A DNA stretch of 64,000 nt from Theionarchaea archaeon (GTDB lineage: Archaea; Methanobacteriota_B; Thermococci; Methanofastidiosales; SZ-28-30), in contig JACVGT010000011.1 in assembly GCA_018992685.1 (NCBI GenBank), positions 160,001-224,000 of the forward strand. The letters run 5' to 3'. The position numbers were made by a program, and so were the translations under genes. The first letter of the stretch is position 1, and every line of letters begins with the position of its first letter. This document shows, piece by piece, positions 1-64,000 of the stretch. The notes beneath the pieces are model-generated. The model made no database searches. It saw only the letters and a list, made by a program, of their open reading frames with translations, and was not told the origin of the DNA.

Positions 1-1786
1 AGTCCCAGCTCCTGATGGCGCCACTCATATAAAGACAGATTTTTCAAACCATGAAGATGTCTCCTTCGTCGGTCGTCCCTTCCGTTTGGAAGAAGCTGAT
101 GAACACTACACCCGACTGCAGAGCTGGGGATTCAACTGCCTCTGGTTCCTCGTTACCTGGGAAGCTATCGAACATGCGGGACCGGGTGTCTATGATAGAG
201 GCTACCTGGACTATCTTGAAGCCGTAGTCGAGAAAGCAGGAGAATATGGCTTTTTTGTTTTCATCGACCCGCATCAGGATGTGTGGAGCAGGATGACAGG
301 AGGAGACGGTGCACCCGGATGGCTCTTTGAGAAGGTGGGCCTGGACTTTACCACCTTTGATGCGACAGAGGCCGCCATTGTCATGCAGCACCGTTACCCA
401 GACTATGAACCCATGTGCTGGCCACAGAACTATAACCGATTTTCAGCAGCGACCATGTTCACCCTCTTCTTTGGTGGGAATGATTTTGCCCCGCATTGTC
501 TCATTGACGGTCGCCCAGTCCAGGAATACCTGCAGACTCACTACATCAATGCTATCACCCAGGTTGCAGATCGGCTGAAAGGTCTCCCTCACGTCATAGG
601 ATACGAATGTATGAATGAACCCCACCCCGGATTCATTGGAGTGAATGATCTCACTGTGCCCACTCGAGTTGCAGATCAGATCATGCCTGGACTGCAAATC
701 CCACCCTTTGACGGCATGGTTTCGGCTTCAGGGGTTCCTCGAACCGTTAAAGTGGCGGAGCTCAAGAGACTCGGAGTCAAAATAACTGGTGAAACTGTCA
801 TCAATCCAGGGAAGGTATCATGCTGGCTTCGTGACAGAGATGCCATCTGGCAGAAAGAGGGCATCTGGGAGATGGGTCCTGAAGACAATCCAAGGTTACT
901 CCGTCCCGATCATTTTGGAATAGTCAATGGTAGTCCGGTACTCTTCTTTACCGACTATCTCACTCCGTTTATCAACCGATATGCAACTGAAATCAGAAAT
1001 ATACACCCAAATGTCTTTATTTTTGTTGAAGGTGAACCCTATCATCCAGAAACAATGAAATGGGAGTTGAACGATGCTGGAAACGTGGTGAATGCCAGCC
1101 ACTGGTATGATGGTGTCACGCTCATTACCAAGAAGTTTTCTGCACTGTACAACTATGACATCACCACAGGAAGTCTTGTATTCACTCACAGGGGCATCAA
1201 GAATATGTTTACACGTCAATTAAGAAGAATGAAAGAAGCCTCAACCAGGATGCAGAATATTCCTACAGTAATTGGCGAATTTGGCATCCCTTTTGACATG
1301 AATAATAGACGAGCATACAAGACTGGTGATTTTTCCAGTCAGGTTACAGCATTAGCCATGAACTATGATGTTCTGGATTCCCTCTTACTCCACAGTACTC
1401 TGTGGAACTACACGGCAGACAACACAAACCAATGGGGTGACCAGTGGAACCTGGAAGATTTATCTATTTTCAGCAGGGACCAGAAGAAAACCAGTGATAT
1501 CAGCAGTGGGGGACGTGCTCTGAAAGGATTCTGCCGTCCTTATGCTCAAAAGACTGCAGGGACTCCACTGCGCATGTCTTTTGATCTGAAGAAGGGGAGA
1601 TTCCTCTTTGAGTTTGACACTGACCCCACAGTGGATGAGCCCACAGAGATTTTTGTCCCGCGTGTCCAGTATCCTGGAGGGGCTACCGTAGCAGTGACGA
1701 ATGGACAATTTCAGAAAAAAGATGACCACGTATTCATTTTTGCAGATACTCCCGGGCGGTGCATTGTGGAGATTTCAAGAGTGTGA
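1..1786 (+). CDS. Glycoside hydrolase family 5 (endoglycoceramidase-like), 5'-truncated by window edge
   Basis: Frame is open from position 2 (VPAPDGATH...SFVGRPF); motifs WEAIEH, IDPHQDVWSR, acid/base MNEP, nucleophile IGEFG, WNY. Confidence 0.9.
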   Translation, partial: VPAPDGATHIKTDFSNHEDVSFVGRPFRLEEADEHYTRLQSWGFNCLWFLVTWEAIEHAGPGVYDRGYLDYLEAVVEKAGEYGFFVFIDPHQDVWSRMTGGDGAPGWLFEKVGLDFTTFDATEAAIVMQHRYPDYEPMCWPQNYNRFSAATMFTLFFGGNDFAPHCLIDGRPVQEYLQTHYINAITQVADRLKGLPHVIGYECMNEPHPGFIGVNDLTVPTRVADQIMPGLQIPPFDGMVSASGVPRTVKVAELKRLGVKITGETVINPGKVSCWLRDRDAIWQKEGIWEMGPEDNPRLLRPDHFGIVNGSPVLFFTDYLTPFINRYATEIRNIHPNVFIFVEGEPYHPETMKWELNDAGNVVNASHWYDGVTLITKKFSALYNYDITTGSLVFTHRGIKNMFTRQLRRMKEASTRMQNIPTVIGEFGIPFDMNNRRAYKTGDFSSQVTALAMNYDVLDSLLLHSTLWNYTADNTNQWGDQWNLEDLSIFSRDQKKTSDISSGGRALKGFCRPYAQKTAGTPLRMSFDLKKGRFLFEFDTDPTVDEPTEIFVPRVQYPGGATVAVTNGQFQKKDDHVFIFADTPGRCIVEISRV

Positions 1787-2043
1787 GATTTTCAAGTACG
1801 GGCATGATTCGTGGTCCCATCCAACCCACTCCATGAAATCCACATCAGATATGTGCCCTGGGTGATCCTTCCATCCTCCTCTGTAACGGGCACCACCTCA
1901 TGCCTCCCACCTGACAGACTGCTTCTGGTGTTCGCTACATGTACAAGTGCGTGGTTCACATGCTGTAACCCATCGACGCGAGAGAGCGAACCTCAAAAGC
2001 TCGAAAAGGAAACCTTTATAAAAGTGTCTAAAGAGGAGCTCCT

Positions 2044-2241
2044 GTGACAGATAGGAAATTCTCAAATGGCATGCTTCTTCTTGTGGTAGGTCTTTTGATC
2101 TCAAGTATATCCTCAGTGATAGAGGACTTTGGGATTTTTGGATCTTCTGGCAGTCTTGCCATGGGCTTTTTTGATGGACTTTCAGTAGTGATGTTCGCTG
2201 TGGCAATCTTTTTTCTGGTCAGGAGTAGAAATCCAGCTTGA
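2044..2241 (+). CDS. Small two-TM membrane protein
   Basis: 65 aa with two hydrophobic helices; TATA (AACCTTTATA, 2011-2020) starts 29 nt before the GTG. Confidence 0.7.
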   Translation: MTDRKFSNGMLLLVVGLLISSISSVIEDFGIFGSSGSLAMGFFDGLSVVMFAVAIFFLVRSRNPA

Positions 2242-2383
2242 ACATAATTGTTTCTGTTATCCTCTCCAAGGTCTCTTCCACATGCTTCAGAAGTGAGTGA
2301 TGGCAGAGAAGTTCCTGTATACTGAGATCAGCCTCTAGAACATCTTGCGCAACCTATAAATACCAGATCATAACAGTTTTCCC

Positions 2384-3652
2384 ATGAAAAAGGTTGTGAT
2401 TATAGCTGTTGTTGTTCTACTTGTTTCCGGATGTGCAGGCCAGAATCCAAAGGTGGAAGACGCTGGCTCCACAGTAGCAGCCATTTCTGTCATCGTAGAA
2501 TATGGGAAAAGCCTGGACTGGTGCCCTGCTAATGATCTCATTGCTTTTGGCAAGATGAGAGAGGATTCGTACTATGATGTGTGCATCATGAAGCCTGATG
2601 GTTCCCAGGAAATATGTCTAACCGACAAGGAATGCCCTCAAAAGCACAATGGCAATCCTGTCTGGCATCCTTCGGGACAGTACATCGTGTTCACGTCTGA
2701 AAACGGTGATGTTACAGGACATGAATATGATAGGGTTTCCATCCCGGGAAGAGGGATAAACTGCAACTTGTGGGCAGTGACACCGGACGGAGAAACCTTC
2801 TGGCAGCTGACAGAGTATCGCACCAGTTTCACCAATCCCAGAGGCGTGATTCACCCCCAGTTCTCCCATGATGGCAGAACCCTCATGTGGGCAGAAAGAG
2901 TGGGGAACAAGGAAGGGACCCCCTGGGGAGAGTGGGCACTGAAAGTGGCGGATTTTGTGGCAGATGGGAATTGCCGCCTGGAGAATATCAAGACCTACCA
3001 GCCCGGTGAGTCACTGAGGTTTTATGAGACTCATGCCTTCTCAGGAGATGACACGAGAATCCTGTTTTCAGGGAACCTTCTCTCAGACCAACTGGAATGT
3101 GGACTGGATATCTACGAACTCAACTTGAAGACAGAGAACCTCAGGAGGCTAACTGATACGTTCAACGACTGGGACGAACATGCCCATTATTCTCCGAATG
3201 GGGAAAAAATTGCCTGGATGTCCAGTACTGACCTTGGTGACCTCGGGATTACTTTTGATGATATCAAGAACCATCTCTGGGGCCTCAAGTTGAAGACTGA
3301 ACTGTGGATCATGGACACAGACGGTTCACACAAGCAGCGGCTGACCTCTTTCAATGAACCCGGCAACGGTGAATACCCGGGGCATGTTGCTGTCAGTGAT
3401 AGTTCTTGGTCACCAGATGGAACGAAAATTGCTGCCTGCATAGCATATGAGGATGGAAAGGATTCTGGGAAATTCCGCTCAAGGATCATTCTCGTTGATC
3501 TCGGTGCCCAGAAAAAGGATTTCATAGGTACTTCGCATTTCGGAGCATTCAGGAATGTGCGACTCTTCCTGTTAACGGCAGTTTATGATCTATTTATCCA
3601 CCGATTTCCGAACTTGATTTCATTGGGTGTACGGTGGATAAATCTGGTCTGA
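2384..3652 (+). CDS. TolB-like/PD40 beta-propeller lipoprotein
   Basis: Lipoprotein signal (MKK...LVSGC); repeats PVWHPSG, PQFSHDG, AHYSPNG, SSWSPDG. Confidence 0.85.
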   Translation: MKKVVIIAVVVLLVSGCAGQNPKVEDAGSTVAAISVIVEYGKSLDWCPANDLIAFGKMREDSYYDVCIMKPDGSQEICLTDKECPQKHNGNPVWHPSGQYIVFTSENGDVTGHEYDRVSIPGRGINCNLWAVTPDGETFWQLTEYRTSFTNPRGVIHPQFSHDGRTLMWAERVGNKEGTPWGEWALKVADFVADGNCRLENIKTYQPGESLRFYETHAFSGDDTRILFSGNLLSDQLECGLDIYELNLKTENLRRLTDTFNDWDEHAHYSPNGEKIAWMSSTDLGDLGITFDDIKNHLWGLKLKTELWIMDTDGSHKQRLTSFNEPGNGEYPGHVAVSDSSWSPDGTKIAACIAYEDGKDSGKFRSRIILVDLGAQKKDFIGTSHFGAFRNVRLFLLTAVYDLFIHRFPNLISLGVRWINLV

Positions 3653-3744
3653 TAATGATCTATTCCATGTAATAGGTACTCTCGTGAGTCCTGTGGCCAG
3701 AATGGAATGGCAAGGCTTATATACTCGTAGAATAACCCAGCGCC

Positions 3745-4659
3745 ATGAATGATGAGGAATATCCTGAGCGTTCACGCCGAAAAGTAACAGTGATTGCCTG
3801 GATAGCCATGCTGATTGCCAGCAATCTGGCAATCATTCTCTGGCGAGAAGTATCATCAGGTGAACCTTCTTGGTGGCCCTGGATTCATGCAGTTGGATTA
3901 CTCGCGTTATTCACTCTCACCTTCATTGATGGAGACTTGAAGCCGCTTCGAGCATTTGTCGGAATTTTGCTTGTGATATTCATTCTCGGGTTTGGAGGCG
4001 GCTGGAAATGGGGAATAATTCCCTTTATTCGTGGAACTGACGCCTGGCTCACATGGGAATCCCAGACGCCCTGGGCGTTCTCAGCAATTGTCACTCACCT
4101 CGTGAGGCTCTCCCCCGCCTTGGTTATTCTCGCAGGGTTGCTACTTTCAGGATTGAGACGTCCTGACCTTTTCCTGGTCAAGGGTACAATTGATGCTCCT
4201 GTCGAACCCTCGCGGCTCCTTGGTATGAAGAAGCCAGAACCCTGGACGCGGACTGGAAGTATCTTTGCTGTGGTGTTCACGGTGGTTACCTTCATGTTCC
4301 TGGTTCTTTCGACCCATCCTACGGCAGATGCTTTCATGAATGTGCTGCCTCTTGTTCCTGTTGCTGTGCTTATTGCCGCAATAAATGCTTTTAATGAAGA
4401 GTTCACCCTACGTGCTGCTCCTCTATCTGTGCTGGTGTCCACCCTGGGTAAACAGCAGGCTCTCTTGATAACAACAGTCTATTTCGGGCTTGGACATTTT
4501 TATGGCGTCCCCAGTGGAGTGCTGGGTGTTCTCCTATCAGGGTTCCTGGGCTGGTTCCTCGGGAAGAGCCTCCTGGAAACACGAGGATTCTTCTGGGCGT
4601 GGGTGATTCACTTCTTGCCCGATGTCATCATCTTTACTTTCTACGCCATGAATGCATGA
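3745..4659 (+). CDS. CPBP (CAAX/Abi) family intramembrane metalloprotease
   Basis: Multi-TM; motifs EEFTLR, FGLGH, IHFLPD. Confidence 0.85.
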   Translation: MNDEEYPERSRRKVTVIAWIAMLIASNLAIILWREVSSGEPSWWPWIHAVGLLALFTLTFIDGDLKPLRAFVGILLVIFILGFGGGWKWGIIPFIRGTDAWLTWESQTPWAFSAIVTHLVRLSPALVILAGLLLSGLRRPDLFLVKGTIDAPVEPSRLLGMKKPEPWTRTGSIFAVVFTVVTFMFLVLSTHPTADAFMNVLPLVPVAVLIAAINAFNEEFTLRAAPLSVLVSTLGKQQALLITTVYFGLGHFYGVPSGVLGVLLSGFLGWFLGKSLLETRGFFWAWVIHFLPDVIIFTFYAMNA

Positions 4660-4781
4660 TTGAGATGGATGCAGAACGGGGTATTACGCAATGACGTTAA
4701 TCAATGTTGGTGATCATTAATGCTAATAATTATTGAAAAGAGAGCATCAACCTATATATGGTGTGATCCCCTTACGAGTTC

Positions 4782-5486
4782 ATGGTAGTGAGAGGCGACG
4801 AGATTGGAGACATCCTCAACCGTGAAGGGATTGTGGAGTACGGGATCATGAAAACATCTGGCTATGATCAAGAAGCTCCCGTGGGTCACAGAGCTTCAGA
4901 TTTCCTACCAACAGCCCGGACCGCCATCGTCTACATTTTCCCCGTTGATCGGGATGTCGTAAGAAAGTTTCCTCGGGATTTTGCTGGAGAATCCTACGAA
5001 GCATATGTAAGAGAAAAGAAAAGGGTTACTGACCTGCTCCTTGATGCGGGCGAGGTGCTGGCTGCAGCCCTCAGGGAATGGGGATTTGATGCCAGGGTCA
5101 TACCCAAAGGATCGAGAGAATACATGGGATGGATCTCGCTCAAGCATCTGGGGTATTATGCAGGATTGGGATTTCTCGGAAGAAGTTCTCTTCTCATGAA
5201 TCTGACCCATGGTCCAAACCTTCGGATAGGTGCAGTACTCACAGATTGCCAACCACAAGACCTTGCAGCGCCTGCGGGTGTTGAGGCAGTGTGTCGTGAC
5301 TGTAAGAGATGCATTACAGCCTGCCCAGCCCATGCTCTGGAAGTTCCCAGAGAAGGTGAACTGTACCGCATCTCCAAGGAGAAATGTCACAGATATTTCT
5401 GCAGAATGAAAGGCATTACCTACAGCTCAGAGAATGCCAATGTGGTTTGTGGCCTGTGCAGGCAGGTGTGCCCCGTGGGTACATAG
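4782..5486 (+). CDS. QueG-like (epoxyqueuosine reductase family) 4Fe-4S protein
   Basis: SLKHLGYYAGLGFLGRSSL...GPNLRIGAVLTD; CxxCxxCxxxCP and CGLCxxxCP. Confidence 0.8.
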   Translation: MVVRGDEIGDILNREGIVEYGIMKTSGYDQEAPVGHRASDFLPTARTAIVYIFPVDRDVVRKFPRDFAGESYEAYVREKKRVTDLLLDAGEVLAAALREWGFDARVIPKGSREYMGWISLKHLGYYAGLGFLGRSSLLMNLTHGPNLRIGAVLTDCQPQDLAAPAGVEAVCRDCKRCITACPAHALEVPREGELYRISKEKCHRYFCRMKGITYSSENANVVCGLCRQVCPVGT

Positions 5487-5515
5487 AAGAAAGAGATGTC
5501 CGGGAAATTCTGTGA

Positions 5516-7744
5516 CTACCTGAGGCCCTCAGCCAGGGCTTTCGCAGCTGCTCGAGTAGCATCACGATCTTTTCCTGCCACGATGAGCATGTCACAGGTT
5601 CCATACGGTGCCTTAATGTATTCCCATTCACCATCAGATAGTTCCCAGTCTACCCTAGAAATTCCTTCCGTGACGAGTTCTCTCACAATGATATTAGCTA
5701 CCGGTCCACCAATCAGGATCAAATTTTGCCCACACGAAGACTTCCATTGGCCAAAATCCAGTTCCGTGTCATATTGCACGAGTGTGGTTTCGTCCACGTT
5801 GGTGGGCCGTAACCGGGAATAGTCTACAGGGGCAACAAAGGCCGTCAAGTAAGAGATCCCATCCCCATCTTCGCAGTCAAAAGCCACATCAGTCACTTCG
5901 ATACTGAAGTACGATTTGTCCTCGAAGGATGGTCCGGAGATATCCCATGAATGGGTCCCCCGGGGGCACAGATTTTCGCACAACACAACGTTCAATTCAA
6001 CCATCAGCTGACCAGCAGCGTGCCACACTGCAGGATCTTCAATATCATATGTGTTGATGCACTCCACGTGCGACCCATCCGTGGCTTTGCAGTCATTTGT
6101 GATACTGCCATCCCTGTCTAGATCATCACCTTCGAGAAGAATCCCGTTCCAGTAACCAGCTTCGTATCCAATGTGTCCGTCGTTGCTGTCCAGAAGCCCA
6201 TTGCCTCCTGTGTCATCTGGAGCTACGGAGGTATCGGGTGGCCACAATCCAGTGCCTGGAGGTTGGTGAAGAAGTACTCCATCTTCTCTGTCATCCCATC
6301 CTGTCTGGTACACATCCAAGACCAACCTGTAATCATGAGGATCAGAAGTCCAGGGCGAGGCACACGATCGACCATACCAGAATTTCTTGTTCTCCAGCCA
6401 ATACACGTTGGCTCTAACAGCCAAAGTACCACCTTTACCAATGACGATCTGAACGCCATCAATGACAATGTCGGCCGCACTGAACAAGAGGTGTCCTTGC
6501 CCCTGGTCATCAGCATAGTAAAACCATGTGTAATCCGCCCATGCGCCCTCTTCAATGCGATGGATGATTGCTTTATCATAATCAGGAGAGCCATCGCTAT
6601 CGTAATCATAGCTGGCGAGAGCAGTCAGTTCTCTTGGATCTAGCCTCCTGTTTCTATTCAGATCATTGCAGCACGGGTATGCGGTGAAAGGGAACTCCTC
6701 TTCATAAACCCCAGAGGAGAATCCAGTCAGAGGATCCAGCGTCATCCAGAAATCTTCCAGAACCTCTCCGAAAACGGAAGCCTCAAAATAGGCTTTGTTA
6801 TTGTCAATATCTACATCTAGAAGTTCAATAGAGTAATCAGAGACGTCATAGAGATCTCCTTTTTTCAGCAGTACCTCTTCAAAGTGGGGAGTACCTGTTA
6901 TTACGTATGGCATACCGTGGAGATATCCAACATCCCCTGTTGTGAAGTTGATGTCAAGTACAGGGCCTGCGTCGATTACGGTATACACCTCTCCAAAGAG
7001 CGTAAAGCAAGGTAGGTGTTCATGTATGACCATCCAGGGTTCGGGGACAAAGAGAAGAGTGTAAGGATCGAAATCCACGGCAAAGGGAAAGCCTGGAGAC
7101 TCCCCTTTCGGCAGGTCCATCAAAACTGAGGGGGGGACAAAGATGTTATCTGCTCTGTACGTAATCCCGGGAATCAAGCTCCGCTCAGAAGGTTCCTGGT
7201 CCCGGATGTCTTTCTCCCACCCGTACAAACACGCCCTGCAGTCAGAAGATGCACTCGAACGTTCCACATTGAATTGAAGCTGGAATTCTTCGTGTGTCTC
7301 CCACGGTTGAAATGTGCTGTCTCCGTTCCCCCAGAAGGCATGGTTATCATCATCAAAGTACCACAGCCCTCTCAGTGAATACGTGAGAGGAGGGGTAGTA
7401 TTGTCCCACTCCGCATATGAAGCGCTGTCCGGCACATCAACTGTGGGGAGTCCTCCTTTTTCCCCACCGAGGAGACGAATATCATCATGAGAGGCTGAAT
7501 AGGCTCCTATTATGATGAGATCATCAGATTCGGTGAAGGTCATTGTACCAATTGCAGCCGCCAGCACGGTCGCTGATATGACATCCATGGCGGCAGCGTC
7601 CTTACCCACCACCAGAGTAACTGCAGTGGTGCCTGTTTCCTCATCGACAAAGAACTCGGCAGGAATTTCTAGGGAATTCGCACTTGAAAGCAGAAAGCTC
7701 ATCAGAACCATACCACCTGCGAGGACCCCATGTAGTTTATTCAT
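5516..7744 (-). CDS. S-layer family protein (Methanococcales/Thermococcales-type N- and C-terminal domains) with acidic Ca-binding-like insert
   Basis: Signal peptide; N-term LVVGKDAAAMDVISA; C-term NLILIGGPVAN...IVAGKDRDATRAAA; DxDxDG loops. Confidence 0.8.
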   Translation of the reverse strand: MNKLHGVLAGGMVLMSFLLSSANSLEIPAEFFVDEETGTTAVTLVVGKDAAAMDVISATVLAAAIGTMTFTESDDLIIIGAYSASHDDIRLLGGEKGGLPTVDVPDSASYAEWDNTTPPLTYSLRGLWYFDDDNHAFWGNGDSTFQPWETHEEFQLQFNVERSSASSDCRACLYGWEKDIRDQEPSERSLIPGITYRADNIFVPPSVLMDLPKGESPGFPFAVDFDPYTLLFVPEPWMVIHEHLPCFTLFGEVYTVIDAGPVLDINFTTGDVGYLHGMPYVITGTPHFEEVLLKKGDLYDVSDYSIELLDVDIDNNKAYFEASVFGEVLEDFWMTLDPLTGFSSGVYEEEFPFTAYPCCNDLNRNRRLDPRELTALASYDYDSDGSPDYDKAIIHRIEEGAWADYTWFYYADDQGQGHLLFSAADIVIDGVQIVIGKGGTLAVRANVYWLENKKFWYGRSCASPWTSDPHDYRLVLDVYQTGWDDREDGVLLHQPPGTGLWPPDTSVAPDDTGGNGLLDSNDGHIGYEAGYWNGILLEGDDLDRDGSITNDCKATDGSHVECINTYDIEDPAVWHAAGQLMVELNVVLCENLCPRGTHSWDISGPSFEDKSYFSIEVTDVAFDCEDGDGISYLTAFVAPVDYSRLRPTNVDETTLVQYDTELDFGQWKSSCGQNLILIGGPVANIIVRELVTEGISRVDWELSDGEWEYIKAPYGTCDMLIVAGKDRDATRAAAKALAEGLR

Positions 7745-7893
7745 AGTTTTCCTCCTTTCCTACTGCACTACTGAACAACAAGCACACTGTATGTCAGGAA
7801 TCATATAACTCTTTGCCTGAAGCCCGATGAACGACTCTTCCCACCTGCAGCCATGATTTCATCCATTACGGTTCTTCCTGACATGACACTGTG

Positions 7894-8736
7894 TCATCCT
7901 TTCTCCTCACTGAGGACGATCTCCGCCTTCTTCACTAGAGAACTCAGTTTCTTCTTTGAGATGCCAGTTTTCCTCTTCAATTCATCGAAATCCATATCTA
8001 CTACTTGCTTTAGCAGTACTATGCCAGCAGAAGACAGGGCTTTGAGAGTAAGGCTATCCAACCCTTTCAGGTATGTTGCAGGATACACCTGAGTCTCTCC
8101 AATGGATGCGGCCAGATCGAGCTCAGGGGGAGCGTTCCATCCTAAATAGTCAATTCCTCTGCAATCTGCGTATCTCCTGGCGTAATCTGAAAATTTGGTG
8201 TTACACACCAGGAGTATTCCATTGATTTTGAGGTCATTGTGCCCAGATTCAGACCCATCTGCAACATCTTCAAGAACGGCTCTGGCGATTCGAGCTTCAT
8301 CCAGTCCGGTGACAGTGCGGTAGTTGCGGTGGTGTTTTACTTCCAGAAGGAAGGTCTTCCCATCTTTCTCAATGATGCCATCAACCTCATGTTCCACGCA
8401 TTTTCCTGCAAGTATTTGATTGGGAGACACAGTGTACCCTTTTCTGTTCAGGAGAGTTCTGACAAAGTGTTCGAAATCTGGTTTCGAATTCATGAGAGCC
8501 AGGGCTTTTCTGAGACTTATCACATGCTTTGTGGCAGGCTTATACTCTGCCATGAGTGCAAAAATCATTTCCATGATTCTTCGAGTTCGGACTCCATCGT
8601 TCGTTCTGCTTTCTACTTCACTTGCCACAGTCTCTGCCAGCGTCTGAGAAGCGCCCATTCGTAGGCAGGTTTTCACAATCTTCCCCCTGTCAAAAGGTAC
8701 TCTTGTTCCATCTGCTTTCGTAACATACGTGGTCAT
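7894..8736 (-). CDS. ATP-cone domain fused to Mrr-like restriction endonuclease fold
   Basis: N-term VTKADGTRVPFDRGKI (ATP cone); FE...HEVD...LEVK PD-(D/E)xK core; C-terminal helical extension. Confidence 0.8.
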   Translation of the reverse strand: MTTYVTKADGTRVPFDRGKIVKTCLRMGASQTLAETVASEVESRTNDGVRTRRIMEMIFALMAEYKPATKHVISLRKALALMNSKPDFEHFVRTLLNRKGYTVSPNQILAGKCVEHEVDGIIEKDGKTFLLEVKHHRNYRTVTGLDEARIARAVLEDVADGSESGHNDLKINGILLVCNTKFSDYARRYADCRGIDYLGWNAPPELDLAASIGETQVYPATYLKGLDSLTLKALSSAGIVLLKQVVDMDFDELKRKTGISKKKLSSLVKKAEIVLSEEKG

Positions 8737-8871
8737 CAGTCTACTTGTGTTGTCGAGTTATTTAAGGTCTACCACTGTTCTGTTGGGCACAAAAGAGAAG
8801 AGATGCACACGCTTACTGGCGTGAAAAGAGAGTCCTCCAGATCAAAAAGAAAAAGAAAAAGGAAAATAGTT

Positions 8872-9660
8872 CTAGGGACGCAGTGTCCCTGCAAATACCT
8901 GCCATGCCAGCAGTGATTTGGCAACGAGACTCAGCACCACGTACATTTTTTCCCCGTAGAGGTAGTCCTTCCATCTGCCCACGTTCTTGTACTGGAGGAT
9001 CATGTTCACGGCAAAGAGGTTGAAGAACACAGCAATCGAGATGAATATTGCTATGACAAAGGTGGGAACTGACGTCCCCTCTGTGGATGAAGCGCCCAGC
9101 AGTGATATGAATATCACGATCCAGGGCACAACTCCTGCAATGCATCCGATGATGTAGGACGTCCAGCTTGTCTTTTCAGTGGTCTGGTTATGGAGCTCCA
9201 TCATGTATCCCATGAGATTCATGACCCCCGTGAGGGTGAACAGAGCCAGAAGTGTTCCGATATCATAGATTCCTACAAGCATGGCGATTAGTACAATCAT
9301 CAGTGAGGCACTGAAGGTGTATTCTATCCAGCGGAAGCTATTCATGTGCGACTTCAGATTTCTGACATAGACGGCGAATCCTGGGGGAGAAGCCACAACA
9401 AAATGAGCGATGGCTGACATAAACAGGAAGAGGGCAACTGCAGGACCCAGTGGCAGGTGATACAGTGTTTCTGTGGCTGGAACGAGACTGGCGGTTTCTG
9501 GGTTGAACTGGAGGTAGGTTGTAGTGACGGGCAAGGAGAAATCAGTGCTGATGAGCACCATGAGAATACCCTGAACCAGATGGAGAACACCCATGAAGGC
9601 ATTGAATTTCCGGAGGTTCTGAAATTGTCTCTCTGAACTAGCCCTTGAATTCTCTTTCAT
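8872..9660 (-). CDS. heR: Heliorhodopsin
   Basis: 7 TM; LHLVQG, AHF, RWIEY counterion and SLVAK retinal-binding Lys motifs. Confidence 0.95.
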   Translation of the reverse strand: MKENSRASSERQFQNLRKFNAFMGVLHLVQGILMVLISTDFSLPVTTTYLQFNPETASLVPATETLYHLPLGPAVALFLFMSAIAHFVVASPPGFAVYVRNLKSHMNSFRWIEYTFSASLMIVLIAMLVGIYDIGTLLALFTLTGVMNLMGYMMELHNQTTEKTSWTSYIIGCIAGVVPWIVIFISLLGASSTEGTSVPTFVIAIFISIAVFFNLFAVNMILQYKNVGRWKDYLYGEKMYVVLSLVAKSLLAWQVFAGTLRP

Positions 9661-9726
9661 TATGTAATATGGGAGGCAATCTTTATAATCTTTTCAGTGC
9701 AGGGTGTGAGACAGGTTTTGGACCAC

Positions 9727-10653
9727 TCAGGGGGAGCTCGGGCACGTTGAATCTGGTTCAGAGTCGCTGAGGTGGGGAACTGCTACGACTGTCAGATGTT
9801 CTAGGTCAGAATAACGGTTATTGACCAGATTCTGGATCTTGGTACTGATTTCATGTATTTGCTTTACTGTCATGACCTCTGGAACTTCAATTTCGATTTC
9901 TCCCTGAATTACGGGTCCTGTCCTCCTCAGCCGGGCGACACGTGCTTTTTCCACACCTGCAACCTGTTCAGCTATGGCCTGGATTTCCTGCCTTTTTACG
10001 AAACAATCAGCGTCACAGGCATCTACTAGGACAAAGCTTGCTTCCTTTACTGTGGCAAATCCAATGCTCACAATAATGGCCGCTATGATGAATCCCGCCA
10101 CCGCATCTGCCACCGGATATCCTCTCGCAGACAATATTAAGGCTATCACAGCCAGAAATGAGGCGGTGCCGTCCTTCACAGTATTGATTGCATCGAGTTT
10201 AAGGGAACTCAGCCCCATTTTTCTTCCACGTATGAATTTTTCTATACCCATGCCCCAAGCCACCAGAGCTGCCAGGAGGGCGACCACAGCTCCCACCAAT
10301 GGAATACTCACAGGGTGAGGATCTACCAGCTGCATATACGCCCGGTATACAATGTAGGACGCCAATCCCATCATGACCATTGCTGCACCAATTGAGGCAA
10401 GGTTTTCAATCTTGTAGTATCCGTAATGAAACCTGCTGTCTGGTGATCTCTTGAAGAACCTGAGACCCACCCACACGATTAGGGAGACAAACCCATCTCC
10501 AATGCAATCAATCCCATTGGCAGTGAGGGCAACACTTCTAGCGACTGTCTCGCCCATGACAACTTGAACAACTCCAAATCCCATCAGAATTAGAATAGTA
10601 AGTCCTGCAGCTCTCTGAGCATAATATAGCGGTTTTTCGTTCATGGACATCAA
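9727..10653 (-). CDS. Cation diffusion facilitator family transporter
   Basis: SVALTANGIDCIGD, PDSRFHYGYYKIE, six TM plus C-terminal dimerisation domain. Confidence 0.9.
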   Translation of the reverse strand: MMSMNEKPLYYAQRAAGLTILILMGFGVVQVVMGETVARSVALTANGIDCIGDGFVSLIVWVGLRFFKRSPDSRFHYGYYKIENLASIGAAMVMMGLASYIVYRAYMQLVDPHPVSIPLVGAVVALLAALVAWGMGIEKFIRGRKMGLSSLKLDAINTVKDGTASFLAVIALILSARGYPVADAVAGFIIAAIIVSIGFATVKEASFVLVDACDADCFVKRQEIQAIAEQVAGVEKARVARLRRTGPVIQGEIEIEVPEVMTVKQIHEISTKIQNLVNNRYSDLEHLTVVAVPHLSDSEPDSTCPSSP

Positions 10654-10670
10654 TAGTCACTTGATGGAGC

Positions 10671-10862
10671 CTAGCCAGGAATGGGGCCTGCACCACCCCC
10701 CGGACCACCAAGGGTGGCGCAGGGGCCTGCAGATGGAGGAAGGAATCCCAGAAGACGCAGAAATTCAGGAATTAGTGGCTCTTCGTCTGATTCTTGGATA
10801 GCACAGAAGGAACCCACCATAAGACAACCGACGATCAGGAAGAGGATTAACACCTTTTTCAT
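10671..10862 (-). CDS. Small secreted peptide with Gly/Pro-rich C-terminus
   Basis: 63 aa; MKK plus hydrophobic signal; AGGTGAG RBS; TATA-like ATTTTTAT upstream. Confidence 0.65.
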   Translation of the reverse strand: MKKVLILFLIVGCLMVGSFCAIQESDEEPLIPEFLRLLGFLPPSAGPCATLGGPGGGAGPIPG

Positions 10863-11316
10863 GTTCTCACCTTATAGTATCAGTATCAACCACCATAAAA
10901 ATGTTTTGGTGCAGGCTACACAAAGATCTGGATATTTTTCCTGCTTTTTTCCTCAGTTCAAATCAGACTCTCTTTTGATCACTCCGCCACCGATTTTCAG
11001 AACAACCTGCAGAGAATCAATAGTCTGGTCGTTGGACAGGAACTCGTTCTGGCATCTCTCTGCAATCCGGTGCTGCTTCAGGAATTCTCCTCCTGCACTA
11101 TACCACAGCTCTGCTGCTGTTTCACATCTCTTTTATTCCGAGGTTCTTGAGCTACTGTTCCCAGTCTCCTTGATTGTGAGTTCACAAAGTGGGTTAGTAC
11201 CGTCTTGTGCCACCTATCAATCCGGGGGAAAGCACTCTGATGCTCATGACAGGTCGAATCCAAAATTCCCGCCATGTATTTAAGGGTAGACATGACAGAA
11301 CACATGAGGTCAACCC

Positions 11317-12276
11317 ATGTCCCCAGGTACTTCCTTGAATCTTTTTGAAGAAGAGCTGTACGATGTGGTAATCGTTGGTGGCGGTCCTGCAGGGCTCAGC
11401 GCTGCTCTCTATGCAGCCCGGTTCAACTTGAAAACCATTGTACTGGACAAAAACCCTGCTTCAGGAGCTCTCGGGCATGCAGAGAAGATTGAGAACTACC
11501 CTGGGATTCCCCAGGAGATATCAGGTCAAGCTCTCCTATCCACGTTCAGGGAACAGGCAGAACATTTCGGAGCTTCTGTCGTGCAGACGACAGCCGTAGG
11601 AGTGAATTTTGATGGAGACATCAAAGAGGTGATGACAGCTGAAGGTTCATACAGGGGAAAGACTGTCATCATTGCGACAGGGGCTATGGGGAGGAAATCC
11701 ACCCTAAAAGGAGAGGCTGGCTTTACCGGGAGAGGAGTGAGCTACTGTGCAGCATGCGACGCTCCCTTCTTCAAGGGAAAGACGGTGGCTGTCGTGGGTG
11801 AACTCGAAGAGATCCTGGAGGAAATAGATCCTGTCACTGCGTTTGCTGATATCGTCTATATCATTCTGCGGAAAGAAGCCTCATCAGAACTTCTGGAAGC
11901 CATGGAAAATGTCCGCATTCTCCGTGAGACTTCCGTTACTGAGATTCTGGGAGATACAACGGTGACTCATCTTGCAATCACTGATAAGAGAGGTGAAAAG
12001 AAGATGCTGCCCGTTTCCGGCGTGTTCATATTCCTGCACGGGAGCAGCCCCATTGTGGATTTCCTGTACAACACAGTAGAGGTAACCCCTGAGGGATGTG
12101 TACAGGTCAACCGAGAGGACATGTCCACCTCAGTACGCGGTGTGTTTGCAGCTGGCGATGTTACCTGCAAGAGGTTCCGGCAGGTAGTCCTATCTGCTTC
12201 TGAGGGATGTGTAGCTGCCCTTTCTGCAGAAAAATACCTCAACCAGCGAAAAAGAGCGAGATCACAGTGGGGATGA
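11317..12276 (+). CDS. trxB: Thioredoxin reductase-like flavoprotein (atypical NADPH site)
   Basis: GGGPAG, IIATGA, GVSYCAACD, VFAAGD. Confidence 0.85.
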   Translation: MSPGTSLNLFEEELYDVVIVGGGPAGLSAALYAARFNLKTIVLDKNPASGALGHAEKIENYPGIPQEISGQALLSTFREQAEHFGASVVQTTAVGVNFDGDIKEVMTAEGSYRGKTVIIATGAMGRKSTLKGEAGFTGRGVSYCAACDAPFFKGKTVAVVGELEEILEEIDPVTAFADIVYIILRKEASSELLEAMENVRILRETSVTEILGDTTVTHLAITDKRGEKKMLPVSGVFIFLHGSSPIVDFLYNTVEVTPEGCVQVNREDMSTSVRGVFAAGDVTCKRFRQVVLSASEGCVAALSAEKYLNQRKRARSQWG

Positions 12277-12470
12277 TCCAGTGATTTTCGGATTCTTTCC
12301 TGAGGTAGATTTGTTCATCAGAAAATGGTATGATATTCATTTTTTCTGGAAATAAAGAATGGAGACGTGTCTGTCCAGTCTGAAGTCAGAAATTCCTTCC
12401 ATAATCTTTCCTTTTAATGTGAAGCGTAACCTTTTTATGGTGAAAATGCACTACTACATGGGGAAACCAT

Positions 12471-14639
12471 ATGAGGGAGTTTAAGTCGTTGAAGCCGGAA
12501 GGTCTCCCTTTTGAATATGATGCAGGTCTTCATGGGGAGGAGCCTCTGGTTACCGTGGAAGAACGAGAACGGAAAATCGTACTTTCGTATATATTTCCAG
12601 GGTTCTATCTTTCAGACGACTCTCGCACCGTGGAGGGAGTCGTGATTCCTTTCAAGCAGGTGACCATACCCCACACTCAGTTCCTGGCAGAGAGTGGTAA
12701 ACCCTTGCTACCGTCATTCGGACGGTACGTGCAGATTCCTGATGACTGTCGCTATAGTGTCACGGTAGAACCAGGAAACCCAGTCTATTTTGAACCTGTT
12801 CTGATTCTGCCTGCTCAGGAGCTGCTGGTAGATGGCAAGAAGATAAATCGATTCGAGTATGACAAAGACTTCTACAGAACTGACAGGCTGTATCCTGAGG
12901 ACATTGTGGAGGTGACGGGTCCCCTCACTATTGATGAGTATCGTGCTCTGCTCATTCATGTGAGACCTCTCCAGTACAACCCCGCACGGAAAAGGCTCGT
13001 AGGGTTCAGTTCTGTTACGGTTACCATCCATCTCAGCCCGTCTCCAGGCGAAGGAGAACCCACAGATACTGCAATAGACAGGAAAGCCTACGGAAACTTC
13101 TTTTTGAACCCAGTACGCGGAATTGGGACCAGAGTTGAGATACCTCCTGCTCGGGCAGGAGCCCCCTTGCCAGGCGGAGGTCCAGAATTCCTCATTATCT
13201 ACCATGATCGATTCAAGGAACCCGCAGGAAAGCTGGCCTACTGGAAAACTATGCGGGGGCTTTCTACAGAGGTGGTCCCCCTTGATCAGGTTGGAACCAC
13301 GGTGAAGGCGATAAAAGAATATATTCGAAAGAGAAGACGAGCCGCAGGAAGTCGTCTTCAGTATGTTTTATTGTTCGGGGACGTTGAAGTCATCCCCTCA
13401 GAGAAGATTACAGGGAGCCCTTCAGGTCACAATATCACTGATTACTACTATTCTACAAAAGAGGATCCCACTCGCAACGACCAGTATGTGCTACCATGGC
13501 TTTCAGTGGGGCGGATTCCTCTCCAGACTGAAGAACAAGGATTGGGTGTGGTTGACAGGATCATATCATATGAGAGAGATCCACCCAAGAACCTTCACTA
13601 CTACAGGAAGATGGTATTTGCGGCCTACTTCCAGGACAAGGGTAGACGGGATGGCAGAGAAGACAGAGCCTACGTGAGAACCATGGAGACCATAGCTGCC
13701 CACATGACAGGGTTGGGATTTGAGGTGGAACGGGTGTATGTCACCAGCAACCCTGACGTGCGAGAATATGTGGACGGCAGTCTGGTACCTGAGACGGTGA
13801 GAACGCACCTTTTCAGTGAGGAAGAAGCCACTCAAAAGCTCATAGAAGCCGTCTCTGAAGGATGTTTGCTGGTCGGGCACAGAGACCACGGATCCTCCAC
13901 AGGATGGGTTCACCCCGCGTTCAAGACGCCCCACCTCGAATCCATCATCAGTGACACGCCGTCTGTCTTTTACAGCATCAACTGTTTGACAGGACGGTTT
14001 GATCTCCGGAGACCAAGGGAGTGTTTTGCTGAAAAGCTGCTTTCCATGGAAGGAGGTGCCCCTTCCCTTATTGCAGCCACAAGACCTTCCCACACCTGGC
14101 TGAATGACGATTTGATGAAAGCACTTTTTGATGCCATCTGGTCCGGGATTATCCCCACATTTCCAGGGTTTACAGCAAGTTATACCGTGAGGAACAACAG
14201 AATAGGAGATATCCTCAACTACGCCAGGACCTATCTGCCCCTGACATTGAGCGGAGGCCTGCGCCACGTCAAGGATCACCTGGAAATCTACCACGTCATT
14301 GGAGACCCTTCTCTTGAGATCTGGAAAGAGTGTCCCAGGGCCAATGCCATTGAGACTGAGTACCGACAGGGATACCTGAGAATTACCATGGATTGCTGTC
14401 CGGTGGGCACCGTCCTCACCCTCTGGTGTGGCAGTGATCTCGTTAAGAGATTGACACCCACTTCTACCTACGTAACCATATCTTTGAGAAATACAGCAGT
14501 CTACTCCCGTGCCAGAGAACCCATTGTCGTCTGTTTCTGGGCACCAGGGTATCGATTCCAGAGGATACAGGTTTCCACCCAGAACTCTGGCGCATCATCT
14601 CCATCGAGAGAAAAACGCCTATCTAATGACGGTTCCTGA
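12471..14639 (+). CDS. Peptidase C25 (gingipain-like) with propeptide
   Basis: YVLLFGD, TDYYY, VGRIP, catalytic HG (RDHGS) and Cys (INCLTG), IGDPSL. Confidence 0.85.
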   Translation: MREFKSLKPEGLPFEYDAGLHGEEPLVTVEERERKIVLSYIFPGFYLSDDSRTVEGVVIPFKQVTIPHTQFLAESGKPLLPSFGRYVQIPDDCRYSVTVEPGNPVYFEPVLILPAQELLVDGKKINRFEYDKDFYRTDRLYPEDIVEVTGPLTIDEYRALLIHVRPLQYNPARKRLVGFSSVTVTIHLSPSPGEGEPTDTAIDRKAYGNFFLNPVRGIGTRVEIPPARAGAPLPGGGPEFLIIYHDRFKEPAGKLAYWKTMRGLSTEVVPLDQVGTTVKAIKEYIRKRRRAAGSRLQYVLLFGDVEVIPSEKITGSPSGHNITDYYYSTKEDPTRNDQYVLPWLSVGRIPLQTEEQGLGVVDRIISYERDPPKNLHYYRKMVFAAYFQDKGRRDGREDRAYVRTMETIAAHMTGLGFEVERVYVTSNPDVREYVDGSLVPETVRTHLFSEEEATQKLIEAVSEGCLLVGHRDHGSSTGWVHPAFKTPHLESIISDTPSVFYSINCLTGRFDLRRPRECFAEKLLSMEGGAPSLIAATRPSHTWLNDDLMKALFDAIWSGIIPTFPGFTASYTVRNNRIGDILNYARTYLPLTLSGGLRHVKDHLEIYHVIGDPSLEIWKECPRANAIETEYRQGYLRITMDCCPVGTVLTLWCGSDLVKRLTPTSTYVTISLRNTAVYSRAREPIVVCFWAPGYRFQRIQVSTQNSGASSPSREKRLSNDGS

Positions 14640-15272
14640 ATGATTTCCCGCAAGAACCTTTTCCAAATCTTTCATGTCTTCTACGCCGATTACTACAGTC
14701 TGAAGGCCATTATGGGAGATGACAGTTGCAGCTACAGGATCAATGACAGAAGAAATTCCCGCTTCAAACTCCTTTTTGGAAAAGGATTTCAGCTGATTAA
14801 AGCTCATCTTTGAAATCTTTCTTGCAGCTGGGTCTCTTGCAGGATCAGCAGTAAAGATGCCCCCTACATTGGTCACCTTCACCAGGATATCTGCATTGAC
14901 AACTTCTGCCAGCAACGCTGCCACCGTATCAGTAGTCTGGCCAGGAGTAGTCCCACCCAAGATGGGCAACCCTCGTGCGTGGATGGCTTCATGGATGTCT
15001 CGTACCAGTTCCGCTCCTGCGATGCAGGTGACAAGCAGCAATGCATTCAGCTGTGAGGAGAGTATTCCCAGGGTATCAAGGGTTTCTTCTGTGGCATTGT
15101 GATCTCTGGCTGCGGAAATGTACCTCCGGGCAGTCCTGCCTCCACCTACTACCAGGAACAGGGCATGAGTTGCTCTGATTTTTTCAACCTGCGCTACCAA
15201 GGTTGCCAGGACTTCTTTGTCAATTTCTGAAGGTACCAGGACAGAGCCGCCAATACGGAGCACCACTTTCAT
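14619..15272 (-). CDS. pyrH: UMP kinase
   Basis: MKVVLRIGGSV, VVGGG, PGQTTD, TNVGGIFTADP. Confidence 0.92.
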   Translation of the reverse strand: MKVVLRIGGSVLVPSEIDKEVLATLVAQVEKIRATHALFLVVGGGRTARRYISAARDHNATEETLDTLGILSSQLNALLLVTCIAGAELVRDIHEAIHARGLPILGGTTPGQTTDTVAALLAEVVNADILVKVTNVGGIFTADPARDPAARKISKMSFNQLKSFSKKEFEAGISSVIDPVAATVISHNGLQTVVIGVEDMKDLEKVLAGNHSGTVIR

Positions 15273-15323
15273 ACTCCTGTGTTTCCACAAAAACTATATA
15301 AACATAAGCCTTACCCTTAAATC

Positions 15324-16580
15324 ATGAAGAAAAAGACGGAACAGTATAAATTCAAAAAAATGCTCGATCATCTTTCATCTTTTAAAGGGAGACACACTGA
15401 GCTTGTCTCTTTGTATATACCCGCAGGGTATGAAATCCCCAAAGTAGCCCAGCAGATAAGGGATGAACAGGGGACCGCAGTCAATATTAAATCTACCACC
15501 ACCCGGAAGAACGTGTTGGGAGCACTAGAAAGGGTATCACAGCATCTCACCCTGTTCAAGGAGCCTCCTCCCAATGGCCTGGTGATCTTCTGTGGTAATG
15601 TCTCAGAGAGAGAAGGTGTTTCTGATATCCAGTTGTTTTCGTTTGAGCCCTTAAAGCCGTTGAGTACCCGAATTTACCGATGTGATCAGGAATTCGTGCT
15701 GGAGCCTTTATATGATATGCTGGAGGCAAAAGAGGTCTATGGGTTATTGATTGTAGAGAGAAATGAAGCCACTGTGGGGATACTGAAGGGGAAGAGTATC
15801 AGTATGGCGGATTACATGACCTCAGGAGTCCCGGGGAAGACCCGGGCAGGAGGACAGTCAGCTCATCGGTTCGAGAGGCTGAGAGATGCTGCAGACCATG
15901 AATTCAGGAAGAGGATCGCAGAACATGCCAACCGCATTTTCCTGGATGAAAAGAACCTGTCGGGAATTCTGGTAGGAGGTCCCGGACACACCAAGAACAA
16001 GTTTTTTGAGGGAGGGTTCCTGCATCACGAGTTGCAGAAAAAGGTTATTGGCATTGTGGATACCAGCTACAATGGGGAGTATGGGTTGAGGGAACTGGTG
16101 GACCGCGGAGAAGACATCCTGCAGAATCTGGAAATGACCCACGAACGGGACCTGGTGCAGCAATTTTTGAGGCAGCTGGTTAATGATGAGCCGGTGACGT
16201 ACGGAGAGAAGGAGGTGCGCTACGCCCTGCAGATAGGTGCTGTGGAGACAGTGTTGTTGTCAGAGGATGTGGACTTATACCGGGTTAGGATAGCATGCGA
16301 GGTCTGCAACCACACAGAAGAGATGACCCTCTCGGGCGAGAAACTGAGGAAGTTCAGAGAAGGAATTGCAGATTCGAATTGCCCTCAATGCGGTAATGTG
16401 AAGCTAGTCATCAAAGAGGAAAAGGAGCTGGTGGAAGACTTCACTGAATTGGCAGAGGCAACAGGAGCTGAAGTGGAATTGATTTCCACCGAGACTGAGG
16501 AAGGTTCGCAATTGTTCAAGGCATTTGGCGGGATAGCTGCTTTGTTGCGATTCAGGGTGGAACAGACTGTGTTGCCGTAG
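15324..16580 (+). CDS. prf1: Peptide chain release factor aRF1
   Basis: NIKS, YxCxxxF and GGQ motifs; zinc-ribbon insert; FGGIAALLRF. Confidence 0.97.
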   Translation: MKKKTEQYKFKKMLDHLSSFKGRHTELVSLYIPAGYEIPKVAQQIRDEQGTAVNIKSTTTRKNVLGALERVSQHLTLFKEPPPNGLVIFCGNVSEREGVSDIQLFSFEPLKPLSTRIYRCDQEFVLEPLYDMLEAKEVYGLLIVERNEATVGILKGKSISMADYMTSGVPGKTRAGGQSAHRFERLRDAADHEFRKRIAEHANRIFLDEKNLSGILVGGPGHTKNKFFEGGFLHHELQKKVIGIVDTSYNGEYGLRELVDRGEDILQNLEMTHERDLVQQFLRQLVNDEPVTYGEKEVRYALQIGAVETVLLSEDVDLYRVRIACEVCNHTEEMTLSGEKLRKFREGIADSNCPQCGNVKLVIKEEKELVEDFTELAEATGAEVELISTETEEGSQLFKAFGGIAALLRFRVEQTVLP

Positions 16581-17877
16581 AGTTGATTGTCGATCCGACA
16601 ACCTTGATTTCTGTCTCTTTCTTGACTGATCCGTGTTTTCCTTGAGCATTTGCCGTGATTGTGTACTCCCCTGCAGCTTTATATGTATGTTCAGTAGGGA
16701 AGAAGTCGGGGTGGGACGTTTCTCCAGTGCTGCCGTCTCCCCAATCCCAAGTAACGGTATCGGCATTAATCACATTGCCATTAATCGTTACAACCTTGCC
16801 GCAGACTTGGGGGCAAGGAGGACCAACTATTCTTATCCGAGGTAGTGCCTCTTTTGAATAGACGTCATAGCGGACCAATGTCGAGGTGGACAGCAAATAT
16901 GCGTCATCAAGTGCTCGTAATATTGACCAGAGATCCTTCTGTTTGACAATTATCTGTCTAGTTCTGTTGAATTCCAAATCCAGAACATACTGGTTACAAA
17001 CATCATCCAGCGTATCTGGGGTAATCAGTGCCAGAGTTTTACTTTCCAGAATGCTGTAAAGTTTCCTGACCTTCTTTGGATCATTTTTCGACAATTCCAC
17101 CAGCAAATTGGTGTTGTCCACAAGATTTAGTTGTTCCAGGGTAGGTTTCTTTGATTCAACCTTCTCCATGAACACTTCCATGAAACTGAAGATTATCTCG
17201 AACTGGTCTCTGTTGAAAATGTAGATTCTCTTATTCCTTGTATCATAGATGCAGTCAACTTCCTTGTCTACAGTGAGGGCAGGCTCATCAAGTCTATTGA
17301 AGACTCCGTCTCTCACAAAGAGCGGAATCAATCCTGCATTCTCTAGTATCCTGCCTGGTGTGAATTTCCTGAATAGTACGAGTCCGGCGTCTCTTATATG
17401 TACAGCCATTGCCCAGGGAACTCCATTATCTTTGATATTATAACTGTCCAAACCAAGTGACTGCATGTCCTTGTATATCTTGGGAAAGTGATCAACCTTA
17501 CTTGCTTCAATTTGCTCGATTACAGACTGGTCGGCGACAATACCGGGACTATATTTGCGTAAACACAGTCCATCTATCTTTAGCAGACCATCCATTTTGT
17601 TTTCGCCTATTCCCTCTAATACTAAGCCAACATCCCAAGTAATATCTGTTTGAAGAACTTCGTACGTGATTTCATAGTCTCCGCTTGCTGGATTATTGTT
17701 TCCTTTCTTACCTCCTAGGTTCTGATCTTTCAATCTCCTGTTTTCTTCTTTCCGCTTTCGCTTATGTCTATTAATAAAGAATAGCTCAACACTACTTGGT
17801 GAAGCTCCTACGAGCCTGCCCTTCATACTTCCCAGTAACACGTTGGCATCTACTACATTGTTGGTATCTTCCTCCAT
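16552..17877 (-). CDS. kwaB: KwaB-like (DUF4868) Kiwa defence protein with C-terminal PKD domain
   Basis: LFRKFTPGRIL...DKEVDCI...IFNRDQFEIIFSF...LDDAYLLSTST pattern; directly downstream of kwaA-like gene; C-term TWDWGDG...HTYKAAGEYTIT is PKD. Confidence 0.75.
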   Translation of the reverse strand: MEEDTNNVVDANVLLGSMKGRLVGASPSSVELFFINRHKRKRKEENRRLKDQNLGGKKGNNNPASGDYEITYEVLQTDITWDVGLVLEGIGENKMDGLLKIDGLCLRKYSPGIVADQSVIEQIEASKVDHFPKIYKDMQSLGLDSYNIKDNGVPWAMAVHIRDAGLVLFRKFTPGRILENAGLIPLFVRDGVFNRLDEPALTVDKEVDCIYDTRNKRIYIFNRDQFEIIFSFMEVFMEKVESKKPTLEQLNLVDNTNLLVELSKNDPKKVRKLYSILESKTLALITPDTLDDVCNQYVLDLEFNRTRQIIVKQKDLWSILRALDDAYLLSTSTLVRYDVYSKEALPRIRIVGPPCPQVCGKVVTINGNVINADTVTWDWGDGSTGETSHPDFFPTEHTYKAAGEYTITANAQGKHGSVKKETEIKVVGSTINSTATQSVPP

Positions 17878-18431
17878 TACCTCACCTCCTCATCGTAGGT
17901 GTTATCTGATTCTGTGTCCTTTTTTCCTATATCAAGATATATATTATCTGACATTCTTGTGGCGTGAATCAGCTTTCCTCTTGCCAGCTTGAATTTTCTA
18001 GTTATAAGCACGATATTTCCACCCTTGACAGCTTCTACATCGTGGATCTTGAATCCAAAAACATTCAACAGCGGATTTATGAATATGAGATTCGAGTGGA
18101 TGTAGACGAAGAAAATCACAATCAGCAGTATCACAATGGAGGCAACATCCTGCCATTGAGTGAATTCGAACCCCAGAAAAACAATAATATATGCTATTAT
18201 GTAGTCCAATGCGTCACTGGTTCTGTTTTTCGATTTTTTGACATTGAATCTCCTAGGATTCCATTTCCTTGCAATCATAAAGACTGGGATCCAGATTGAA
18301 TTCACAAGTAACAATACAAGAATGGAAATCCAGAAGTTCCTTGATCCCACTTCAAAGTACTTGATAATGAAAATCAACAAGAGAGGTGAGTATGCACTGA
18401 CAAACAAGAGACTTCGAACCCAGCCCCTCAT
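17877..18431 (-). CDS. kwaA: KwaA-like Kiwa transmembrane protein
   Basis: LLFVSAYSPL; YIIAYII; YIHSNLIFINPLLNVFGFKIHDV; about four TM; TAATG coupling to the next gene. Confidence 0.75.
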   Translation of the reverse strand: MRGWVRSLLFVSAYSPLLLIFIIKYFEVGSRNFWISILVLLLVNSIWIPVFMIARKWNPRRFNVKKSKNRTSDALDYIIAYIIVFLGFEFTQWQDVASIVILLIVIFFVYIHSNLIFINPLLNVFGFKIHDVEAVKGGNIVLITRKFKLARGKLIHATRMSDNIYLDIGKKDTESDNTYDEEVR

Positions 18432-18664
18432 CTTCCCACCCCTGACAGAGCTCTGTAACCCTTCTCAAGTGATGACTGCCCTTTCCCCTGGCAGCATACT
18501 TCAGCACGTTTTGAGATGCGTGGAATCACCACAACCACCGCAGGTTCTTACGTGGTAGAAGTATTTACCCTTTTGGTATGTACTATTTTGTGTAAACCCA
18601 GGATTTACCTTTGGGTTTCCAAGGCATCAAAAAGCTTAAGTAGTCTCTCTTTTCTTCTGCACCA

Positions 18665-20368
18665 ATGTTTGAAATCAGGGCAAAAGATGGACTGGGAAGA
18701 ATTGGCCGCCTTGAAATACATGGAAAAGTAGTAGAAACTCCAGCACTCATGCCTGTAATCAACCCGAAAAAGGCTGAAATCACCCCCCGTGAAATACAGG
18801 AGAGGTTCAAGGCCCAGATGATTATTACCAATGCATATATTATCTATGAATCCTCCTTGCGGGAAGAAGCTGCATCCAGAGGGGTTCATACATTGCTGGA
18901 TTTTGACGGGGTTATTGCCACGGATTCAGGAAGCTTCCAGCTCATGAACTATGGGAATATTACCGTCACCAACCAAGAGATTATCGAATTCCAGCAGGCC
19001 ATCAAGTCTGATATATCAACCTTCCTGGATATCCCTACAACTCCTACCTGCACTTACGAAAGGGCTCTCACCGATCTGGAGGCTACCCTGGAGCGAGCTC
19101 GGGAAGCACAGAACCTCAAGAAAGGGTTCATGAATGGTACAGTCCAGGGAGGGAGGTTCCTTGATCTGCGGGAGAGGGCCTGTAAAGAACTGGCCACCAT
19201 GGACTTTGAGATCCATCCCCTGGGAGCTGTGGTCCCTTTCCTGTTGAAATACTCATTTACGCCCTTGATAGACATTATTCTCACCTGTAAGAAACATCTA
19301 CCAGTTGAGAGGCCTGTCCACTTGTTTGGAGCTGGCCATCCGCTGTTGTTGCCACTGGCGGTTTTGTGTGGATGTGATCTCTTTGATTCAGCAGCCTACA
19401 TTCTCTATGCCAAAGGAACCAGGTACCTGACACCATCAGGCACCAAGAATCTGGAAGACCTTGTCTATTTCCCTTGTGAGTGTCCCGAATGCTCAAGGAC
19501 CGATCCAGAAACAGTCTCCAGACTTTCCTCCCAGGAGAAAATTGCCTTTCTCACCAGACACAACCTGTATTCCACGTTTGGGGAACTCAAGAGGATAAAA
19601 CAGGCCATTCATGAAGGTTCGTTGTGGGAACTCGTAGAATCAAGAATCAGGTCACACCCCAATTTGCTGGAGTCATACCGTGTCATCAAGAAATACTCTG
19701 ACTTTATTGAAACTTATGAGCCGTTCACTAAGCGGAGTGGTTTTTCCTATACGGGGGCAGAAACCCAGTTCAGACCGGTGACAGCCCGGGCCAGATCCAG
19801 GATAGCCCGTATAAGAGGCGAAACCTTTGAACATCCCGTGTTTGGTCAGGTTCCCGTTTCCCTGAGCCAGACCTACCCTTTTCATACTGACGAGGTAGTC
19901 AGTCTGACAGAAAAGGACATGATCAGAGACATTGCAGTATACCAGTTTGGTGTGGAGGCTGCCCCCCTGTTTGAAAAAGCGAAAATCTCCTATGGAAGAA
20001 CGGGAAAAGTACGCCATCTGCACGAAGACGGCTCCCTCCTGGCCACCCTGCGTCCCATGGATGGGCTGTTCGTTTTGACTTTTGAGGGGGCACAGAAGCT
20101 GCATTCCCTGGTCCCACCTCCCCAAAGACGAGTTGTAGCAGATGAAGAAGCCATCCCCTTTGTGAAGGATGGTAAAGACTTGTTTTCTCGATTTGTTGTC
20201 TCCATGGATGAAACCCTGCGCGCGTACGAAGAAGTGCTCATAACTGATAGGGCAGACATCCTTCTTGGAGTGGGACGGCTGACGATGTCTCCACCAGAGG
20301 TTCAGGCTTTTAAGAGAGGAGTTGCAGTGTACTGCAGGAGAGGTGCTGATGCCATACGTGATCCTTGA
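18665..20368 (+). CDS. tgtA: Archaeosine tRNA-guanine(15) transglycosylase
   Basis: TDSGSFQ, TFLDIP, VQGG, HLFGAG, DLFDSA, zinc site CECPEC, C-terminal PUA. Confidence 0.96.
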   Translation: MFEIRAKDGLGRIGRLEIHGKVVETPALMPVINPKKAEITPREIQERFKAQMIITNAYIIYESSLREEAASRGVHTLLDFDGVIATDSGSFQLMNYGNITVTNQEIIEFQQAIKSDISTFLDIPTTPTCTYERALTDLEATLERAREAQNLKKGFMNGTVQGGRFLDLRERACKELATMDFEIHPLGAVVPFLLKYSFTPLIDIILTCKKHLPVERPVHLFGAGHPLLLPLAVLCGCDLFDSAAYILYAKGTRYLTPSGTKNLEDLVYFPCECPECSRTDPETVSRLSSQEKIAFLTRHNLYSTFGELKRIKQAIHEGSLWELVESRIRSHPNLLESYRVIKKYSDFIETYEPFTKRSGFSYTGAETQFRPVTARARSRIARIRGETFEHPVFGQVPVSLSQTYPFHTDEVVSLTEKDMIRDIAVYQFGVEAAPLFEKAKISYGRTGKVRHLHEDGSLLATLRPMDGLFVLTFEGAQKLHSLVPPPQRRVVADEEAIPFVKDGKDLFSRFVVSMDETLRAYEEVLITDRADILLGVGRLTMSPPEVQAFKRGVAVYCRRGADAIRDP

Positions 20369-20999
20369 TTCTCAGACAAAGAAGAGAGAATTGAAGAAAG
20401 TTGCCCCCTCCCTGTACTACTGTACTCCAGATAGGCTGAAACGGTACCCCGCTGCATTGTGTTTCCAGAAGAGAAAAGTCAAAAAATACCGCCTTCAGCA
20501 GAGACAGAAGCATGTGGGTTACATCCTCATGTGGTACAGGATCGAAAATCACGCAGACAAGAACCGTAAAATCGTGCACCGCATGATCGAGAAATCGTTG
20601 GGATTCCCTGTTGCCCGCTCATTGATCGCCTTCCCCTATATACACTATGAGTCAGATATGCCCTTCCTATCTCCCCAGAGGATTTTCACCCGTGCCCAGA
20701 GCTTGGATATTAATATGTCCAGGGTTGGTGTCCTCACCCCCCTCGGGAAGACTCATGAACGCTTGCGAGAAAGAGCAGAGCACTATATGAGAAGCAAGTA
20801 CGAACATCTCATACGACGGGTCTTGAAAGCTCCTCATGACAGGAGGACACGGAGTGAGATTCGCCAGAGCTATAAGAAACTGAAGCACAAGGGAAGAACA
20901 TTATCTGCAATTCTAGGAACTGATGTAACAAAGTTGGAGAGAAAGACATATACTATCATCTGGAAGTGGGAAAAAATAGGACAGACACAAAAAAAATAA
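20349..20999 (+). CDS. Basic hypothetical protein, possible PaaX/ChrB-like (Cas2-like fold) domain
   Basis: GAGGTG RBS; overlaps tgtA end; ILMWYRI...RKIVHRMI...ARSLIAFP pattern; Lys/Arg rich. Confidence 0.55.
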   Translation: MPYVILDSQTKKRELKKVAPSLYYCTPDRLKRYPAALCFQKRKVKKYRLQQRQKHVGYILMWYRIENHADKNRKIVHRMIEKSLGFPVARSLIAFPYIHYESDMPFLSPQRIFTRAQSLDINMSRVGVLTPLGKTHERLRERAEHYMRSKYEHLIRRVLKAPHDRRTRSEIRQSYKKLKHKGRTLSAILGTDVTKLERKTYTIIWKWEKIGQTQKK

Positions 21000-21188
21000 A
21001 TGGAAAATTTTTGAGATTTTTATTTGCAAATGTGATATAAATCGGCGATCTGAAACTTATTTTTTATTAAAATCGATGAAGCTGCCTGTCCTGTTGATTT
21101 ATTCTTTTTTTATGCAATATTTGAAGTTTTGCGAGTGCAGCGAAAAGATTTTATAAACGGTAAAAGATCAAGGCGGGAGGTGATACAC

Positions 21189-21362
21189 ATGATACTGGAA
21201 TGCCCCATCTGTGATGCAACGATCACAATAAACAATCCCAAGGAAGGAGCCATTGTGGTATGCGAGGAATGTGATACAGAGTTCGAGCTTGTTCAGTTCG
21301 ATGATGAATGGGATCTCTTGGAAGTTGGAGAAGAAGACTGGGAAGAGGAAGAGGATTTCTGA
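21189..21362 (+). CDS. LysW-like zinc-ribbon acidic protein, copy 1
   Basis: 57 aa; CPIC...CEEC...ELV...EEDWEEEEDF; GGAGGTG RBS; own TATA. Confidence 0.8.
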   Translation: MILECPICDATITINNPKEGAIVVCEECDTEFELVQFDDEWDLLEVGEEDWEEEEDF

Positions 21363-21792
21363 TTTATCTTCCTTGACTTTTTTTATTTTCATGCATGGAG
21401 TTAGCTTCAAATCATTGCTTCTTAATTTTTGAATATCCTGATGAGTACAGACTTCTCAAGAAGACACGAATTGCTGAGTGGATTCTTGTGGGAAGACTAT
21501 GAGACGCTCTCTGTGAACTCTGTGTCTTGTGAATGCGGGCAGGGCGCACGCTGATGCTGTGAAAGCTTTTGATGGAATAATAGGACAGACACCGGGTAAC
21601 TTAGAATGACGAGAAAGAGGAGATTATGAGGTAGCTCCATATTGAGTGACATTCTGTAATTTATTTTTTCATTTTTATTATCCATGGTGCCGATAAGAAG
21701 GGTTAAATCCATCTTTTGACGTGTAACACCACGAGGAAATCAATAGAAAAGATTTTATAAACGGGCTAATCAACGCCACCGAGGTGTTCTAC

Positions 21793-21966
21793 ATGATGTT
21801 GGAGTGTCCAATTTGTGACGCCGCTATCAACGTGAAGAATCCACAAGAAGGAGATATCGTTACCTGCAAGGAATGCGATACAGAGTTCGAGCTTGTTCAG
21901 TTCGATGATGAATGGGATCTCTTAGAAGTGGGAGAGGAAGACTGGGAAGAGGATAAAGATCTCTAA
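21793..21966 (+). CDS. LysW-like zinc-ribbon acidic protein, copy 2
   Basis: 57 aa; CPIC...CKEC...EEDWEEDKDL; GAGGTG RBS; own TATA. Confidence 0.8.
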   Translation: MMLECPICDAAINVKNPQEGDIVTCKECDTEFELVQFDDEWDLLEVGEEDWEEDKDL

Positions 21967-22060
21967 TCTGTCTTCCTTCTTTTATTTTTGTTCTTCTATC
22001 GAGAAAGGATTGCCCAGGCTGGAGGTCAGTGTCAATTGCATCTGGCTGAAAAGCAGATGA

Positions 22061-23407
22061 TCATGCCATTCTTCTTCTGTACAGTGCTGCAATTATCAAA
22101 GTTATTGAAAGTCCTGCTATTCCAGCTATCCAGTATGGATTGATCCATTCTCTGCCTTTTTCTGGTGAGGATACTTTTGTCGGAACAGGAGACACAGAAG
22201 AAGGGGTGATTTCTCGTGGGGAAGAAGATTCAGGAGGTTCAGGGCTGGGCGTGTCAGGAGGTACGTAGCCAGGCACACCATAACAGTGGACAATCCCATC
22301 CACCGATCCGATGTAGAGGGCACCTCCTGCAATTGCAGGGGAAGATTCGGCAATTTCTCCTGTTTCCATAAGCCAAACTAGCTCACCGGTCTCCCCTTCA
22401 AGACAATATACGTATCCATCATGAGACCCGATGTATACCTTCCCATCGACTGCAGCAGGAGATGAGTCGATATCGTCGCCTGTTTCATAGGACCACACTA
22501 GCTCGCCACTATCACTATCGAGACAATATACAAAGTTATCCCCTGATCCAATATACACGTTCCCATTCATTACCGCGGGTGAGGAATACACAATTTCCTC
22601 TCCAGTATCAAACACCCAGACCAATTCCCCGGTATATGCATCAAAACAATAGAAATAGGAGTCACAGCAAGGATACACATACGAGCCAAAATATACTTTA
22701 CTTCCGTAGACTGTGGGAGAGGAACGCACTCTGACATAGTGTTCTCCCATTGAGTAAGACCAGAGAAGCTGGCCTGTATCTGCTGAGAGGCAATAGACGA
22801 TAGTGTCTCGAGCACCTACAAAAACTCTTCCATCATAAACAGCAGGAGAGGAAGCGATCCATACTCCCGTCTCATAGGCCCAGAGGACTTCTCCCGTATC
22901 TGCTGAAAGGCAATATACCTTTGTATCCCCAGACCCTACGTATACTTCTCCTTCCACTACAACAGGTGAAGTCCACACTGCCTGACCAGTTCTGTATGTC
23001 CAGACTGCCTCTCCTGTCTTCGCATCAAGACAGTACACCGAATGGTCATTCGACCCAATGTACACCTTTCCATTGCTCACAGCAGGAGAAGATACCACTT
23101 CACCTTCTGTCTGGTATGTCCAGACTGCCTCTCCTGTCTTCGCATCAAGACAGTACACCGAATGGTCATTCGACCCAATGTACACCTTTCCATTGCTCAC
23201 AGCAGGAGAAGATGCCACAGCACCGCCCGTTTGATACGTCCACAGCTCCTCCAATTTGTCAGGCAGGCTACACTGAGAATATCCTGTGTGTACAGCATTC
23301 AACCTGAACATGGGCCAATCACAGAATGTCTGAGACATGCACCATGAACTGGCATATCCAGCACACAATACCAGTACCAGGACACTGACTCCGCATTTCC
23401 ATTTCAT
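22061..23407 (-). CDS. Secreted PQQ-type (BamB-like) beta-propeller protein with C-terminal TM anchor
   Basis: Signal peptide; WPMFR; about eight SSPAV..G.VYIGS.D..VYCLD..TGE.VW repeats; Pro/Ser linker; TM plus RRR. Confidence 0.9.
   Translation of the reverse strand: MKWKCGVSVLVLVLCAGYASSWCMSQTFCDWPMFRLNAVHTGYSQCSLPDKLEELWTYQTGGAVASSPAVSNGKVYIGSNDHSVYCLDAKTGEAVWTYQTEGEVVSSPAVSNGKVYIGSNDHSVYCLDAKTGEAVWTYRTGQAVWTSPVVVEGEVYVGSGDTKVYCLSADTGEVLWAYETGVWIASSPAVYDGRVFVGARDTIVYCLSADTGQLLWSYSMGEHYVRVRSSPTVYGSKVYFGSYVYPCCDSYFYCFDAYTGELVWVFDTGEEIVYSSPAVMNGNVYIGSGDNFVYCLDSDSGELVWSYETGDDIDSSPAAVDGKVYIGSHDGYVYCLEGETGELVWLMETGEIAESSPAIAGGALYIGSVDGIVHCYGVPGYVPPDTPSPEPPESSSPREITPSSVSPVPTKVSSPEKGREWINPYWIAGIAGLSITLIIAALYRRRMA
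22994..23213. repeat. Perfect 100-bp direct repeat with 120-bp period inside the beta-propeller gene
   Basis: 22994-23093 is identical to 23114-23213. Confidence 0.95.
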
Positions 23408-23816
23408 AGTATCGCCTTCTGTCTGCTGATAGATGGCATAATTTGGGCTCTATTTAAACCTTTTGTGGGGTCAGTGCAATGGGAAGATCGTGAGCATAGG
23501 TCATCAATTCAGGCTGCCCAGGGTTACCCCAGTGTTCTATCATTGCTGGTCCTCCCGATTTTTCAGTTGACGGTGGATAATTCCATTTCGATTAGTTTCA
23601 AACAGCAGGAAAACTCAGAGTCCTGGATTGTTGATTGTACTCTTGAACTGGAACCTACCATTCTTCGAGGCAGGAAGACCTCCGTCTCTTGTGTATCCAC
23701 CGAGTCTCAGATGTTTAAAAGAACGTATGAAGAGGGAAATTGACTCTCTTGAGTCTAGGAAGGGCAGAAAGCATGCTTCGTTGAGTGCATCTGTCCAGAA
23801 TACCTGCACACAATGA

Positions 23817-24884
23817 CTATTCCTTCCTTTCTGTGCGCACGTTGTAGACGATCCACCACACTCCACATGAGAGAGCTATTGATAACACTATCGACGTGAT
23901 TAGTGCCCTCTCCACGAAGGCATATGGGTTCTCCGCGTACGATACGTGGAATATCACCTTCTGGATCAGGGAACCGGTCCTCATCACGTACTCTTCATGA
24001 ACGATTCTGTCCTGTTCAGAATGAATGTGGGGATACAACCTGTTGGTCGATCTTGTAATGCCTGCAGCTGGTATTCCTTTTCTGTTGAAAGGGACATGAT
24101 CACTAAATAGAGGGCCAATAGAGGGGGTTCCCTCATCTGATAGTCCATATATGAGCTGTGCAAGCCAGAATGAGGCAAACCTGTGAGATCTCAAGCAGGA
24201 AATGTGAAGATCTTCCCCTACACCCACTGTATCAACGCAGATTACGCCTTTCAGATTCGTCTGAAGAGCATCTGCCATGTCGGTGGACTCTGTCAATCCC
24301 TTTTCTTCGCCCGTAAAGAAGGTGATCATGAGCGTGTTCTTGGGAGATTCAGGGATATCCAATTCCAGCAGGATAGCCACTCCTGAAGCATTGTCATCTG
24401 CACCCGGGGAGTCCTCCACCGTGTCAAAGTGAGCACAGAAGAGAAAGGATTCCTCTTTTTCTCCCTGGATTGTGGCTGTGACGTTTGTGTGGTATTCTGG
24501 TGATAATCCCTTCTGGTGTAATATTCTTTCAATGTAGGAAGCAGCCTCCTCTTCTTTTTCACTGGAGTAGGGCCTGGGGCCAACAGCTGTGGAAAGATAA
24601 TCTACGTGGATGAGCGGATCCCCTGTGTACGACAAACTGTAGTCAGGTGCAAACCATGAGGTTAGAGGGGAGATGGTCAGAAAGAAGAAGACAAATGAAA
24701 AAGTTGTTACAAACAAGAGAGATTCAGTCCATTTCTTATGTGCAACAACGTTGAAAAACCACAGTAAAACCAGAAAGAGTATCAGTTCATGGACCATATA
24801 GATGTAATATGGGAAGGGATACCCAACAACAAGTGAGGAGACAATGGTGGCCAGCAACACTGAGAGGGCTAAGAAAGGTTTCAC
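23817..24884 (-). CDS. Membrane-bound M28 family metallopeptidase
   Basis: CAHFDT, GADDNASG, GEEKGL, SDH, IHSEQD; flanking TMs. Confidence 0.88.
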   Translation of the reverse strand: MKPFLALSVLLATIVSSLVVGYPFPYYIYMVHELILFLVLLWFFNVVAHKKWTESLLFVTTFSFVFFFLTISPLTSWFAPDYSLSYTGDPLIHVDYLSTAVGPRPYSSEKEEEAASYIERILHQKGLSPEYHTNVTATIQGEKEESFLFCAHFDTVEDSPGADDNASGVAILLELDIPESPKNTLMITFFTGEEKGLTESTDMADALQTNLKGVICVDTVGVGEDLHISCLRSHRFASFWLAQLIYGLSDEGTPSIGPLFSDHVPFNRKGIPAAGITRSTNRLYPHIHSEQDRIVHEEYVMRTGSLIQKVIFHVSYAENPYAFVERALITSIVLSIALSCGVWWIVYNVRTERKE

Positions 24885-25134
24885 AAGAGGAAATTGAGGA
24901 GATACCTTTTATGGCTTGCGCCCTTGGATTCTCGTCTGCCGGTACATGGTGGATACTTTCGCAAGATGCTTCCTCTCTTACTCGATTCGGGGCACTGGTT
25001 CCTGAAACTGACATCCTGAAGGTTCCTATCCTATCTGCTCGACCGTCACGCCACAAGAAAGTCTCGACACCGTAAGAAGCCTATTATCTCAGGGACCCTG
25101 TTTCTTGTGGAAACTGCGTAGACTTGAGATGGAT

Positions 25135-26037
25135 TCAGGTCAAAAACAGGAGCAGTACTGTCAGTGAACCGATGCTGGCTATGGTAGATGTCAGAACTGC
25201 ACTGGAAACAAATCCGGGTTCTGCATCGAATTCAATGGCAATCAAGACAGAATTAATGGCCGTAGGCATGGAACATTCAACAATCAAGATACTCCGCAAT
25301 ACACCCTCTATTCCCATTAAACTGGTGAGAGCAACGCCGATAAGAGGAGATAGCCCCAATCGCAAGATATTAACCAGTAAGAGTGATTTGAAATCTTTGT
25401 TCATATGCGTATTGCAGAGTTGAATACCCAGAAGCACCATGCACACGGGGATGGCGGCAGATCCCAGGAGGCCGACTGATTTTCCCACGAAAGAGGGAAC
25501 TTCTACATGGAGTGAGCTGATGAGAGATGCTATTACTACTGCATATATGAGTGGGATTTTGAATACGTTCAGAAAGGACTCCTTGAAGCTGGACTTACCC
25601 CTAGATGCGATGTACACGGCAAGCGTGTACATGATGATTGATCCATACATCATGTAGGCCAGCGCACTGATTGTTCCTTCTTCACCAAAGGCAAAGGTGC
25701 ACAAGGGGACGCCATAGTTGCCTGAGTTGGTAAAGAGGACTGACAGGAGGAATGCACTCTCTACAGTCTTCTCCAGATTGAGAAGTCTACAGGCTGTGAG
25801 GGATATGATGTAGAGGATTCCCGTAAACCCCACCACGAAGACTCCAATAACTGCTAGGCTGCCCAGGACATCTCTGTCTATGAACGTAGTGAAGACTAGC
25901 GAAGGAAGGAGGATATAGATACTGAGGTGGGCTATGGAACGTGTGTCCGGGTTCTTGGTCTTACCCAGCAGGACACCAATCCCAAATATAAGGAATATGG
26001 GGAAGAGTACGTCCATGAGCACCTGGATGAGGTCCAT
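25135..26037 (-). CDS. AEC (auxin efflux carrier) family transporter
   Basis: NSGNYGVPL; MPTA; about ten TM. Confidence 0.9.
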   Translation of the reverse strand: MDLIQVLMDVLFPIFLIFGIGVLLGKTKNPDTRSIAHLSIYILLPSLVFTTFIDRDVLGSLAVIGVFVVGFTGILYIISLTACRLLNLEKTVESAFLLSVLFTNSGNYGVPLCTFAFGEEGTISALAYMMYGSIIMYTLAVYIASRGKSSFKESFLNVFKIPLIYAVVIASLISSLHVEVPSFVGKSVGLLGSAAIPVCMVLLGIQLCNTHMNKDFKSLLLVNILRLGLSPLIGVALTSLMGIEGVLRSILIVECSMPTAINSVLIAIEFDAEPGFVSSAVLTSTIASIGSLTVLLLFLT

Positions 26038-26367
26038 GGGTAGGCGTTGTGATGGGTCTTAAAAAGATTGTGGGTATTCACTCCATCTTGCATGGTAAAG
26101 GACTGAGTCGTACCATCCGTATAATCAGAAATCAGGGAACGACAAACGGTAGTAGCGAATGGATCAGTCTTTACAAACAGCAAGTTGAAGTCAGAGATCC
26201 GTACGTATGCGTCCGGACATGAATCTTCATTTTATGTCCTTTTATTTTTTATTATCATTTCCATTATTCTTAAAAAGAAATTTTCATCATCATTCTAAAT
26301 GTCGTGTGCGGTTTTTTTATTAATTATCCACCGACTTTGAAATCGGGTCGCGAAATTCGCAGAGTCC

Positions 26368-26382
26368 GCAAGCTTTATAAAG
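26368..26382 (+). promoter_or_regulatory. BRE/TATA promoter with no convincing downstream ORF
   Basis: GCAAGC-TTTATAAA matches other promoters in the window; palindrome GCGAA-A-TTCGC at 26350-26360 just upstream. Confidence 0.6.
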
Positions 26383-26404
26383 AATGGAGCCCTCTACTTA
26401 TTAT

Positions 26405-26540
26405 AACTGGAAGGTACTGGTTGGAAGGGTAAATCCCCCCGAGGCTCAACAAACCATTGCCCCCATAACCTTCTTCTCAAACACTGAGGCCTCTCAGCGG
26501 AGAGCCCATATTCCAACTCTCCTTCCGACTTCTGCTTTTC
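26405..26540 (+). ncRNA. Candidate structured ncRNA of unknown family (about 120-135 nt)
   Basis: Nested pairings GGAAGG 26409-14/CCTTCC 26521-26, GTTGGAA 26420-26/TTCCAAC 26511-17, GGGT/GCCC, GAGGC-TCA/TGA-G-GCCTC; starts about 30 nt after TATA; pyrimidine tail; strand not certain. Confidence 0.5.
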
Positions 26541-26581
26541 ACGAGATACTCTCTCTGCTGGTGGGTAGAAGGTCATGATCC

Positions 26582-27058
26582 TCATTCTCCATCAAAGGTG
26601 AACAGATCCACGATCCTCCTGGCAGGCTCAAATGCTTTGCAAAATCGTCTCAGACCTGGTACTGCTTCAATCTGTCCCCTTTCATCCCTGTAGGCATGCA
26701 GTCCATCAGGGAATACCAGGTCTCTGCGATCCTTATTGGCGAATGCTACAATGACACTGACAATATACACTGTATTCTCCTGGGGATCGGGAAGGTTCAC
26801 CGTTTTATCATAAGATATATCAGTGATATCCACACCGTCAACAGTTTCGGAACGCCTCTCAGTTTCTTTCACTCGCGCCACCTTTCCACTTCGTGGAATT
26901 ATGATATCCTTTTCACCCTGTCGGATGACCACATCATGAGGGGTTAAATTTATGAGGACGGGTTTTTTCTTTTCAAAAAGGCTCTTGACTTTCTGAAAGA
27001 CCTTTGAAAAAAGGTTGAAAGCCTGCTTTGTGCTATCTGAAAACAAATCCCAACTCAT
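26582..27058 (-). CDS. NLTPH-motif protein, possible Crn4-like ring nuclease
   Basis: LINLTPHDV...IPRSGKVARV...LPDPQENTVYIVS...RRDLVFP...RDERGQI; TATA spacing favours a leaderless ATG at 27058. Confidence 0.6.
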   Translation of the reverse strand: MSWDLFSDSTKQAFNLFSKVFQKVKSLFEKKKPVLINLTPHDVVIRQGEKDIIIPRSGKVARVKETERRSETVDGVDITDISYDKTVNLPDPQENTVYIVSVIVAFANKDRRDLVFPDGLHAYRDERGQIEAVPGLRRFCKAFEPARRIVDLFTFDGE

Positions 27059-27195
27059 GACGAGATGTTCTTCCATGACATCTTAAAGGTTTCCCACCGT
27101 CCTTTCTCCCTCCTGACAAGGGGTTCACATCCCCTCTCACCGACCTGAAGTGGATCAGCACCCAACCCTTTTATGTGACGACTCAAACACTGATC

Positions 27196-27738
27196 ATGCT
27201 CACGCAAGAACAAGGCCAGTACCTGGTAAATCTAGCCAGGAAAAATATTGCTCACTTTCTCAAGACTGGAACAGCACTTCCTATCAACGGCTTTCCCACC
27301 ATTCTCAACGAGAAAAGAGGTGTATTCGTCACTCTCAAGAAGAACGAGCATCTCAGGGGCTGCATCGGGTATCCAGAGCCTGTCTACCCTTTAATCGAGG
27401 CACTCTTGGATTCTTCGATTTCTGCAGCGGTGAGAGATCCCCGGTTTCCACCTGTTACCGCCTCTGAAATGGAGACTGTTACTGTGGAGGTTACTGTCCT
27501 GACAGAACCGACCCCCATCAAGCCAGATCCTGCCAACGTCACTATTGGAAAGGACGGTCTCATGATAGAACAGGGTATGTTCAAGGGCATCCTTCTCCCC
27601 CAGGTACCCGTGGAATGGGAGTGGGATTCTGAAGAATTCCTTTGCCAGGCGTGTATCAAGGCAGGACTCCCTCCAGATTGTTGGCTGGACAAGAAAACTG
27701 TCGTCTACGCATTCCAGGGTCAGATCTTCTCTGAGTGA
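27196..27738 (+). CDS. AMMECR1 domain protein
   Basis: GVFVTL, LRGCIG, DPRFPP, GILLPQV, KAGL. Confidence 0.92.
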   Translation: MLTQEQGQYLVNLARKNIAHFLKTGTALPINGFPTILNEKRGVFVTLKKNEHLRGCIGYPEPVYPLIEALLDSSISAAVRDPRFPPVTASEMETVTVEVTVLTEPTPIKPDPANVTIGKDGLMIEQGMFKGILLPQVPVEWEWDSEEFLCQACIKAGLPPDCWLDKKTVVYAFQGQIFSE

Positions 27739-27835
27739 GAGTTCATATTTTCCGGAAAGCGTAGGCTTTGCATGCTTTTCTTACATTACCCAAAGTGAAG
27801 AGAAACCTTTATATACAGGGATACCCAACGTACAT

Positions 27836-29197
27836 ATGCACACCCCTGAAGACATTGTTGACTTTTGTGAAGAAAGAAACATCCGGCTCATAAAATTACA
27901 GTTTGCTGACCTCGTGGGAGAACTGAAACAATTCGAGGTTCCTCTCAAGATCTTTCCCAAGGCACTTGAAGAAGGACTGAGCTTTGACGGTTCATCCGTC
28001 ACGGGGATGAACCCCGTGGAGGAAAGTGACCTGGTGGTAAAACCTGATGTGTCCACGTTTATTGAACTGCCTCTGGCAAGACAGAATGGAAAAGAGAAAG
28101 ACAGACCCCGGGTGGCCCGTGTCTTGTGCAACATCTATGAACCTCAAAATGGCAGCCTCACGCGACATCCAGGTGATCCTCGGTTTGTTTTACAGAAGAA
28201 TTTAGAATATGCTCTGAAAAAGGGATTCATCTACAATGTAGGCCCTGAGCTGGAATTCTTCATGTTCGAGCAGGATGGAGTCGCCAGGGTAACAGACTCA
28301 GGCGGGTACTTTGCTTCACCCTTCAGAGACCGTGGTGAGCGTGTCAGGGAGCAGATTATTGGGATTCTCTCCGAGTTGGGCAACCAGACAGGGATTGAGG
28401 CCGAGTATTCCCACCATGAGGCAGCCTTCTCGCAGCATGAGATTGATCTCAACTACGCAGAAGCACTGAAGATGGCAGATTTCACCATGTTATATAAGTG
28501 GATTGTGAAATTCATAGCAGAGCAGAGCGACATGGTGGCTACCTTCATGCCGAAGCCCATTGAAGGTATCAATGGCTCTGGCATGCATATCCACCAGAGT
28601 CTGGCAAATGAGAAAGGGGATAACCTGTTCTTTGATTCCCGGAATGACTACGGGCTGTCAGATATTGCCAGGCAGTTTATTGCAGGACAGTTGAAATATG
28701 CACGTGAAATATGCGGCATTCTGGCCCAGTGGGTGAACTCATATAAGCGGCTTATCCCAAATTTTGAGGCCCCCACCTATGTCTCCTGGTCTGTAGTGAA
28801 CAGGTCTGCTCTCATCAGGGTACCTTTGTCGTTGAAGAATAGAGAGAAAGCAGCAAGAGCAGAAATTCGGTGTGCAGATCCTGCGTGCAATCCGTACCTG
28901 GTCTTCGCTGTGCTGCTGAGGGCAGGGCTCAAAGGCATTGAGGAAGGATTGGAACTTGAAAGTCCCCAGAAAGACAATTTATACAACTTAGGATATCAAG
29001 AGCGGAAAAAACGGGGCATCATAGATTTGCCGGGAAGCCTGGGAGAAGCCATCAGAGAAGTTGAAAAGTCAGAGCTTGTCAGACAGGTACTGGGAGGGGT
29101 TATCATGGATAACTGGATCGCCCTGAAGGCGGAGGAATGGGCCAACTACAGAAAGAAAGTCCATCCATATGAGTTAGAGGTATACTACCACCTCTGA
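27836..29197 (+). CDS. glnA: Glutamine synthetase type I
   Basis: FDGSS, GPELEFF, HHE...QHEI, FMPKP..GINGSGMH, NRSALIRVP, NPYL. Confidence 0.95.
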   Translation: MHTPEDIVDFCEERNIRLIKLQFADLVGELKQFEVPLKIFPKALEEGLSFDGSSVTGMNPVEESDLVVKPDVSTFIELPLARQNGKEKDRPRVARVLCNIYEPQNGSLTRHPGDPRFVLQKNLEYALKKGFIYNVGPELEFFMFEQDGVARVTDSGGYFASPFRDRGERVREQIIGILSELGNQTGIEAEYSHHEAAFSQHEIDLNYAEALKMADFTMLYKWIVKFIAEQSDMVATFMPKPIEGINGSGMHIHQSLANEKGDNLFFDSRNDYGLSDIARQFIAGQLKYAREICGILAQWVNSYKRLIPNFEAPTYVSWSVVNRSALIRVPLSLKNREKAARAEIRCADPACNPYLVFAVLLRAGLKGIEEGLELESPQKDNLYNLGYQERKKRGIIDLPGSLGEAIREVEKSELVRQVLGGVIMDNWIALKAEEWANYRKKVHPYELEVYYHL

Positions 29198-29351
29198 TCT
29201 TCTTTTTTCGGATCTTCCTTTATCAATGCTTCCCACTCCTTCTTTCTGGTTTACACATTGTAGGACAGACCCAACCCTTAAGAAGTATCTACTCTTATGA
29301 CTAACAGAGATCAAAATCGAGAATTTCCTTTGAAATAACGGAGGTGATGGA

Positions 29352-29852
29352 ATGAGTCATAATATCCGCTGTGAAACGGCACAGAGTCAACCAGAAGAGT
29401 GCGAATGCAGATGCAATGGGGAGTACCATGGCATACACAGACGGGACCTACCTGAGAGAGCTCAATTCGTGAACAGGAAAATGGGTGGAGGACTGGGAAG
29501 GATCATTCAGACCTTGAACAGGAGAAAGTTGGTGATGGCGTGCGGCATCCAGATAGAAATGGTTCTCTTCATTGGAATCGAAGATGAAGAGGGCATTCTG
29601 GATGGAGCTGGAAGGAAATGGGCAGTATACAGTAAGTGTCGATATCTGGTTGAAGGGAAATGCAGGAAGTTAGGAAAGACTCCCCGCAATACGGCAGAAT
29701 GCAAACCTGTCATCGTTGCGCCAACCTCATCAGGGATAGCTCAAATAGACCGCCTGAGCCTTGTGGAGATAAGCATCATCTGCTTTCTGTCGGCCAGGAG
29801 GGTATGGGAGTTCGAAAGCCCTGTGGAATCCATAGTGGTAGGCACAGAGTAA
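29352..29852 (+). CDS. Cys-rich hypothetical protein
   Basis: GGAGGTG RBS; N-term C-x9-CxCxCxGxxHG metal-binding-like motif. Confidence 0.6.
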   Translation: MSHNIRCETAQSQPEECECRCNGEYHGIHRRDLPERAQFVNRKMGGGLGRIIQTLNRRKLVMACGIQIEMVLFIGIEDEEGILDGAGRKWAVYSKCRYLVEGKCRKLGKTPRNTAECKPVIVAPTSSGIAQIDRLSLVEISIICFLSARRVWEFESPVESIVVGTE

Positions 29853-29891
29853 CAGAACCACCTTTAAAAGTGTTCCATGCAACAGGGAGTG

Positions 29892-31070
29892 ATGCATGTT
29901 TTTGGGTTTGTCGTTAATCCCATTGCTGGAATGGGTGGACGTGTTGGACTGAAAGGAACAGATAATGTGGTAGAAGAGGCAATTGAAAGAGGTGCAGAGC
30001 CTGTCTCAGGAGAAAGGGCACTTCGTATGCTGAAAGTGCTAGTAAGGGCACGCAATGAGTGCAAGAGAGAACTTCCCATTACCTGGGTTACTGTCTCCGG
30101 GAACATGGGAGCAGCCCTTCTCGAGGAGGCAGGCTTTTCTTCACAGGAGTACACAGTTCTCCATGAATGTGCGGACATCACGACGAGGGAAGATACAAAG
30201 AAGGCTTGCAGAGAATTTCAGACCCATAATGCAGAATTAATAGTATTCTGTGGAGGGGATGGGACAGCACGAGACATATTTGAGGTGGTAGATGCTGAAA
30301 CTCCTGTTGTGGGCATCCCGGCAGGAGTAAAAATGCATTCTGGCGTCTTTGGGGTCAATCCAGAAAGTGTAGCTGAAGTGATTCTCGCCTTTGTAGAGGG
30401 GAATTTGGGACTCAGCGAAGTGGAGATTATGGATTTGGATGAGATAGCATATCGTAAAGGAGAATGGAGAATAGACCTGCATGGTATTGCTGTTACTCCA
30501 TTTGAAGATAGTTATATACAGAGTGCCAAGATGATGGTTCGCGGGCCTTCAGAAGAAGAATTGAAAAAGGAAATTGCAGAGTATCTGCTAGAATTGATGG
30601 AGGAGGACACCTTATATATCCTGGGTTCGGGGAGCACTCTGAGAACTGTCGGTGAGGAACTGGGCATCGATAAGACTCTCCTGGGGATAGATGCTGTGGT
30701 CAATAGGACGTTGATCGGGAAGGACGTCAATGAAAAGGAATTGCTACGCCTCCTTGGAGAGTATGATCGTTCCACACTGATTGTCAGTCCCATTGGAGCA
30801 CAGGGATTCATACTGGGTAGAGGAAACCAGCAGTTAAGTCCAGCAGTTATAAAGAAAATTGGCATCGACAGAATCATGGTGGTTGCCACCCCCACCAAGC
30901 TCCAACAAACAGAAGCTTTGAGAGTGGACACCAATGATTCAGACCTGGATAGAGCATTTTCAGAGAAGAAATACTTCAGAGTTATTACAGGATACCACAC
31001 CATGGCTGTACGGAATGTCGAGGTTCAGGTAGCCAGGAGATCTCTTGAGAAACGTGGTGGGATTTTCTGA
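29892..31070 (+). CDS. ATP-NAD kinase family protein
   Basis: VNPIAGMGGRVGLKGTD, GGDGTARD, GVKMHSGVF, GRGNQQ. Confidence 0.9.
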   Translation: MHVFGFVVNPIAGMGGRVGLKGTDNVVEEAIERGAEPVSGERALRMLKVLVRARNECKRELPITWVTVSGNMGAALLEEAGFSSQEYTVLHECADITTREDTKKACREFQTHNAELIVFCGGDGTARDIFEVVDAETPVVGIPAGVKMHSGVFGVNPESVAEVILAFVEGNLGLSEVEIMDLDEIAYRKGEWRIDLHGIAVTPFEDSYIQSAKMMVRGPSEEELKKEIAEYLLELMEEDTLYILGSGSTLRTVGEELGIDKTLLGIDAVVNRTLIGKDVNEKELLRLLGEYDRSTLIVSPIGAQGFILGRGNQQLSPAVIKKIGIDRIMVVATPTKLQQTEALRVDTNDSDLDRAFSEKKYFRVITGYHTMAVRNVEVQVARRSLEKRGGIF

Positions 31071-31239
31071 ATCCTGGTCGTCGCCCTGTTCTTCTTTCGT
31101 GTTCAATGCTACCATTCTCGTGAACTCGCCATCTGATCTAAGACGACACCCCTTGTGAGGACGGTTCAGTTTCGCGCGCCACATGCAACCTTAAATACCT
31201 GTGTGTTGTAAGGTGTATAACTTATGCAGGAGGAATAAA

Positions 31240-32283
31240 ATGAAAGACACAATGCTGGCTGTCTTCAAAACCAACCCCGAGCCAGGAGGAACAGAAATCA
31301 GAGAGGTGCCAGTCCCTATCGTGGGAGCACGTGATGTTCTCATCAAGGTCAAAGCATGTTCTATTTGTGGAACAGATGTGCACATCTATAACTGGGACCA
31401 GTGGGCGCAGAAACGGATCACTCCTCCGCTCCTGTATGGTCATGAGTTTGGAGGAGAAGTCGTTGAAATCGGAAGTGATGTCACGACTGTTCAGGTGGGT
31501 GATTATGTCTCAGCAGAATCCCATATTTTCTGTGGTTCATGTTACAACTGTAGAATGCAACAGCGCCACATCTGCTCAAACCTGCAGATCCTGGGTGTGG
31601 ACACGTCAGGCATTTTTGCTGAATATGCTCGGATACCTGCCCAAAATATATGGAAGAACGATCCTGATTTGCCCATTGAGTATGCGAGTGTACAGGACCC
31701 ACTGGGAAATGCGGTGCATACCGTATTCGCGGCAGACGTCCCGGGGAGAAATGTGGTTATCCTGGGATGTGGGCCCATCGGGGTTTTCGCCACTGCAATC
31801 TGCCACACGATTGGTGCAGCTCAGATTTTTGCCACCGAGGCGAAGTATAAGTACCGGGCAGACATTGCAGAAAAAGTCGGTGCAGATCAAGTTTTCTTTG
31901 GTGATGTGGATGTGCATGCTGGAGTGATGGAAGCTACCGATGGAGTGGGTGCAGATGTGGTTTTGGAATTCACAGGAAGTCCTGCTGCTGTCAATCAGGG
32001 ACTCAAACTCCTGAGACCAGGAGGGACTATAGTGCTGCTGGGAGTATTTTCAAAAGAATTCACCACTGATCTCACTGATAACGTGGTTTTCAAGTATGTT
32101 ACGGTCCAGGGAATTACCGGGCGCCTGGTCTGGGATACCTGGTACAGAATGCGGGGCTTATTCAAAGCGGGGCTCAACGTGGATCCCGTGATAACCCATA
32201 CCTTTAAGTTTGAGGAGTTTTTCGAAGCAATGGAGGTCATGAGATCGGGAAACTCCGGAAAAGTCGTTCTATATATGGAATAA
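31240..32283 (+). CDS. tdh: L-threonine 3-dehydrogenase
   Basis: SICGTDVHIY.WD.WA, GHE, structural zinc Cys, GCGPIG; operon with kbl. Confidence 0.93.
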   Translation: MKDTMLAVFKTNPEPGGTEIREVPVPIVGARDVLIKVKACSICGTDVHIYNWDQWAQKRITPPLLYGHEFGGEVVEIGSDVTTVQVGDYVSAESHIFCGSCYNCRMQQRHICSNLQILGVDTSGIFAEYARIPAQNIWKNDPDLPIEYASVQDPLGNAVHTVFAADVPGRNVVILGCGPIGVFATAICHTIGAAQIFATEAKYKYRADIAEKVGADQVFFGDVDVHAGVMEATDGVGADVVLEFTGSPAAVNQGLKLLRPGGTIVLLGVFSKEFTTDLTDNVVFKYVTVQGITGRLVWDTWYRMRGLFKAGLNVDPVITHTFKFEEFFEAMEVMRSGNSGKVVLYME

Positions 32284-32296
32284 AGGAGGATATCCT

Positions 32297-33484
32297 ATGA
32301 AAAGAAATCCAACAGTATTCTTGAGAGAAGAATACCAGAACCTAGTAGAACAAAACTTAAACTGGAAATTACGAGTTCTGGAAGGACCTTCTGCTCCCCT
32401 CTCTGTGGTAGAAGGAAAGAAGGTTATTATGCTGTGTTCCAACAACTACCTGAATTTGTCCAACCATCCCAACCTGAAAAAAGCTGCCAAGGAGATTATT
32501 GACACACACGGCGCGGGATCGGGGTCAGTGCGGGCCATCGCGGGGACCATGGACATTCATATGGAGGTGGAGAAAGCTCTGGCGAGATTCAAGAGAACCG
32601 AAGCCGCTCTGGTATACCAGACAGGGTTTGCAGCTAATTCAGGGCTCATTCCCCAGCTGGTGGATAAGGGAGATTTAATCATATCCGATGAGTTGAACCA
32701 CGGGTCCATCATTGATGGAGTTCGGCTCTCTGCAGCTGACAGAGCGATTTTCAAACACAGGGACTATAGCAATTTGGAGGACGTGTTGAACGAGGCTGAA
32801 AAGGAAGCCTACAGACGAATATTGATCATCACGGACGGTGTTTTCTCCATGGATGGAGATGTTGCCAGAATGGATGCAATAGTGAACCTGGCAGAAGAAC
32901 ATGGTGCCATGACCTATGTGGATGATGCTCACGGGGAAGGAGTTCTTGGCGAGAACGGCAGAGGAATTGGCGCTCACTACAATCTGGAAGGGAAGATCCA
33001 TGTGGAAATGGGGACCTTCTCAAAGGCATATGGTGTGGTGGGTGGCCTCATTGCAGGAAGCCGTGATTTGGTGAATTTCGCCTTCAATAAGTCCAGGACC
33101 TGGCTATTGTCTGCCTCTCATCCTCCCCAAGTGGCTGCAGCTCAACTGGCAGCCATTCAGATATTGGAATCTGAGCCCGAGCACTGGAAAAGACTGTGGA
33201 ATAATACCACATATTTCAAGAAAGAGTTGAAGAGCATGGGCTTCGACACCGGTCAATCAGAGACTCCCATTACTCCTGTTATTGTGGGGGAATCCAGCGT
33301 TGCCAAAGCATTGTCTGACAAACTTTTCGAGAACGGTGTATTCGCGTTACCCATTGTGTTCCCCATGGTGGCCAAGGACAAGGCCCGCATCAGGACCATG
33401 ATGAATGCAGGTCTAACCGATGAGGACTTGAACGACGCTCTGCGAGCCTTTGAAACGTGTGGAAAAGAATTGAAGATCGTGTAA
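32297..33484 (+). CDS. kbl: Glycine C-acetyltransferase (2-amino-3-ketobutyrate CoA ligase)
   Basis: CSNNYL, SDELNHGSIIDG, DGVFSMDG, DDAHG, TFSKA; follows tdh. Confidence 0.88.
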   Translation: MKRNPTVFLREEYQNLVEQNLNWKLRVLEGPSAPLSVVEGKKVIMLCSNNYLNLSNHPNLKKAAKEIIDTHGAGSGSVRAIAGTMDIHMEVEKALARFKRTEAALVYQTGFAANSGLIPQLVDKGDLIISDELNHGSIIDGVRLSAADRAIFKHRDYSNLEDVLNEAEKEAYRRILIITDGVFSMDGDVARMDAIVNLAEEHGAMTYVDDAHGEGVLGENGRGIGAHYNLEGKIHVEMGTFSKAYGVVGGLIAGSRDLVNFAFNKSRTWLLSASHPPQVAAAQLAAIQILESEPEHWKRLWNNTTYFKKELKSMGFDTGQSETPITPVIVGESSVAKALSDKLFENGVFALPIVFPMVAKDKARIRTMMNAGLTDEDLNDALRAFETCGKELKIV

Positions 33485-33651
33485 CTGATCTCTTTTTTCT
33501 CTTTTGTTCAGGTTCCTGTTTATGCTCAAAGCGAACAGAATTCAGGATAACACAGTTATTTGGGAGACGTGCCGGCAAATAGCAGCTTTTGAGGGCCATA
33601 ACATTTTTAAGGATAAAGGTCTTGGATTTCATACTCCAACGACGTGATATA

Positions 33652-34023
33652 ATGGTCTTCCTGGCAAGAATCATGAGCCCGAACCCGGGCTCAGAGGAGT
33701 TAGAATCACTTATTAGAGACATGGAACCTAGAAGGGTCACCGGCGTGCTCAGAGTTACATTTGATGCATGTTCTGGATTTATTGCTCTTGAGAATGGCAG
33801 TATTGTGGACGGATATGAAATATACAGAGATGGACTTCTGGTGAGGGACAGGCAGGCACGCCACATTGTGGAGCGGTTCAGGGGAGAGCCTGGCAGGATT
33901 GACGTCTACCCTGTGAACTCTCATGTCCTTCAGACGTTTCTTTCTACACTGGAAGATGATCTTCCTCAGAATTTCAGGAGCTGGTTTCAATCTCTGTTCA
34001 ACTCCTGCAATGACACTAATTAA
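33652..34023 (+). CDS. Hypothetical protein (DUF2226/PATAN-like)
   Basis: TGVLRV...GFIALENG.IV...IDVY pattern. Confidence 0.55.
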   Translation: MVFLARIMSPNPGSEELESLIRDMEPRRVTGVLRVTFDACSGFIALENGSIVDGYEIYRDGLLVRDRQARHIVERFRGEPGRIDVYPVNSHVLQTFLSTLEDDLPQNFRSWFQSLFNSCNDTN

Positions 34024-34177
34024 CGAGGGCAACGTCATCTCTCAGGTCCCACTTCCTCCTTCTCTCTTTTCCTCTTCCTCTCGAGGGGATGCAGGTGTCA
34101 CCCCTCAATCATGTAGAGGGATGATCTACCTCATTGTCCAGAGGAATGCTTAAATATCCTGCCATATTCTCTCACGT

Positions 34178-35020
34178 ATGAATGTGGTCTTCTCGCCTCG
34201 ATGCCTGGAATTCAAGTCCCCTGGTCACCCCGAGTCACCGGAACGTGTACGAAAGACATATGAACTCCTCACACAAAAGGACTATTCGTTTGTCGAACCT
34301 TCACCCTGTACAGAACAGGATCTCCTTCTGGTTCATTCTCCAGAACTTGTGAGAAGTGTTAAGAACAATGACTTTTACAACTGGGACTCTCCCAACCTCC
34401 CTCACATCTATGATTTTGCTGTCTTATCTGCAGGAGGGTCAGTGACAGCCATGGAATTATCCCTTTCCGAGGGAAGGAGTTTTTCGCTGATGCGTCCTCC
34501 TGGACATCACGTTTCACGAGAAAGCCTGGGCGGATTCTGTTATTTCAATAATGTGGCCATTGCTGTGGCCAAGGCCCTGACCACGCTCGATAGGGTGGCA
34601 ATACTGGATTTTGACTGTCATCATGGAAATGGAACCCAGGCCATTTTTTTGGGAAATCCAGCCGTCCTCTACATATCGTGGCATCAAATCCACATATATC
34701 CCGGAACAGGTCACCAAAGTCAATCGAATTGCATAAACTTTCCATTGAATGCAGGAGCCGACCACAACGATTTCATGGCCCTATTTGAGAAAGGATGTAA
34801 GAAAACACTTGAATTTAACCCTGACCTCATAGCAGTATCTGCTGGGTTTGATGGATACATAGGAGATCCTCTGTCCATGTTGAGATTCCAGCAGAAAACA
34901 TATGAGGAGATCGGTGAAAGGGTCAAATCCGTTGGATGTCCCAGTTTCGCTGTACTGGAAGGAGGATATGGTGGAGAACTCCCCCTCTGTGTACACAAAT
35001 TCCTGCAGGGCTACTTCTAG
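34178..35020 (+). CDS. Histone deacetylase family protein
   Basis: HPESPER, RPPGHH, GFCYFNN, DFDCHHGNGT, SAGFD, LEGGY. Confidence 0.93.
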   Translation: MNVVFSPRCLEFKSPGHPESPERVRKTYELLTQKDYSFVEPSPCTEQDLLLVHSPELVRSVKNNDFYNWDSPNLPHIYDFAVLSAGGSVTAMELSLSEGRSFSLMRPPGHHVSRESLGGFCYFNNVAIAVAKALTTLDRVAILDFDCHHGNGTQAIFLGNPAVLYISWHQIHIYPGTGHQSQSNCINFPLNAGADHNDFMALFEKGCKKTLEFNPDLIAVSAGFDGYIGDPLSMLRFQQKTYEEIGERVKSVGCPSFAVLEGGYGGELPLCVHKFLQGYF

Positions 35021-35100
35021 TTGCGGGTTCTTTTTCCTGGTGTTCAACTTCACTCCACACGCCAGCCATAACCTTATATCCTCATGAGCTAAACCTTCGC

Positions 35101-35481
35101 ATGATTGAAGGTGACGAGCAGCTGTGCATTGGGTGCAGAGCATGCGAAATTGTATGCGCCATTTCCCTCTTTGGCGAAAGTAATCCGGAAAAGTCTGCTG
35201 TCAGAATCACTACTGAGCCAGACAGTACTGTCATGATCACTGTCTGCAACCAATGCGGCGAGTGTGAAAAGGCGTGTCCGGAAGGTGCCATCTACCTAGA
35301 AGATGACATAGTGAAGATTAACAACAGGTGCACGGGGTGTTATGTCTGTGTCGAATCCTGTCCTGCAGGTGCTCTTTTCACGCACAGCGATGTTCTGGAA
35401 CCTATCAAATGCACTCACTGCCTCAGATGTGTGGAATCGTGCCCGGTTAATGCGTTGTATGTACTCTCTCTTGAGCGGTGA
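35101..35481 (+). CDS. 4Fe-4S dicluster (polyferredoxin-like) protein
   Basis: Four CxxCxxCxxxC motifs; TATA upstream of ATG 35101. Confidence 0.85.
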   Translation: MIEGDEQLCIGCRACEIVCAISLFGESNPEKSAVRITTEPDSTVMITVCNQCGECEKACPEGAIYLEDDIVKINNRCTGCYVCVESCPAGALFTHSDVLEPIKCTHCLRCVESCPVNALYVLSLER

Positions 35482-35700
35482 CCCAGGATCTGGTCCCCTT
35501 TGATCTAGGATTGACCTAGGATCTATCTTCCATGCCCCAGGTGACAAAATATATATCAGGTAGTTCCATGTCGTGGAAGTCGTATCTTGTATGATGCTTC
35601 TCTGAGACTCAGAAATCCTCTTGTTTTGATATCTCTGGACGAAGACACTCAAATCTTACCTTTGACAACCTTTATAAGAGACCTTTTCCACAACAATGTA

Positions 35701-36825
35701 ATGAGACGCAAGGAAATTAAGGATATTCTCCTCTATGATGAAACATTGATCAAAAATGATCGGGTTTTTGATCCAGAGTACACGCCAGATCGGTTTGGGT
35801 TCAGAGACTCCCAACTGCAGCAAATCACCTACAATTTGAGGCGTGGAATCATGGGAGGGAGCCCGGTAAACTCCTTGATTTTGGGTCCTTGCGGCACAGG
35901 GAAAACTACTTCTGTGAAATTGGTGTTTGACGAAGTGGAACAGTCTTCAGATAAGATCGTCCCTGTGTACATCAACTGTCAGTTCAACAGCACACCCTTC
36001 CAGATTTTCGCCCAGATCTACAAGAAGGTGGTTGGACATCTCCCTCCTGAGACGGGGGTTCCCCTGGCCAGAATTCAAAATGAGATCATGAAGAAACTGC
36101 AGAGAGAAGGCAAATGCCTGGTGGTAGCTTTGGATGACATTGACCACCTCTTCTATGATAAGTATGCCAATGATATTCTGTATGATATCTTGAGAGCCCA
36201 TGAGAAGTACACTGGAGTGAGGACAGGCGTCATTGGCATTTTGTCTGAGAATGAATTCCGATTCGTGCTGGCAACCAAAGTGCATACCGTCTTCCATCCC
36301 AGCGAGATCTTCTTTGATCCTTATACTCGCAGTCAGATCTATGAGATTCTCAGAGATAGGATGCTCCATGGCTTGGTGGAAAATGTTCTATCAGATGAAC
36401 TGCTCTCATACATTACGGGTCTGACATTGGATGCTGGAGACCTGCGTGTGGGAATTGAACTCATGTACCGCAGTGCTCTGGAAGCTGAGGCAGACGGTTC
36501 CAGAAAAATCTCGCAGGAGCATGCGGATCGAGCCCACGCGGCTGAAGCCAGGACTATCCATCTCAAGCGCATACTCCAGGGATTGTCTCCCGTTGAGAAG
36601 GCACTGCTCAAGATGCTAGCTGAAAACCAGGGAGAAATGTTGTCCAAGCAATTATATACCCTCTTCGAGGACAGAACAGGGCACAAACTGAAGAAGTATA
36701 ACGCAGTCGTGGGGAAGCTGGAAGCCTTGCGCCTGGTGGATGCACCCTATGTGAAAAAAGTGGGACGTTCTCGAAGAATAATCTCGAGATATGACGAAAA
36801 TGACATCATACGATATCTGAAATAG
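35701..36825 (+). CDS. cdc6: Orc1/Cdc6 replication initiator
   Basis: Walker A GPCGTGKT, YINC, Walker B VALDDID, GDLR, C-terminal winged helix. Confidence 0.93.
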   Translation: MRRKEIKDILLYDETLIKNDRVFDPEYTPDRFGFRDSQLQQITYNLRRGIMGGSPVNSLILGPCGTGKTTSVKLVFDEVEQSSDKIVPVYINCQFNSTPFQIFAQIYKKVVGHLPPETGVPLARIQNEIMKKLQREGKCLVVALDDIDHLFYDKYANDILYDILRAHEKYTGVRTGVIGILSENEFRFVLATKVHTVFHPSEIFFDPYTRSQIYEILRDRMLHGLVENVLSDELLSYITGLTLDAGDLRVGIELMYRSALEAEADGSRKISQEHADRAHAAEARTIHLKRILQGLSPVEKALLKMLAENQGEMLSKQLYTLFEDRTGHKLKKYNAVVGKLEALRLVDAPYVKKVGRSRRIISRYDENDIIRYLK

Positions 36826-36939
36826 ATTATTCTCAGTATACAGGTATCACGTTCTGCCGATGTCGGTTTCTTCCTTGCTTTTCATCCCGTGCGACTGTTG
36901 AGGGGATAATTTTATATACGTGTAGTACGTAGGGGAAAC

Positions 36940-37161
36940 ATGGAAGACTGGGATCGGATGGTTTCCTCCATGAAGGAGAAGATCATGGAGGGAGATACAA
37001 CCCCTGTAGAATACCTGGACAAGACCATCACTTTCTTCAGGGAGAACTACCACAGGGACCCCCAGCCCGCACTGCTGTGGAACTTGATAGCCTTGAGGGA
37101 CGAGCTTATTCGACTGAAAGAGACATACAAGACCATTCGGGAGATTGAGGGTGGAGAGTAG
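36940..37161 (+). CDS. Small hypothetical protein
   Basis: 73 aa helical ORF with TATA (TTTTATATA) about 30 nt upstream. Confidence 0.65.
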   Translation: MEDWDRMVSSMKEKIMEGDTTPVEYLDKTITFFRENYHRDPQPALLWNLIALRDELIRLKETYKTIREIEGGE

Positions 37162-37235
37162 CACGGCAGCCTGAACGCAGAGGATAACCTTTCTTCTTCT
37201 GTAAAAGAGCAATATACTTGTATCAATGTGGAACT

Positions 37236-38972
37236 TCAATTCTGATCTTCTTGGAGCTTCTTCAATGCTTCGCGGTACTGTTCTCTGTTAATTTCGCCAT
37301 AGACGAACTGGGCCTTCAGTTTCCGTTCCTTGTCTTTAACCTTCTCCGGCACTTCCTTCTTTCCGGGTTCCTTCCTTCTGGGTTCCGGTTTTTCTTCTTT
37401 TTCTGCCACAGCCTGAATGGGTTTCTTCCCCCGCCTTTTCATCAGTGCAAATATCCCTATTCCAAGCCCGCCCACCACCAGCGGTATCAACAGAATTCCC
37501 AGTGGCCTGCGATCCTCTTCTGGCTGGGTCTCTTCCTCTTCTCCCGGTGTTAACAAGCTTTCTATCTCCGCTATCCTGTCAGAGCATGCCTCCGCCTCAT
37601 CCTTCTTTCCCAATTCCTGATACATATTCATGGCATCCCGGTACAGGCGAAGTGCCTCCTGATACTGCTCCTGCTCAAAATAGGCTTCTGCTTCAGCGAA
37701 AGCGACATCAGCCGCCTCCAATTCCAGTATCTCCTCACACTGGCCAATATACTCCAGGCATTTGTCAGCCATCTCCCGGTTGTCACTTTCTAGGAATGCC
37801 GTCTTGGCCTGATTGAACAAGTTGATTGCTTCTGCACAGTCCCCCTGGTCAAACATGGCCATTGCCTTATCGTAGTACTCACTCCCTTTGTCTGGAGACG
37901 GTGTTATCCCTGCTTGATTCTTCAAATAGAACAAATAGGAATCTAGGTCACCTGCCATGGCACTTATTGATTGAGAAAGGAGAATGTCTGGCCAGCCATC
38001 TCTATTCAAATCCGTAACAACCATGTCAGTGAATTTATCTCGCAATTCAACGCGCGAAAACCGGTACTGCCACAGAAGAGTACCTTTCAGGTCCAGAACT
38101 TCCAACCTCAAGAGGGATGAAGCCACGATAATCTCTTGTATCCCATCCTGGGTCAAATCCACAACAGCCAGAATGTCGGCACGCGATGACCTGAGAACAA
38201 GTTCTTGCTTCAGGCCATCAGACCTGGCCTGCCAGATGTAGATCCTTCTGTTATCGGTGGAGACAAAGATCTCCTTTTCCCTGTCCCCATTGCTATCTTC
38301 AACAGTCATGTCCAACAAGTTTTGAGCTCCAGGGCTGGTCCACAGTTTGCTCCCATACATGTCAAACACATGAACGTTCTGCGTTGTCAAAACGATTACT
38401 TCCTTGGTATCATCCCAGGTCAAATCAGTGATAATAATCTTCTTGATCTGGCTACCTATATTGTACCTCCAGGATAGCGTTTCACCTCTACAGATGACTT
38501 CTCGAGTCCCAATCAGGAGTTCTGCATTTCCGTCCTTATCCAGATCGTCAGCCTCACAGGCGAATACAACCGTGCCCACCTGCGGGAAATTCAGGTTCTG
38601 TGCTTTGTTTGACAGAACGTACAAATCTGCTGTGGAAACCAGAATTTCCTGCAACCCATCTCCATCCAGATCTGAAATTGATAGTCCGTTGACGGGATAG
38701 GAGTATGTCCACTGATATCTCTTGTTTCCCTTTGAGTCCATGACAACCACAGGGTATTCAGGAAGCCCTGCTTTGGGTCTGACGCTTATAGCTGCCACAA
38801 TGTCCTGAAGTCCGTCTCCGTCAAGATCAGCTACAGCCAGGTGATTGATAGTTTCTTTTCTTTCCTCTGTGCTATAGCTGCGTTGCCATTCCTTTACGAA
38901 AAAATCCTGAGCGGACAGAGAGGCGATCAGCATAGCACCTATGCAAGCCAGGAGAACACTTCTTCGGTTCAA
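37236..38972 (-). CDS. FG-GAP/VCBS repeat plus TPR surface protein with TM anchor
   Basis: Signal peptide; DLDGDG..EI repeats; TPR-like helices; TM and basic tail ending in SHOCT-like GEINREQY. Confidence 0.8.
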   Translation of the reverse strand: MNRRSVLLACIGAMLIASLSAQDFFVKEWQRSYSTEERKETINHLAVADLDGDGLQDIVAAISVRPKAGLPEYPVVVMDSKGNKRYQWTYSYPVNGLSISDLDGDGLQEILVSTADLYVLSNKAQNLNFPQVGTVVFACEADDLDKDGNAELLIGTREVICRGETLSWRYNIGSQIKKIIITDLTWDDTKEVIVLTTQNVHVFDMYGSKLWTSPGAQNLLDMTVEDSNGDREKEIFVSTDNRRIYIWQARSDGLKQELVLRSSRADILAVVDLTQDGIQEIIVASSLLRLEVLDLKGTLLWQYRFSRVELRDKFTDMVVTDLNRDGWPDILLSQSISAMAGDLDSYLFYLKNQAGITPSPDKGSEYYDKAMAMFDQGDCAEAINLFNQAKTAFLESDNREMADKCLEYIGQCEEILELEAADVAFAEAEAYFEQEQYQEALRLYRDAMNMYQELGKKDEAEACSDRIAEIESLLTPGEEEETQPEEDRRPLGILLIPLVVGGLGIGIFALMKRRGKKPIQAVAEKEEKPEPRRKEPGKKEVPEKVKDKERKLKAQFVYGEINREQYREALKKLQEDQN

Positions 38973-39102
38973 AGAACCACCACTTCACGTTCGGACAATT
39001 CCTATATAAATATTGGTATGCCACCACCTGTGGCAGTCTCGCAATTCTTGGGTTTGTATGGATTGCCGCATACCTAATGGTTAAAAGAAATGGGGAATGT
39101 GC

Positions 39103-40368
39103 ATGAAAGTGGTGATAGCGTTGAAATGGCTCGTGATAGCAGCACTGATTCTGGGGGGCCTGACCCCCGTGGGGTGTGAGGATGGTCTTTCTCATATCCT
39201 CATCGATACGGGTCATGGGGGGTATCCCCTTCTGGGCGATACGCTTCATGATTTTACGCAGTTGGCAGCAGAGAAGGGGTTCAGTGTAGATTTCAAGGGG
39301 CTGGAGAGGGTGGAAACACACGCTTATTCCCTGATACTGCTCCTGAATCCAGAGAATGCATTCGGTTCAGAAGATGTTGAGGTAGTGAGGAAGTACCTGC
39401 GTGAAGGAGGAACGGTCTTTTTGGCGGGATCGGGAGATTTCGACAACAGGGATCACAGTGAGGTCACCAACCCTTTGCTTGAAGAGATGGGATCCAGTGT
39501 GCGGTTCAATGACGATCAGATAACGGATGAAAAAAACACGGGGAAACCGTATATACCCTTCGTTGATAGGTGGGTTCCTCACCCGGTGACTGAGTCTCTT
39601 CCTCCCATCAGTGTGTATAGTTCCCAATCCGTTTCACTGGGCAGGGGATATCCTTTGCTCCGAGGGAATAGGACGACTCAGAGCAGTGACACAGACGGCC
39701 AAGGTTCTGCAGCTGGCACGGGTGAGAATGTTACCTTCATGGCTGTAGAACGGCTGGGAGAGGGCGATCTTTTTGTGGCAGGATCGTGGGACGTTCTCAC
39801 CGGGTTCAGATTCCCTGGTCATTTTCAATTCGCTGAGAACCTGCTGTGGTTTTGCCAGAGTAAGACTACCATCCCGTTGTATGACGAACTGTTCCTGGGA
39901 GCGACCATTTCCACGGGGAAGGAGTGTCGGCCTGAGGTTGATGAAAAAGGGGCTCAGATCCTCTCATCACTGCTTCCAGGACCAGAGAGGAAGGATGTGT
40001 CAATCATCATTGGAGGCCCTCAGGTCAATTCTGACTGTGCAAGAATTAATCCCTTCCTACCCGTGAAGTTCGAGAGAGATGAGATACTGGGCACATGGTG
40101 CATGACCAGAGATGGGGAGCGGTTCACCGGTCAGAATTGTGGCATGGTGGCAGTGGTGACGGTACAGGGTCAGAAGGTGTTGATCATAGCAGGACTGGGA
40201 GGCACGGGAACAAGGGGGGCAATCGCTCTCCTGATGCAACTTGACAACTATGACCTTGCCCCCCGGTACAACACGAATGGGGAAGCCGTCCTGTTTACTG
40301 TAGACGGGGACACGAACAACAATGGGATTTGTGAACCCTCAGAACTATGGGAAATATCCGTCCTATGA
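39103..40368 (+). CDS. Secreted DUF4350/GldG-like protein with S-layer-like C-terminus
   Basis: Signal peptide; ILIDTGH, YLREGGTVF, HPVTE; IIGGPQVN...IAGLGGTGT. Confidence 0.7.
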   Translation: MKVVIALKWLVIAALILGGLTPVGCEDGLSHILIDTGHGGYPLLGDTLHDFTQLAAEKGFSVDFKGLERVETHAYSLILLLNPENAFGSEDVEVVRKYLREGGTVFLAGSGDFDNRDHSEVTNPLLEEMGSSVRFNDDQITDEKNTGKPYIPFVDRWVPHPVTESLPPISVYSSQSVSLGRGYPLLRGNRTTQSSDTDGQGSAAGTGENVTFMAVERLGEGDLFVAGSWDVLTGFRFPGHFQFAENLLWFCQSKTTIPLYDELFLGATISTGKECRPEVDEKGAQILSSLLPGPERKDVSIIIGGPQVNSDCARINPFLPVKFERDEILGTWCMTRDGERFTGQNCGMVAVVTVQGQKVLIIAGLGGTGTRGAIALLMQLDNYDLAPRYNTNGEAVLFTVDGDTNNNGICEPSELWEISVL

Positions 40369-40595
40369 CAATTTTTCTTTTCCTTTTCTTTTTTCAAAGT
40401 CGAAACATTCAACACTTGTTCCTTATAATATATTGAATAGCACATTTGAGGATTATAAAGATTCAATTCAAGAGATAAAATTACATTTATTTGTCACAAG
40501 TGTATGGCAATCTATATGGCACTCTTCAAAAACCGCCTCAACCGAAAAGCTTTTAATAGTACTTATCAAAAAGCGGAGAGAGGAGGTTTGCTGAA

Positions 40596-40865
40596 ATGGC
40601 TGACAATGTAGTTTACGTTGGAAATAAGCCCCCCATGAGCTATGTGCTGGCTGTAATCACCCTTTTCAATGAAGGGAACAAGACAGTTATTCTGAAGGCT
40701 CGGGGAAAGGCTATTTCCACAGCAGTGGACGTATGTGAACTCACCAGAAACAGATTTCTTTCTGAACTGGAAGTGAACGAGATCAGGACAGGTACAGAGG
40801 AACTTCCGCGCAGAGAAGGTGGAACTATCAACACCTCAACAATTGAGATAACCCTCTCGAAATAG
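40596..40865 (+). CDS. albA: DNA/RNA-binding protein Alba
   Basis: [34 protein letters not shown]. Confidence 0.97.
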
Positions 40866-40876
40866 AGGAAGAATAC

Positions 40877-41380
40877 ATGAAGGCACCCATTTGCGAGATA
40901 TGCCTCAAGAGTGGCATACTGTGTTTAGGCTGTGAAGAAAAGCTGAGGAAAGGGACCATTACTGATCTAGATGTCAAGATATCCATACTCCTCTATCAAC
41001 TGGAACAGGAACATCATATTAGAGATATCTCTTTTGTCAAGGCAGTGGAATCTCGATCCATAATTGTCATTATTGTAGGGAAAGGCGAAATAGGAAACCT
41101 GATTGGAAAAGGGGGGAAGACAGTCAAGTTTCTCCAGCGCTCATTGAGAAAGAAAATACGTATTATTGAGGACACTGATGATGTAAGGAAGATAATCCAG
41201 GATCTGCTACATCCAGCGCGTGTTATGGGCATGAATATCCTTTATATGCCGTCAGGAGAGACAAAGCACAAGGTCAGAGTGCCGAGGGAAGATGAAAGGA
41301 GAATTCCCACCACAGTACAATCAGCAGAAGAGATCCTGTCAAAACTAACTGATCTGAATATCCAGGTGACTTTTGAGTAA
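40877..41380 (+). CDS. Archaeal NusA-like KH-domain protein with N-terminal zinc site
   Basis: MKAPICEICLKSGILCLGC; LIGKGG KH motif; conserved neighbour of alba. Confidence 0.85.
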   Translation: MKAPICEICLKSGILCLGCEEKLRKGTITDLDVKISILLYQLEQEHHIRDISFVKAVESRSIIVIIVGKGEIGNLIGKGGKTVKFLQRSLRKKIRIIEDTDDVRKIIQDLLHPARVMGMNILYMPSGETKHKVRVPREDERRIPTTVQSAEEILSKLTDLNIQVTFE

Positions 41381-41586
41381 GATTCCTGACTTCACTGGGT
41401 TAATCTCAAAGGATTATCAAGCATTATTTCGAGATTTTCCAGGTCTTGCTACCAGGTCCGGGGAGGTATCTGTACAGAGTCTGAGAGCATCCAGTCCAGC
41501 GGTTCTAAAGTGACCTCTCGTTAGGGCATTTACAGTCAGGAGGTTCTCCAGTAGTCAGATGCACATCTTGAACATGACATCGTGCT

Positions 41587-42093
41587 TCACTTCTCGTACA
41601 TATCGTATGACACCATGTCAGAGAGCGGTCTTCGACTGGAGGTGCGGCTCTCGTCGGGATAGCCCATGGATACGCAGCAGAGAATCCTGAGGGGATCATG
41701 TATTCCCAGAAGAGCTTTCATATCCTTCTCAAATTCTGCATCGATTACTCCCATCCAGCAGGTTCCCAGGCCCTGAGCATGTGCTGCCAAGAGAAGATTC
41801 TGAGTAGCGATACATGCGTCCATCAAGAAGTATTTTGGATTCTTGTCAGGATCACCCAATACCACAATGACCACGGGACTTTCTTTCATGAACCGCCCGT
41901 AGGGATGCATTTCAGATAGGCTCTTTCTCGTATTCTCGTTTCTTACTACAATAAAATGCCAGGGCTGCTTGTTACTGGCGGAAGGAGCCCACTGGGCAGC
42001 TTCCAGACACTTTTGGATCTTCTCATCCTCAACAAGATCTTTCCTGTACTTTCTGATACTTCTTCTATTTCTTATAGCATCAAAGACGTCCAT
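41587..42093 (-). CDS. Nitroreductase family protein
   Basis: RRSIRKY, APSASNKQPW, GLGTCW, MGYP. Confidence 0.92.
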   Translation of the reverse strand: MDVFDAIRNRRSIRKYRKDLVEDEKIQKCLEAAQWAPSASNKQPWHFIVVRNENTRKSLSEMHPYGRFMKESPVVIVVLGDPDKNPKYFLMDACIATQNLLLAAHAQGLGTCWMGVIDAEFEKDMKALLGIHDPLRILCCVSMGYPDESRTSSRRPLSDMVSYDMYEK

Positions 42094-42267
42094 ATTATCA
42101 CCTGATAACGGGCTCAATCCACCATAAAAAGGTTGTGGAACCTTTCAGAGAAATCACAACTGCAGATTACATCTGGACGAGGAATCTTCTGGTCAGTCCT
42201 CTGACGTGTGATTGACATCGATTTGAGAATTACAAACCCTTATAAGAACGCTTCCAGAGAGTGGGGT

Positions 42268-42384
42268 ATGGCACTGATCTTCGGTATGAGTCCAGGTGTT
42301 CTTGCTGCCTGGATTGTGGGATTGATAACTGTTGTGCTCGCGCTGCTCTACCCATTGATGACAAAAGATGAGGAGGGAGAATAA
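42268..42384 (+). CDS. Symporter small accessory protein (38 aa, one TM)
   Basis: MALIFGMSPGVLAAWIVGLITVVLALLYPLMTKDEEGE; TATA about 29 nt upstream; TAATG overlap with symporter; absent from ORF track. Confidence 0.75.
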   Translation: MALIFGMSPGVLAAWIVGLITVVLALLYPLMTKDEEGE

Positions 42385-43859
42385 TGCAGCCTGACTTGGT
42401 ACCTGTTGAGAGTTACATAGCGATTGCTGTAGGCGTTTTTGTTCTGTATCTCATTCTGAATGTTTTCATAGGATATTATGGAAGCAAAAAGACTAAAACA
42501 GCGAAAGATTACTATTTTGCCTCTCATTCCGTTGGTCCCTGGGCCATTGCCCTGGCGTACGGGGCTACCTGTTACAGTGCTACTTTAATTATTGGGTATG
42601 GTGGCCTCTCGTACAAGATAGGAACTTCTATGCTGTGGATTGCGGCTACAAACATACTGATCATGACCTATCTGGCCTGGGTTGTCCTCGGGAAGAGGGT
42701 GAGAAAGATGCAGGAGAACCTGGAAGCCTACACCGTCATGGAATTGCTGACCAAGAGATATCAGAATAAGAGTGTACGCCCCATCCTGGCCTTTATCGTC
42801 ATGTTTGCCATGATGGCCTACTCTGTTGCTGTGTTGAGCGGGACTGCCCGCCTATTCCAGGTGATCTTTGATATTCAGTTCTTGTATTCATTGATTATTA
42901 TCGTGGCCGTCATTGGATTTTACATCACGGTGGGTGGAATCATATCCACAATCTATGCGAATTTCCTTCAAGGGGCTGTCATGCTCTTGGGAATGGTGAT
43001 TCTAGTAGCAGGCATTATATACAAGGTCGGACTTGCATCAGGATTTGAACAGCTTGGTGCCTTGGGGACAGAGTATGTCTCAATGCCTGGAACGAGTACC
43101 TGGTGGTTCCTGATATCTTTGTGTCTGGTAACCAGTCTGATGCCCTGGGGTATGCCACAGGTAATTTCCATGTTATATTCTGCCAAGAACGTAAGGGCAA
43201 TTAGACTGGCCGTTCCTATTGTCACAGTCTGGTCTTTCGTCATCCTGTACACTGTTTACACGGCAGGTCCTCTGGCCAGAGTTGTCCTGGGGCCTGATAT
43301 GAATCAGGACGTCGTCATGCCCACCTTGTTTCGAGCAATCCTTCCTGCTATTGGGATTGGTGTGGTCTTGTCTGCTGTGGTGGCGGCCTCCATGTCAACG
43401 GCTTCTGCAACGACCTTGCAGGCCTCGTTCGCCCTGTCCAGGGACTTGTTGCAGCCTGCTTTCCCGGATAAGATCTCTGACGAGAGCATCCTGAAAGTGT
43501 CCAAGATCACGACTGTACTTATGGTGGCCATTGCATTTGGGCTGTCTTATCTGAGATTAGGGACTATTGCTGACATTTTCAACTTCGGTGCTGCAGCCTC
43601 TTGTGCCGCCTTTGTACCACCCCTCGTGTGTGGACTGTTCTGGAAACGAGGAACATCAAAGGCAATACTGGCCAGTACTGTTTGCGGATTCTTGACAGTG
43701 TTGGTGTGGACAGCCCTTTTCGGGCTCTCAGGAGAAGAGTTCCACGGAGTTCAGGCTATCATCCCGAGCCAAATTGTGGCCTGGATTGTGTTTATAGTGA
43801 GTTCTCTCGTGACAGAACCATTACCACAGGAACACATTGGACGCGCAATGGAATTCTGA
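42384..43859 (+). CDS. Sodium:solute symporter (PutP/PanF-like)
   Basis: About 13 TM; DYYFA, GMPQ, AASMSTA, GLFWKRGT. Confidence 0.92.
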   Translation: MQPDLVPVESYIAIAVGVFVLYLILNVFIGYYGSKKTKTAKDYYFASHSVGPWAIALAYGATCYSATLIIGYGGLSYKIGTSMLWIAATNILIMTYLAWVVLGKRVRKMQENLEAYTVMELLTKRYQNKSVRPILAFIVMFAMMAYSVAVLSGTARLFQVIFDIQFLYSLIIIVAVIGFYITVGGIISTIYANFLQGAVMLLGMVILVAGIIYKVGLASGFEQLGALGTEYVSMPGTSTWWFLISLCLVTSLMPWGMPQVISMLYSAKNVRAIRLAVPIVTVWSFVILYTVYTAGPLARVVLGPDMNQDVVMPTLFRAILPAIGIGVVLSAVVAASMSTASATTLQASFALSRDLLQPAFPDKISDESILKVSKITTVLMVAIAFGLSYLRLGTIADIFNFGAAASCAAFVPPLVCGLFWKRGTSKAILASTVCGFLTVLVWTALFGLSGEEFHGVQAIIPSQIVAWIVFIVSSLVTEPLPQEHIGRAMEF

Positions 43860-44150
43860 ATCATTTCTTCTCTTTTCATTTTGTACTGACCTTTTTTCGA
43901 GCCGTGATTCGCTTATTGAAGATTTACTCTTCTGGTGTACCAGTAGACAGCGTGGATCTAATAGGAGCCAGAAACTCAGAGCCACAGGCTTCTACACAGA
44001 GAGATGGAGATCAAGACATTACCACAAGAAAGGAGGAAGAAAAGCAGTTCCTCTTTGGTGGAGGAATAATGGCACTTCTTTCTGTTTGTCATCAAAAGTA
44101 TATAGATCTATATGAATAACCTTATTAAGCGCCCCTTGGAGAAGGTGGCT

Positions 44151-45029
44151 ATGAAGGTTGTCTTTCTGGGAACTGCAGCTGGCCGGCCAACCCGTACCCG
44201 CAGCTTACCCTGTATTGCCCTCCAGTTCGAAGGGGAAACCATCCTTTTTGATTGTGGGGAAAACGCTCAGAGACAGATGATTTCTGTAATTTCTCCGTCA
44301 AAGATCGGGAAGATTTTCATATCTCATTTCCATGGTGATCACTACCTGGGGTTGGGAGGGCTCCTCCAGACTATGAGCCTCAATAGACGTGAGACTCCTC
44401 TTTCAATTTATGGCCCTCAGGGAACGATTGAGTATTTGAAACACTATTTTGCCTCAGGTCACTTTGGCATCAGATTTGAAATCACCCTCTGTGAAATAGA
44501 GGAGACCACCATTGAGGAGGATCTATACCGCATCAGATCATTTCCGGTAGACCATGGTGTTGCCACCATTGGATTCGTGTTTGAGGAAAAGGAAAAAAGG
44601 GGAAGGTTCCTGGAGGAGAAAGCAAAATCCATGGGGATTCGAGGAAAGCTATTTTCCGAAATTGAAGAGAAAGGGCGGGTAGATATTGATGGGAAGATCA
44701 TAACTCTGGAGGAGGTTACAGGACCTCCCAGACCGGGAAGAAAAATTGTCTATGCTGCAGACACGCTTCCTTGCCAGAAGGTCGTTGAAGTGGCTCACAA
44801 CTGTGACATGCTGCTCCACGAGGGAACCTACCTCAACGACGAAGATAGACACGGCACCTACCACACGACTGTGAAAGAAGCGTGCGAAATTGCCAAGAAA
44901 GCTAAGGTAAAGACCCTGGTTCTCACACACATATCTCAGCGTTACGAAGATCACGAAATAAGAGAAGAGGCCGAGAAATGGTTTCCTGGTGCTGTGGTTG
45001 CTGAGGATCTCATGGAGATTGAGCTGTAG
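44151..45029 (+). CDS. rnz: Ribonuclease Z
   Basis: FLGT, DCGE, HFHGDH, exosite with GPPRPGRK, HEGT, THISQRY. Confidence 0.95.
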   Translation: MKVVFLGTAAGRPTRTRSLPCIALQFEGETILFDCGENAQRQMISVISPSKIGKIFISHFHGDHYLGLGGLLQTMSLNRRETPLSIYGPQGTIEYLKHYFASGHFGIRFEITLCEIEETTIEEDLYRIRSFPVDHGVATIGFVFEEKEKRGRFLEEKAKSMGIRGKLFSEIEEKGRVDIDGKIITLEEVTGPPRPGRKIVYAADTLPCQKVVEVAHNCDMLLHEGTYLNDEDRHGTYHTTVKEACEIAKKAKVKTLVLTHISQRYEDHEIREEAEKWFPGAVVAEDLMEIEL

Positions 45030-45274
45030 TCACTACTTCTTCTTACTTCACTCGTTCAGCCGTGAGCTCTTCCATGTCCACAGGAGTGAGCAATTTCTCA
45101 AGTACGAACCCTGCATTCTTACTAACTCGTGGGCGTCAGGCGAAAGTTGCAGTGGCAAAAGTATTTCATTGAACTCTTCTAGGCTATTACGCTATCGCAC
45201 GTAATGGATACATGTGAAGAAAACAACAATAGTTACAGACATCGAAGAACGTACGTTATCTTGGGCTGAGTAGC

Positions 45275-45649
45275 CTATTGGGGTATCTGAAAGACCTTGC
45301 TCACAATCTTCCAGCCATCCTTGAATTTGAAGAGAAGCATGTAATCAGTAGAAAAGAAGGTATCATTCTTGTAGACCTCAATTTTTATACAGGCTGTGTC
45401 ACCCGTAATATCAACGAACTTGAAGGTATATTCCGTTTTGCCTTTCCACAGTTCAGGATTCTGTCTTTTCATTCCTTCTATTCTTCTTAACCACTCTGCA
45501 ATGTTCACTTTTTGTACTGTCTCACCTTCTCTTACATACATGTAGAAATCCTCATGAAACCCTCTTCGAATGGTTTTCTCGTCCTGAGTCTCGTGAATGC
45601 CCCGAATGTAGGCATCAATAATTACTTTCTCAACAGCTTCTTTACTCAT
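45275..45649 (-). CDS. NTF2-like (lumazine-binding-2) protein
   Basis: VDITGDTA.IKIE...TDYMLL.K..DGWKIVSK. Confidence 0.8.
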   Translation of the reverse strand: MSKEAVEKVIIDAYIRGIHETQDEKTIRRGFHEDFYMYVREGETVQKVNIAEWLRRIEGMKRQNPELWKGKTEYTFKFVDITGDTACIKIEVYKNDTFFSTDYMLLFKFKDGWKIVSKVFQIPQ

Positions 45650-45906
45650 CTGGTCTCACCTCAAAGGATTTTCTCCTCCTCTCCAGGACCCCCTATATAA
45701 ATGTACTGTTCTTTCAAGGGAGCATTTCTGCTTAATTCAGCTTCTGGAAGCAGCATTACACAGGATACCAAAGCCTCGTCTCACCGTTTTTGTGTCACTG
45801 TTTCTCACGTGGCCGGGTACGTTCGTGTGTGCAGTAACTGTGAGTTCAGCACTTTGGGAAATCTCAGCTCTTGTTCCACAGACGTTCTGGAAGGATGAGA
45901 AGGATT

Positions 45907-46365
45907 TCACGATTTTCCGGCGCCCGTTTCAAGGAGCTGTTTGAGATTTTCTCCTTCCTCCTTCATATGTATTCTGATGGCCTGTACTCTGTCCTTGAAG
46001 AGGAATTTCGAAAGTGCACCCAGCCGAAAAGTAATGGAAGCAGTAAAGATGCAGCTCTCTCCTTTTGGGTATATTCGAAATGAGCCGTTTGGACTGATGA
46101 TCGCATGGGGAAACAGTACATCGTATTCGAATTGTGTTGGTTCTACGTTCTTCATCCGAAACGTCATCTTGTGTAATTGCCCGTGCAAGTATTCTTCAAT
46201 GTATAAGACGGAACCTTCTTGTGCTTCTTCTCCTTTGATCCTGCGACACTCGACGTGATCAGAATGCCACGCTCTGTAGTTGTCTTCAAGATGGGCCAGG
46301 AATTCAAAAATCCTCTCGGGCGTCGTCTTGATTTCTATTGAATCTTCGAGGAGCATTTTCATCAC
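45907..46365 (-). CDS. SRPBCC family protein
   Basis: SIEIKTTPERIFEF...W...HMKEEGENLKQLLE. Confidence 0.8.
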   Translation of the reverse strand: MMKMLLEDSIEIKTTPERIFEFLAHLEDNYRAWHSDHVECRRIKGEEAQEGSVLYIEEYLHGQLHKMTFRMKNVEPTQFEYDVLFPHAIISPNGSFRIYPKGESCIFTASITFRLGALSKFLFKDRVQAIRIHMKEEGENLKQLLETGAGKS

Positions 46366-46701
46366 CTGTTGTCACTCGTAGGGTAGCATTACACCCTCAC
46401 TAATATAACTCTTGTGTTCCCACTCTTCTTGCGGGTCACGCACAGTCTCCCACATGCCCTTTGTTACTTGCCTGTGTCTTTGTGACGGTCAGCCGATTCA
46501 AAGCATACGACTCGTGGTTTCTAGGCAACCGAGTGAGCTGGATCCCCGTATGCTCCGAGGTCAACTCAATGATCAACTGGATATAGGTGTGGTCCCTAAT
46601 CGAGAACCTGTTGATTCTCGCAAATGGGTTGAACATGAGTACTCACTATCTGACCAGAAAAAACACAAACCATTTAAACCACATGCTTAATAAACATGTT
46701 C

Positions 46702-47418
46702 ATGAAGCGCACAACTCTTGCCATGGTAGTCATAGTTCTGGGATTACTTGTGGTAGTAGCAGGGATTATCCCGCTCAACCGTCGGGTCATTGTGACAGAA
46801 GAGAAGATAATGCAGGTTACCGAGCACAGAGAAGAGAGCAGAACGAAAGAAGAGACCTACACCGAAGAGACTGTCATTAGGACAGAAACCAAAAAGGAGA
46901 CGCTCCTCCAGGAGGAGATTTCAGTGACTCCAGGTTCCACACTGGGCAGTACCTTCACTCTTGTTGCAGGAGATATTATCACATTGAAAGCCCACTCAGA
47001 AGGTGGGAGCATGATGCTTTCCTTCACAGGACAAGGAGAAGTCTATATAGGTCTGGACGTGGGTGAAGATATAGAACAGGAATTTACCATCAGGAAGGAT
47101 GGCGAACACTCGTTGTTATACTCTTCTGCAGACGTGAGCAAGGACATTGTCATTGACTTTGTCGTTATTAGAATCTATGAAGAACCCATTACTGAAAAGG
47201 AAGAGAAGACCAGGACAGTTGAATACACAGAGACTGTGCCGTACACTGTTGATGTCCCCTATACTGAGCAGACTGCCAAGAAGGAGACCTATACCCTGGA
47301 CTATTTGAAGTACGTGGGAATCGTGGTGATCATTCTGGGAGTAGCCCTCTACACCGTTTCCAGAAAGTCAAAGAAGGACGATGAGCCGAGGAAAAGTACA
47401 AAAAAGAAGAAAAAATGA
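46702..47418 (+). CDS. Membrane-anchored hypothetical protein with beta-sandwich domain
   Basis: N- and C-terminal TMs, Thr/Glu-rich stalks, basic tail. Confidence 0.7.
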   Translation: MKRTTLAMVVIVLGLLVVVAGIIPLNRRVIVTEEKIMQVTEHREESRTKEETYTEETVIRTETKKETLLQEEISVTPGSTLGSTFTLVAGDIITLKAHSEGGSMMLSFTGQGEVYIGLDVGEDIEQEFTIRKDGEHSLLYSSADVSKDIVIDFVVIRIYEEPITEKEEKTRTVEYTETVPYTVDVPYTEQTAKKETYTLDYLKYVGIVVIILGVALYTVSRKSKKDDEPRKSTKKKKK

Positions 47419-48197
47419 TTAACCTACCTGAATTGAGGGACTATCTGGAATCGTTCCAGGACCCAGATGGAAAGATTCGTTCCGAGAACAGCGTTAAGGC
47501 TACGGCTGAATTTGCTCTCGTTCACCGGCTGTGTCCCCGTCTTGCAGTAGGCAATCTGGGGGCGGCCAAAACATATCTTAGAAGTCAATTATCTCCTTTT
47601 GCAGAGTACCAGATAAAGAAAGGATTCTCATTCATGGAGAAAATCTGGCACATCACAGTGGGAATACCTGAAGATACCCTGTTCCTGGATTCTCCAGTTC
47701 ACGAACTGATTCAGAGTTCACTGTCGCCCTCTGTGAAATCAGCATTGCTTTTGCTCTTGTTGATGCAGAAATCTCAGAGAAATCTCTCAAGGTATGTACA
47801 GGAAATCGGCTCGTACCAGGAAGAGTTGCTGGAAACCTCTAGTCTTGATACCGTTTATGAGACGACCCACAACCTGATAACTTTTTATTTTGCCCAGAAA
47901 TACTATTCAGTATCTGAAATCATCCGGGAGAGCTGTTCATGGCCTGCAAGAACCGTAATGTCTTTCAGAGAGTGTATCGATGTAGTAGCAGAATCAGCGG
48001 CTGTCATTTTACTGTTTGGATACAGAAAAGATCAAGAAGTAGGTGGCATGCTTGACTGGGTCTCGAAGAACCAGCAGGCAGATGGTGGGTTCCCGGTGTA
48101 CGTTGGTGGGAAAAGTGAGTTTCACCCTTCACTGGTTACTGCATGGGCATGTACCGCCCGAGATACTGCACCACCCCACCGATTTACCTCGACCTGA
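47415..48197 (+). CDS. Hypothetical protein with prenyltransferase/terpene-cyclase-like repeats
   Basis: FQDPDG and NQQADGGF motifs; ATGA overlap with upstream gene. Confidence 0.55.
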   Translation: MINLPELRDYLESFQDPDGKIRSENSVKATAEFALVHRLCPRLAVGNLGAAKTYLRSQLSPFAEYQIKKGFSFMEKIWHITVGIPEDTLFLDSPVHELIQSSLSPSVKSALLLLLLMQKSQRNLSRYVQEIGSYQEELLETSSLDTVYETTHNLITFYFAQKYYSVSEIIRESCSWPARTVMSFRECIDVVAESAAVILLFGYRKDQEVGGMLDWVSKNQQADGGFPVYVGGKSEFHPSLVTAWACTARDTAPPHRFTST

Positions 48198-48248
48198 CCA
48201 GTTCTCGAGGTTGCCAATGCTTTTAAAGAACAGAACACACTATCTCCC

Positions 48249-49067
48249 ATGGATATGACAGCAGAAACCATCCTCAATCAGTTACTGGTAGAGGACATTG
48301 GATTTGGGGATATCACATCTCAGTTGCTGGTAGATGAGAGGGGTACAGCCAGCATCATAACCAAGGAGGATTGTATCCTCTCAGGAGCTGAATATGCGAA
48401 ATATCTGTTCGACGTGAGAGGAGCTGATTGTCATCTTCCGTGCCATGAAGGGCAGAGGATAGCCAATGGGACGGCGGTTTTGACTGTTGAGGGATTGTAC
48501 AGGACCATATTCGAAGTGGAAAGGACAGCTCTCAACCTCCTCACGAGGATGTCTGGCATTGCTACCCAGACTCGCACACTAGTGGACATGGTTCATGAGG
48601 TCAATCCTCACTGCCGGGTGGCTGCAACCAGGAAAACTGTTTTGCGGTACTTTGACAAGAGGGCAGTGATAACCGGAGGTGGCGATCCTCATCGGTTCAG
48701 ACTGGATGACCTGATTCTCTTAAAGGACAACCATGTAAAGATACTGGGGATAAGAGAAGCTCTCACCCGGGCCAGACAATTTTCTTTCTCCAAGAAAGTG
48801 GAAATCGAAGTGTCTACTGTAGAAGACGCGGTCACTGCCTGCAAGTGTGGGGCTGATATTATCATGCTGGACAACATGGACCTGGACACCACCAGGAATG
48901 CAGTGGAAGCAGTGAAGAAGATTTCACCCGGAGTATTGGTTGAGGCCTCAGGAAACATGACGCAGGAAAATATTACAGCATATGCTGAAACGGGAGTAGA
49001 TATTATCTCGTTAGGAACCATAACCCACTCTGTCAGGGCAATCAACATGAGCCTGGAGGTTGTGTAG
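48249..49067 (+). CDS. nadC: Nicotinate-nucleotide diphosphorylase (carboxylating)
   Basis: EDIGFGDITS, ERTALN, TRKT, HRFRLDD.ILLKDNH, IMLDNM, EASG. Confidence 0.95.
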   Translation: MDMTAETILNQLLVEDIGFGDITSQLLVDERGTASIITKEDCILSGAEYAKYLFDVRGADCHLPCHEGQRIANGTAVLTVEGLYRTIFEVERTALNLLTRMSGIATQTRTLVDMVHEVNPHCRVAATRKTVLRYFDKRAVITGGGDPHRFRLDDLILLKDNHVKILGIREALTRARQFSFSKKVEIEVSTVEDAVTACKCGADIIMLDNMDLDTTRNAVEAVKKISPGVLVEASGNMTQENITAYAETGVDIISLGTITHSVRAINMSLEVV

Positions 49068-49154
49068 TGGGGTTGAAAGAGGGGATATGCCGTGAGTACT
49101 GCACAGACAGGCACTCTTTTTGTTATATCTCGAGGAACAGGTGCGTGTATCTGA

Positions 49155-49922
49155 ATGATTCAGGTAACTGACCTCGTCATGCTTAGACTGTGTCCATACC
49201 GCTTCTACCTGGAAAGAATACAGAAAAAAAAAGCCCCCACCACTCAGGAAATGTACCTGGGTACTGTCTACCACAAGATAGCTGAGGAGACAGTACGACG
49301 CGATAGTCTGATCATTACGGAATTGAAGGAGGGATGTAAACCCCGCCAGATCTTTGATCTTCTATATGTGGAGTACTGCAGAGTGATACGGAATGTCATC
49401 TTGAGAAGGAAGACCAAGTTACGATCACTGAATATTGATGCTGAGAACCTATCACAGGAATTGAGGGAGTTCTACAAGGAGATTGCTATCCAAAAAGCCC
49501 TTTCTGTGAAAAGAGCACTTGAAAAAAGGGAAGAGGAAGTCATTGTAGGAAACGTGGAGTACAGAATTGAGGATGCGGAACTAGAATTATTGGGAAGGGT
49601 TGATCGCATTGAGATCCACGGAGATCTCCTGCTTCCTGTAGAGATTAAAACGGTGGAAAAGAAGAGACCAACCTTCAGTGAAATGCTGCAGCTTGCTGGA
49701 TATGCCTTGCTGCTGGAAAGGGAGAGATGTACTGTAGTGAACAAAGGGATAATCGAGTATCCTTCTACACGGATTATTGTGGATATCCCGGACAAGTTCA
49801 AAGAAAACGTTGTGAACCTGAGGGATCATGCTCTCAAAATCCTGGCAGGAGAAGTCCCTGAAAAGGTGAGAACAGATAAGTGTGACAGGTGCCAGTTTTT
49901 TGATGTATGCTGGAATGAATGA
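49155..49922 (+). CDS. cas4: Stand-alone Cas4-family exonuclease
   Basis: N-term CP; GRVD...PVEIK; QLAGYA; C-term CxxCxxxxxC Fe-S ligands; no other cas genes nearby. Confidence 0.8.
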   Translation: MIQVTDLVMLRLCPYRFYLERIQKKKAPTTQEMYLGTVYHKIAEETVRRDSLIITELKEGCKPRQIFDLLYVEYCRVIRNVILRRKTKLRSLNIDAENLSQELREFYKEIAIQKALSVKRALEKREEEVIVGNVEYRIEDAELELLGRVDRIEIHGDLLLPVEIKTVEKKRPTFSEMLQLAGYALLLERERCTVVNKGIIEYPSTRIIVDIPDKFKENVVNLRDHALKILAGEVPEKVRTDKCDRCQFFDVCWNE

Positions 49923-50036
49923 GCATGAATCTTCATTGCTATTCTTATTCATGCCCCAATTGTTTCTGTGTGAATTAAGAAAAACCACACCAGGAAAGGG
50001 GTTCATCTGCCCACACGGGGGATTCGCTGTAACCAG

Positions 50037-50519
50037 TCATCTGAGATGCTTGCACCTGATTGTGTACAGCAACACTGAGGCCAACAGAGTCCCACCACAA
50101 AAGAGATACATGTAGATGGGAGAAACCAAGTATAATGGATTCCTCTTGAAAGGGTAGAAAGCGGTTATTTCCCTGTATATAAGTGAATCAATGACGATAT
50201 GAAAGTGAAGCCCAAAAAAAGAGCTCCCTAGCACCTTTTCAAATGATGAACATTGCTGTAGGCCGAAATCGGTTGTTACTCCTCTGATTCCATCCTGCAT
50301 TGCATACATGACACATGCTGTGATGAGAGCCAGGGGGGAGCTGCCTACAAAGCTGTGAAAGAGCCCATGTGCGGGGTAGTCGAGGGACAATCCAAGGACT
50401 ACGAGAGGTTCAAGGTCGATGAGCGTGGTAGTTGTCAGCAATGTAGCAAAGTCAACCCTTTGAAACCCGGCCAATCCAATCAAAGATGTGGGCCCCCAGT
50501 GGAATGGTGTAAACGGCAT
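50037..50519 (-). CDS. Membrane-bound metal-dependent hydrolase-like protein
   Basis: MPFTPFH.GP, IDLEP, HGLFHS, HIVID, PFYP-like motif. Confidence 0.75.
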   Translation of the reverse strand: MPFTPFHWGPTSLIGLAGFQRVDFATLLTTTTLIDLEPLVVLGLSLDYPAHGLFHSFVGSSPLALITACVMYAMQDGIRGVTTDFGLQQCSSFEKVLGSSFFGLHFHIVIDSLIYREITAFYPFKRNPLYLVSPIYMYLFCGGTLLASVLLYTIRCKHLR

Positions 50520-50610
50520 AATGCCATTCACCACTCTCCACATATGTACTTATGTGTTGCTCCTTCCACTCCGGGATACAGAACCAGTTAGGGAAGAGTG
50601 TGAGAAGGTT

Positions 50611-52047
50611 CTATCTTCTCAGTGTATGCATGGCCCCGAAAGCTATCAGAATCGAAATAAGCAGTGTTCCTGCGCAGACTTGGGGGCCCTGACGAGGACA
50701 TCCATTATTTTCAAAAAGGCCCGATTGATTGGGGCAATTGTCCAGGCAATCGTTCACACCGTCCCCATCTGAATCTCTGGGACATCCCACTGAATCAACG
50801 GTTCGACATTCCGGATTGTAGCACTGATCCTGATCATCAGGGACACCATCATCATCAGAATCGGATTCAGGACAGCCATCATCCTTCTCCCCGAACTCGT
50901 CTGGACACTGGTCTACGCAGTCATTCAGCAAATCTTCATCGGTGTCCATCGGACACCCCTGTGAATCTACCACAGTACAGTCCGGATTAGAGCATTGATC
51001 CTGATTGTCTGATACTCCGTCTCCATCTGAATCCGTCTCTGTATCTGCGGAACCAGCCGGGCAGCCGTAGTTCGCCGAGGAACCGGCCTGTCCAACACAT
51101 CTATCACTGCAGTCATCCGTTCCGTCACCATCAGTGTCTTTTGGACACCCTCGGGAGTCGACCTTGCTGCATCCGGGATTGTAGCATCCATCACTGGCGT
51201 CGGGCACACCGTCCGCATCTCTGTCAGCACCTTCAGCAGCCCGTGTTGCAGCCCATTCAAAGATGCTCAATCCGAGTCTTTCATTATCGCCATACACCAG
51301 AAAGCCGTCGTGTGCACCAAATCTCCTGCTTCCTCCCACAAGGAAGTCTTTGTCTCCCACTGCTAGAACCCTTCCTTCCCCATACTCAGCAGCAGCCAAC
51401 ACAATGACATCTTCCCCCTCCCGGCTGCCAGCCTTTGTGGTGGGATTGCCAAAAGCCAGCCCCAGTGCTGGAGAATAAACATCCAGAGAACATCCCTCTA
51501 TATATCCAAAGTCAAAGATGTTGTAGGTTACGGGATGACGCTGAAAGGTTCTGATGATCACGAATCTTTCTGCATACCTGGAGGCCGTTTCTGTATCAGG
51601 AATCTGGTTTTCCTGTTCCATATCATACACGGTGTCAGAATTGAATTCAATCCCAAACATGGTGGAGATACTGTTGATTGGATCGATAATCCCCTGTGAT
51701 GTCATTGTTCCTCCTACTTCCCCGAAGATGAGAAGACTTCCTCCGTTCTCTACGAAGTCCTTAATCGCTTCTTTCTCATACACTTCAAAGTCCAGGCTGG
51801 GAGCCAGCAAGACTAGAATGTCGTAGGCTGACAGGACATAGGAATCGATCTTCTCTTCCGAATAATCCGAAATGTATCCTTCTCTATCCAGTGCCATAAT
51901 AAATCTAGAGAATTGCAGGCTTGGGTTCCATTCAGCATGATATTCGTCGAAAAGTATTCTCGTCCCCTGCTGATCAGAGTGACCTCCTACAGTGGCGAGT
52001 GATAAAAGAACGAAACTGATCAGGATGTAATAGATATTTCTTGTCAT
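50611..52047 (-). CDS. Surface protein: DUF4350-like domain, thrombospondin type-3-like repeats, C-terminal sorting signal
   Basis: ILFDEYH, FVENGGSLL; repeated D.D.DGV.D..D.C...GCP; ends CAGT-TM-RR. Confidence 0.8.
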   Translation of the reverse strand: MTRNIYYILISFVLLSLATVGGHSDQQGTRILFDEYHAEWNPSLQFSRFIMALDREGYISDYSEEKIDSYVLSAYDILVLLAPSLDFEVYEKEAIKDFVENGGSLLIFGEVGGTMTSQGIIDPINSISTMFGIEFNSDTVYDMEQENQIPDTETASRYAERFVIIRTFQRHPVTYNIFDFGYIEGCSLDVYSPALGLAFGNPTTKAGSREGEDVIVLAAAEYGEGRVLAVGDKDFLVGGSRRFGAHDGFLVYGDNERLGLSIFEWAATRAAEGADRDADGVPDASDGCYNPGCSKVDSRGCPKDTDGDGTDDCSDRCVGQAGSSANYGCPAGSADTETDSDGDGVSDNQDQCSNPDCTVVDSQGCPMDTDEDLLNDCVDQCPDEFGEKDDGCPESDSDDDGVPDDQDQCYNPECRTVDSVGCPRDSDGDGVNDCLDNCPNQSGLFENNGCPRQGPQVCAGTLLISILIAFGAMHTLRR

Positions 52048-52692
52048 GGTAATTCCTCCATCTTTTGTAGAGGCTTGGCTATAAAAGCCTTTTGATACCG
52101 ATAGTGACTATTTGCTGAACAGTTTCCCTGTTAGTGCCCCATGAAGGCGCAACCTGGCTAAATAATCTGATTCATGGAGAATCTGGACGACTATCTGTTC
52201 AGAAATCTGAGAAGATCACTAATCACCGATAAGAAAGGGGACTCTGAGCCATCCGAGAGGCGAGGGTATACAGTCACTGAGGGGCCACATTGCGGTGGGA
52301 TTTCCAAACAAAATACCTCGGGCAATGCTGATGCGGGACATTTGAGATAACTTGCACCTCATGGGCTAGACCCCGCCGTAGGAAATGAGAAGATAGGCCA
52401 ATAATGTTGCCAGGAAGGGCGCGACTTGGCATATGTTCTATATGTATTCGAGAGGTTCTTTTACCATGTTGGTGGCTAGTAACTGGTTCTGGTCCACAAT
52501 CTCTTGAACTTCAACCACTCCGGTTACCACCTCATTTTCTATTTCCTTAGATTATTTCCTTTCTTCCCATCATTTCTTATTTTTCAAGCACAAAGTGCAA
52601 TGTTATCGTGGAGATTTTCCTCGCTATCTCCTAGGAGCGCTCAGCGTCGCAAATATTTATAAAGGATCATCCGAAAGACACAGTGGATTCCC

Positions 52693-53376
52693 ATGAAAAA
52701 AATAGCTATCATCGGTGGAACTGGAGACCTGGGATACGGACTGGCCTTGCGCTGGGCAAAGGCCGGGAGAGAGATAATCATAGGGTCCAGACAGGAAGAA
52801 AAAGCAGTGAAAGCGGCTGAGGAAATCAGGAACGTTCTTGGTGACAGCGTGACCGTATCAGGAATGGGAAACTTCGAAGCTACCAAGAATGCCCAGATCA
52901 CTGTTCTATCAGTTCCTTTCCAGTTTCTTGTTCCTACTATGAGACAGATTCGGGATGCCATAGAAGAGGGCGACATTCTCATAAGTGTTATTGTCCCTCT
53001 TGCAGTAGAGATTGGAGGATTCTCTCCTACACAGGTGGTCACTCCCTGGCAGGGTTCTGCAGCTGAACTAGTGCAGTCTCTAGCCCCTCCGGGTGCTCAG
53101 GTGGTGAGTGCCTTCCAGAACATGAGTGCATTCAGGCTTCAGGACACAGATAATGAGGTGGATTGCGATGCAATCGTTTCGGGTCCGAAAACGGCTCGAA
53201 AGGAAGTCATAGAACTTGCTGGACTCATTCCTGGTGTACGAGGTATTGATGGAGGGCGGCTTGACTATGCTCGATTGGTGGAACCCATCACTGCGCTCCT
53301 CATAGGCCTGAATATCCGTTATAAGAACAGGGAAGGAATTGGAATCCGCTTTACATATGTAAATGAGGAGATATAG
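52693..53376 (+). CDS. npdG: NADPH-dependent F420 reductase
   Basis: IAIIGGTGDLGYGLALRWA, IGSR, VPL, SAAE, VSAFQN, VEPITALLIGLN. Confidence 0.92.
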   Translation: MKKIAIIGGTGDLGYGLALRWAKAGREIIIGSRQEEKAVKAAEEIRNVLGDSVTVSGMGNFEATKNAQITVLSVPFQFLVPTMRQIRDAIEEGDILISVIVPLAVEIGGFSPTQVVTPWQGSAAELVQSLAPPGAQVVSAFQNMSAFRLQDTDNEVDCDAIVSGPKTARKEVIELAGLIPGVRGIDGGRLDYARLVEPITALLIGLNIRYKNREGIGIRFTYVNEEI

Positions 53377-53421
53377 CCCGAAAGCTTTTTAAAGCTAAGA
53401 AAAAGAGAGGGATGTGATAAT

Positions 53422-53676
53422 ATGACACGTGCATACGTCCTTATAAGGTCCATGAGCCCTGACACTGACCTGCTGGCAGAAAAGATCAAGACGATTGGAG
53501 GCATTATTGATGCCTGCGCTGTATATGGAAGTTATGACATCATTTTGGAGCTGGAAGCCAAGAATCTGAAGAGGCTGAGAGACAAGATCATCGAGATCCG
53601 AGAGCTCGAGGACATTGGTGAGACAAAGACGCTGATCCAGATGGAAGAAGGAGAGGAAAATTCTGAGGGTGATTAG
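53422..53676 (+). CDS. Stand-alone Lrp/AsnC ligand-binding (RAM) domain
   Basis: AYVLI...VYGSYDII...IRELEDI..TKT. Confidence 0.85.
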   Translation: MTRAYVLIRSMSPDTDLLAEKIKTIGGIIDACAVYGSYDIILELEAKNLKRLRDKIIEIRELEDIGETKTLIQMEEGEENSEGD

Positions 53677-53919
53677 ATGATTAAAGCATTTGTGATCTTG
53701 AAGACTGACTGCCCTGATATATTTGAATGTGCAGAGAAAGCCACAAAGGTTCCAGGAGTGCTCCGCGCTGTACCCCTGTATGGGGAAGGAGACATCATGA
53801 TTGAGATGCTGGTCAAGGACTTAAGGCAGTTGAAGGTGAGAAGCAGGTTGTTGCGGGTTAATCCCCTGGTCAAGAACACGCAGACCTTTCTTTCCATGGA
53901 TGAGATAAAAGGTGAATAG
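53677..53919 (+). CDS. Second stand-alone Lrp/AsnC ligand-binding domain
   Basis: AFVIL...PGV...LYGEGDIMI...VKNTQT. Confidence 0.7.
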   Translation: MIKAFVILKTDCPDIFECAEKATKVPGVLRAVPLYGEGDIMIEMLVKDLRQLKVRSRLLRVNPLVKNTQTFLSMDEIKGE

Positions 53920-54865
53920 GGCACGAGAAGGAGACTTTTTGGAGACGGTGGAAAGCCTTATTTTTGATGTGAAGGGTGTCTGTCACCCTCCAGATCGCGT
54001 TATCAGTTTTGTAAGGTACATCCCGACTGCAGACGGAGAACGGGAGAAGGCTGGAAGGAGTTATCAGAAAGTCTATGAGCTGGAAGAGCGGTTCAGGATT
54101 TTGAGGGAACGGTTTCCTCACTATGTGTATTTTGATCCAGTTTTCAATAGAGAACTACAAGGCGTGAGTCTGAGTGACATTTCAAGGGTGTACAAGCCGG
54201 AGGAAAAACTGAGAGAGATTCTGGAGAACACACGAGAAGGGACAGAGAAGAAAGTACGGTCACTGGTGGAGGTTCTGGGAATTCCCATGGAGAAAATCGG
54301 TGTTTCAGGAAGTATCCTGGTGGGACTTGACACACAGGATTCAGACCTGGATATTATGGTGTACGGAGAGAAGTACTGTCGGAAGGCGTATGCTGCACTG
54401 GGAAGACTGAGGGAGGATGGCGTAGTCCAGTCCTTTGATGCAGAAGGAGCCCGGGAGAAAGCTCTTTTCAGATGGGGTTCGGCTGGTGAGGCTACTGTTG
54501 AACTGGAGAGAAAAAAAGTGACCCAGGGGCTATTTGAGGGCAGGGAGTATTTTTTCAGGTTCTTAAAGGTGGAAGAAATGCCTTATGGTGATATTGTGTA
54601 TCATCCCTTGTACAAAACACACGTAACGGCATGCATCAGTGATGATTCTGATCGTATTTTTACTCCCTGTGTATATGGCGTGAGAGGGTGTTCCGTGAGT
54701 GGTGTTACAAGGTTGGTGAGTCCAAGAGGACGATTCTGTGAGCAGGCATCCCAGGGAGAGGTAGTAAGAGCCAGGGGTACCCTGGAGAAAGTTGAAGAGA
54801 GGGGAAATGTCTTCTTGCAGCTCGTCCTGCAGGATAATGATGATTTTCTCATTCCTTATTCGTAG
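53912..54865 (+). CDS. Archaeal Pol-beta-type nucleotidyltransferase (COG1665-like)
   Basis: REGDF, HPPDRVI..VRY, GVSGS...DSDLD; GRFCEQA..GE.V.ARG.LE. Confidence 0.8.
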   Translation: MNRAREGDFLETVESLIFDVKGVCHPPDRVISFVRYIPTADGEREKAGRSYQKVYELEERFRILRERFPHYVYFDPVFNRELQGVSLSDISRVYKPEEKLREILENTREGTEKKVRSLVEVLGIPMEKIGVSGSILVGLDTQDSDLDIMVYGEKYCRKAYAALGRLREDGVVQSFDAEGAREKALFRWGSAGEATVELERKKVTQGLFEGREYFFRFLKVEEMPYGDIVYHPLYKTHVTACISDDSDRIFTPCVYGVRGCSVSGVTRLVSPRGRFCEQASQGEVVRARGTLEKVEERGNVFLQLVLQDNDDFLIPYS

Positions 54866-54941
54866 ACCCGATTGCCTGGAGAGAGAATAGCATCATCAAG
54901 GTTTAACAGTCCCAGGGATAGCGTGTAATCCCGGCAGGTAA

Positions 54942-55337
54942 TCAGGATTCTACTTCGTATCCTGCGTCAACCCACGCACTATAGTTCCCTTCCAGACGAT
55001 ATACCGTTGTGAATCCAGCGTCCACGAGGATTCGTGCTGCCTGCATTGAAACACTGTCACTGTGACAGTAAACAAGGTACGGTGCATTCTTGTCAAGAGT
55101 AGGAATCACTCTGTCTAGGGTACCATCTCCCATGGGGTAGTTCACAGCTCCTGGTAAATGACCCTGTTCGTAAAAAAGGGAAACGTCTACAATGATGAGT
55201 CCCGGGCTATCTCTTATGAGGAGGGTTGCTTCTTCAGGTGTCACATCAGTATACTCTATCTCAGTTTCACTCTCTTGTTGGAGGCATCCAGAACATACCA
55301 GTGCTACTACTACCAGCATTCTTGAAAGGCGGTTCAT
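54942..55337 (-). CDS. Rhodanese-like domain lipoprotein
   Basis: Lipobox CSGC; GHLPGAVN; VYCHS; LEGNYSAW. Confidence 0.85.
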   Translation of the reverse strand: MNRLSRMLVVVALVCSGCLQQESETEIEYTDVTPEEATLLIRDSPGLIIVDVSLFYEQGHLPGAVNYPMGDGTLDRVIPTLDKNAPYLVYCHSDSVSMQAARILVDAGFTTVYRLEGNYSAWVDAGYEVES

Positions 55338-55462
55338 GTGTCTCAACTATATACTTTTGACGAATCGAGGAATATAAATGCTTTCATTCTGACATAACCG
55401 TTCAGGTCTCCTACCGGTTGGCAGGAGCAGAAGATATCACCCTACCCATTCGACTCTGAGAA

Positions 55463-56215
55463 CTACTGCTTCTTCAACTTGAAAATAAGGAAGTGACACA
55501 CTCTCCAGTCATCTTTAAAGGCTGGATATTTCTCAATCATTTCTTTAGAAGGGGATGGCTCAGCCAAATCTTCTATGGTAAACCCTGCGCTCTTAATTGC
55601 TCTGAAATAGCTTGTCAACGTTCTGTGGAAAAGCAGCACCCCATTTTTTGCCCCTGGAGGATAGGGCTGTTCATAAGGCACCTCATCAAAGTATCGATCC
55701 ACCTTCCAGTACAACCTTTTACCCTCATTGTCCTTGATCCACGCGCTCTCAGGAGTGCCAAAACAGGGATGAATAATTGAAAGAATCAGTAGTCCATTTC
55801 TCACCAGCAATTTGTTCATCTCATTCAATGCCTTTTCATAGTCGGGAAGATCCTGTAACACCATATTTGACACAATAATATCAAAAGTCTCACTCTCCAG
55901 GAAATCAAGGTTCTCGCAATTACCATGGTGATAGTCTATGGGATAGCCTTTAGGCGTTCTTTTTCGGGCAATCTCTAACATTTTCCGTGAGTAATCCACA
56001 GCCACTACAGTTGCTCCCTTTTCGGCGAGAATGCGGCTCAGGTATCCTTCACCACATCCTGCGTCAAGTATTCGCTTGTGATCAACTGACCCCAGGAACT
56101 TGAATAATACAGGATTTATCAGCACTTCTCTAGAAGGATCACCCAGTGGTGTAAACCGAGCTGTCAATTCTTCTGCATGGGATTCCCATCTCTTGATGAC
56201 TTCTTTCATGTTCAT
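55463..56215 (-). CDS. Class I SAM-dependent methyltransferase
   Basis: ILDAGCGEG, VDYS, FDIIVS, HPCF, HRTL. Confidence 0.9.
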   Translation of the reverse strand: MNMKEVIKRWESHAEELTARFTPLGDPSREVLINPVLFKFLGSVDHKRILDAGCGEGYLSRILAEKGATVVAVDYSRKMLEIARKRTPKGYPIDYHHGNCENLDFLESETFDIIVSNMVLQDLPDYEKALNEMNKLLVRNGLLILSIIHPCFGTPESAWIKDNEGKRLYWKVDRYFDEVPYEQPYPPGAKNGVLLFHRTLTSYFRAIKSAGFTIEDLAEPSPSKEMIEKYPAFKDDWRVCHFLIFKLKKQ

Positions 56216-56554
56216 TTCATCACCATTTCTGTTCTACAGGTACCTTCCTGAGATCATAGCCTTTTGGTGCCCTACCATTGCAGCAACAGTTCTGTCGAAC
56301 AAGAGGTCATTACAGGGGAGTAGACTCTTGAGCCTTTTCCCCTCTGCACAATACGCATCGGTCTGTGTCGAAGTCAAAAGAAGTGCTGAGTATTTATACC
56401 TTTCTTTTGACAGTATGACGAATCTTATGACGTTGGTTGGTGCTCTGGCAGGTGCAGTGCTGGCAGAGATCATGCGTGGAGCAAGACAGGGTTTCACTAG
56501 AAGGACTGAAATATCCAACCATATCTTTTTATATATATATGCCAAGAAAACCTA

Positions 56555-58426
56555 ATGAGTCAATGCAGTCTGTGTGGTGGAGAAATCTTGGATCGGAGTG
56601 ATTCCCGCTATTGCGTTCATTGCCAGGCAACCTTCCACAGAAGCTGTGTTATCGATCACTTCTATCGAAATAAGTACTGCCCGGTCTGCAACAAAAAAAT
56701 GTCCTTGATATTCATGCGGTTTGGTGAACCTCCTCAATCCACAATGAAGAAGAGGTCTTTGCCAAATGAAATCAGAAAGCCCAAGTGGCCCCAGCTGGAA
56801 AGAAGGACAGAGGTTCCCGTTTTCGAAATTGACATCCCGACAGGTCCCCTGAAGCGTACAGACAAGTACATACCAAAGGCCCGAGGCAAACGGCAATTCA
56901 AGCTCCCAAAGAAACTCCCCATGAAATTCATCGGGATTGTTTTCATCCTAGCCGTCATTGGAGGAGGTGCCTACTTTGGGAGAAGCTATCTCCCCACAAG
57001 CTTTGGAACCCAGGAAGAACAACCCACCGCATCGCCCTGGACTGTGGTATGGACCTATCCTCTGGAAGGCGTTACTGACATGGCTGCTTCTCCTGAGGGA
57101 ATCGTCGTGGGCAGCAGACAGGGACTTGTGATATTCGCTGTTGATGGCTCTGTCTTGTGGCAAAGAGAGGGCGAAATTACTGATGTAGATATAAATGAAA
57201 GCATTATTGCAGTCACCAACAGAGGATATGTAGAAATGTACACAATCGAAGGGACAGAACTGGTTCGGTATGGCGAAGGATTCTCAGATTCAGTCTCTCT
57301 CTCCAGTCTCCAGATTGCAGCAGCAGGTTCCTCTCAGGGGGGAATAACTTTTGTTGATACAGATGGGAATGTGCTCCAGAAAATCGAGACAGGCCCGGTA
57401 ACCAACGTCTCTTTTTCTGAAAACAGTGAAATGACAGCATACCGACAGGAGGGAACAGTGTATGTTCTGGACATTCTGGGGGACGTCATGTATGCCTTTG
57501 ATGACCAGGGATCTGCACAGGATCGAATCATCCTGCTTTCCCAGGGACGGGTATTTGCGCAGGCGGCTCAGAACGTCTTCCTGTATGATGGAGAGACTGA
57601 TTCTGTCCTGTGGAGTGCAGAGGTAGGAACGTGCAGTGCAGGTCTTTCAGTTTCAGAGGATGGAGGAACCTTTGCCGTGTGCGGCCAGAACCCTGTGTTG
57701 TACAACAGTTCAGGGCAGGAAATACACACACTACCCAAGGGTAGCTGTGGAAGCATTGCCTTTGTCAACCAGGATGTCGTGGTATCAGATTCCAATACTA
57801 TCTATTTCTTACGGTATGCTCAGCCCACCATAACAACTCCTCCTGAAGAAGAAGGCGAGAAGCAGCCGGAAGAATCAGAAGAGCCAGGAGAACAACCTTC
57901 CACAGAACTGGGAACGTATCAAGAATGGTTCACCTGGTATCAGTCATTTCTCTCCACAGAAGGGAATTCTGCAACCTACAGTATTGAGGTGAAAGAGGGA
58001 GAAAGCGTCTCCACCATGGAAATCAACTATATGATTGAAGGGAAAGAAGAGAAGACCGTCATTGAATCCTTTACCATAGTCATTAAGACCCAGGAAGCAG
58101 AACTCAAGAGTACATTCAAGAGGTGGATTGGCCCGGATGGAACCTGCCTGAAAGCTGAAATGACCATTGACACCACCAGCACGGCAATAGACTGCAGCAA
58201 GACTACCATTCAGGGAGTTGACCTCAGAGAGATTCTTTCATTCGCAGATAAGGTTTCTTATGTTGGCCAAGAAGAAGTGACAGTGGGCAGGGGTACGTTC
58301 CTGTGTCACAAATTGGAATATGACACAGGGAATGGGATTATTACTCTCTGGATTTCTGATGGAATGCCCCCCATCAAGGTTTCATTGCAGCAGGGTGAAC
58401 GACTGGTCACCATGAGCCTTGAATGA
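56555..58426 (+). CDS. Single-pass membrane protein: C4HC3 RING-like finger, TM, beta-propeller, acidic linker, beta-rich domain
   Basis: C4-x2-C7...C20-x2-C23...H28-x2-C31...C42-P-x-C45; basic linker; TM FIGIVFILAVIGGGAYFG; VLW-type propeller repeats. Confidence 0.75.
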   Translation: MSQCSLCGGEILDRSDSRYCVHCQATFHRSCVIDHFYRNKYCPVCNKKMSLIFMRFGEPPQSTMKKRSLPNEIRKPKWPQLERRTEVPVFEIDIPTGPLKRTDKYIPKARGKRQFKLPKKLPMKFIGIVFILAVIGGGAYFGRSYLPTSFGTQEEQPTASPWTVVWTYPLEGVTDMAASPEGIVVGSRQGLVIFAVDGSVLWQREGEITDVDINESIIAVTNRGYVEMYTIEGTELVRYGEGFSDSVSLSSLQIAAAGSSQGGITFVDTDGNVLQKIETGPVTNVSFSENSEMTAYRQEGTVYVLDILGDVMYAFDDQGSAQDRIILLSQGRVFAQAAQNVFLYDGETDSVLWSAEVGTCSAGLSVSEDGGTFAVCGQNPVLYNSSGQEIHTLPKGSCGSIAFVNQDVVVSDSNTIYFLRYAQPTITTPPEEEGEKQPEESEEPGEQPSTELGTYQEWFTWYQSFLSTEGNSATYSIEVKEGESVSTMEINYMIEGKEEKTVIESFTIVIKTQEAELKSTFKRWIGPDGTCLKAEMTIDTTSTAIDCSKTTIQGVDLREILSFADKVSYVGQEEVTVGRGTFLCHKLEYDTGNGIITLWISDGMPPIKVSLQQGERLVTMSLE

Positions 58427-58507
58427 TTATAAGCTTCAATCATCACATGTCACACAAGGTTATAAACAAATCACAGTTCACCCCGTTTGCTTCTTCTATC
58501 ATAACAA

Positions 58508-58735
58508 CTACAGACTTCTGGGTGCTAGATACACAACATTAGCTCCTCGAATGACAATATAACCGATCTTTCGGAACACTTCATCATCAGCAAGTTCTTC
58601 AGTATTCGCCATTACTAGGTTCAGATGTTGGTCGTATCCTTTGAGAATACCACGAAACACTCTGTTGCCCCGGAGCTCTACCAGGACGTTTTTTTCCAGG
58701 GAACCATGAATGAGGTCAAGCGGTTTTTCTGCCAT
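58508..58735 (-). CDS. Sm-like (LSm) RNA-binding protein
   Basis: VLVELRG, G.LKGYDQHLNLV, IRGANV. Confidence 0.93.
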   Translation of the reverse strand: MAEKPLDLIHGSLEKNVLVELRGNRVFRGILKGYDQHLNLVMANTEELADDEVFRKIGYIVIRGANVVYLAPRSL

Positions 58736-58960
58736 AGTTATTCACCAGTTTGTAGTTTCTACGGGGCTTTATATATGTTTGCATTGAGGGTTCTTTTAGC
58801 CATTTCTCGCTTTTACCTGTTCTTGTGGATTCCGAATTGTTATTATCCATCAAAAAGTGTGCACAAAAGCTCACAGAAGGAGTTCACAGATTCAAACTCT
58901 CCATGCAATCGTGACCGGTCCTGTAATAAACCTTTTAAAGTAATGGTAGTATGACACCCC

Positions 58961-61321
58961 ATGTCTGAAGAGTTTATCTTGTGGTTTGATGAAATTGGTA
59001 TGGAAGATGTACCGCGTGTGGGAGGTAAGTCTGCTTCTCTGGGAGAAATGACTAAGGCCGACGTGCCTGTTCCCTTTGGGTTTACCACCACAGCTGCAGC
59101 TTATCAATCCTTTATTACTCAATCACACCTGGAATCCGTGCTTGAGAAGTCATTGTCGGAGTTAGAAGACCCTGAAGATACTAGGACCCTCCAGAAGGTG
59201 GGAAAGAAGATCAGGGAGGCCATCCAGAACGCAGAAATGCCAGAAGCATTGGAAAAGGTTATTAAGGAGGCTTATAAGGAGCTGACTGCCAGATATCAGA
59301 AGGAAGGAGGCTCTGGAGAGCCATATGTGGCCATTCGTTCTTCTGCAACGGCAGAAGACCTTCCTGATGCCTCGTTTGCGGGGCAACAGGAGACATATTT
59401 GAACGTTGTGGGCGCCCAGGAGGTTGTGGAGAGGATACAGGAGTGTTTCGCATCCTTGTTCACTGACCGGGCCATCTACTACCGTATACAAAAAGGATTT
59501 GAACATATGGAAGTTTCTCTGGCTGCCATTGTGCAGTTGATGGTATTCAGTGAAGCTGCAGGTGTCATGTTCACTCTGAATGTGTCCAACGGAGATCGGA
59601 ACGTGGTTCAGATTGAGGGCGCATACGGGCTGGGAGAATATGTAGTTCAGGGAAAGGTGACACCTGATGTGTATTACGTGAATAAGGAATCACTATCCAT
59701 TCAGAAGATCATTTCTGAGAAAGATGTGATGCTCATACGGAAGGAGAAGGGTGGAGTTGAAGAAAAGAAAGTTCCTGCCTCAAAGAAGAAAGAACAGGTA
59801 GTTACTGACGAGCAGGTAGTGCAGCTGGCTGAATACGGGAAATCAATTGAAGCCCATTACAGAAAGCCCATGGATATCGAGTGGGGACTGGATCAGAGAA
59901 CAGATAAATTATGGATACTGCAAGCCAGACCAGAGACTGCCTGGGCTGCACGAGGACGAACAGAGGAAGAAAGAGGGGAAATGATAACGACCAAGGAAAG
60001 GAACATTATTGTGAAAGGGCTATCTGCATCTCCGGGGATAGCTGCAGGTAAAGCTCATGTGATCATGGATGTCACAGGTATCCATCAATTCCAGCAGGGG
60101 GAAATCCTGGTGACGGAAATGACTGCACCTGATTGGGTCCCTGCCATGAAGAAGGCAAAAGCTATCGTTACCAACTCGGGTGGGACAACCTGTCATGCTG
60201 CAATTGTGTCCCGGGAGATGGGCATCCCCTGCATTGTGGCTGCTCAGGGAGCTACCGATGCTGTGACCAATGGTCAGGACATTACTGTGGATGCCACCAA
60301 TGGTGTGGTGTATGAGGGTATTCTGGAAGAAGCAGTTGCTGAGAAGAAGGAAGAGAGAGAAGTTGCTGCAGAAGTGGCACCAGTGACAGGTACGAAAGTG
60401 CTGATGAACCTAGGGGACCCTGATCTGGCCGAGAAGTATGCAGTACTCCCCTGTGATGGGATAGGACTGATGCGGGAAGAATTCATCTGGACCACCTTCA
60501 TTCATGAGCATCCCAACTACATGATCGAGATCGGACAGTCAGAGAAAGTGGTAGATATGCTGGCTGAAGGGTTCAGGAAGGTGGCAAAAGCACTGTATCC
60601 CAGGCCTGTGGTGTTGCGGCTTAGTGATTTTAAGACCAGCGAATATCGAGATTTGAAAGGTGGTGACAAGTTTGAACCTGAGGAACCTTCTGCACTGCTG
60701 GGGTGGAGAGGCGCCTCCCGGTACTATGATCCAGGATATGTTGAAGCCTTCAAACTGGAATTGACGGCAGTCAAGAAGGTCAGAGAGGAGTTCAGGTTGC
60801 AGAATCTGTGGGTCATGATTCCCTTCTGCAGGACTGTGGAAGAGTGTAGAAAGGTCATTACCATTATGAAGGAGCAGGGACTGGAGAGAGGACCTGACTT
60901 CAAGATCTGGTTAATGGCAGAGATACCTTCCAATATTGTACTGGCAGACAAGTTCAGTGAGTATGTTGATGGATTTTCAGTGGGTTCCAACGACCTGACT
61001 ATGTTGATATTGGGCGCAGACAGGGACAATGACAGAATTGCCTCGATTTTTGATGAGAGAGATCTGGCAGTGAGACGTTCGATCAAGCACTTGATCGAGG
61101 TAGCTCACGGGAAGAGGAAGACTGTCTCGATTTGTGGACAGGCACCATCTGTCTATCCAGATTTCACTGAGTTTCTGGTGAGGGCAGGAATTGATTCTGT
61201 CTCTGTGAACCCTGATGCTGTCAAGTCCACCAAGAAACTGGTGGCTCAGGTTGAACAGAGGATTGTTCTGGAGAAGGCTACAGGAAGAGGAATTGCCGCA
61301 GATGAAGATCTGGAGTGGTAG
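58961..61321 (+). CDS. ppsA: Phosphoenolpyruvate synthase
   Basis: VGGKSASLGE, RSSATAEDLPDASFAGQQET, GTTCHAAIVSRE, GSNDL, SICGQAPS. Confidence 0.96.
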   Translation: MSEEFILWFDEIGMEDVPRVGGKSASLGEMTKADVPVPFGFTTTAAAYQSFITQSHLESVLEKSLSELEDPEDTRTLQKVGKKIREAIQNAEMPEALEKVIKEAYKELTARYQKEGGSGEPYVAIRSSATAEDLPDASFAGQQETYLNVVGAQEVVERIQECFASLFTDRAIYYRIQKGFEHMEVSLAAIVQLMVFSEAAGVMFTLNVSNGDRNVVQIEGAYGLGEYVVQGKVTPDVYYVNKESLSIQKIISEKDVMLIRKEKGGVEEKKVPASKKKEQVVTDEQVVQLAEYGKSIEAHYRKPMDIEWGLDQRTDKLWILQARPETAWAARGRTEEERGEMITTKERNIIVKGLSASPGIAAGKAHVIMDVTGIHQFQQGEILVTEMTAPDWVPAMKKAKAIVTNSGGTTCHAAIVSREMGIPCIVAAQGATDAVTNGQDITVDATNGVVYEGILEEAVAEKKEEREVAAEVAPVTGTKVLMNLGDPDLAEKYAVLPCDGIGLMREEFIWTTFIHEHPNYMIEIGQSEKVVDMLAEGFRKVAKALYPRPVVLRLSDFKTSEYRDLKGGDKFEPEEPSALLGWRGASRYYDPGYVEAFKLELTAVKKVREEFRLQNLWVMIPFCRTVEECRKVITIMKEQGLERGPDFKIWLMAEIPSNIVLADKFSEYVDGFSVGSNDLTMLILGADRDNDRIASIFDERDLAVRRSIKHLIEVAHGKRKTVSICGQAPSVYPDFTEFLVRAGIDSVSVNPDAVKSTKKLVAQVEQRIVLEKATGRGIAADEDLEW

Positions 61322-61654
61322 TAAAATTCCTTTTCTTCATTTTATTGGGATTGAGATGTCTCTTCATGACTTCAGAAGACATTATAGAAGGTGACTTTCA
61401 TATCGGGTTGTACCTCCATATGGGGGTTCCTTCCGGGAATTTCTGCAAGAGAATTCTTCTGGCACGAACCGTTGGAGGAGTCTTTCAACATCTTGAAGGT
61501 CGATCTACTACGGTGGTCACGGTAGAAGATTCTAGCCCTGAGCGAAACCCTTATATACTACGGAAGAAAACCGAGAGAAGGAATTACTGATAAGAACATT
61601 CGTTTTTTATCCAGTTCAATTCTGAAAAATAACCCAATTACCGGAGGTGATATT

Positions 61655-61981
61655 GTGAATCAAGACCTAGACAAGTATATAACTTGCATCAAGGGAGAGT
61701 ACAAAGGGGAGATAGTCTTGTTTTCCCTGAGTAACTGTGCACGCTGCAAGAAAGTCAAGAAAACTCTCAATGAAATGGGTGTTCAGTACTACTACATAGA
61801 TATCGACCGTGCTGATGAAAAGGACAGACCACGGCTCATGGAAACTGTAGAAAGGTGGAATCCCGCTTGTGTTTTCCCCACTGTGGTCATCAACAAGACT
61901 ATCTGTGTTACGGGCGATCCTTCCCGGATCTCCGACACTCTGGAAGAGTTCTGTCTTCCAGCAGTAAACACCCAGAATTAA
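61655..61981 (+). CDS. Glutaredoxin-like protein
   Basis: LSNCARCKK CxxC; NP..VFPTVVIN; GGAGGTG RBS. Confidence 0.8.
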   Translation: MNQDLDKYITCIKGEYKGEIVLFSLSNCARCKKVKKTLNEMGVQYYYIDIDRADEKDRPRLMETVERWNPACVFPTVVINKTICVTGDPSRISDTLEEFCLPAVNTQN

Positions 61982-62139
61982 GCCGAGTACAAGAGTGCTT
62001 AAGCACTCTTTCAGCTGCCTCCTGTCTTCTTCTGTAGCATTGTAACTCCTTCTGCCGAAGCTGTATCAAAAATCAAATCCACATACATTTCAAGACTGAC
62101 GGGAAAAGCTTATTAATGAGGAATCACACGTTCTTTGTT

Positions 62140-62883
62140 ATGCAGAAAGTAATCATTATTGAAGATCTAACCAAGAGATTCGAAGATATTACGGCAATAG
62201 ACCATCTCACTCTTGAAGTACCCAAGGGAGAACTTTTCGGCCTTCTGGGCCCAAATGGGGCCGGAAAGACCACAACTATCAACGTCCTGTGTGGCATTCT
62301 CGCCCCCACTTCCGGGAAGGTGATGGTTGGTGGATACAATGTTTTCACTGAACCACGGAAAGTCAAGTCCCTCATCGGTGTCTGTCCCCAGGACACAGCA
62401 GTCTACGATTATCTAACAGGGAGAGAGAACATAGAATTCTTCGGGCACCTCTACAACCTGCCCCAGGAGACCCTCGCGAGAAACTCAGCTGACCTCCTCC
62501 AAAAGATGGAATTGACTGATCACCAGAACAGAAGAGTCAGCAAGTATTCAGGGGGCATGCGCCGGCGCATCAACCTTGCCATGGCGTTGGTCCATAGCCC
62601 GGAGATAGCATTTCTCGATGAACCCACAGTTGCCATGGATCCCCAGTCTCGCCATGCGGTTTGGGACTTTATACGAGAACAAAAGAGCCAGGGGAAGACC
62701 ATCATACTCACCACCCATTACATGGAGGAGGCAGAGGAACTCTGTGATCGAGTGGGAATTATTGACTATGGACGACTCATTGCCTTCGGGAGCCCAGCAG
62801 AGCTTAGGCAGAAATACAACGCTGAAAACCTTGAAGACGTCTTCATTCAGCTTACCGGGAGACGCATTCGGGAGGCGGTATGA
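62140..62883 (+). CDS. ABC transporter ATP-binding protein (DrrA/NodI-like)
   Basis: GPNGAGKT, YSGGM, FLDEPT, TTHYM. Confidence 0.95.
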   Translation: MQKVIIIEDLTKRFEDITAIDHLTLEVPKGELFGLLGPNGAGKTTTINVLCGILAPTSGKVMVGGYNVFTEPRKVKSLIGVCPQDTAVYDYLTGRENIEFFGHLYNLPQETLARNSADLLQKMELTDHQNRRVSKYSGGMRRRINLAMALVHSPEIAFLDEPTVAMDPQSRHAVWDFIREQKSQGKTIILTTHYMEEAEELCDRVGIIDYGRLIAFGSPAELRQKYNAENLEDVFIQLTGRRIREAV

Positions 62884-64000
62884 TGAACAGCGAGAGAATG
62901 CTGGCCTTTACTAGGAAAAACCTCAAACAAATAGTGCGAGAACCAGCAAGCTTGTTCCTTGTTATTCTATTTCCCGTGGTCCTGACCCTGGTCTTTGGGA
63001 TATCCTTTGGAGGCATTGGAGGAGAACAGTCGGCAGTCTACGACATCGGTGTGGTAACCCTGGATGCCGGAACGTATCCTGTATGGGCTTTAACGTTTGT
63101 GGATGCTCTAGATTCTACGGAGATCCTGATTATCAGGAGGTATGAAACCCTGGAAGCGGCCCAGAACGATCTGATACAGGGGTCTGTCAAGGCAGTACTG
63201 GTTATTCCGGAACGCTTTGGAGAGAGCTGCACCTCTTTTGTCCAAGCTCCTGAAAATCCTGCCCTGTGGGTTGAGTCTACTGTTGACCTATTCCTGGATA
63301 GTGGGTCCATGTTTGCCACCCAGGCCATCCCACCAATCATTCAGCAGGTCTTGACAACGCTGATTGCAGGTGAACAGCCCACCGTCCAGCTCCCGGTTCA
63401 CCTGGGGATTCCCTCTCTCGTAGAGGCAGAATCTCTTACCGTGTTTGACTACTTCACACCCGGAATTTTTGCCTTTGCCGTCATCTTCTTGACGATGATC
63501 GTAGCACAGACATTCACCGTGGACCGTGAGAAAGGGCTTCTTCGCAGGATTAACACGACTCCTGCTTCTCCTTTCGAAGTCATTCTGGGCTACACCATAT
63601 CCAATATGGGGCTGGCTGTGATTCAGGTGGCTGTCGTCTTTGCCATGGCTTTCCTGGTGGGGTATTCTACTCCTGCAGGACTTCCTGGTTTATTCTTCGC
63701 CTTCGTCATTGTTATGGTATTTGCCCTATGTTCTGTGGGGTTCGGACTGATCACAGCTTCCATAGCCAAGACGCCTGGAGCTGCTACTGGAATCTCTTTT
63801 GTGTTCATCGTGCCTCAGATGTTTTTGGGAACCTTTGTTTCAGTGGGACTGTCTTCTGTTGCCCAGACCGCAGGGAAATTTGTCCCCAGCTACTATGTGA
63901 CCGATGCCCTGACCTCCTTATTGCTACGAGGGGCACCTGTAACCAGTCAGACAGTGGTACTGGATTTTGTGGTGGTCACTGCAGTTAGTATAGGAGTTCT
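62880..64000 (+). CDS. ABC-2 type permease, 3'-truncated by window edge
   Basis: ATGA overlap; MMNSERMLAFTRKNLKQIVREP...; DREKGLLRRI..TP; multiple TMs; frame open to window end. Confidence 0.9.
   Translation, partial: MMNSERMLAFTRKNLKQIVREPASLFLVILFPVVLTLVFGISFGGIGGEQSAVYDIGVVTLDAGTYPVWALTFVDALDSTEILIIRRYETLEAAQNDLIQGSVKAVLVIPERFGESCTSFVQAPENPALWVESTVDLFLDSGSMFATQAIPPIIQQVLTTLIAGEQPTVQLPVHLGIPSLVEAESLTVFDYFTPGIFAFAVIFLTMIVAQTFTVDREKGLLRRINTTPASPFEVILGYTISNMGLAVIQVAVVFAMAFLVGYSTPAGLPGLFFAFVIVMVFALCSVGFGLITASIAKTPGAATGISFVFIVPQMFLGTFVSVGLSSVAQTAGKFVPSYYVTDALTSLLLRGAPVTSQTVVLDFVVVTAVSIGV

Follow-up and report, generated by a model that had tools for sequence, protein, structure and literature searches.

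A probable stand-alone gene of an archaeon for a 77-nt RNA ring, seemingly excised by the tRNA-splicing enzyme

Within the 64,000-nucleotide stretch of Theionarchaea DNA analysed here (the window), the region 26405..26539 appears to be a small stand-alone archaeal gene on the plus strand, the transcript of which is seemingly cut by the tRNA-splicing enzyme to give a 77-nt RNA ring. The BRE and TATA box claimed for this locus in an earlier note can be read from the sequence at 26368..26381 (+), with the TATA element TTTATAAA at 26374-26381; TTTATA is present in 9/9 genomic copies of the gene and was also found in all 25 distinct loci compared. The distance from the TATA box to the stem is ~22–24 nt in types B and C of the gene family (see below) and ~37–39 nt in type A, the type found here. 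The palindrome noted before the promoter was confirmed as GCGAAATTCGC at 26350-26360; it belongs to a dyad, TTGYGA-N3-TCRCAA (26348..26362, +), located ~11 nt upstream of BRE/TATA. This dyad is specific to type-A copies, stands at the same position in 9/9 distinct type-A loci, has perfect arms of at least 4 nt in 6/9 of them, and its arms co-vary (GCGA/TCGC vs GTGA/TCAC), making it a candidate transcription-factor site. Archaeal TATA-to-start spacing is established; on this basis the predicted primary transcript (26405..26539, +) would start ~22–26 nt after the TATA box, and it would end at the T4 run at 26536-26539, as T runs occur a short way downstream in most copies. Because TTTATA stands at a fixed distance in all copies, the genes downstream of types A and C are convergent with them, and the KaiC-like gene that follows type B has its own conserved TATA box, we conclude that the element is an independent gene. 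The proposal that an RNA gene, non-coding and hitherto unannotated, is driven here from a promoter of its own is supported.

The earlier description of four nested helices around a G-poor loop of 36 nt was confirmed by direct reading, each element being at its claimed position (all features on the plus strand). The outermost helix, P0 (GGAAGG, 26409..26414, pairing with CCTTCC, 26521-26526), is an extra helix of type-A copies only; it is kept in 9/9 distinct type-A loci and is part of the minimum free energy (MFE) structure. P1 (GTTGGAA, 26420..26426) pairs with TTCCAAC (26511-26517), the 3' strands of P1 and P0 together spanning 26511..26526; its length is 7–9 bp, and at least 6 consecutive pairs are formed in 23/26 distinct loci. 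It is followed by a central 4-bp helix (GGGU, 26427..26430, with GCCC, 26504-26507), in which 4/4 pairs are present in 26/26 distinct loci; one pair is U-G in 17 of 22 distinct rows and C-G in the other 5. An inner helix (UCCCC, 26434..26438) pairs with GGAGA (26499-26503) with one C-A mismatch, and P3 (GAGGCUCA, GAGGC-TCA, 26441..26448) pairs with UGA-G-GCCUC (26485-26493) in the MFE structure. In the remaining C/A/U-rich loop (26449..26484, 36 nt, one G) lie a pyrimidine tract and a block, AUUGCCCCCAU, that is invariant.

The second and third of these helices, with AAA and AUA bulges between the paired segments, are a canonical archaeal bulge-helix-bulge (BHB) splicing motif, which the earlier note had overlooked. 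The 5' bulge is AAA (26431..26433, predicted cut 26432/26433) in the 26 distinct loci save one copy with AUA; the 3' bulge (26508..26510, predicted cut 26509/26510) is AUA in 26/26 loci, but here 'CCCAT' formed part of the search pattern. According to excerpts of PMC4090602, a BHB is defined by two 3-nt bulges around a 4-bp helix, and the canonical intron lies 1 nt 3' of the anticodon, with anticodon bases 1–2 in the helix; this placement, as far as those excerpts go, puts the cut after the second bulge nucleotide. The host's own tRNA-Arg(tct) intron obeys the same rule. Applied to the present locus, the rule predicts a ring of exactly 26433..26509. The 4-bp central helix (H), the opposed 3-nt bulges, the flanking helices h (P1) and h' (the inner helix) and matching RNA ends (see below) were all found, and both an endonuclease, EndA (PF01974, 108.6 bits), and a ligase, RtcB (PF01139, 542.1 bits), are encoded in the host genome, at C12:10582-10833 and C19:58362-59645, respectively. 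A genome-wide BHB scan of the host with a custom script gave 7377 raw hits, 970 of which had an outer helix of at least 7 bp and a ring of 40–200 nt; 24 of the 970 also carried a TATA-like hexamer 12–45 nt upstream, and 3 of these 24 were the ring genes. The scan was insensitive, since just 4 of 8 short tRNA introns were recovered. The best other candidate (C5:175063-175143, host genome) had no Rfam match and lost its stem in a second genome, and was dropped.

Folding and covariation were then compared with those of shuffled sequences. For the plus-strand precursor (26405-26532) the MFE is –37.5 kcal/mol (z = –2.32, 4/200 shuffles as good), and the minus strand, which had also been said to fold, is weaker in this copy (z = –0.86 vs –2.32); two further tests on 26405-26545 gave z = –2.38 and –0.27. 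With z around –2.3 and 4/200 shuffles as good, thermodynamics alone lies only modestly above chance. We judge the feature real because of its conservation: nine copies in three genomes, compensatory changes in P1 and TTTATA in every copy. Plus-strand z values of the three paralogues were –2.32, –2.32 and –4.00, and those of the minus strand in types B and C (–2.25 and –2.83) were no worse than plus; the plus-strand assignment therefore rests on the TATA box and the G-U pairs. Unconstrained MFE structures of all three paralogues contain P1 and, next to it, 4 bp between two 3-nt bulges. The P1 stem covaries: compensatory double changes occur at 4 of its 7 pairs (UUGGAA/UUCCAA, UUGGGA/UCCCAA, CCGGGA/UCCCGG; 27 cells), and in the covariation check suggested earlier P1 scored 0.236 vs 0.172 for shuffles, a score reached by 0/500 of them. 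The inner helix has the same pattern in 26/26 loci (U-A, C-G, mismatch, C-G, C-G), and being invariant it draws no support from covariation; the MFE places it 2 nt out of the canonical register, which costs 1.7–2.0 kcal/mol more. The predicted P3 is weakly supported by conservation, its changes being one-sided only (C-G to U-G, with the bulge shifted in two variants), although a one-column misalignment of the type-B rows lowered the P3 covariation counts.

The gene belongs to a family of three paralogues, A, B and C, found by BLAST and a covariance model in each of 3/3 genomes of one Theionarchaea genus, with 20 additional members on metagenome contigs. Of the 133 genomes searched in the class, the remaining 130 gave no match, save one 25.4-bit model hit that was AT-rich, lacked a BHB and was judged spurious. 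A pattern scan yielded 26 distinct loci; as the pattern fixed 22 nt of the ring, to cite the conservation of those 22 nt would be circular reasoning. The pattern also matched loci without a model hit or stem, namely 2 of 8 in genomes (one in a planctomycete, the other in a Meiothermus record) and 4 of 24 in metagenomes (2 distinct sequences), which were set aside. Viral contigs gave 0 pattern matches.

The ring is 77 nt long in 18/22 distinct rows and 78 nt in 4/22. It is nearly unstructured, with P3 as the sole helix remaining in it, and contains 12 G in 77 nt (16% G). Besides the AUUGCCCCCAU block, which was imposed on the pattern-scan loci and not on the nine genomic copies (found by BLAST and covariance model), it has invariant C-rich blocks; the pyrimidine tract of the loop varies among paralogues. 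Type-A rings are identical in 36/36 pairs of 9 distinct loci, their 40-nt flanks having mean ungapped identities of 52% and 40%; type-B rings are 99.5% identical, with flanks at 50% and 31%. Conservation of sequence ends at the ring boundaries, and the stem outside keeps its pairing only. Judged from these alignments, it is the ring, rather than the stem, that appears to be the selected product.

A circular form was seen in metatranscriptome contigs. A joint 26509->26433 is contained in 107-letter contigs with 0 other letters in metatranscriptome runs X16, X17 and X20, from three studies; it "goes back 77" (both=2), and its position is ambiguous by up to 2 nt further on. The Logan paper states, in the excerpts available, that 31-mers are all distinct within the contigs of an accession, that isolated non-circular contigs <150 bp are dropped, and that circular ones carry a 30-mer end repeat. 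By these rules, 107 letters correspond to a 77-nt ring plus the 30-mer end repeat, as would be given by a 77-nt circular RNA, the putative excised 'intron' 26433..26509 (+). A second 107-letter contig in X16 represents a type-B ring, as its loose ends read type-B letters. A single linear arrangement was found in all 29 genomic and metagenomic DNA loci, and it is on these that the case against a tandem copy in DNA rests. The RNA evidence consists of assembled contigs, which carry no information on strand, ends or abundance; the flanks had no RNA-contig cover in X16, X17 and X20, which is not evidence of absence. Run X19 gave only a linear contig of 233 letters, which covers the 3' half of the gene and continues beyond it, and which could be precursor, read-through, antisense RNA or DNA. 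Runs X15 and X18 contained small shares of the words and were given no weight. The novel non-coding RNA proposed in the earlier note is supported as a non-coding gene, but the product seen in the RNA data is a 77-nt circle rather than a linear hairpin RNA.

Comparison with known RNA classes bore out the statement that the element resembles none of them. The whole 64-kb window gave 0 matches at gathering score in Rfam 15, and at E ≤ 10 the segment 25900-26800 gave noise (best 17 bits vs thresholds of 40–80). ARAGORN finds 0 tRNA genes in the window. Nor is it a C/D or H/ACA RNA; no Rfam C/D family was matched. The consensus boxes of C/D RNAs are RUGAUGA (C) and CUGA (D); TGATGA is absent from 8/8 distinct rings, and CTGA is absent from type B.

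Several other readings of the locus were weighed. An ordinary linear trans-acting sRNA, in which a ~130-nt hairpin is active and the circles are minor by-products of processing or degradation, or cDNA artefacts, would accommodate the linear X19 contig on the 3' half of the gene; excerpts of PMC3326292 and PMC12558985 describe circular forms of many archaeal ncRNAs as possible by-products, and a circular-to-linear ratio is not derivable from contigs. However, the joint lies exactly at both canonical BHB cut sites in three studies and two paralogues, conserved sequence stops at the ring edges, and nearly all of the folding energy comes from the stem, the ring by itself folding no better than shuffles; this reading is unlikely. 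We consider it very improbable that the ring is real but produced without EndA and RtcB. Rnl-dependent circularisation of C/D box sRNAs occurs in the same class, according to part of PMC9014305, and circular RNAs without a BHB exist (PMC12558985, same excerpts), but the present rings lack box C in every variant, and the canonical BHB is present in 26/26 loci with predicted cuts equal to the observed ends. The ring might also be a mere intermediate of a permuted known RNA, as in permuted tRNA and SRP RNA, re-opened elsewhere into a linear molecule. Its 77 nt are the size of a tRNA, and BHB-mediated circular intermediates of permuted genes have precedents in the sections seen of PMC3218864, PMC3978253 and PMC4731332; against this, when the ring of each of the three paralogues was doubled and given to ARAGORN, neither a tRNA nor a tmRNA was found, and 12 G in 77 nt with a single short helix make a cloverleaf impossible. 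The chance of such an intermediate is slimmer still.

Two further readings place the function in neighbouring or overlapping coding sequence. The earlier note had allowed that the element could be part of the 3'-UTR of the minus-strand 164-aa gene, on the ground that the minus strand can fold; alternatively, it could be a BHB intron in the 5' leader of the downstream gene, for which there is an example in Haloferax (excerpts of PMC7714728), and type B lies 165–254 nt upstream of a same-strand KaiC-like gene in 8/9 further type-B loci. The 3'-UTR reading is not supported: the 164-aa gene adjoins the element in the host and one other genome only, the B and C paralogues adjoin other genes, the plus-strand TATA box is kept in all copies, and the U-G pair seen in 17/22 rows is possible on the plus strand only. 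As for the leader intron, a conserved box, CTATAAATATTG, stands ~25–30 nt before the ATG of the KaiC-like gene itself, T runs follow the ring gene in several loci, and the downstream genes of types A and C point towards the ring gene, leaving a cis element of either kind extremely unlikely. Finally, that one of the overlapping 63/64-aa ORFs is a small protein gene has almost no probability. One plus frame is open through the ring in types A and B, with similar peptides, but the ATG of the 64-aa ORF (26384) lies 3 nt past the TATA box, too early to be included in any plausible transcript, the ORFs that cover the ring in 23 loci vary in length (plus strand, none to 104 aa; minus strand, 10–79 aa), type C carries a +1 and a –1 indel, and the boundary of conservation is that of the ring, not of an ORF. 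The ORFs, whose conservation the earlier note had named as grounds against an RNA gene, are not conserved, and neither has a Pfam match.

The reading that we hold with high, if not complete, confidence is that this locus is one of three paralogues in a family of stand-alone genes, each giving a small, circular, non-coding RNA by way of the tRNA-splicing machinery. The biogenesis of the ring is well supported. The TATA/BRE promoter would give a transcript of ~130 nt, the upstream dyad of type A being probably bound by a regulator. The ends of the transcript would pair into a long stem (P0 + P1), with the BHB at its top: the 4 bp of GGGU/GCCC, with AA|A bulging from one strand and AU|A from the other, and then the inner helix. 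We infer that EndA, the archaeal tRNA-splicing endonuclease, cuts past the second nucleotide of each bulge and that RtcB ligase joins the excised 77 nt (26433-26509) into a ring; the leftover leader and trailer would make a small hairpin without sequence conservation.

Since neither partner nor target was found, the function of the ring is conjecture. The ring may serve as a nuclease-resistant single-stranded binding platform for a protein partner, to which we give close to an even chance; that it is a base-pairing regulator of purine-rich, Shine-Dalgarno-like RNA is conceivable, though rather unlikely. Antisense targets were sought with BLAST, the three rings being compared with the 3.03-Mb genome in its minus orientation; the best matches had 15 nt (E = 0.21) and 19 nt with one mismatch (E = 0.21), and the five sites inspected were in unremarkable places. 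The window's own assembly contains no 16S gene; with the 16S rRNA of a sister genome, predicted duplexes were unrealistically long, and 4/40, 8/40 and 5/40 mononucleotide shuffles were as good as the three rings.

Apart from tRNA introns and rRNA intermediates, the archaeal BHB circles known from the partial texts consulted comprise a single intron in an mRNA leader and a single rearranged SRP RNA, and these texts, within the literature searched, describe no promoter-driven gene family with a BHB-excised ring as its sole conserved product. We suggest, tentatively and with somewhat less than an even chance, that these are the first described archaeal genes solely for a functional small circular RNA, with tRNA splicing as their dedicated maturation and ligation as the step that creates the active molecule. 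The ring junction, ...GCCCAU|AUCCCC..., is a second copy of the large loop's invariant block, GCCC(CC)AUA(A/U)CC. If ligation activates the molecule, the closed ring alone would offer two such sites, on opposite sides of the short stem, to a partner, and the three paralogues would be sub-functionalised, differing mainly in the pyrimidine tract. If confirmed, this would mean that the splicing endonuclease has a general role in maturing a class of RNAs that are regulatory or part of RNPs, and uncultured sediment archaea would depend on ultra-conserved circular RNAs. A TATA box, stem, BHB and ring <100 nt provide a searchable signature for such genes in other archaea, and the ring gene is a natural minimal cassette for producing small RNA rings.

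Among known systems, tRNA introns of archaea are excised at a BHB and circularised, an example being the tRNA-Trp intron, which carries a C/D box sRNA. Archaeal tRNA introns share with the ring gene the succession of outer helix, 3-nt bulge, 4 bp, 3-nt bulge and inner helix with the same predicted cuts, processing by EndA and RtcB (inferred in our case), and the release of a stable circle with the potential to act as a functional RNA; the 'exons' left over from the ring gene would form a 7-bp stem with a 7-nt loop, resembling an anticodon arm. Unlike them, the ring gene has no surrounding tRNA, its predicted transcript starting a few nt before the stem and ending soon after; C/D boxes are absent from the ring, which does not resemble the host's two tRNA-Trp introns either; and here the 'intron' is the sole conserved product. 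The circles of rRNA operons are likewise released by a BHB at the base of a long stem formed by 5' and 3' flanks, but they exceed 1 kb and are re-opened in most species, whereas the present rings have 77–78 nt and come from monocistronic genes. Metazoan tricRNAs are also stable circular non-coding RNAs from the tRNA-splicing machinery; according to excerpts of PMC4536317, however, they are by-products of genuine animal tRNA genes. The permuted SRP RNA of Thermoproteus tenax (PMC4731332, in part) is a functional circle made by the tRNA-splicing endonuclease at a BHB, but it is a rearranged universal RNA with known protein partners, whereas the ring matches no known family. Another parallel is a BHB intron of Haloferax volcanii, located in the 5' UTR of HVO_1309; its substrate is neither tRNA nor rRNA and yields a circular RNA; the excerpts of PMC7714728 list only 7 BHB-flanked circular RNAs in Haloferax, with no stand-alone gene among them. 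By those excerpts, the HVO_1309 intron sits inside an mRNA leader, whereas the genes described here have a promoter of their own, come as three paralogues and encode an ultra-conserved ring.

Every element that the earlier note had listed for this locus was found when the window sequence was read directly. The ring gene (the plus-strand element at ~26348–26539, the transcript of which is predicted to be excised and closed into a 77-nt circle) lies in the intergenic region 26038–26581, flanked on both sides by minus-strand genes for a Mem_trans transporter (25135–26037) and for a 164-aa protein without a Pfam family (26582–27076). One sister genome has the latter protein at 85% identity; tblastn gave no match to it in the other 31 loci searched. 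The TATA box TTTATAAA (26374–26381, plus strand) is preceded by a purine-rich BRE and by the palindrome GCGAAATTCGC (26350–26360). Four nested helices follow, GGAAGG/CCTTCC (26409–14 with 26521–26), GTTGGAA/TTCCAAC (26420–26 with 26511–17), GGGT/GCCC (26427–30 with 26504–07) and GAGGC-TCA/TGA-G-GCCTC (26441–48 with 26485–93), together with a 36-nt loop holding one G only (26449–26484) and a T4 run (26536–39). The plus strand of 26405–26532 folded to −37.5 kcal/mol (z = −2.32, equalled by 4 of 200 shuffles), and the minus strand of the same element gave z = −0.86, with comparable values over 26405–26545; folding energy by itself is modest evidence for the structure.

All the nested helices of the earlier note are present, but it had missed that the second and third belong to a canonical bulge-helix-bulge (BHB) splicing motif, as its outer and its central helix respectively. 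The order is outer helix P1 (7–8 bp), a 3-nt AUA bulge on the 3' strand (26508–10), the 4-bp GGGU/GCCC helix, a 3-nt AAA bulge on the 5' strand (26431–33) and an inner helix (U26434–A26503, C26435–G26502, a C-A mismatch and two C-G pairs). In the accessible text of PMC4090602, the BHB is defined as two 3-nt bulges around a 4-bp helix, anticodon bases 1 and 2 lie within the helix, and the canonical intron lies one nucleotide 3' of the anticodon; on that text, the cut falls after the second bulge nucleotide. The tRNA-Arg(tct) intron of the window's genome (ARAGORN call) obeys this rule, and the same rule on the ring gene predicts 26433 to 26509, exactly the ring present in RNA contigs. Unconstrained minimum-free-energy folds of all three paralogues (types A, B and C, the window copy being type A) contained P1, both 3-nt bulges and the 4-bp helix, departing from the canonical BHB only in the inner-helix register, a difference of 1.7–2.0 kcal/mol. 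The central helix, bulges and inner helix are conserved in 26 of 26 distinct loci, and P1 keeps at least six consecutive pairs in 23; the exceptions are two type-A copies having the extra outer helix P0 and one locus (L044) that looks degenerate. The window's genome encodes a splicing endonuclease (PF01974, 108.6 bits) and RtcB (PF01139, 542 bits), which would cut and close the ring.

Contigs of four metatranscriptome runs were mapped on window 26200–26800. Three runs, each from a different study (X16, X17 and X20), yielded a 107-letter contig that matched the window exactly, spanned only 26433–26509/11 and contained the joint from 26509 back to 26433, a step of 77 with two letters that fit either side. 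According to the accessible text of the Logan paper, Logan assembles contigs from 31-mers, drops isolated contigs shorter than 150 bp unless they are circular, and takes a 30-mer end repeat as the mark of a circular contig. The length of 107 equals 77 + 30, and this repeat is seen in the mapped coordinates, with 26475–26504 at either end. Since these contigs carry both the joint and the repeat, the RNA appears to occur as a 77-nt circle, seen in assembled contigs. A second 107-letter contig in X16, with type-B letters in its loose ends, is the ring of type B, closed at the same junction. In the fourth run, X19, the only contig was linear (233 letters), came from the type-A copy of a relative and continued downstream; it may be a precursor, a read-through product, antisense RNA or DNA.

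BLAST and a covariance model located three copies in the window's genome, on contigs C3 (type A, the window copy), C15 (type B) and C23 (type C), and three copies in each of two further genomes of the same genus. The covariance model was run on 133 genomes of the class and matched only these three, besides a single 25-bit match in another genome that was judged spurious, and not being found elsewhere does not equal absence. An exact two-block sequence pattern run on further collections returned 8 loci from species genomes (6 family members, 2 chance matches), 24 from metagenome contigs (20 family members, 4 chance matches of 2 distinct sequences) and zero from viral contigs. P1 variants covary (UUGGAA/UUCCAA, UUGGGA/UCCCAA, CCGGGA/UCCCGG), with double changes in four of seven pairs (27 cells). 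The covariation score was 0.236 versus 0.172 for shuffles, none of 500 shuffles reached 0.236, slid controls stayed at or below 0.13, and a smaller alignment agreed. The extra outer helix GGAAGG/CCTTCC is kept in 9 of 9 distinct type-A loci; support for P3, the helix left within the ring, consists of one-sided compatible changes only.

Ring length was 77 nt in 18 of 22 distinct rows and 78 nt in four, with 8 distinct ring sequences. All 36 pairs among 9 distinct type-A loci have identical rings, and ungapped identity of the flanks averages 52% over 40 nt upstream and 40% over 40 nt downstream; the corresponding type-B values are 99.5%, 50% and 31%. In pattern-scan loci 22 of the 77 ring positions are fixed by the retrieval pattern and the other 55 are free; 9 genomic copies were retrieved independently of the pattern. 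Outside the ring, base-pairing alone is conserved. These comparisons argue that the ring is the product under selection. Differences among paralogues cluster in a ~10-nt pyrimidine tract (mostly C/U transitions) and the P3 flanks. Folding energies of isolated rings (−4.9 to −7.0 kcal/mol) did not surpass those of shuffles, and the ring has 12 G in 77 nt, so that the excised form is predicted to be a C/A/U-rich circle almost devoid of structure, P3 being its single short helix.

TTTATA stands upstream in all ring-gene copies, ~22–24 nt from the stem in types B and C and ~37–39 nt in type A. The palindrome noticed earlier proved real and conserved, as a dyad TTGYGA-N3-TCRCAA (window 26348–26362) ~11 nt upstream of BRE/TATA at the same place in 9 of 9 type-A loci, and it is confined to type A. 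Its arms are perfect in six of the nine and vary in concert (GCGA/TCGC versus GTGA/TCAC). The dyad is a probable candidate regulator-binding site, in which case type A may be expressed conditionally. Ring genes stand alone: downstream genes are convergent in types A and C, and in the window as well as in L028, L032 and L047 type A and the Mem_trans gene are divergent. A KaiC-like ATPase gene (L009 1731–2519; PF06745, E = 2e-51) lies on the same strand 165–254 nt downstream of type B in 8 of 9 further type-B loci; a conserved CTATAAATATTG promoter box of its own stands ~25–30 nt ahead of the ATG, and several loci show T runs after the type-B ring gene. The convergent neighbour of type C encodes a 144-aa protein in all the loci retrieved (L013 1718–2152, minus strand, and all 8 further loci); its Pfam matches are weak and winged-helix-like (TrmB at 0.003, FeoC at 0.006).

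Could the locus instead be coding, through the overlapping 63/64-aa ORFs that the earlier note had weighed? Across 23 loci, plus-strand ORFs over the element are at most 104 aa long and sometimes missing altogether, and those of the minus strand measure 10–79 aa; neither of the 63/64-aa ORFs has a Pfam match, the ATG of the 64-aa ORF lies 3 nt downstream of the TATA box, and type C holds one +1 and one −1 indel. On this sequence evidence the ring gene is judged non-coding. An Infernal/Rfam-type check, as had been proposed, gave no family match to the ring-gene region; ARAGORN called no tRNA in the window, box C is absent from the ring sequences, and CUGA is absent from type B. Nor is the doubled ring a permuted tRNA. 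Proteins encoded beside ring genes are 66–85% identical at a divergence where the whole ring stays invariant, a pattern closer to the constraint on RNP RNAs than to what seed-type regulators show. By this analogy a protein-bound ring is favoured, as a tentative candidate that falls somewhat short of probable. A base-pairing regulator of purine-rich, Shine-Dalgarno-like sites is a rather unlikely candidate. Ring-to-genome complementarity was no greater than chance (best 15 nt, E = 0.21), and for duplexes with a sister genome's 16S rRNA shuffles did as well; the window's assembly (91% complete) had no 16S rRNA gene detected with RF01959, and both sister genomes have one. The ligation junction GCCCAU|AUCCCC resembles the invariant large-loop GCCCCCAUAACC, so two similar sites would exist in the closed form alone.

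Several other features of the window's genome were recorded. A second hairpin with perfect BHB geometry (contig C5, 175063–175143; L063/L064) has a 9-bp outer helix, GAGG/CCTC and a ring of 56 nt; a TTTAAA hexamer lies 23 nt upstream, and Rfam gave no match. Because its stem is lost in the orthologue of another genome (G001), it is probably chance or species-specific. ARAGORN calls of tRNA-Cys (C1, 312979–314527), tRNA-Met (C5, 74994–75635) and tRNA-Glu (C16, 44697–46888) have introns of 1455, 551 and 2098 nt, and may be false or contain large gene-carrying BHB introns. From the BHB scan, the first ~330 bases of contig C2 form a perfect inverted repeat with arms over 110 bp at the contig's very end, which is probably either an artefact of assembly or a mobile element's hairpin end.

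Documented sources of BHB-dependent circles include tRNA introns and pre-rRNAs. As far as the accessible texts report, Haloferax makes a BHB circle from one mRNA 5' UTR, with only 7 BHB-flanked circles in a systematic screen (PMC7714728), the permuted SRP RNA of Thermoproteus forms a BHB-dependent circle (PMC4731332), Sulfolobus has circular ncRNAs of unknown function, with BHB not stated (PMC3326292), and haloarchaea have circular forms of IS200/IS605-associated RNAs without BHB (PMC12558985). The portions of the literature searched held nothing on Theionarchaea RNAs and no promoter-driven gene family with a BHB-excised small ring as its sole conserved product, and supplementary tables may list comparable circles. 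The biogenesis pathway of the ring is of an already known kind, and the gene class represents a novel form of it.

What the first reader, a model, noticed from the sequence alone, without database searches (positions are those of the whole stretch)
26582..27058. Orphan NLTPH-family protein (candidate Crn4-like cyclic-oligonucleotide nuclease) next to the RNA
Seen: NLTPH, P.SG..AR, LP.P......IVS, R.DL..P and RD..G.I motifs, an extra amphipathic N-terminal helix, and a stop 55 nt from the structured RNA. From memory (needs checking), this motif set marks a small family found in viruses and beside type III CRISPR loci, matching the ring nuclease Crn4. No cas10 or array is in the window. Inference: a stand-alone or captured anti-defence signal-degrading enzyme that may form a protein-plus-RNA module with the neighbouring ncRNA. 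This is my best candidate for an undescribed system here.
Basis: partly seen in the sequence, partly recalled or inferred. Interest (0 to 1): 0.7.

Follow-up and report, generated by a model that had tools for sequence, protein, structure and literature searches.

The report
Orphan archaeal Crn4 ring nuclease gene
This small gene in an uncultured sediment archaeon encodes a genuine relative of Crn4, a recently described enzyme that destroys the cyclic-adenylate alarm signals of CRISPR defence, but it sits alone among ordinary housekeeping genes and is not tied to the RNA gene beside it.

Summary
Its only matches among solved structures are Crn4b, Crn4a and Crn4 H15A. The AlphaFold model's only significant Foldseek hits are the seven Crn4 chains. 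The catalytic His and Arg are invariant in the 22-row alignment A1, and a homodimer model passes its controls.

It is a member of the published Crn4 family (Nat Commun 2025), not an undescribed system. It belongs to a separate Theionarchaea clade with a short Crn4b-like core, a 36-residue cationic amphipathic N-terminal extension and a C-terminal tail. It is under strong purifying selection (dN/dS about 0.08).

It is an orphan. The 91%-complete genome has two type I CRISPR-Cas loci but no detected Cas10, Csm3, Cmr4, SMODS or mCpol. Its relatives in other Theionarchaea lie in different housekeeping neighbourhoods.

The protein-plus-RNA module is not supported. The RNA has three copies per genome in this genus, and one genome keeps the syntenic copy with no Crn4 gene found. 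Other Crn4 loci lack the RNA.

Side finding: metatranscriptome contigs from three studies show that this RNA is excised at a bulge-helix-bulge motif into a 77-nt circle.

The parts
26582..27058 (-). CDS of a Crn4-family (Crn4b-like) ring nuclease homologue, 158 aa. In 158-aa numbering: N-terminal amphipathic extension residues 1-33, Crn4 core about 34-140, C-terminal tail 141-158. Predicted catalytic His41 and Arg124, with Thr39 behind the His. In the 164-aa ORF numbering these are H47, R130 and T45.
27082..27087 (-). TATA-like box (TTTAAG), about 27 nt upstream of the ATG at 27058 and conserved in the G001 orthologous locus. It implies a leaderless or near-leaderless mRNA and argues against the ATG at 27076 as the start. 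This is an inference, not a mapped promoter.
   Evidence: family start
26405..26535 (+). Neighbour, not part of a module: precursor of a small RNA, convergent with the Crn4 gene. A TATA-like TTTATAAA lies at 26374-26381 and a T-run at 26536-26539. It folds into a helix-bulge-helix-bulge-helix (BHB) motif: outer helix about 26419-26426 with 26511-26518, central 4 bp 26427-26430 with 26504-26507, and 3-nt bulges at 26431-26433 and 26508-26510.
26433..26509 (+). Neighbour: 77-nt circular RNA excised from that precursor. The junction joins 26509 to 26433, with 2 nt of ambiguity. It is C-rich (31 C of 77), weakly structured, and not a tRNA.

Best explanation
The gene encodes a working member of the Crn4 ring-nuclease family, with a short Crn4b-like core.

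Mechanism, by homology (inferred from the Crn4 paper, not assayed here). Two subunits form a homodimer in which each beta-hairpin arm wraps the partner. A cyclic oligoadenylate binds in the central cavity. His41 of one subunit acts as general acid, and Arg124 of the other holds the scissile phosphate (H47 and R130 in ORF numbering). Cleavage is metal-independent and yields linear products with 2',3'-cyclic phosphate ends. The short core predicts cA4 and cA3 as substrates rather than cA6.

What is specific to this copy (shown). It belongs to a monophyletic Theionarchaea clade. The clade adds a conserved 36-residue cationic amphipathic N-terminal extension and a roughly 20-residue C-terminal tail. 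It replaces the cA6-stacking Arg92 of Crn4a with Val or Ile. The gene is chromosomal, single-copy, under strong purifying selection, and placed among housekeeping genes away from any CRISPR locus.

Likely origin and role (inferred). It was probably captured from an archaeal virus or other mobile element. A Methanofastidiosa virus carries a 140-aa homologue with a similar N-terminal extension. It most likely now serves the host by clearing cOA signals whose source is not in this assembly. That source could be a type III or other cOA system on unbinned or accessory DNA, or on invading elements.

The adjacent RNA is an independent gene.
For: Family membership:
- phmmer against PDB gives 3 of 3 hits as Crn4: Crn4b 9r7b at 1.6e-08, Crn4a 9sma at 3.1e-08, Crn4 H15A 9qs9 at 8.1e-07.
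- The A1 profile gives 3.1e-16 and 1.8e-15 against the same chains.
- PADLOC Unk_01 matches at 1.6e-23. The Crn4 paper names Unk01 as the earlier label of this family.
- The AF2 core has block-mean pLDDT 89-97 over about residues 41-140. The 7 Foldseek hits at E <= 0.001 are all Crn4 chains. The best is 9r7b at 3.5e-11, TM-score 0.77 on the target and 35% identity. The next hit has E = 0.65.

Catalytic residues and dimer:
- H47 aligns with the mutated H15A position, R130 with R112 and T45 with T13 (alignments).
- H47 and R130 are invariant in the 22 rows of A1, and T45 is kept in 21 of 22.
- Homodimer model: ipSAE 0.71, best of 3 controls 0.00. The runs share at least 81% of contacts and partner pLDDT is at least 77. 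That mark was reached by 20 of 30 proteins solved as pairs of one chain and 1 of 23 solved as single chains. The hairpin tip (79-88) touches 140-146, 121, 103 and 51 of the partner.

Selection and clade:
- dN 0.084, dS 1.029 against G001.
- The Theionarchaeal rows form one clade (6 rows, SH-aLRT 100) in the half of the tree that holds 14 of the 16 viral rows. The Actinomycetota-dominated clade is separate.

Orphan status:
- The gene is single-copy in the genome.
- Neighbours are an AEC transporter, AMMECR1-like, glutamine-synthetase-like and M28-like ORFs. Only the AEC transporter was checked against Pfam. The other three are my reading of the translations.
- Other Theionarchaeal loci sit beside TrkH and CBS genes, beside AlaRS, or beside a PRiA4-like gene.
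- No Cas10, Csm3, Cmr4, SMODS or mCpol was found.

Viral link:
- 29 IMG/VR contigs and 21 of 50,697 phage records carry relatives.
- One is Caudoviricetes sp. vir521, host given as Methanofastidiosa: 33% identity over 125 columns, starting in the N-terminal extension.
Against: - All mechanism is by homology.
- No producer of cOA was found in this genome or in the two congeners. The expected substrate therefore has no known source, which leaves the in-vivo role open.
- Arg92 of Crn4a, which stacks on an adenine of cA6, is Val here. It is Val or Ile in 19 of the 20 Theionarchaeal-clade rows and Asn in the other.
- The dimer pass may reflect likeness to the solved Crn4 dimers (the tool's own caveat).
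- The N-terminal helix is modelled at low confidence (block-mean pLDDT 49-68), so membrane tethering is only a guess.
- No metatranscriptome contig covered the ORF in the 4 RNA runs laid, so expression is not shown.
- The family is rare in the lineage: 3 of 133 genomes of the phylum, and 2 of 3 of the genus. That fits an accessory gene better than a core function.
Confidence: 0.75

Rival explanations
1. One reading: the Crn4-like protein and the neighbouring structured RNA form one protein-plus-RNA module. For example, the protein might bind or cut the RNA, or the RNA might regulate the protein.
For: - The two genes lie 55-70 nt apart in G000 and in the orthologous locus of G001.
- The RNA turns out to be circular and the protein is a 'ring' nuclease.
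- Crn4a cuts a linear poly(A) 12-mer weakly in vitro (paper).
- The circle has several short A-rich stretches.
Against: - The genes are convergent, and the RNA has its own TATA-like box and T-run.
- The covariance model finds 3 copies in each of G000, G001 and G002, 9 in all. Only the 2 orthologous copies adjoin a Crn4 gene.
- G002 keeps the syntenic AEC-transporter-plus-RNA pair with no Crn4 next to it (tblastn gave nothing better than E = 3.6). No Crn4 was found anywhere in that genome, which is 84% complete.
- Six further Theionarchaeal Crn4 loci (L031-L036) have no copy by nhmmer at E <= 1e-3 or by the covariance model at E <= 1. Four of them have 3.5 kb or more beyond the stop.
- Crn4 substrates are rings of 3-6 adenylates, not a 77-nt mixed-sequence circle.
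Confidence: 0.04
2. The fold is the same but the substrate differs. This CRISPR-independent clade would degrade a non-CRISPR adenylate signal of the cell itself. That could be c-di-AMP (formally cA2), or it could trim A-rich RNA ends. It would then act as a housekeeping phosphodiesterase rather than an immune regulator.
For: - No cOA synthase was detected, but a diadenylate cyclase (DAC, PF02457, 74.8 bits, above the cut-off) is encoded at C15:113757-114119.
- The gene has chromosomal housekeeping neighbours and is under strong purifying selection.
- Arg92 is replaced, and the clade sits on a long stem branch (0.81).
- In the sections of the paper that I read, c-di-AMP is not among the substrates tested.
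Against: - DAC is almost universal: the control search rang in 11 of 14 reference genomes. The Crn4 gene is in only 3 of 133 genomes of the phylum, so it cannot be the general c-di-AMP phosphodiesterase of this lineage.
- The catalytic dyad and the cavity-lining motifs are conserved with cOA-cleaving Crn4.
- Poly(A) cleavage by Crn4a was slow and of doubtful relevance, according to the authors.
Confidence: 0.12
3. The protein is a non-catalytic remnant or sponge. It would be a decaying former viral anti-CRISPR gene, or a protein that only binds cOA.
For: - The context is orphan and the distribution patchy.
- GC content is slightly lower (44.2%) than its neighbours (46.6-50.2%).
Against: - dN/dS is about 0.08.
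- The frame is intact in G000, G001 and 5 complete metagenome copies.
- His and Arg are invariant in the 22 rows of A1.
Confidence: 0.05

Closest known systems
Crn4b (PDB 9r7b; Hyphomicrobiales MBK8772583; Chi et al., Nat Commun 2025, PMC12830947)
   Same: It is the best sequence and fold match: phmmer 1.6e-08 in one contiguous alignment of query residues 40-146, and Foldseek 3.5e-11 with target TM-score 0.77 and 35% identity. It shares the short hairpin, the NLTPH His and the RD Arg, and a predicted dimer.
   Different: The protein here has 36 extra N-terminal residues before the NLTPH motif and a roughly 20-residue C-terminal tail. It is archaeal. It is not in a CRISPR locus, whereas the paper's cellular Crn4b copies were found inside type III loci, mostly with Can2.
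Crn4a (PDB 9sma and 9qs9; Actinomyces procaprae WP_136192672)
   Same: Same family and fold (profile E 3.1e-16; Foldseek 4.6e-09). T13, H15, S91 and R112 are all matched.
   Different: Crn4a has a longer hairpin, so the middle of the alignment breaks into two stretches. Its R92 is Val here. Crn4a is linked to type III-D, Csm6-2 and CorA. The Actinomycetota-dominated clade (my label) is separate in the tree.
Phage and plasmid Crn4 homologues with N-terminal extensions (phrog_30542, phrog_21731; e.g. Caudoviricetes sp. vir521 of Methanofastidiosa, BK063668.1)
   Same: phrog_30542 matches at 7.3e-21 and the match starts at query residue 19, inside the N-terminal helix. The vir521 protein (140 aa) aligns from residue 16 at 33% identity. 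The paper notes N-terminal extensions of unknown function in some phage and plasmid orthologues.
   Different: The gene here is chromosomal, in a region syntenic between two genomes of the genus, with no phage genes noticed nearby. The paper's extensions are 60-80 aa, and this one is 36.
AcrIII-1 / Crn2 (DUF1874) and Crn1, Crn3
   Same: They work alike: small dimeric, metal-independent cOA phosphodiesterases with a catalytic His acting as general acid (comparison made by the authors).
   Different: The folds are unrelated. Foldseek lists no such structure among its significant hits.

Membership tests
Crn4 ring nuclease family (PADLOC Unk_01) | Significant sequence similarity to characterised Crn4a and Crn4b | tested here: met
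   E values 1.6e-08, 3.1e-08 and 8.1e-07, and these are the only 3 PDB sequences hit; profile E values 3.1e-16 and 1.8e-15. Unk_01 at 1.6e-23.
Crn4 ring nuclease family (PADLOC Unk_01) | The Crn4 fold, which the authors report as unlike any other solved structure | tested here: met
   The AF2 core has block-mean pLDDT 89-97. All 7 Foldseek hits at E <= 0.001 are Crn4 chains, and the next hit has E = 0.65. The structure is predicted, not solved.
Crn4 ring nuclease family (PADLOC Unk_01) | Catalytic His (H15) and Arg (R112), with Thr (T13) behind the His | tested here: met
   H47, R130 and T45 (ORF numbering) align with them. H and R are invariant and T is kept in 21 of 22 rows.
Crn4 ring nuclease family (PADLOC Unk_01) | Homodimer with exchanged beta-hairpin arms and a composite active site | tested here: met
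   Model only. ipSAE is 0.71 against 0.00 for the best of 3 controls, and the hairpin tip (79-88) contacts the partner's core. The pass may stem from likeness to the solved Crn4 dimers. The His-to-Arg distance across subunits could not be measured.
Crn4 ring nuclease family (PADLOC Unk_01) | Cleavage of cA3, cA4 or cA6 to linear products with 2',3'-cyclic phosphate ends | not testable with these tools
   This needs purified protein and HPLC as in the paper.
Crn4 ring nuclease family (PADLOC Unk_01) | cA6-contacting side chains S91 and R92 of Crn4a | tested here: not met
   S107 is kept, but R92 corresponds to V108. It is Val or Ile in 19 of the 20 Theionarchaeal-clade rows and Asn in the other. 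The paper says most contacts are through the main chain, so this bears on substrate preference and not on membership.
Crn4b subfamily | Short hairpin, lacking the roughly 10-residue segment of Crn4a | tested here: met
   The alignment with Crn4b is contiguous, while the alignment with Crn4a is split around the hairpin. The best fold match is Crn4b.
CRISPR-associated ring nuclease (context criterion) | Encoded in or beside a type III CRISPR-Cas locus, or beside or fused to a cOA-activated effector | tested here: not met
   - No array on contig C3.
- The two cas operons by the arrays hold type I genes: Cas3, Cas5b, Cas7 and Cas1b on C26, and Cas3' and Cas1 on C7.
- No Cas10, Csm3, Cmr4, SMODS or mCpol was detected in G000.
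- SAVED and Cas_APE2256 searches were silent, but so were their controls.
- Csx1_HEPN was not found.
- The genome is 91% complete.
- Cas10 models can miss: G004 has Cmr4 at 139 bits, but PF22335 did not ring there.
Protein-plus-RNA module with the neighbouring RNA | Co-occurrence of the two genes across genomes and loci | tested here: not met
   Of 9 RNA copies, 2 lie beside a Crn4 gene. G002 has the RNA with no Crn4 found. None of the other 6 Theionarchaeal Crn4 loci has the RNA.
BHB-excised archaeal circular RNA (the neighbour) | Helix, 3-nt bulge, 4-bp helix, 3-nt bulge, helix, with a circular junction inside the bulges | tested here: met
   RNAalifold predicts the motif without being given it. 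94.9% of cells are paired, against 32-63% when the partners are slid, and 4 outer-helix pairs have compensatory changes. A back-joint from 26509 to 26433 appears in 107-nt RNA contigs of 3 runs from 3 studies. That the splicing endonuclease and a ligase do this is inferred.

The most novel reading that the evidence does not exclude
Theionarchaea keep a type III-independent Crn4 clade, possibly tethered to the membrane. It would work on an adenylate ring that does not come from the cell's own CRISPR system. Candidates are the cell's own c-di-AMP (a DAC gene is present) or cOA made by invading elements. That would make it a host-side 'signal firewall' rather than a CRISPR reset switch. A still bolder version, which the co-occurrence data make unlikely, is that it opens the neighbouring 77-nt circular RNA.
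Probability: 0.12. Interest if true: 0.7.

Novelty: new member of a known kind. Interest (0 to 1): 0.35.

Why it matters
Crn4 was described from 22 CRISPR-linked bacterial genes plus about 20 phage and plasmid copies. Three points here go beyond that.

- **A much larger family.** The profile search finds 9,425 cluster representatives at E <= 1e-3.
- **An archaeal chromosomal clade.** It has its own conserved N- and C-terminal additions.
- **No detectable signal source.** The genomes that carry it have no cOA synthase that I could find.

This gives a concrete case for asking what ring nucleases do outside type III loci, and what the N-terminal extensions noted in the paper are for.

In practical terms the finding should be filed as known biology, not as a new system.

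The side finding may be the more original item in this stretch. It is a genus-specific family of three stand-alone genes, each with a BHB motif, whose product is a 77-nt C-rich circular RNA seen in metatranscriptomes of three studies.

Tried and rejected
**Searches and analyses that led nowhere**
- Pfam and NCBIfam on the protein gave no family. The only Pfam line was cNMP_binding at E = 0.032, 14.6 bits, below its cut-off of 27.5.
- Rfam on the RNA: 0 matches at gathering score over 20000-34000. There were 3 chance-level matches at E <= 10 over 26000-27300.
- Single-sequence MFE of the 291-nt intergenic stretch is not distinctive: z = -1.59 on the + strand and -0.76 on the - strand. The structure showed only in the comparative analysis.
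- Pfam on 10 longer Crn4-containing ORFs from other loci (186-1028 aa), to name fusion partners: 0 families at E <= 0.001.
- NCBIfam on 10 ORFs upstream of the C26 array found no cas genes there.
- ARAGORN on the circle, to test for a permuted tRNA: 0 genes.
- No RNA contig lay on the Crn4 ORF in the 4 RNA runs laid. This says nothing either way about expression.
- The SAVED and Cas_APE2256 searches are uninformative because their controls rang nowhere.
- TIGR02578 gave only two weak N-terminal HD-region matches (18.1 and 16.4 bits, cut-off 170), which I do not count as Cas10.
- ORFs near the two other RNA copies in G000 were listed but not annotated.

**Readings considered and rejected**
- The ATG at 27076 as the start codon.
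- Transcription of the RNA from the minus strand. Several G-U pairs (13-15 of 63 cells in the 7-row fold; 22 of 198 cells in the 9-row count) would become A-C mismatches there, and the TATA-like boxes and T-runs are on the + side.
- A provirus around the gene. The region is collinear with G001 over the 14 kb compared. I noticed no phage genes among the translated neighbours, but the wider window was not systematically annotated.

**Literature**
- Searches made.
- PMC12830947: I read the outline, the whole Results, the Discussion, and passages found by term.
- PMC13577387 and PMC12409355: passages only.
- All other papers: search listings only.
- Supplementary figures of the Crn4 paper (alignments, N-terminal extensions, extra substrates) were not seen. 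They may bear on the comparison of extensions and on whether c-di-AMP was tested.
- I found no paper on Crn4 in archaea with the terms, and 'archae' occurs 0 times in the main text of the Crn4 paper. That is the whole basis for 'not in print'.

**Tool availability**
Full report
**What is there**

One search lists a minus-strand ORF at 26582..27076 (164 aa). No overlapping plus-strand ORF is longer than 83 aa. An alignment of 22 homologues (A1) starts at the second Met.

A TATA-like TTTAAG at 27082-27087 (-) lies about 27 nt upstream of that ATG and is conserved in the orthologous locus of a congener. The ATG at 27076 would sit only about 6 nt after it. I infer a leaderless transcript that starts near 27058.

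The N-terminal stretch is a predicted helix at residues 15-33 of the ORF, modelled at low confidence. Its hydrophobic moment reaches 0.62 with net charge +4.

**What the protein is**

Pfam and NCBIfam have no model for it. Three other kinds of evidence identify it.

- **Sequence.** phmmer against all PDB sequences returns three sequences, all of them Crn4: Crn4b 9r7b at 1.6e-08, Crn4a 9sma at 3.1e-08 and Crn4 H15A 9qs9 at 8.1e-07. The A1 profile lifts these to 1.8e-15, 3.1e-16 and 2.2e-14.
- **Defence and phage libraries.** PADLOC's Unk_01, described as an 'unknown small protein, sometimes fused to CARF', matches at 1.6e-23. PHROGs 30542 and 21731 match at 7.3e-21 and 6.4e-18.
- **Fold.** The AlphaFold2 model built on A1 has mean pLDDT 78.4, with block means of 89-97 across the core. 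In Foldseek against the PDB, the seven hits at E <= 0.001 are all Crn4 chains. The best is 9r7b at 3.5e-11, target TM-score 0.77 and 35% identity. The eighth hit has E = 0.65.

The paper that defines the family (PMC12830947; outline, Results and Discussion read) reports the following.
- Unk01 was renamed Crn4.
- The fold is new.
- The enzyme is an arm-exchanged homodimer.
- H15 and R112 from different subunits are essential, and T13 sits behind the His.
- Crn4a cuts cA3, cA4 and cA6.
- The shorter Crn4b cuts cA4 and cA3 but not cA6.

In the alignments, ORF residue H47 sits on the mutated H15A position. R130 sits on R112, T45 on T13 and S107 on S91. R92 of Crn4a corresponds to V108.

H47 and R130 are invariant in A1, and T45 is kept in 21 of 22 rows.

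A two-copy model scored ipSAE 0.71 against 0.00 for the best of three controls. The runs share at least 81% of contacts and partner pLDDT is at least 77. That mark was reached by 20 of 30 proteins solved as pairs of one chain and 1 of 23 solved as single chains. The hairpin tip (79-88) lies on the partner's core. Because Crn4 dimers are solved, this pass shows likeness rather than independent proof.

The alignment with Crn4b is contiguous, while the one with Crn4a breaks at the hairpin. The core is therefore of the short, b type.

**How it differs from described Crn4**

Of the 123 related loci fetched, 110 gave an ORF with both motifs.
- The six complete Theionarchaeal copies all have 36 residues before the NLTPH motif, and 119-130 residues from that motif to the stop.
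- Most others have 3-22 residues before the motif.
- The short, Crn4b-like forms have about 100-110 residues from the motif to the stop. The Actinomycetota-type ORFs have about 130-150.
- A minority, several of them viral, have extensions of 81-214 residues or are fusions.

In a quick maximum-likelihood tree of 94 distinct domains, the Theionarchaeal rows form one clade (6 rows, SH-aLRT 100, stem 0.81). That clade lies in the half of the tree that holds 14 of the 16 viral rows. An Actinomycetota-dominated clade of 32 rows (99) is separate; calling it Crn4a-type is my label. The tree has few columns, many open forks and long branches, so only these two statements are taken from it.

The phage collection has relatives in 21 of 50,697 records. 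One is Caudoviricetes sp. vir521, with host given as Methanofastidiosa, a sister lineage. Its 140-aa protein is annotated phrog_30542 and aligns from residue 16 of the 158-aa protein at 33% identity.

The family as a whole is far larger than the literature suggests. The profile search found 9,425 cluster representatives at E <= 1e-3 and 5,050 at E <= 1e-10.

**Context**

The names of homologues place the organism in the Theionarchaea. The genome is 3.03 Mb in 45 contigs and 91% complete, and the gene is single-copy.

The neighbours are ordinary genes.
- An AEC-type transporter matches Pfam Mem_trans at 5e-28.
- ORFs that read as AMMECR1, glutamine synthetase and an M28-like peptidase are my reading of the translations. 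They were not checked against a library.

The region is collinear with a congener (G001) across the 14 kb compared, at 75-85% nucleotide identity over the main blocks. The orthologues have dN 0.084 and dS 1.029.

Distribution is patchy.
- The gene was found in 2 of 41 relatives with the protein query.
- It was found in 3 of 133 genomes of the phylum with the profile: G000, G001 and one genome of another family of the same class.
- It was not found in the third genome of the genus (84% complete) or in the other genus of the family.

Metagenome contigs hold six more Theionarchaeal copies at 55-65% identity. They lie in at least three other neighbourhoods: between TrkH and CBS genes, next to alanyl-tRNA synthetase, and next to a PRiA4-like gene. 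The surrounding genes are 50-85% identical to genes scattered over other contigs of this genome. In this genome the TrkH-CBS slot holds a different ORF.

**Is there a signal to degrade?**

My repeat scan found four CRISPR arrays: C7 with 61 repeats, C22 with 3, and C26 with 57 and 22. The cas genes beside them are type I. C26 has Cas1b, Cas3, Cas5b, Cas7 and Cas6. C7 has Cas3' and Cas1.

| Search in G000 | Result |
|---|---|
| Csm1 (TIGR02578) | only 18- and 16-bit HD-region matches |
| Cmr2 (TIGR02577) | none |
| Cas10 palm2 (PF22335) | none |
| SMODS | none |
| mCpol | none |
| Csx1_HEPN | none |
| SAVED, Cas_APE2256 | silent, but their controls rang nowhere |

Csm3 and Cmr4 were not found in G000, G001 or G002.

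Type III does exist in the wider lineage. G003, which lacks Crn4, has Cas10 palm2 at 112.7 bits. G004 has Cmr4 at 139 bits. PF22335 was silent in G004, so the Cas10 model can miss real systems.

My reading is that no cOA source was detected in three incomplete genomes of the genus. That is not the same as showing there is none.

A diadenylate cyclase is present. This keeps a c-di-AMP reading formally open. However, DAC is near-universal while the Crn4 gene is rare, which argues against it.

**The RNA and the module**

Rfam has nothing here, and single-sequence folding is unremarkable. Comparison changes the picture.

- **Copies.** A roughly 100-nt core (26418-26516) recurs on C15 and C23 of this genome and three times in G002. 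A covariance model built on 7 copies finds exactly 3 copies in each of G000, G001 and G002, and none in 38 other relatives.
- **Strand signals.** Four of the seven copies aligned have a TATA-like box about 25-30 nt upstream on the + strand, and this copy has one about 40 nt upstream. All have T-rich tracts shortly downstream.
- **Structure.** RNAalifold predicts, without being given it, an outer helix, a 3-nt bulge, a 4-bp helix, a 3-nt bulge and an inner helix. On 9 copies, 94.9% of cells pair, against 32-63% with slid partners. Four outer-helix pairs show compensatory changes. These 9 copies are three paralogues in three close genomes, and the alignment was fitted to the model, so the number of independent events is small.
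- **Circular junction.** 107-nt metatranscriptome contigs from three runs of three studies carry a back-joint from 26509 to 26433. A fourth 107-nt record fits the C15-type copy better but carries no listed back-joint on this stretch. A length of 107 equals 77 + 30, which is what a k = 31 assembler makes of a 77-nt circle; the k value is my recollection of Logan. Both cut sites fall after the second base of a bulge. I recall this as the pattern of the archaeal splicing endonuclease and did not check it in a paper.

The neighbour is therefore a stand-alone gene for a 77-nt circular RNA. It is C-rich, weakly structured and not a tRNA.

It does not travel with Crn4.
- Only the 2 orthologous copies of 9 are next to the gene.
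- G002 keeps the transporter-plus-RNA pair in a rearranged neighbourhood with no Crn4 beside it.
- The six other Theionarchaeal Crn4 loci have no copy by nhmmer or by the covariance model. Four of them have 3.5 kb or more beyond the stop.
- The two genes converge.

I rate the module at about 4%.

**Verdict**

- The gene is a new, archaeal, chromosomal and orphan member of the already described Crn4 family, with clade-specific terminal additions.
- The mechanism proposed above is by homology. The in-vivo role is the open point.
- 'Undescribed system' and 'protein-plus-RNA module' are not supported.
- Interest is moderate to low for the protein (0.35).
- The circular RNA next door deserves its own follow-up.

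Noticed in passing
window 26405-26535 (+), circle 26433-26509; paralogues at G000:C15:82556-82686 and G000:C23:45236-45366: A stand-alone gene family with 3 copies in each of the 3 genomes of this genus and none found in 38 other relatives. The transcript folds into a canonical bulge-helix-bulge motif. Metatranscriptome contigs from 3 studies show it as a 77-nt circular RNA. The circle is C-rich (31 C of 77), weakly structured, has no Rfam match and is not a tRNA. Its function is unknown. A sponge or antisense role against G-rich sequences is only a guess.
   Followed up: partly
G000:C26 (38 kb, GC 43.7% against about 46-47% for most other contigs): A low-GC contig carries two CRISPR arrays (57 and 22 repeats) flanking a type I-B cas operon, so it may be an accessory element. 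Contigs C36-C45 (1.5-4 kb) have similarly low GC (43-45%)..
   Followed up: partly
G000:C12:87315-88420 compared with L031:2677-3568: The slot between the TrkH and CBS-domain genes holds the Crn4-like gene in one metagenomic Theionarchaeon. In this genome it holds a different 327-residue open frame, possibly with a helix-turn-helix by eye. It looks like a variable insertion spot.
   Followed up: partly
G004:C5:16082-17050: A relative of the same order has a clear Cmr4 (139 bits), yet the Cas10 palm2 model PF22335 was silent in that genome. Either its Cas10 is divergent or the locus is incomplete. It is a caution for every 'no Cas10' statement here.
   Followed up: no
protein P0034 (243 aa): The closest representative outside the Theionarchaeal cluster matches the Crn4 profile in two stretches, so it may be a tandem-duplicated Crn4.
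   Followed up: no
window 27166-27198 (+): A TTTTAT box lies about 25-30 nt upstream of an ATG at 27196 in the AMMECR1-like ORF. That gene may also be leaderless and start at 27196 rather than at the GTG at 27175 listed. This is read from the sequence only.
   Followed up: no
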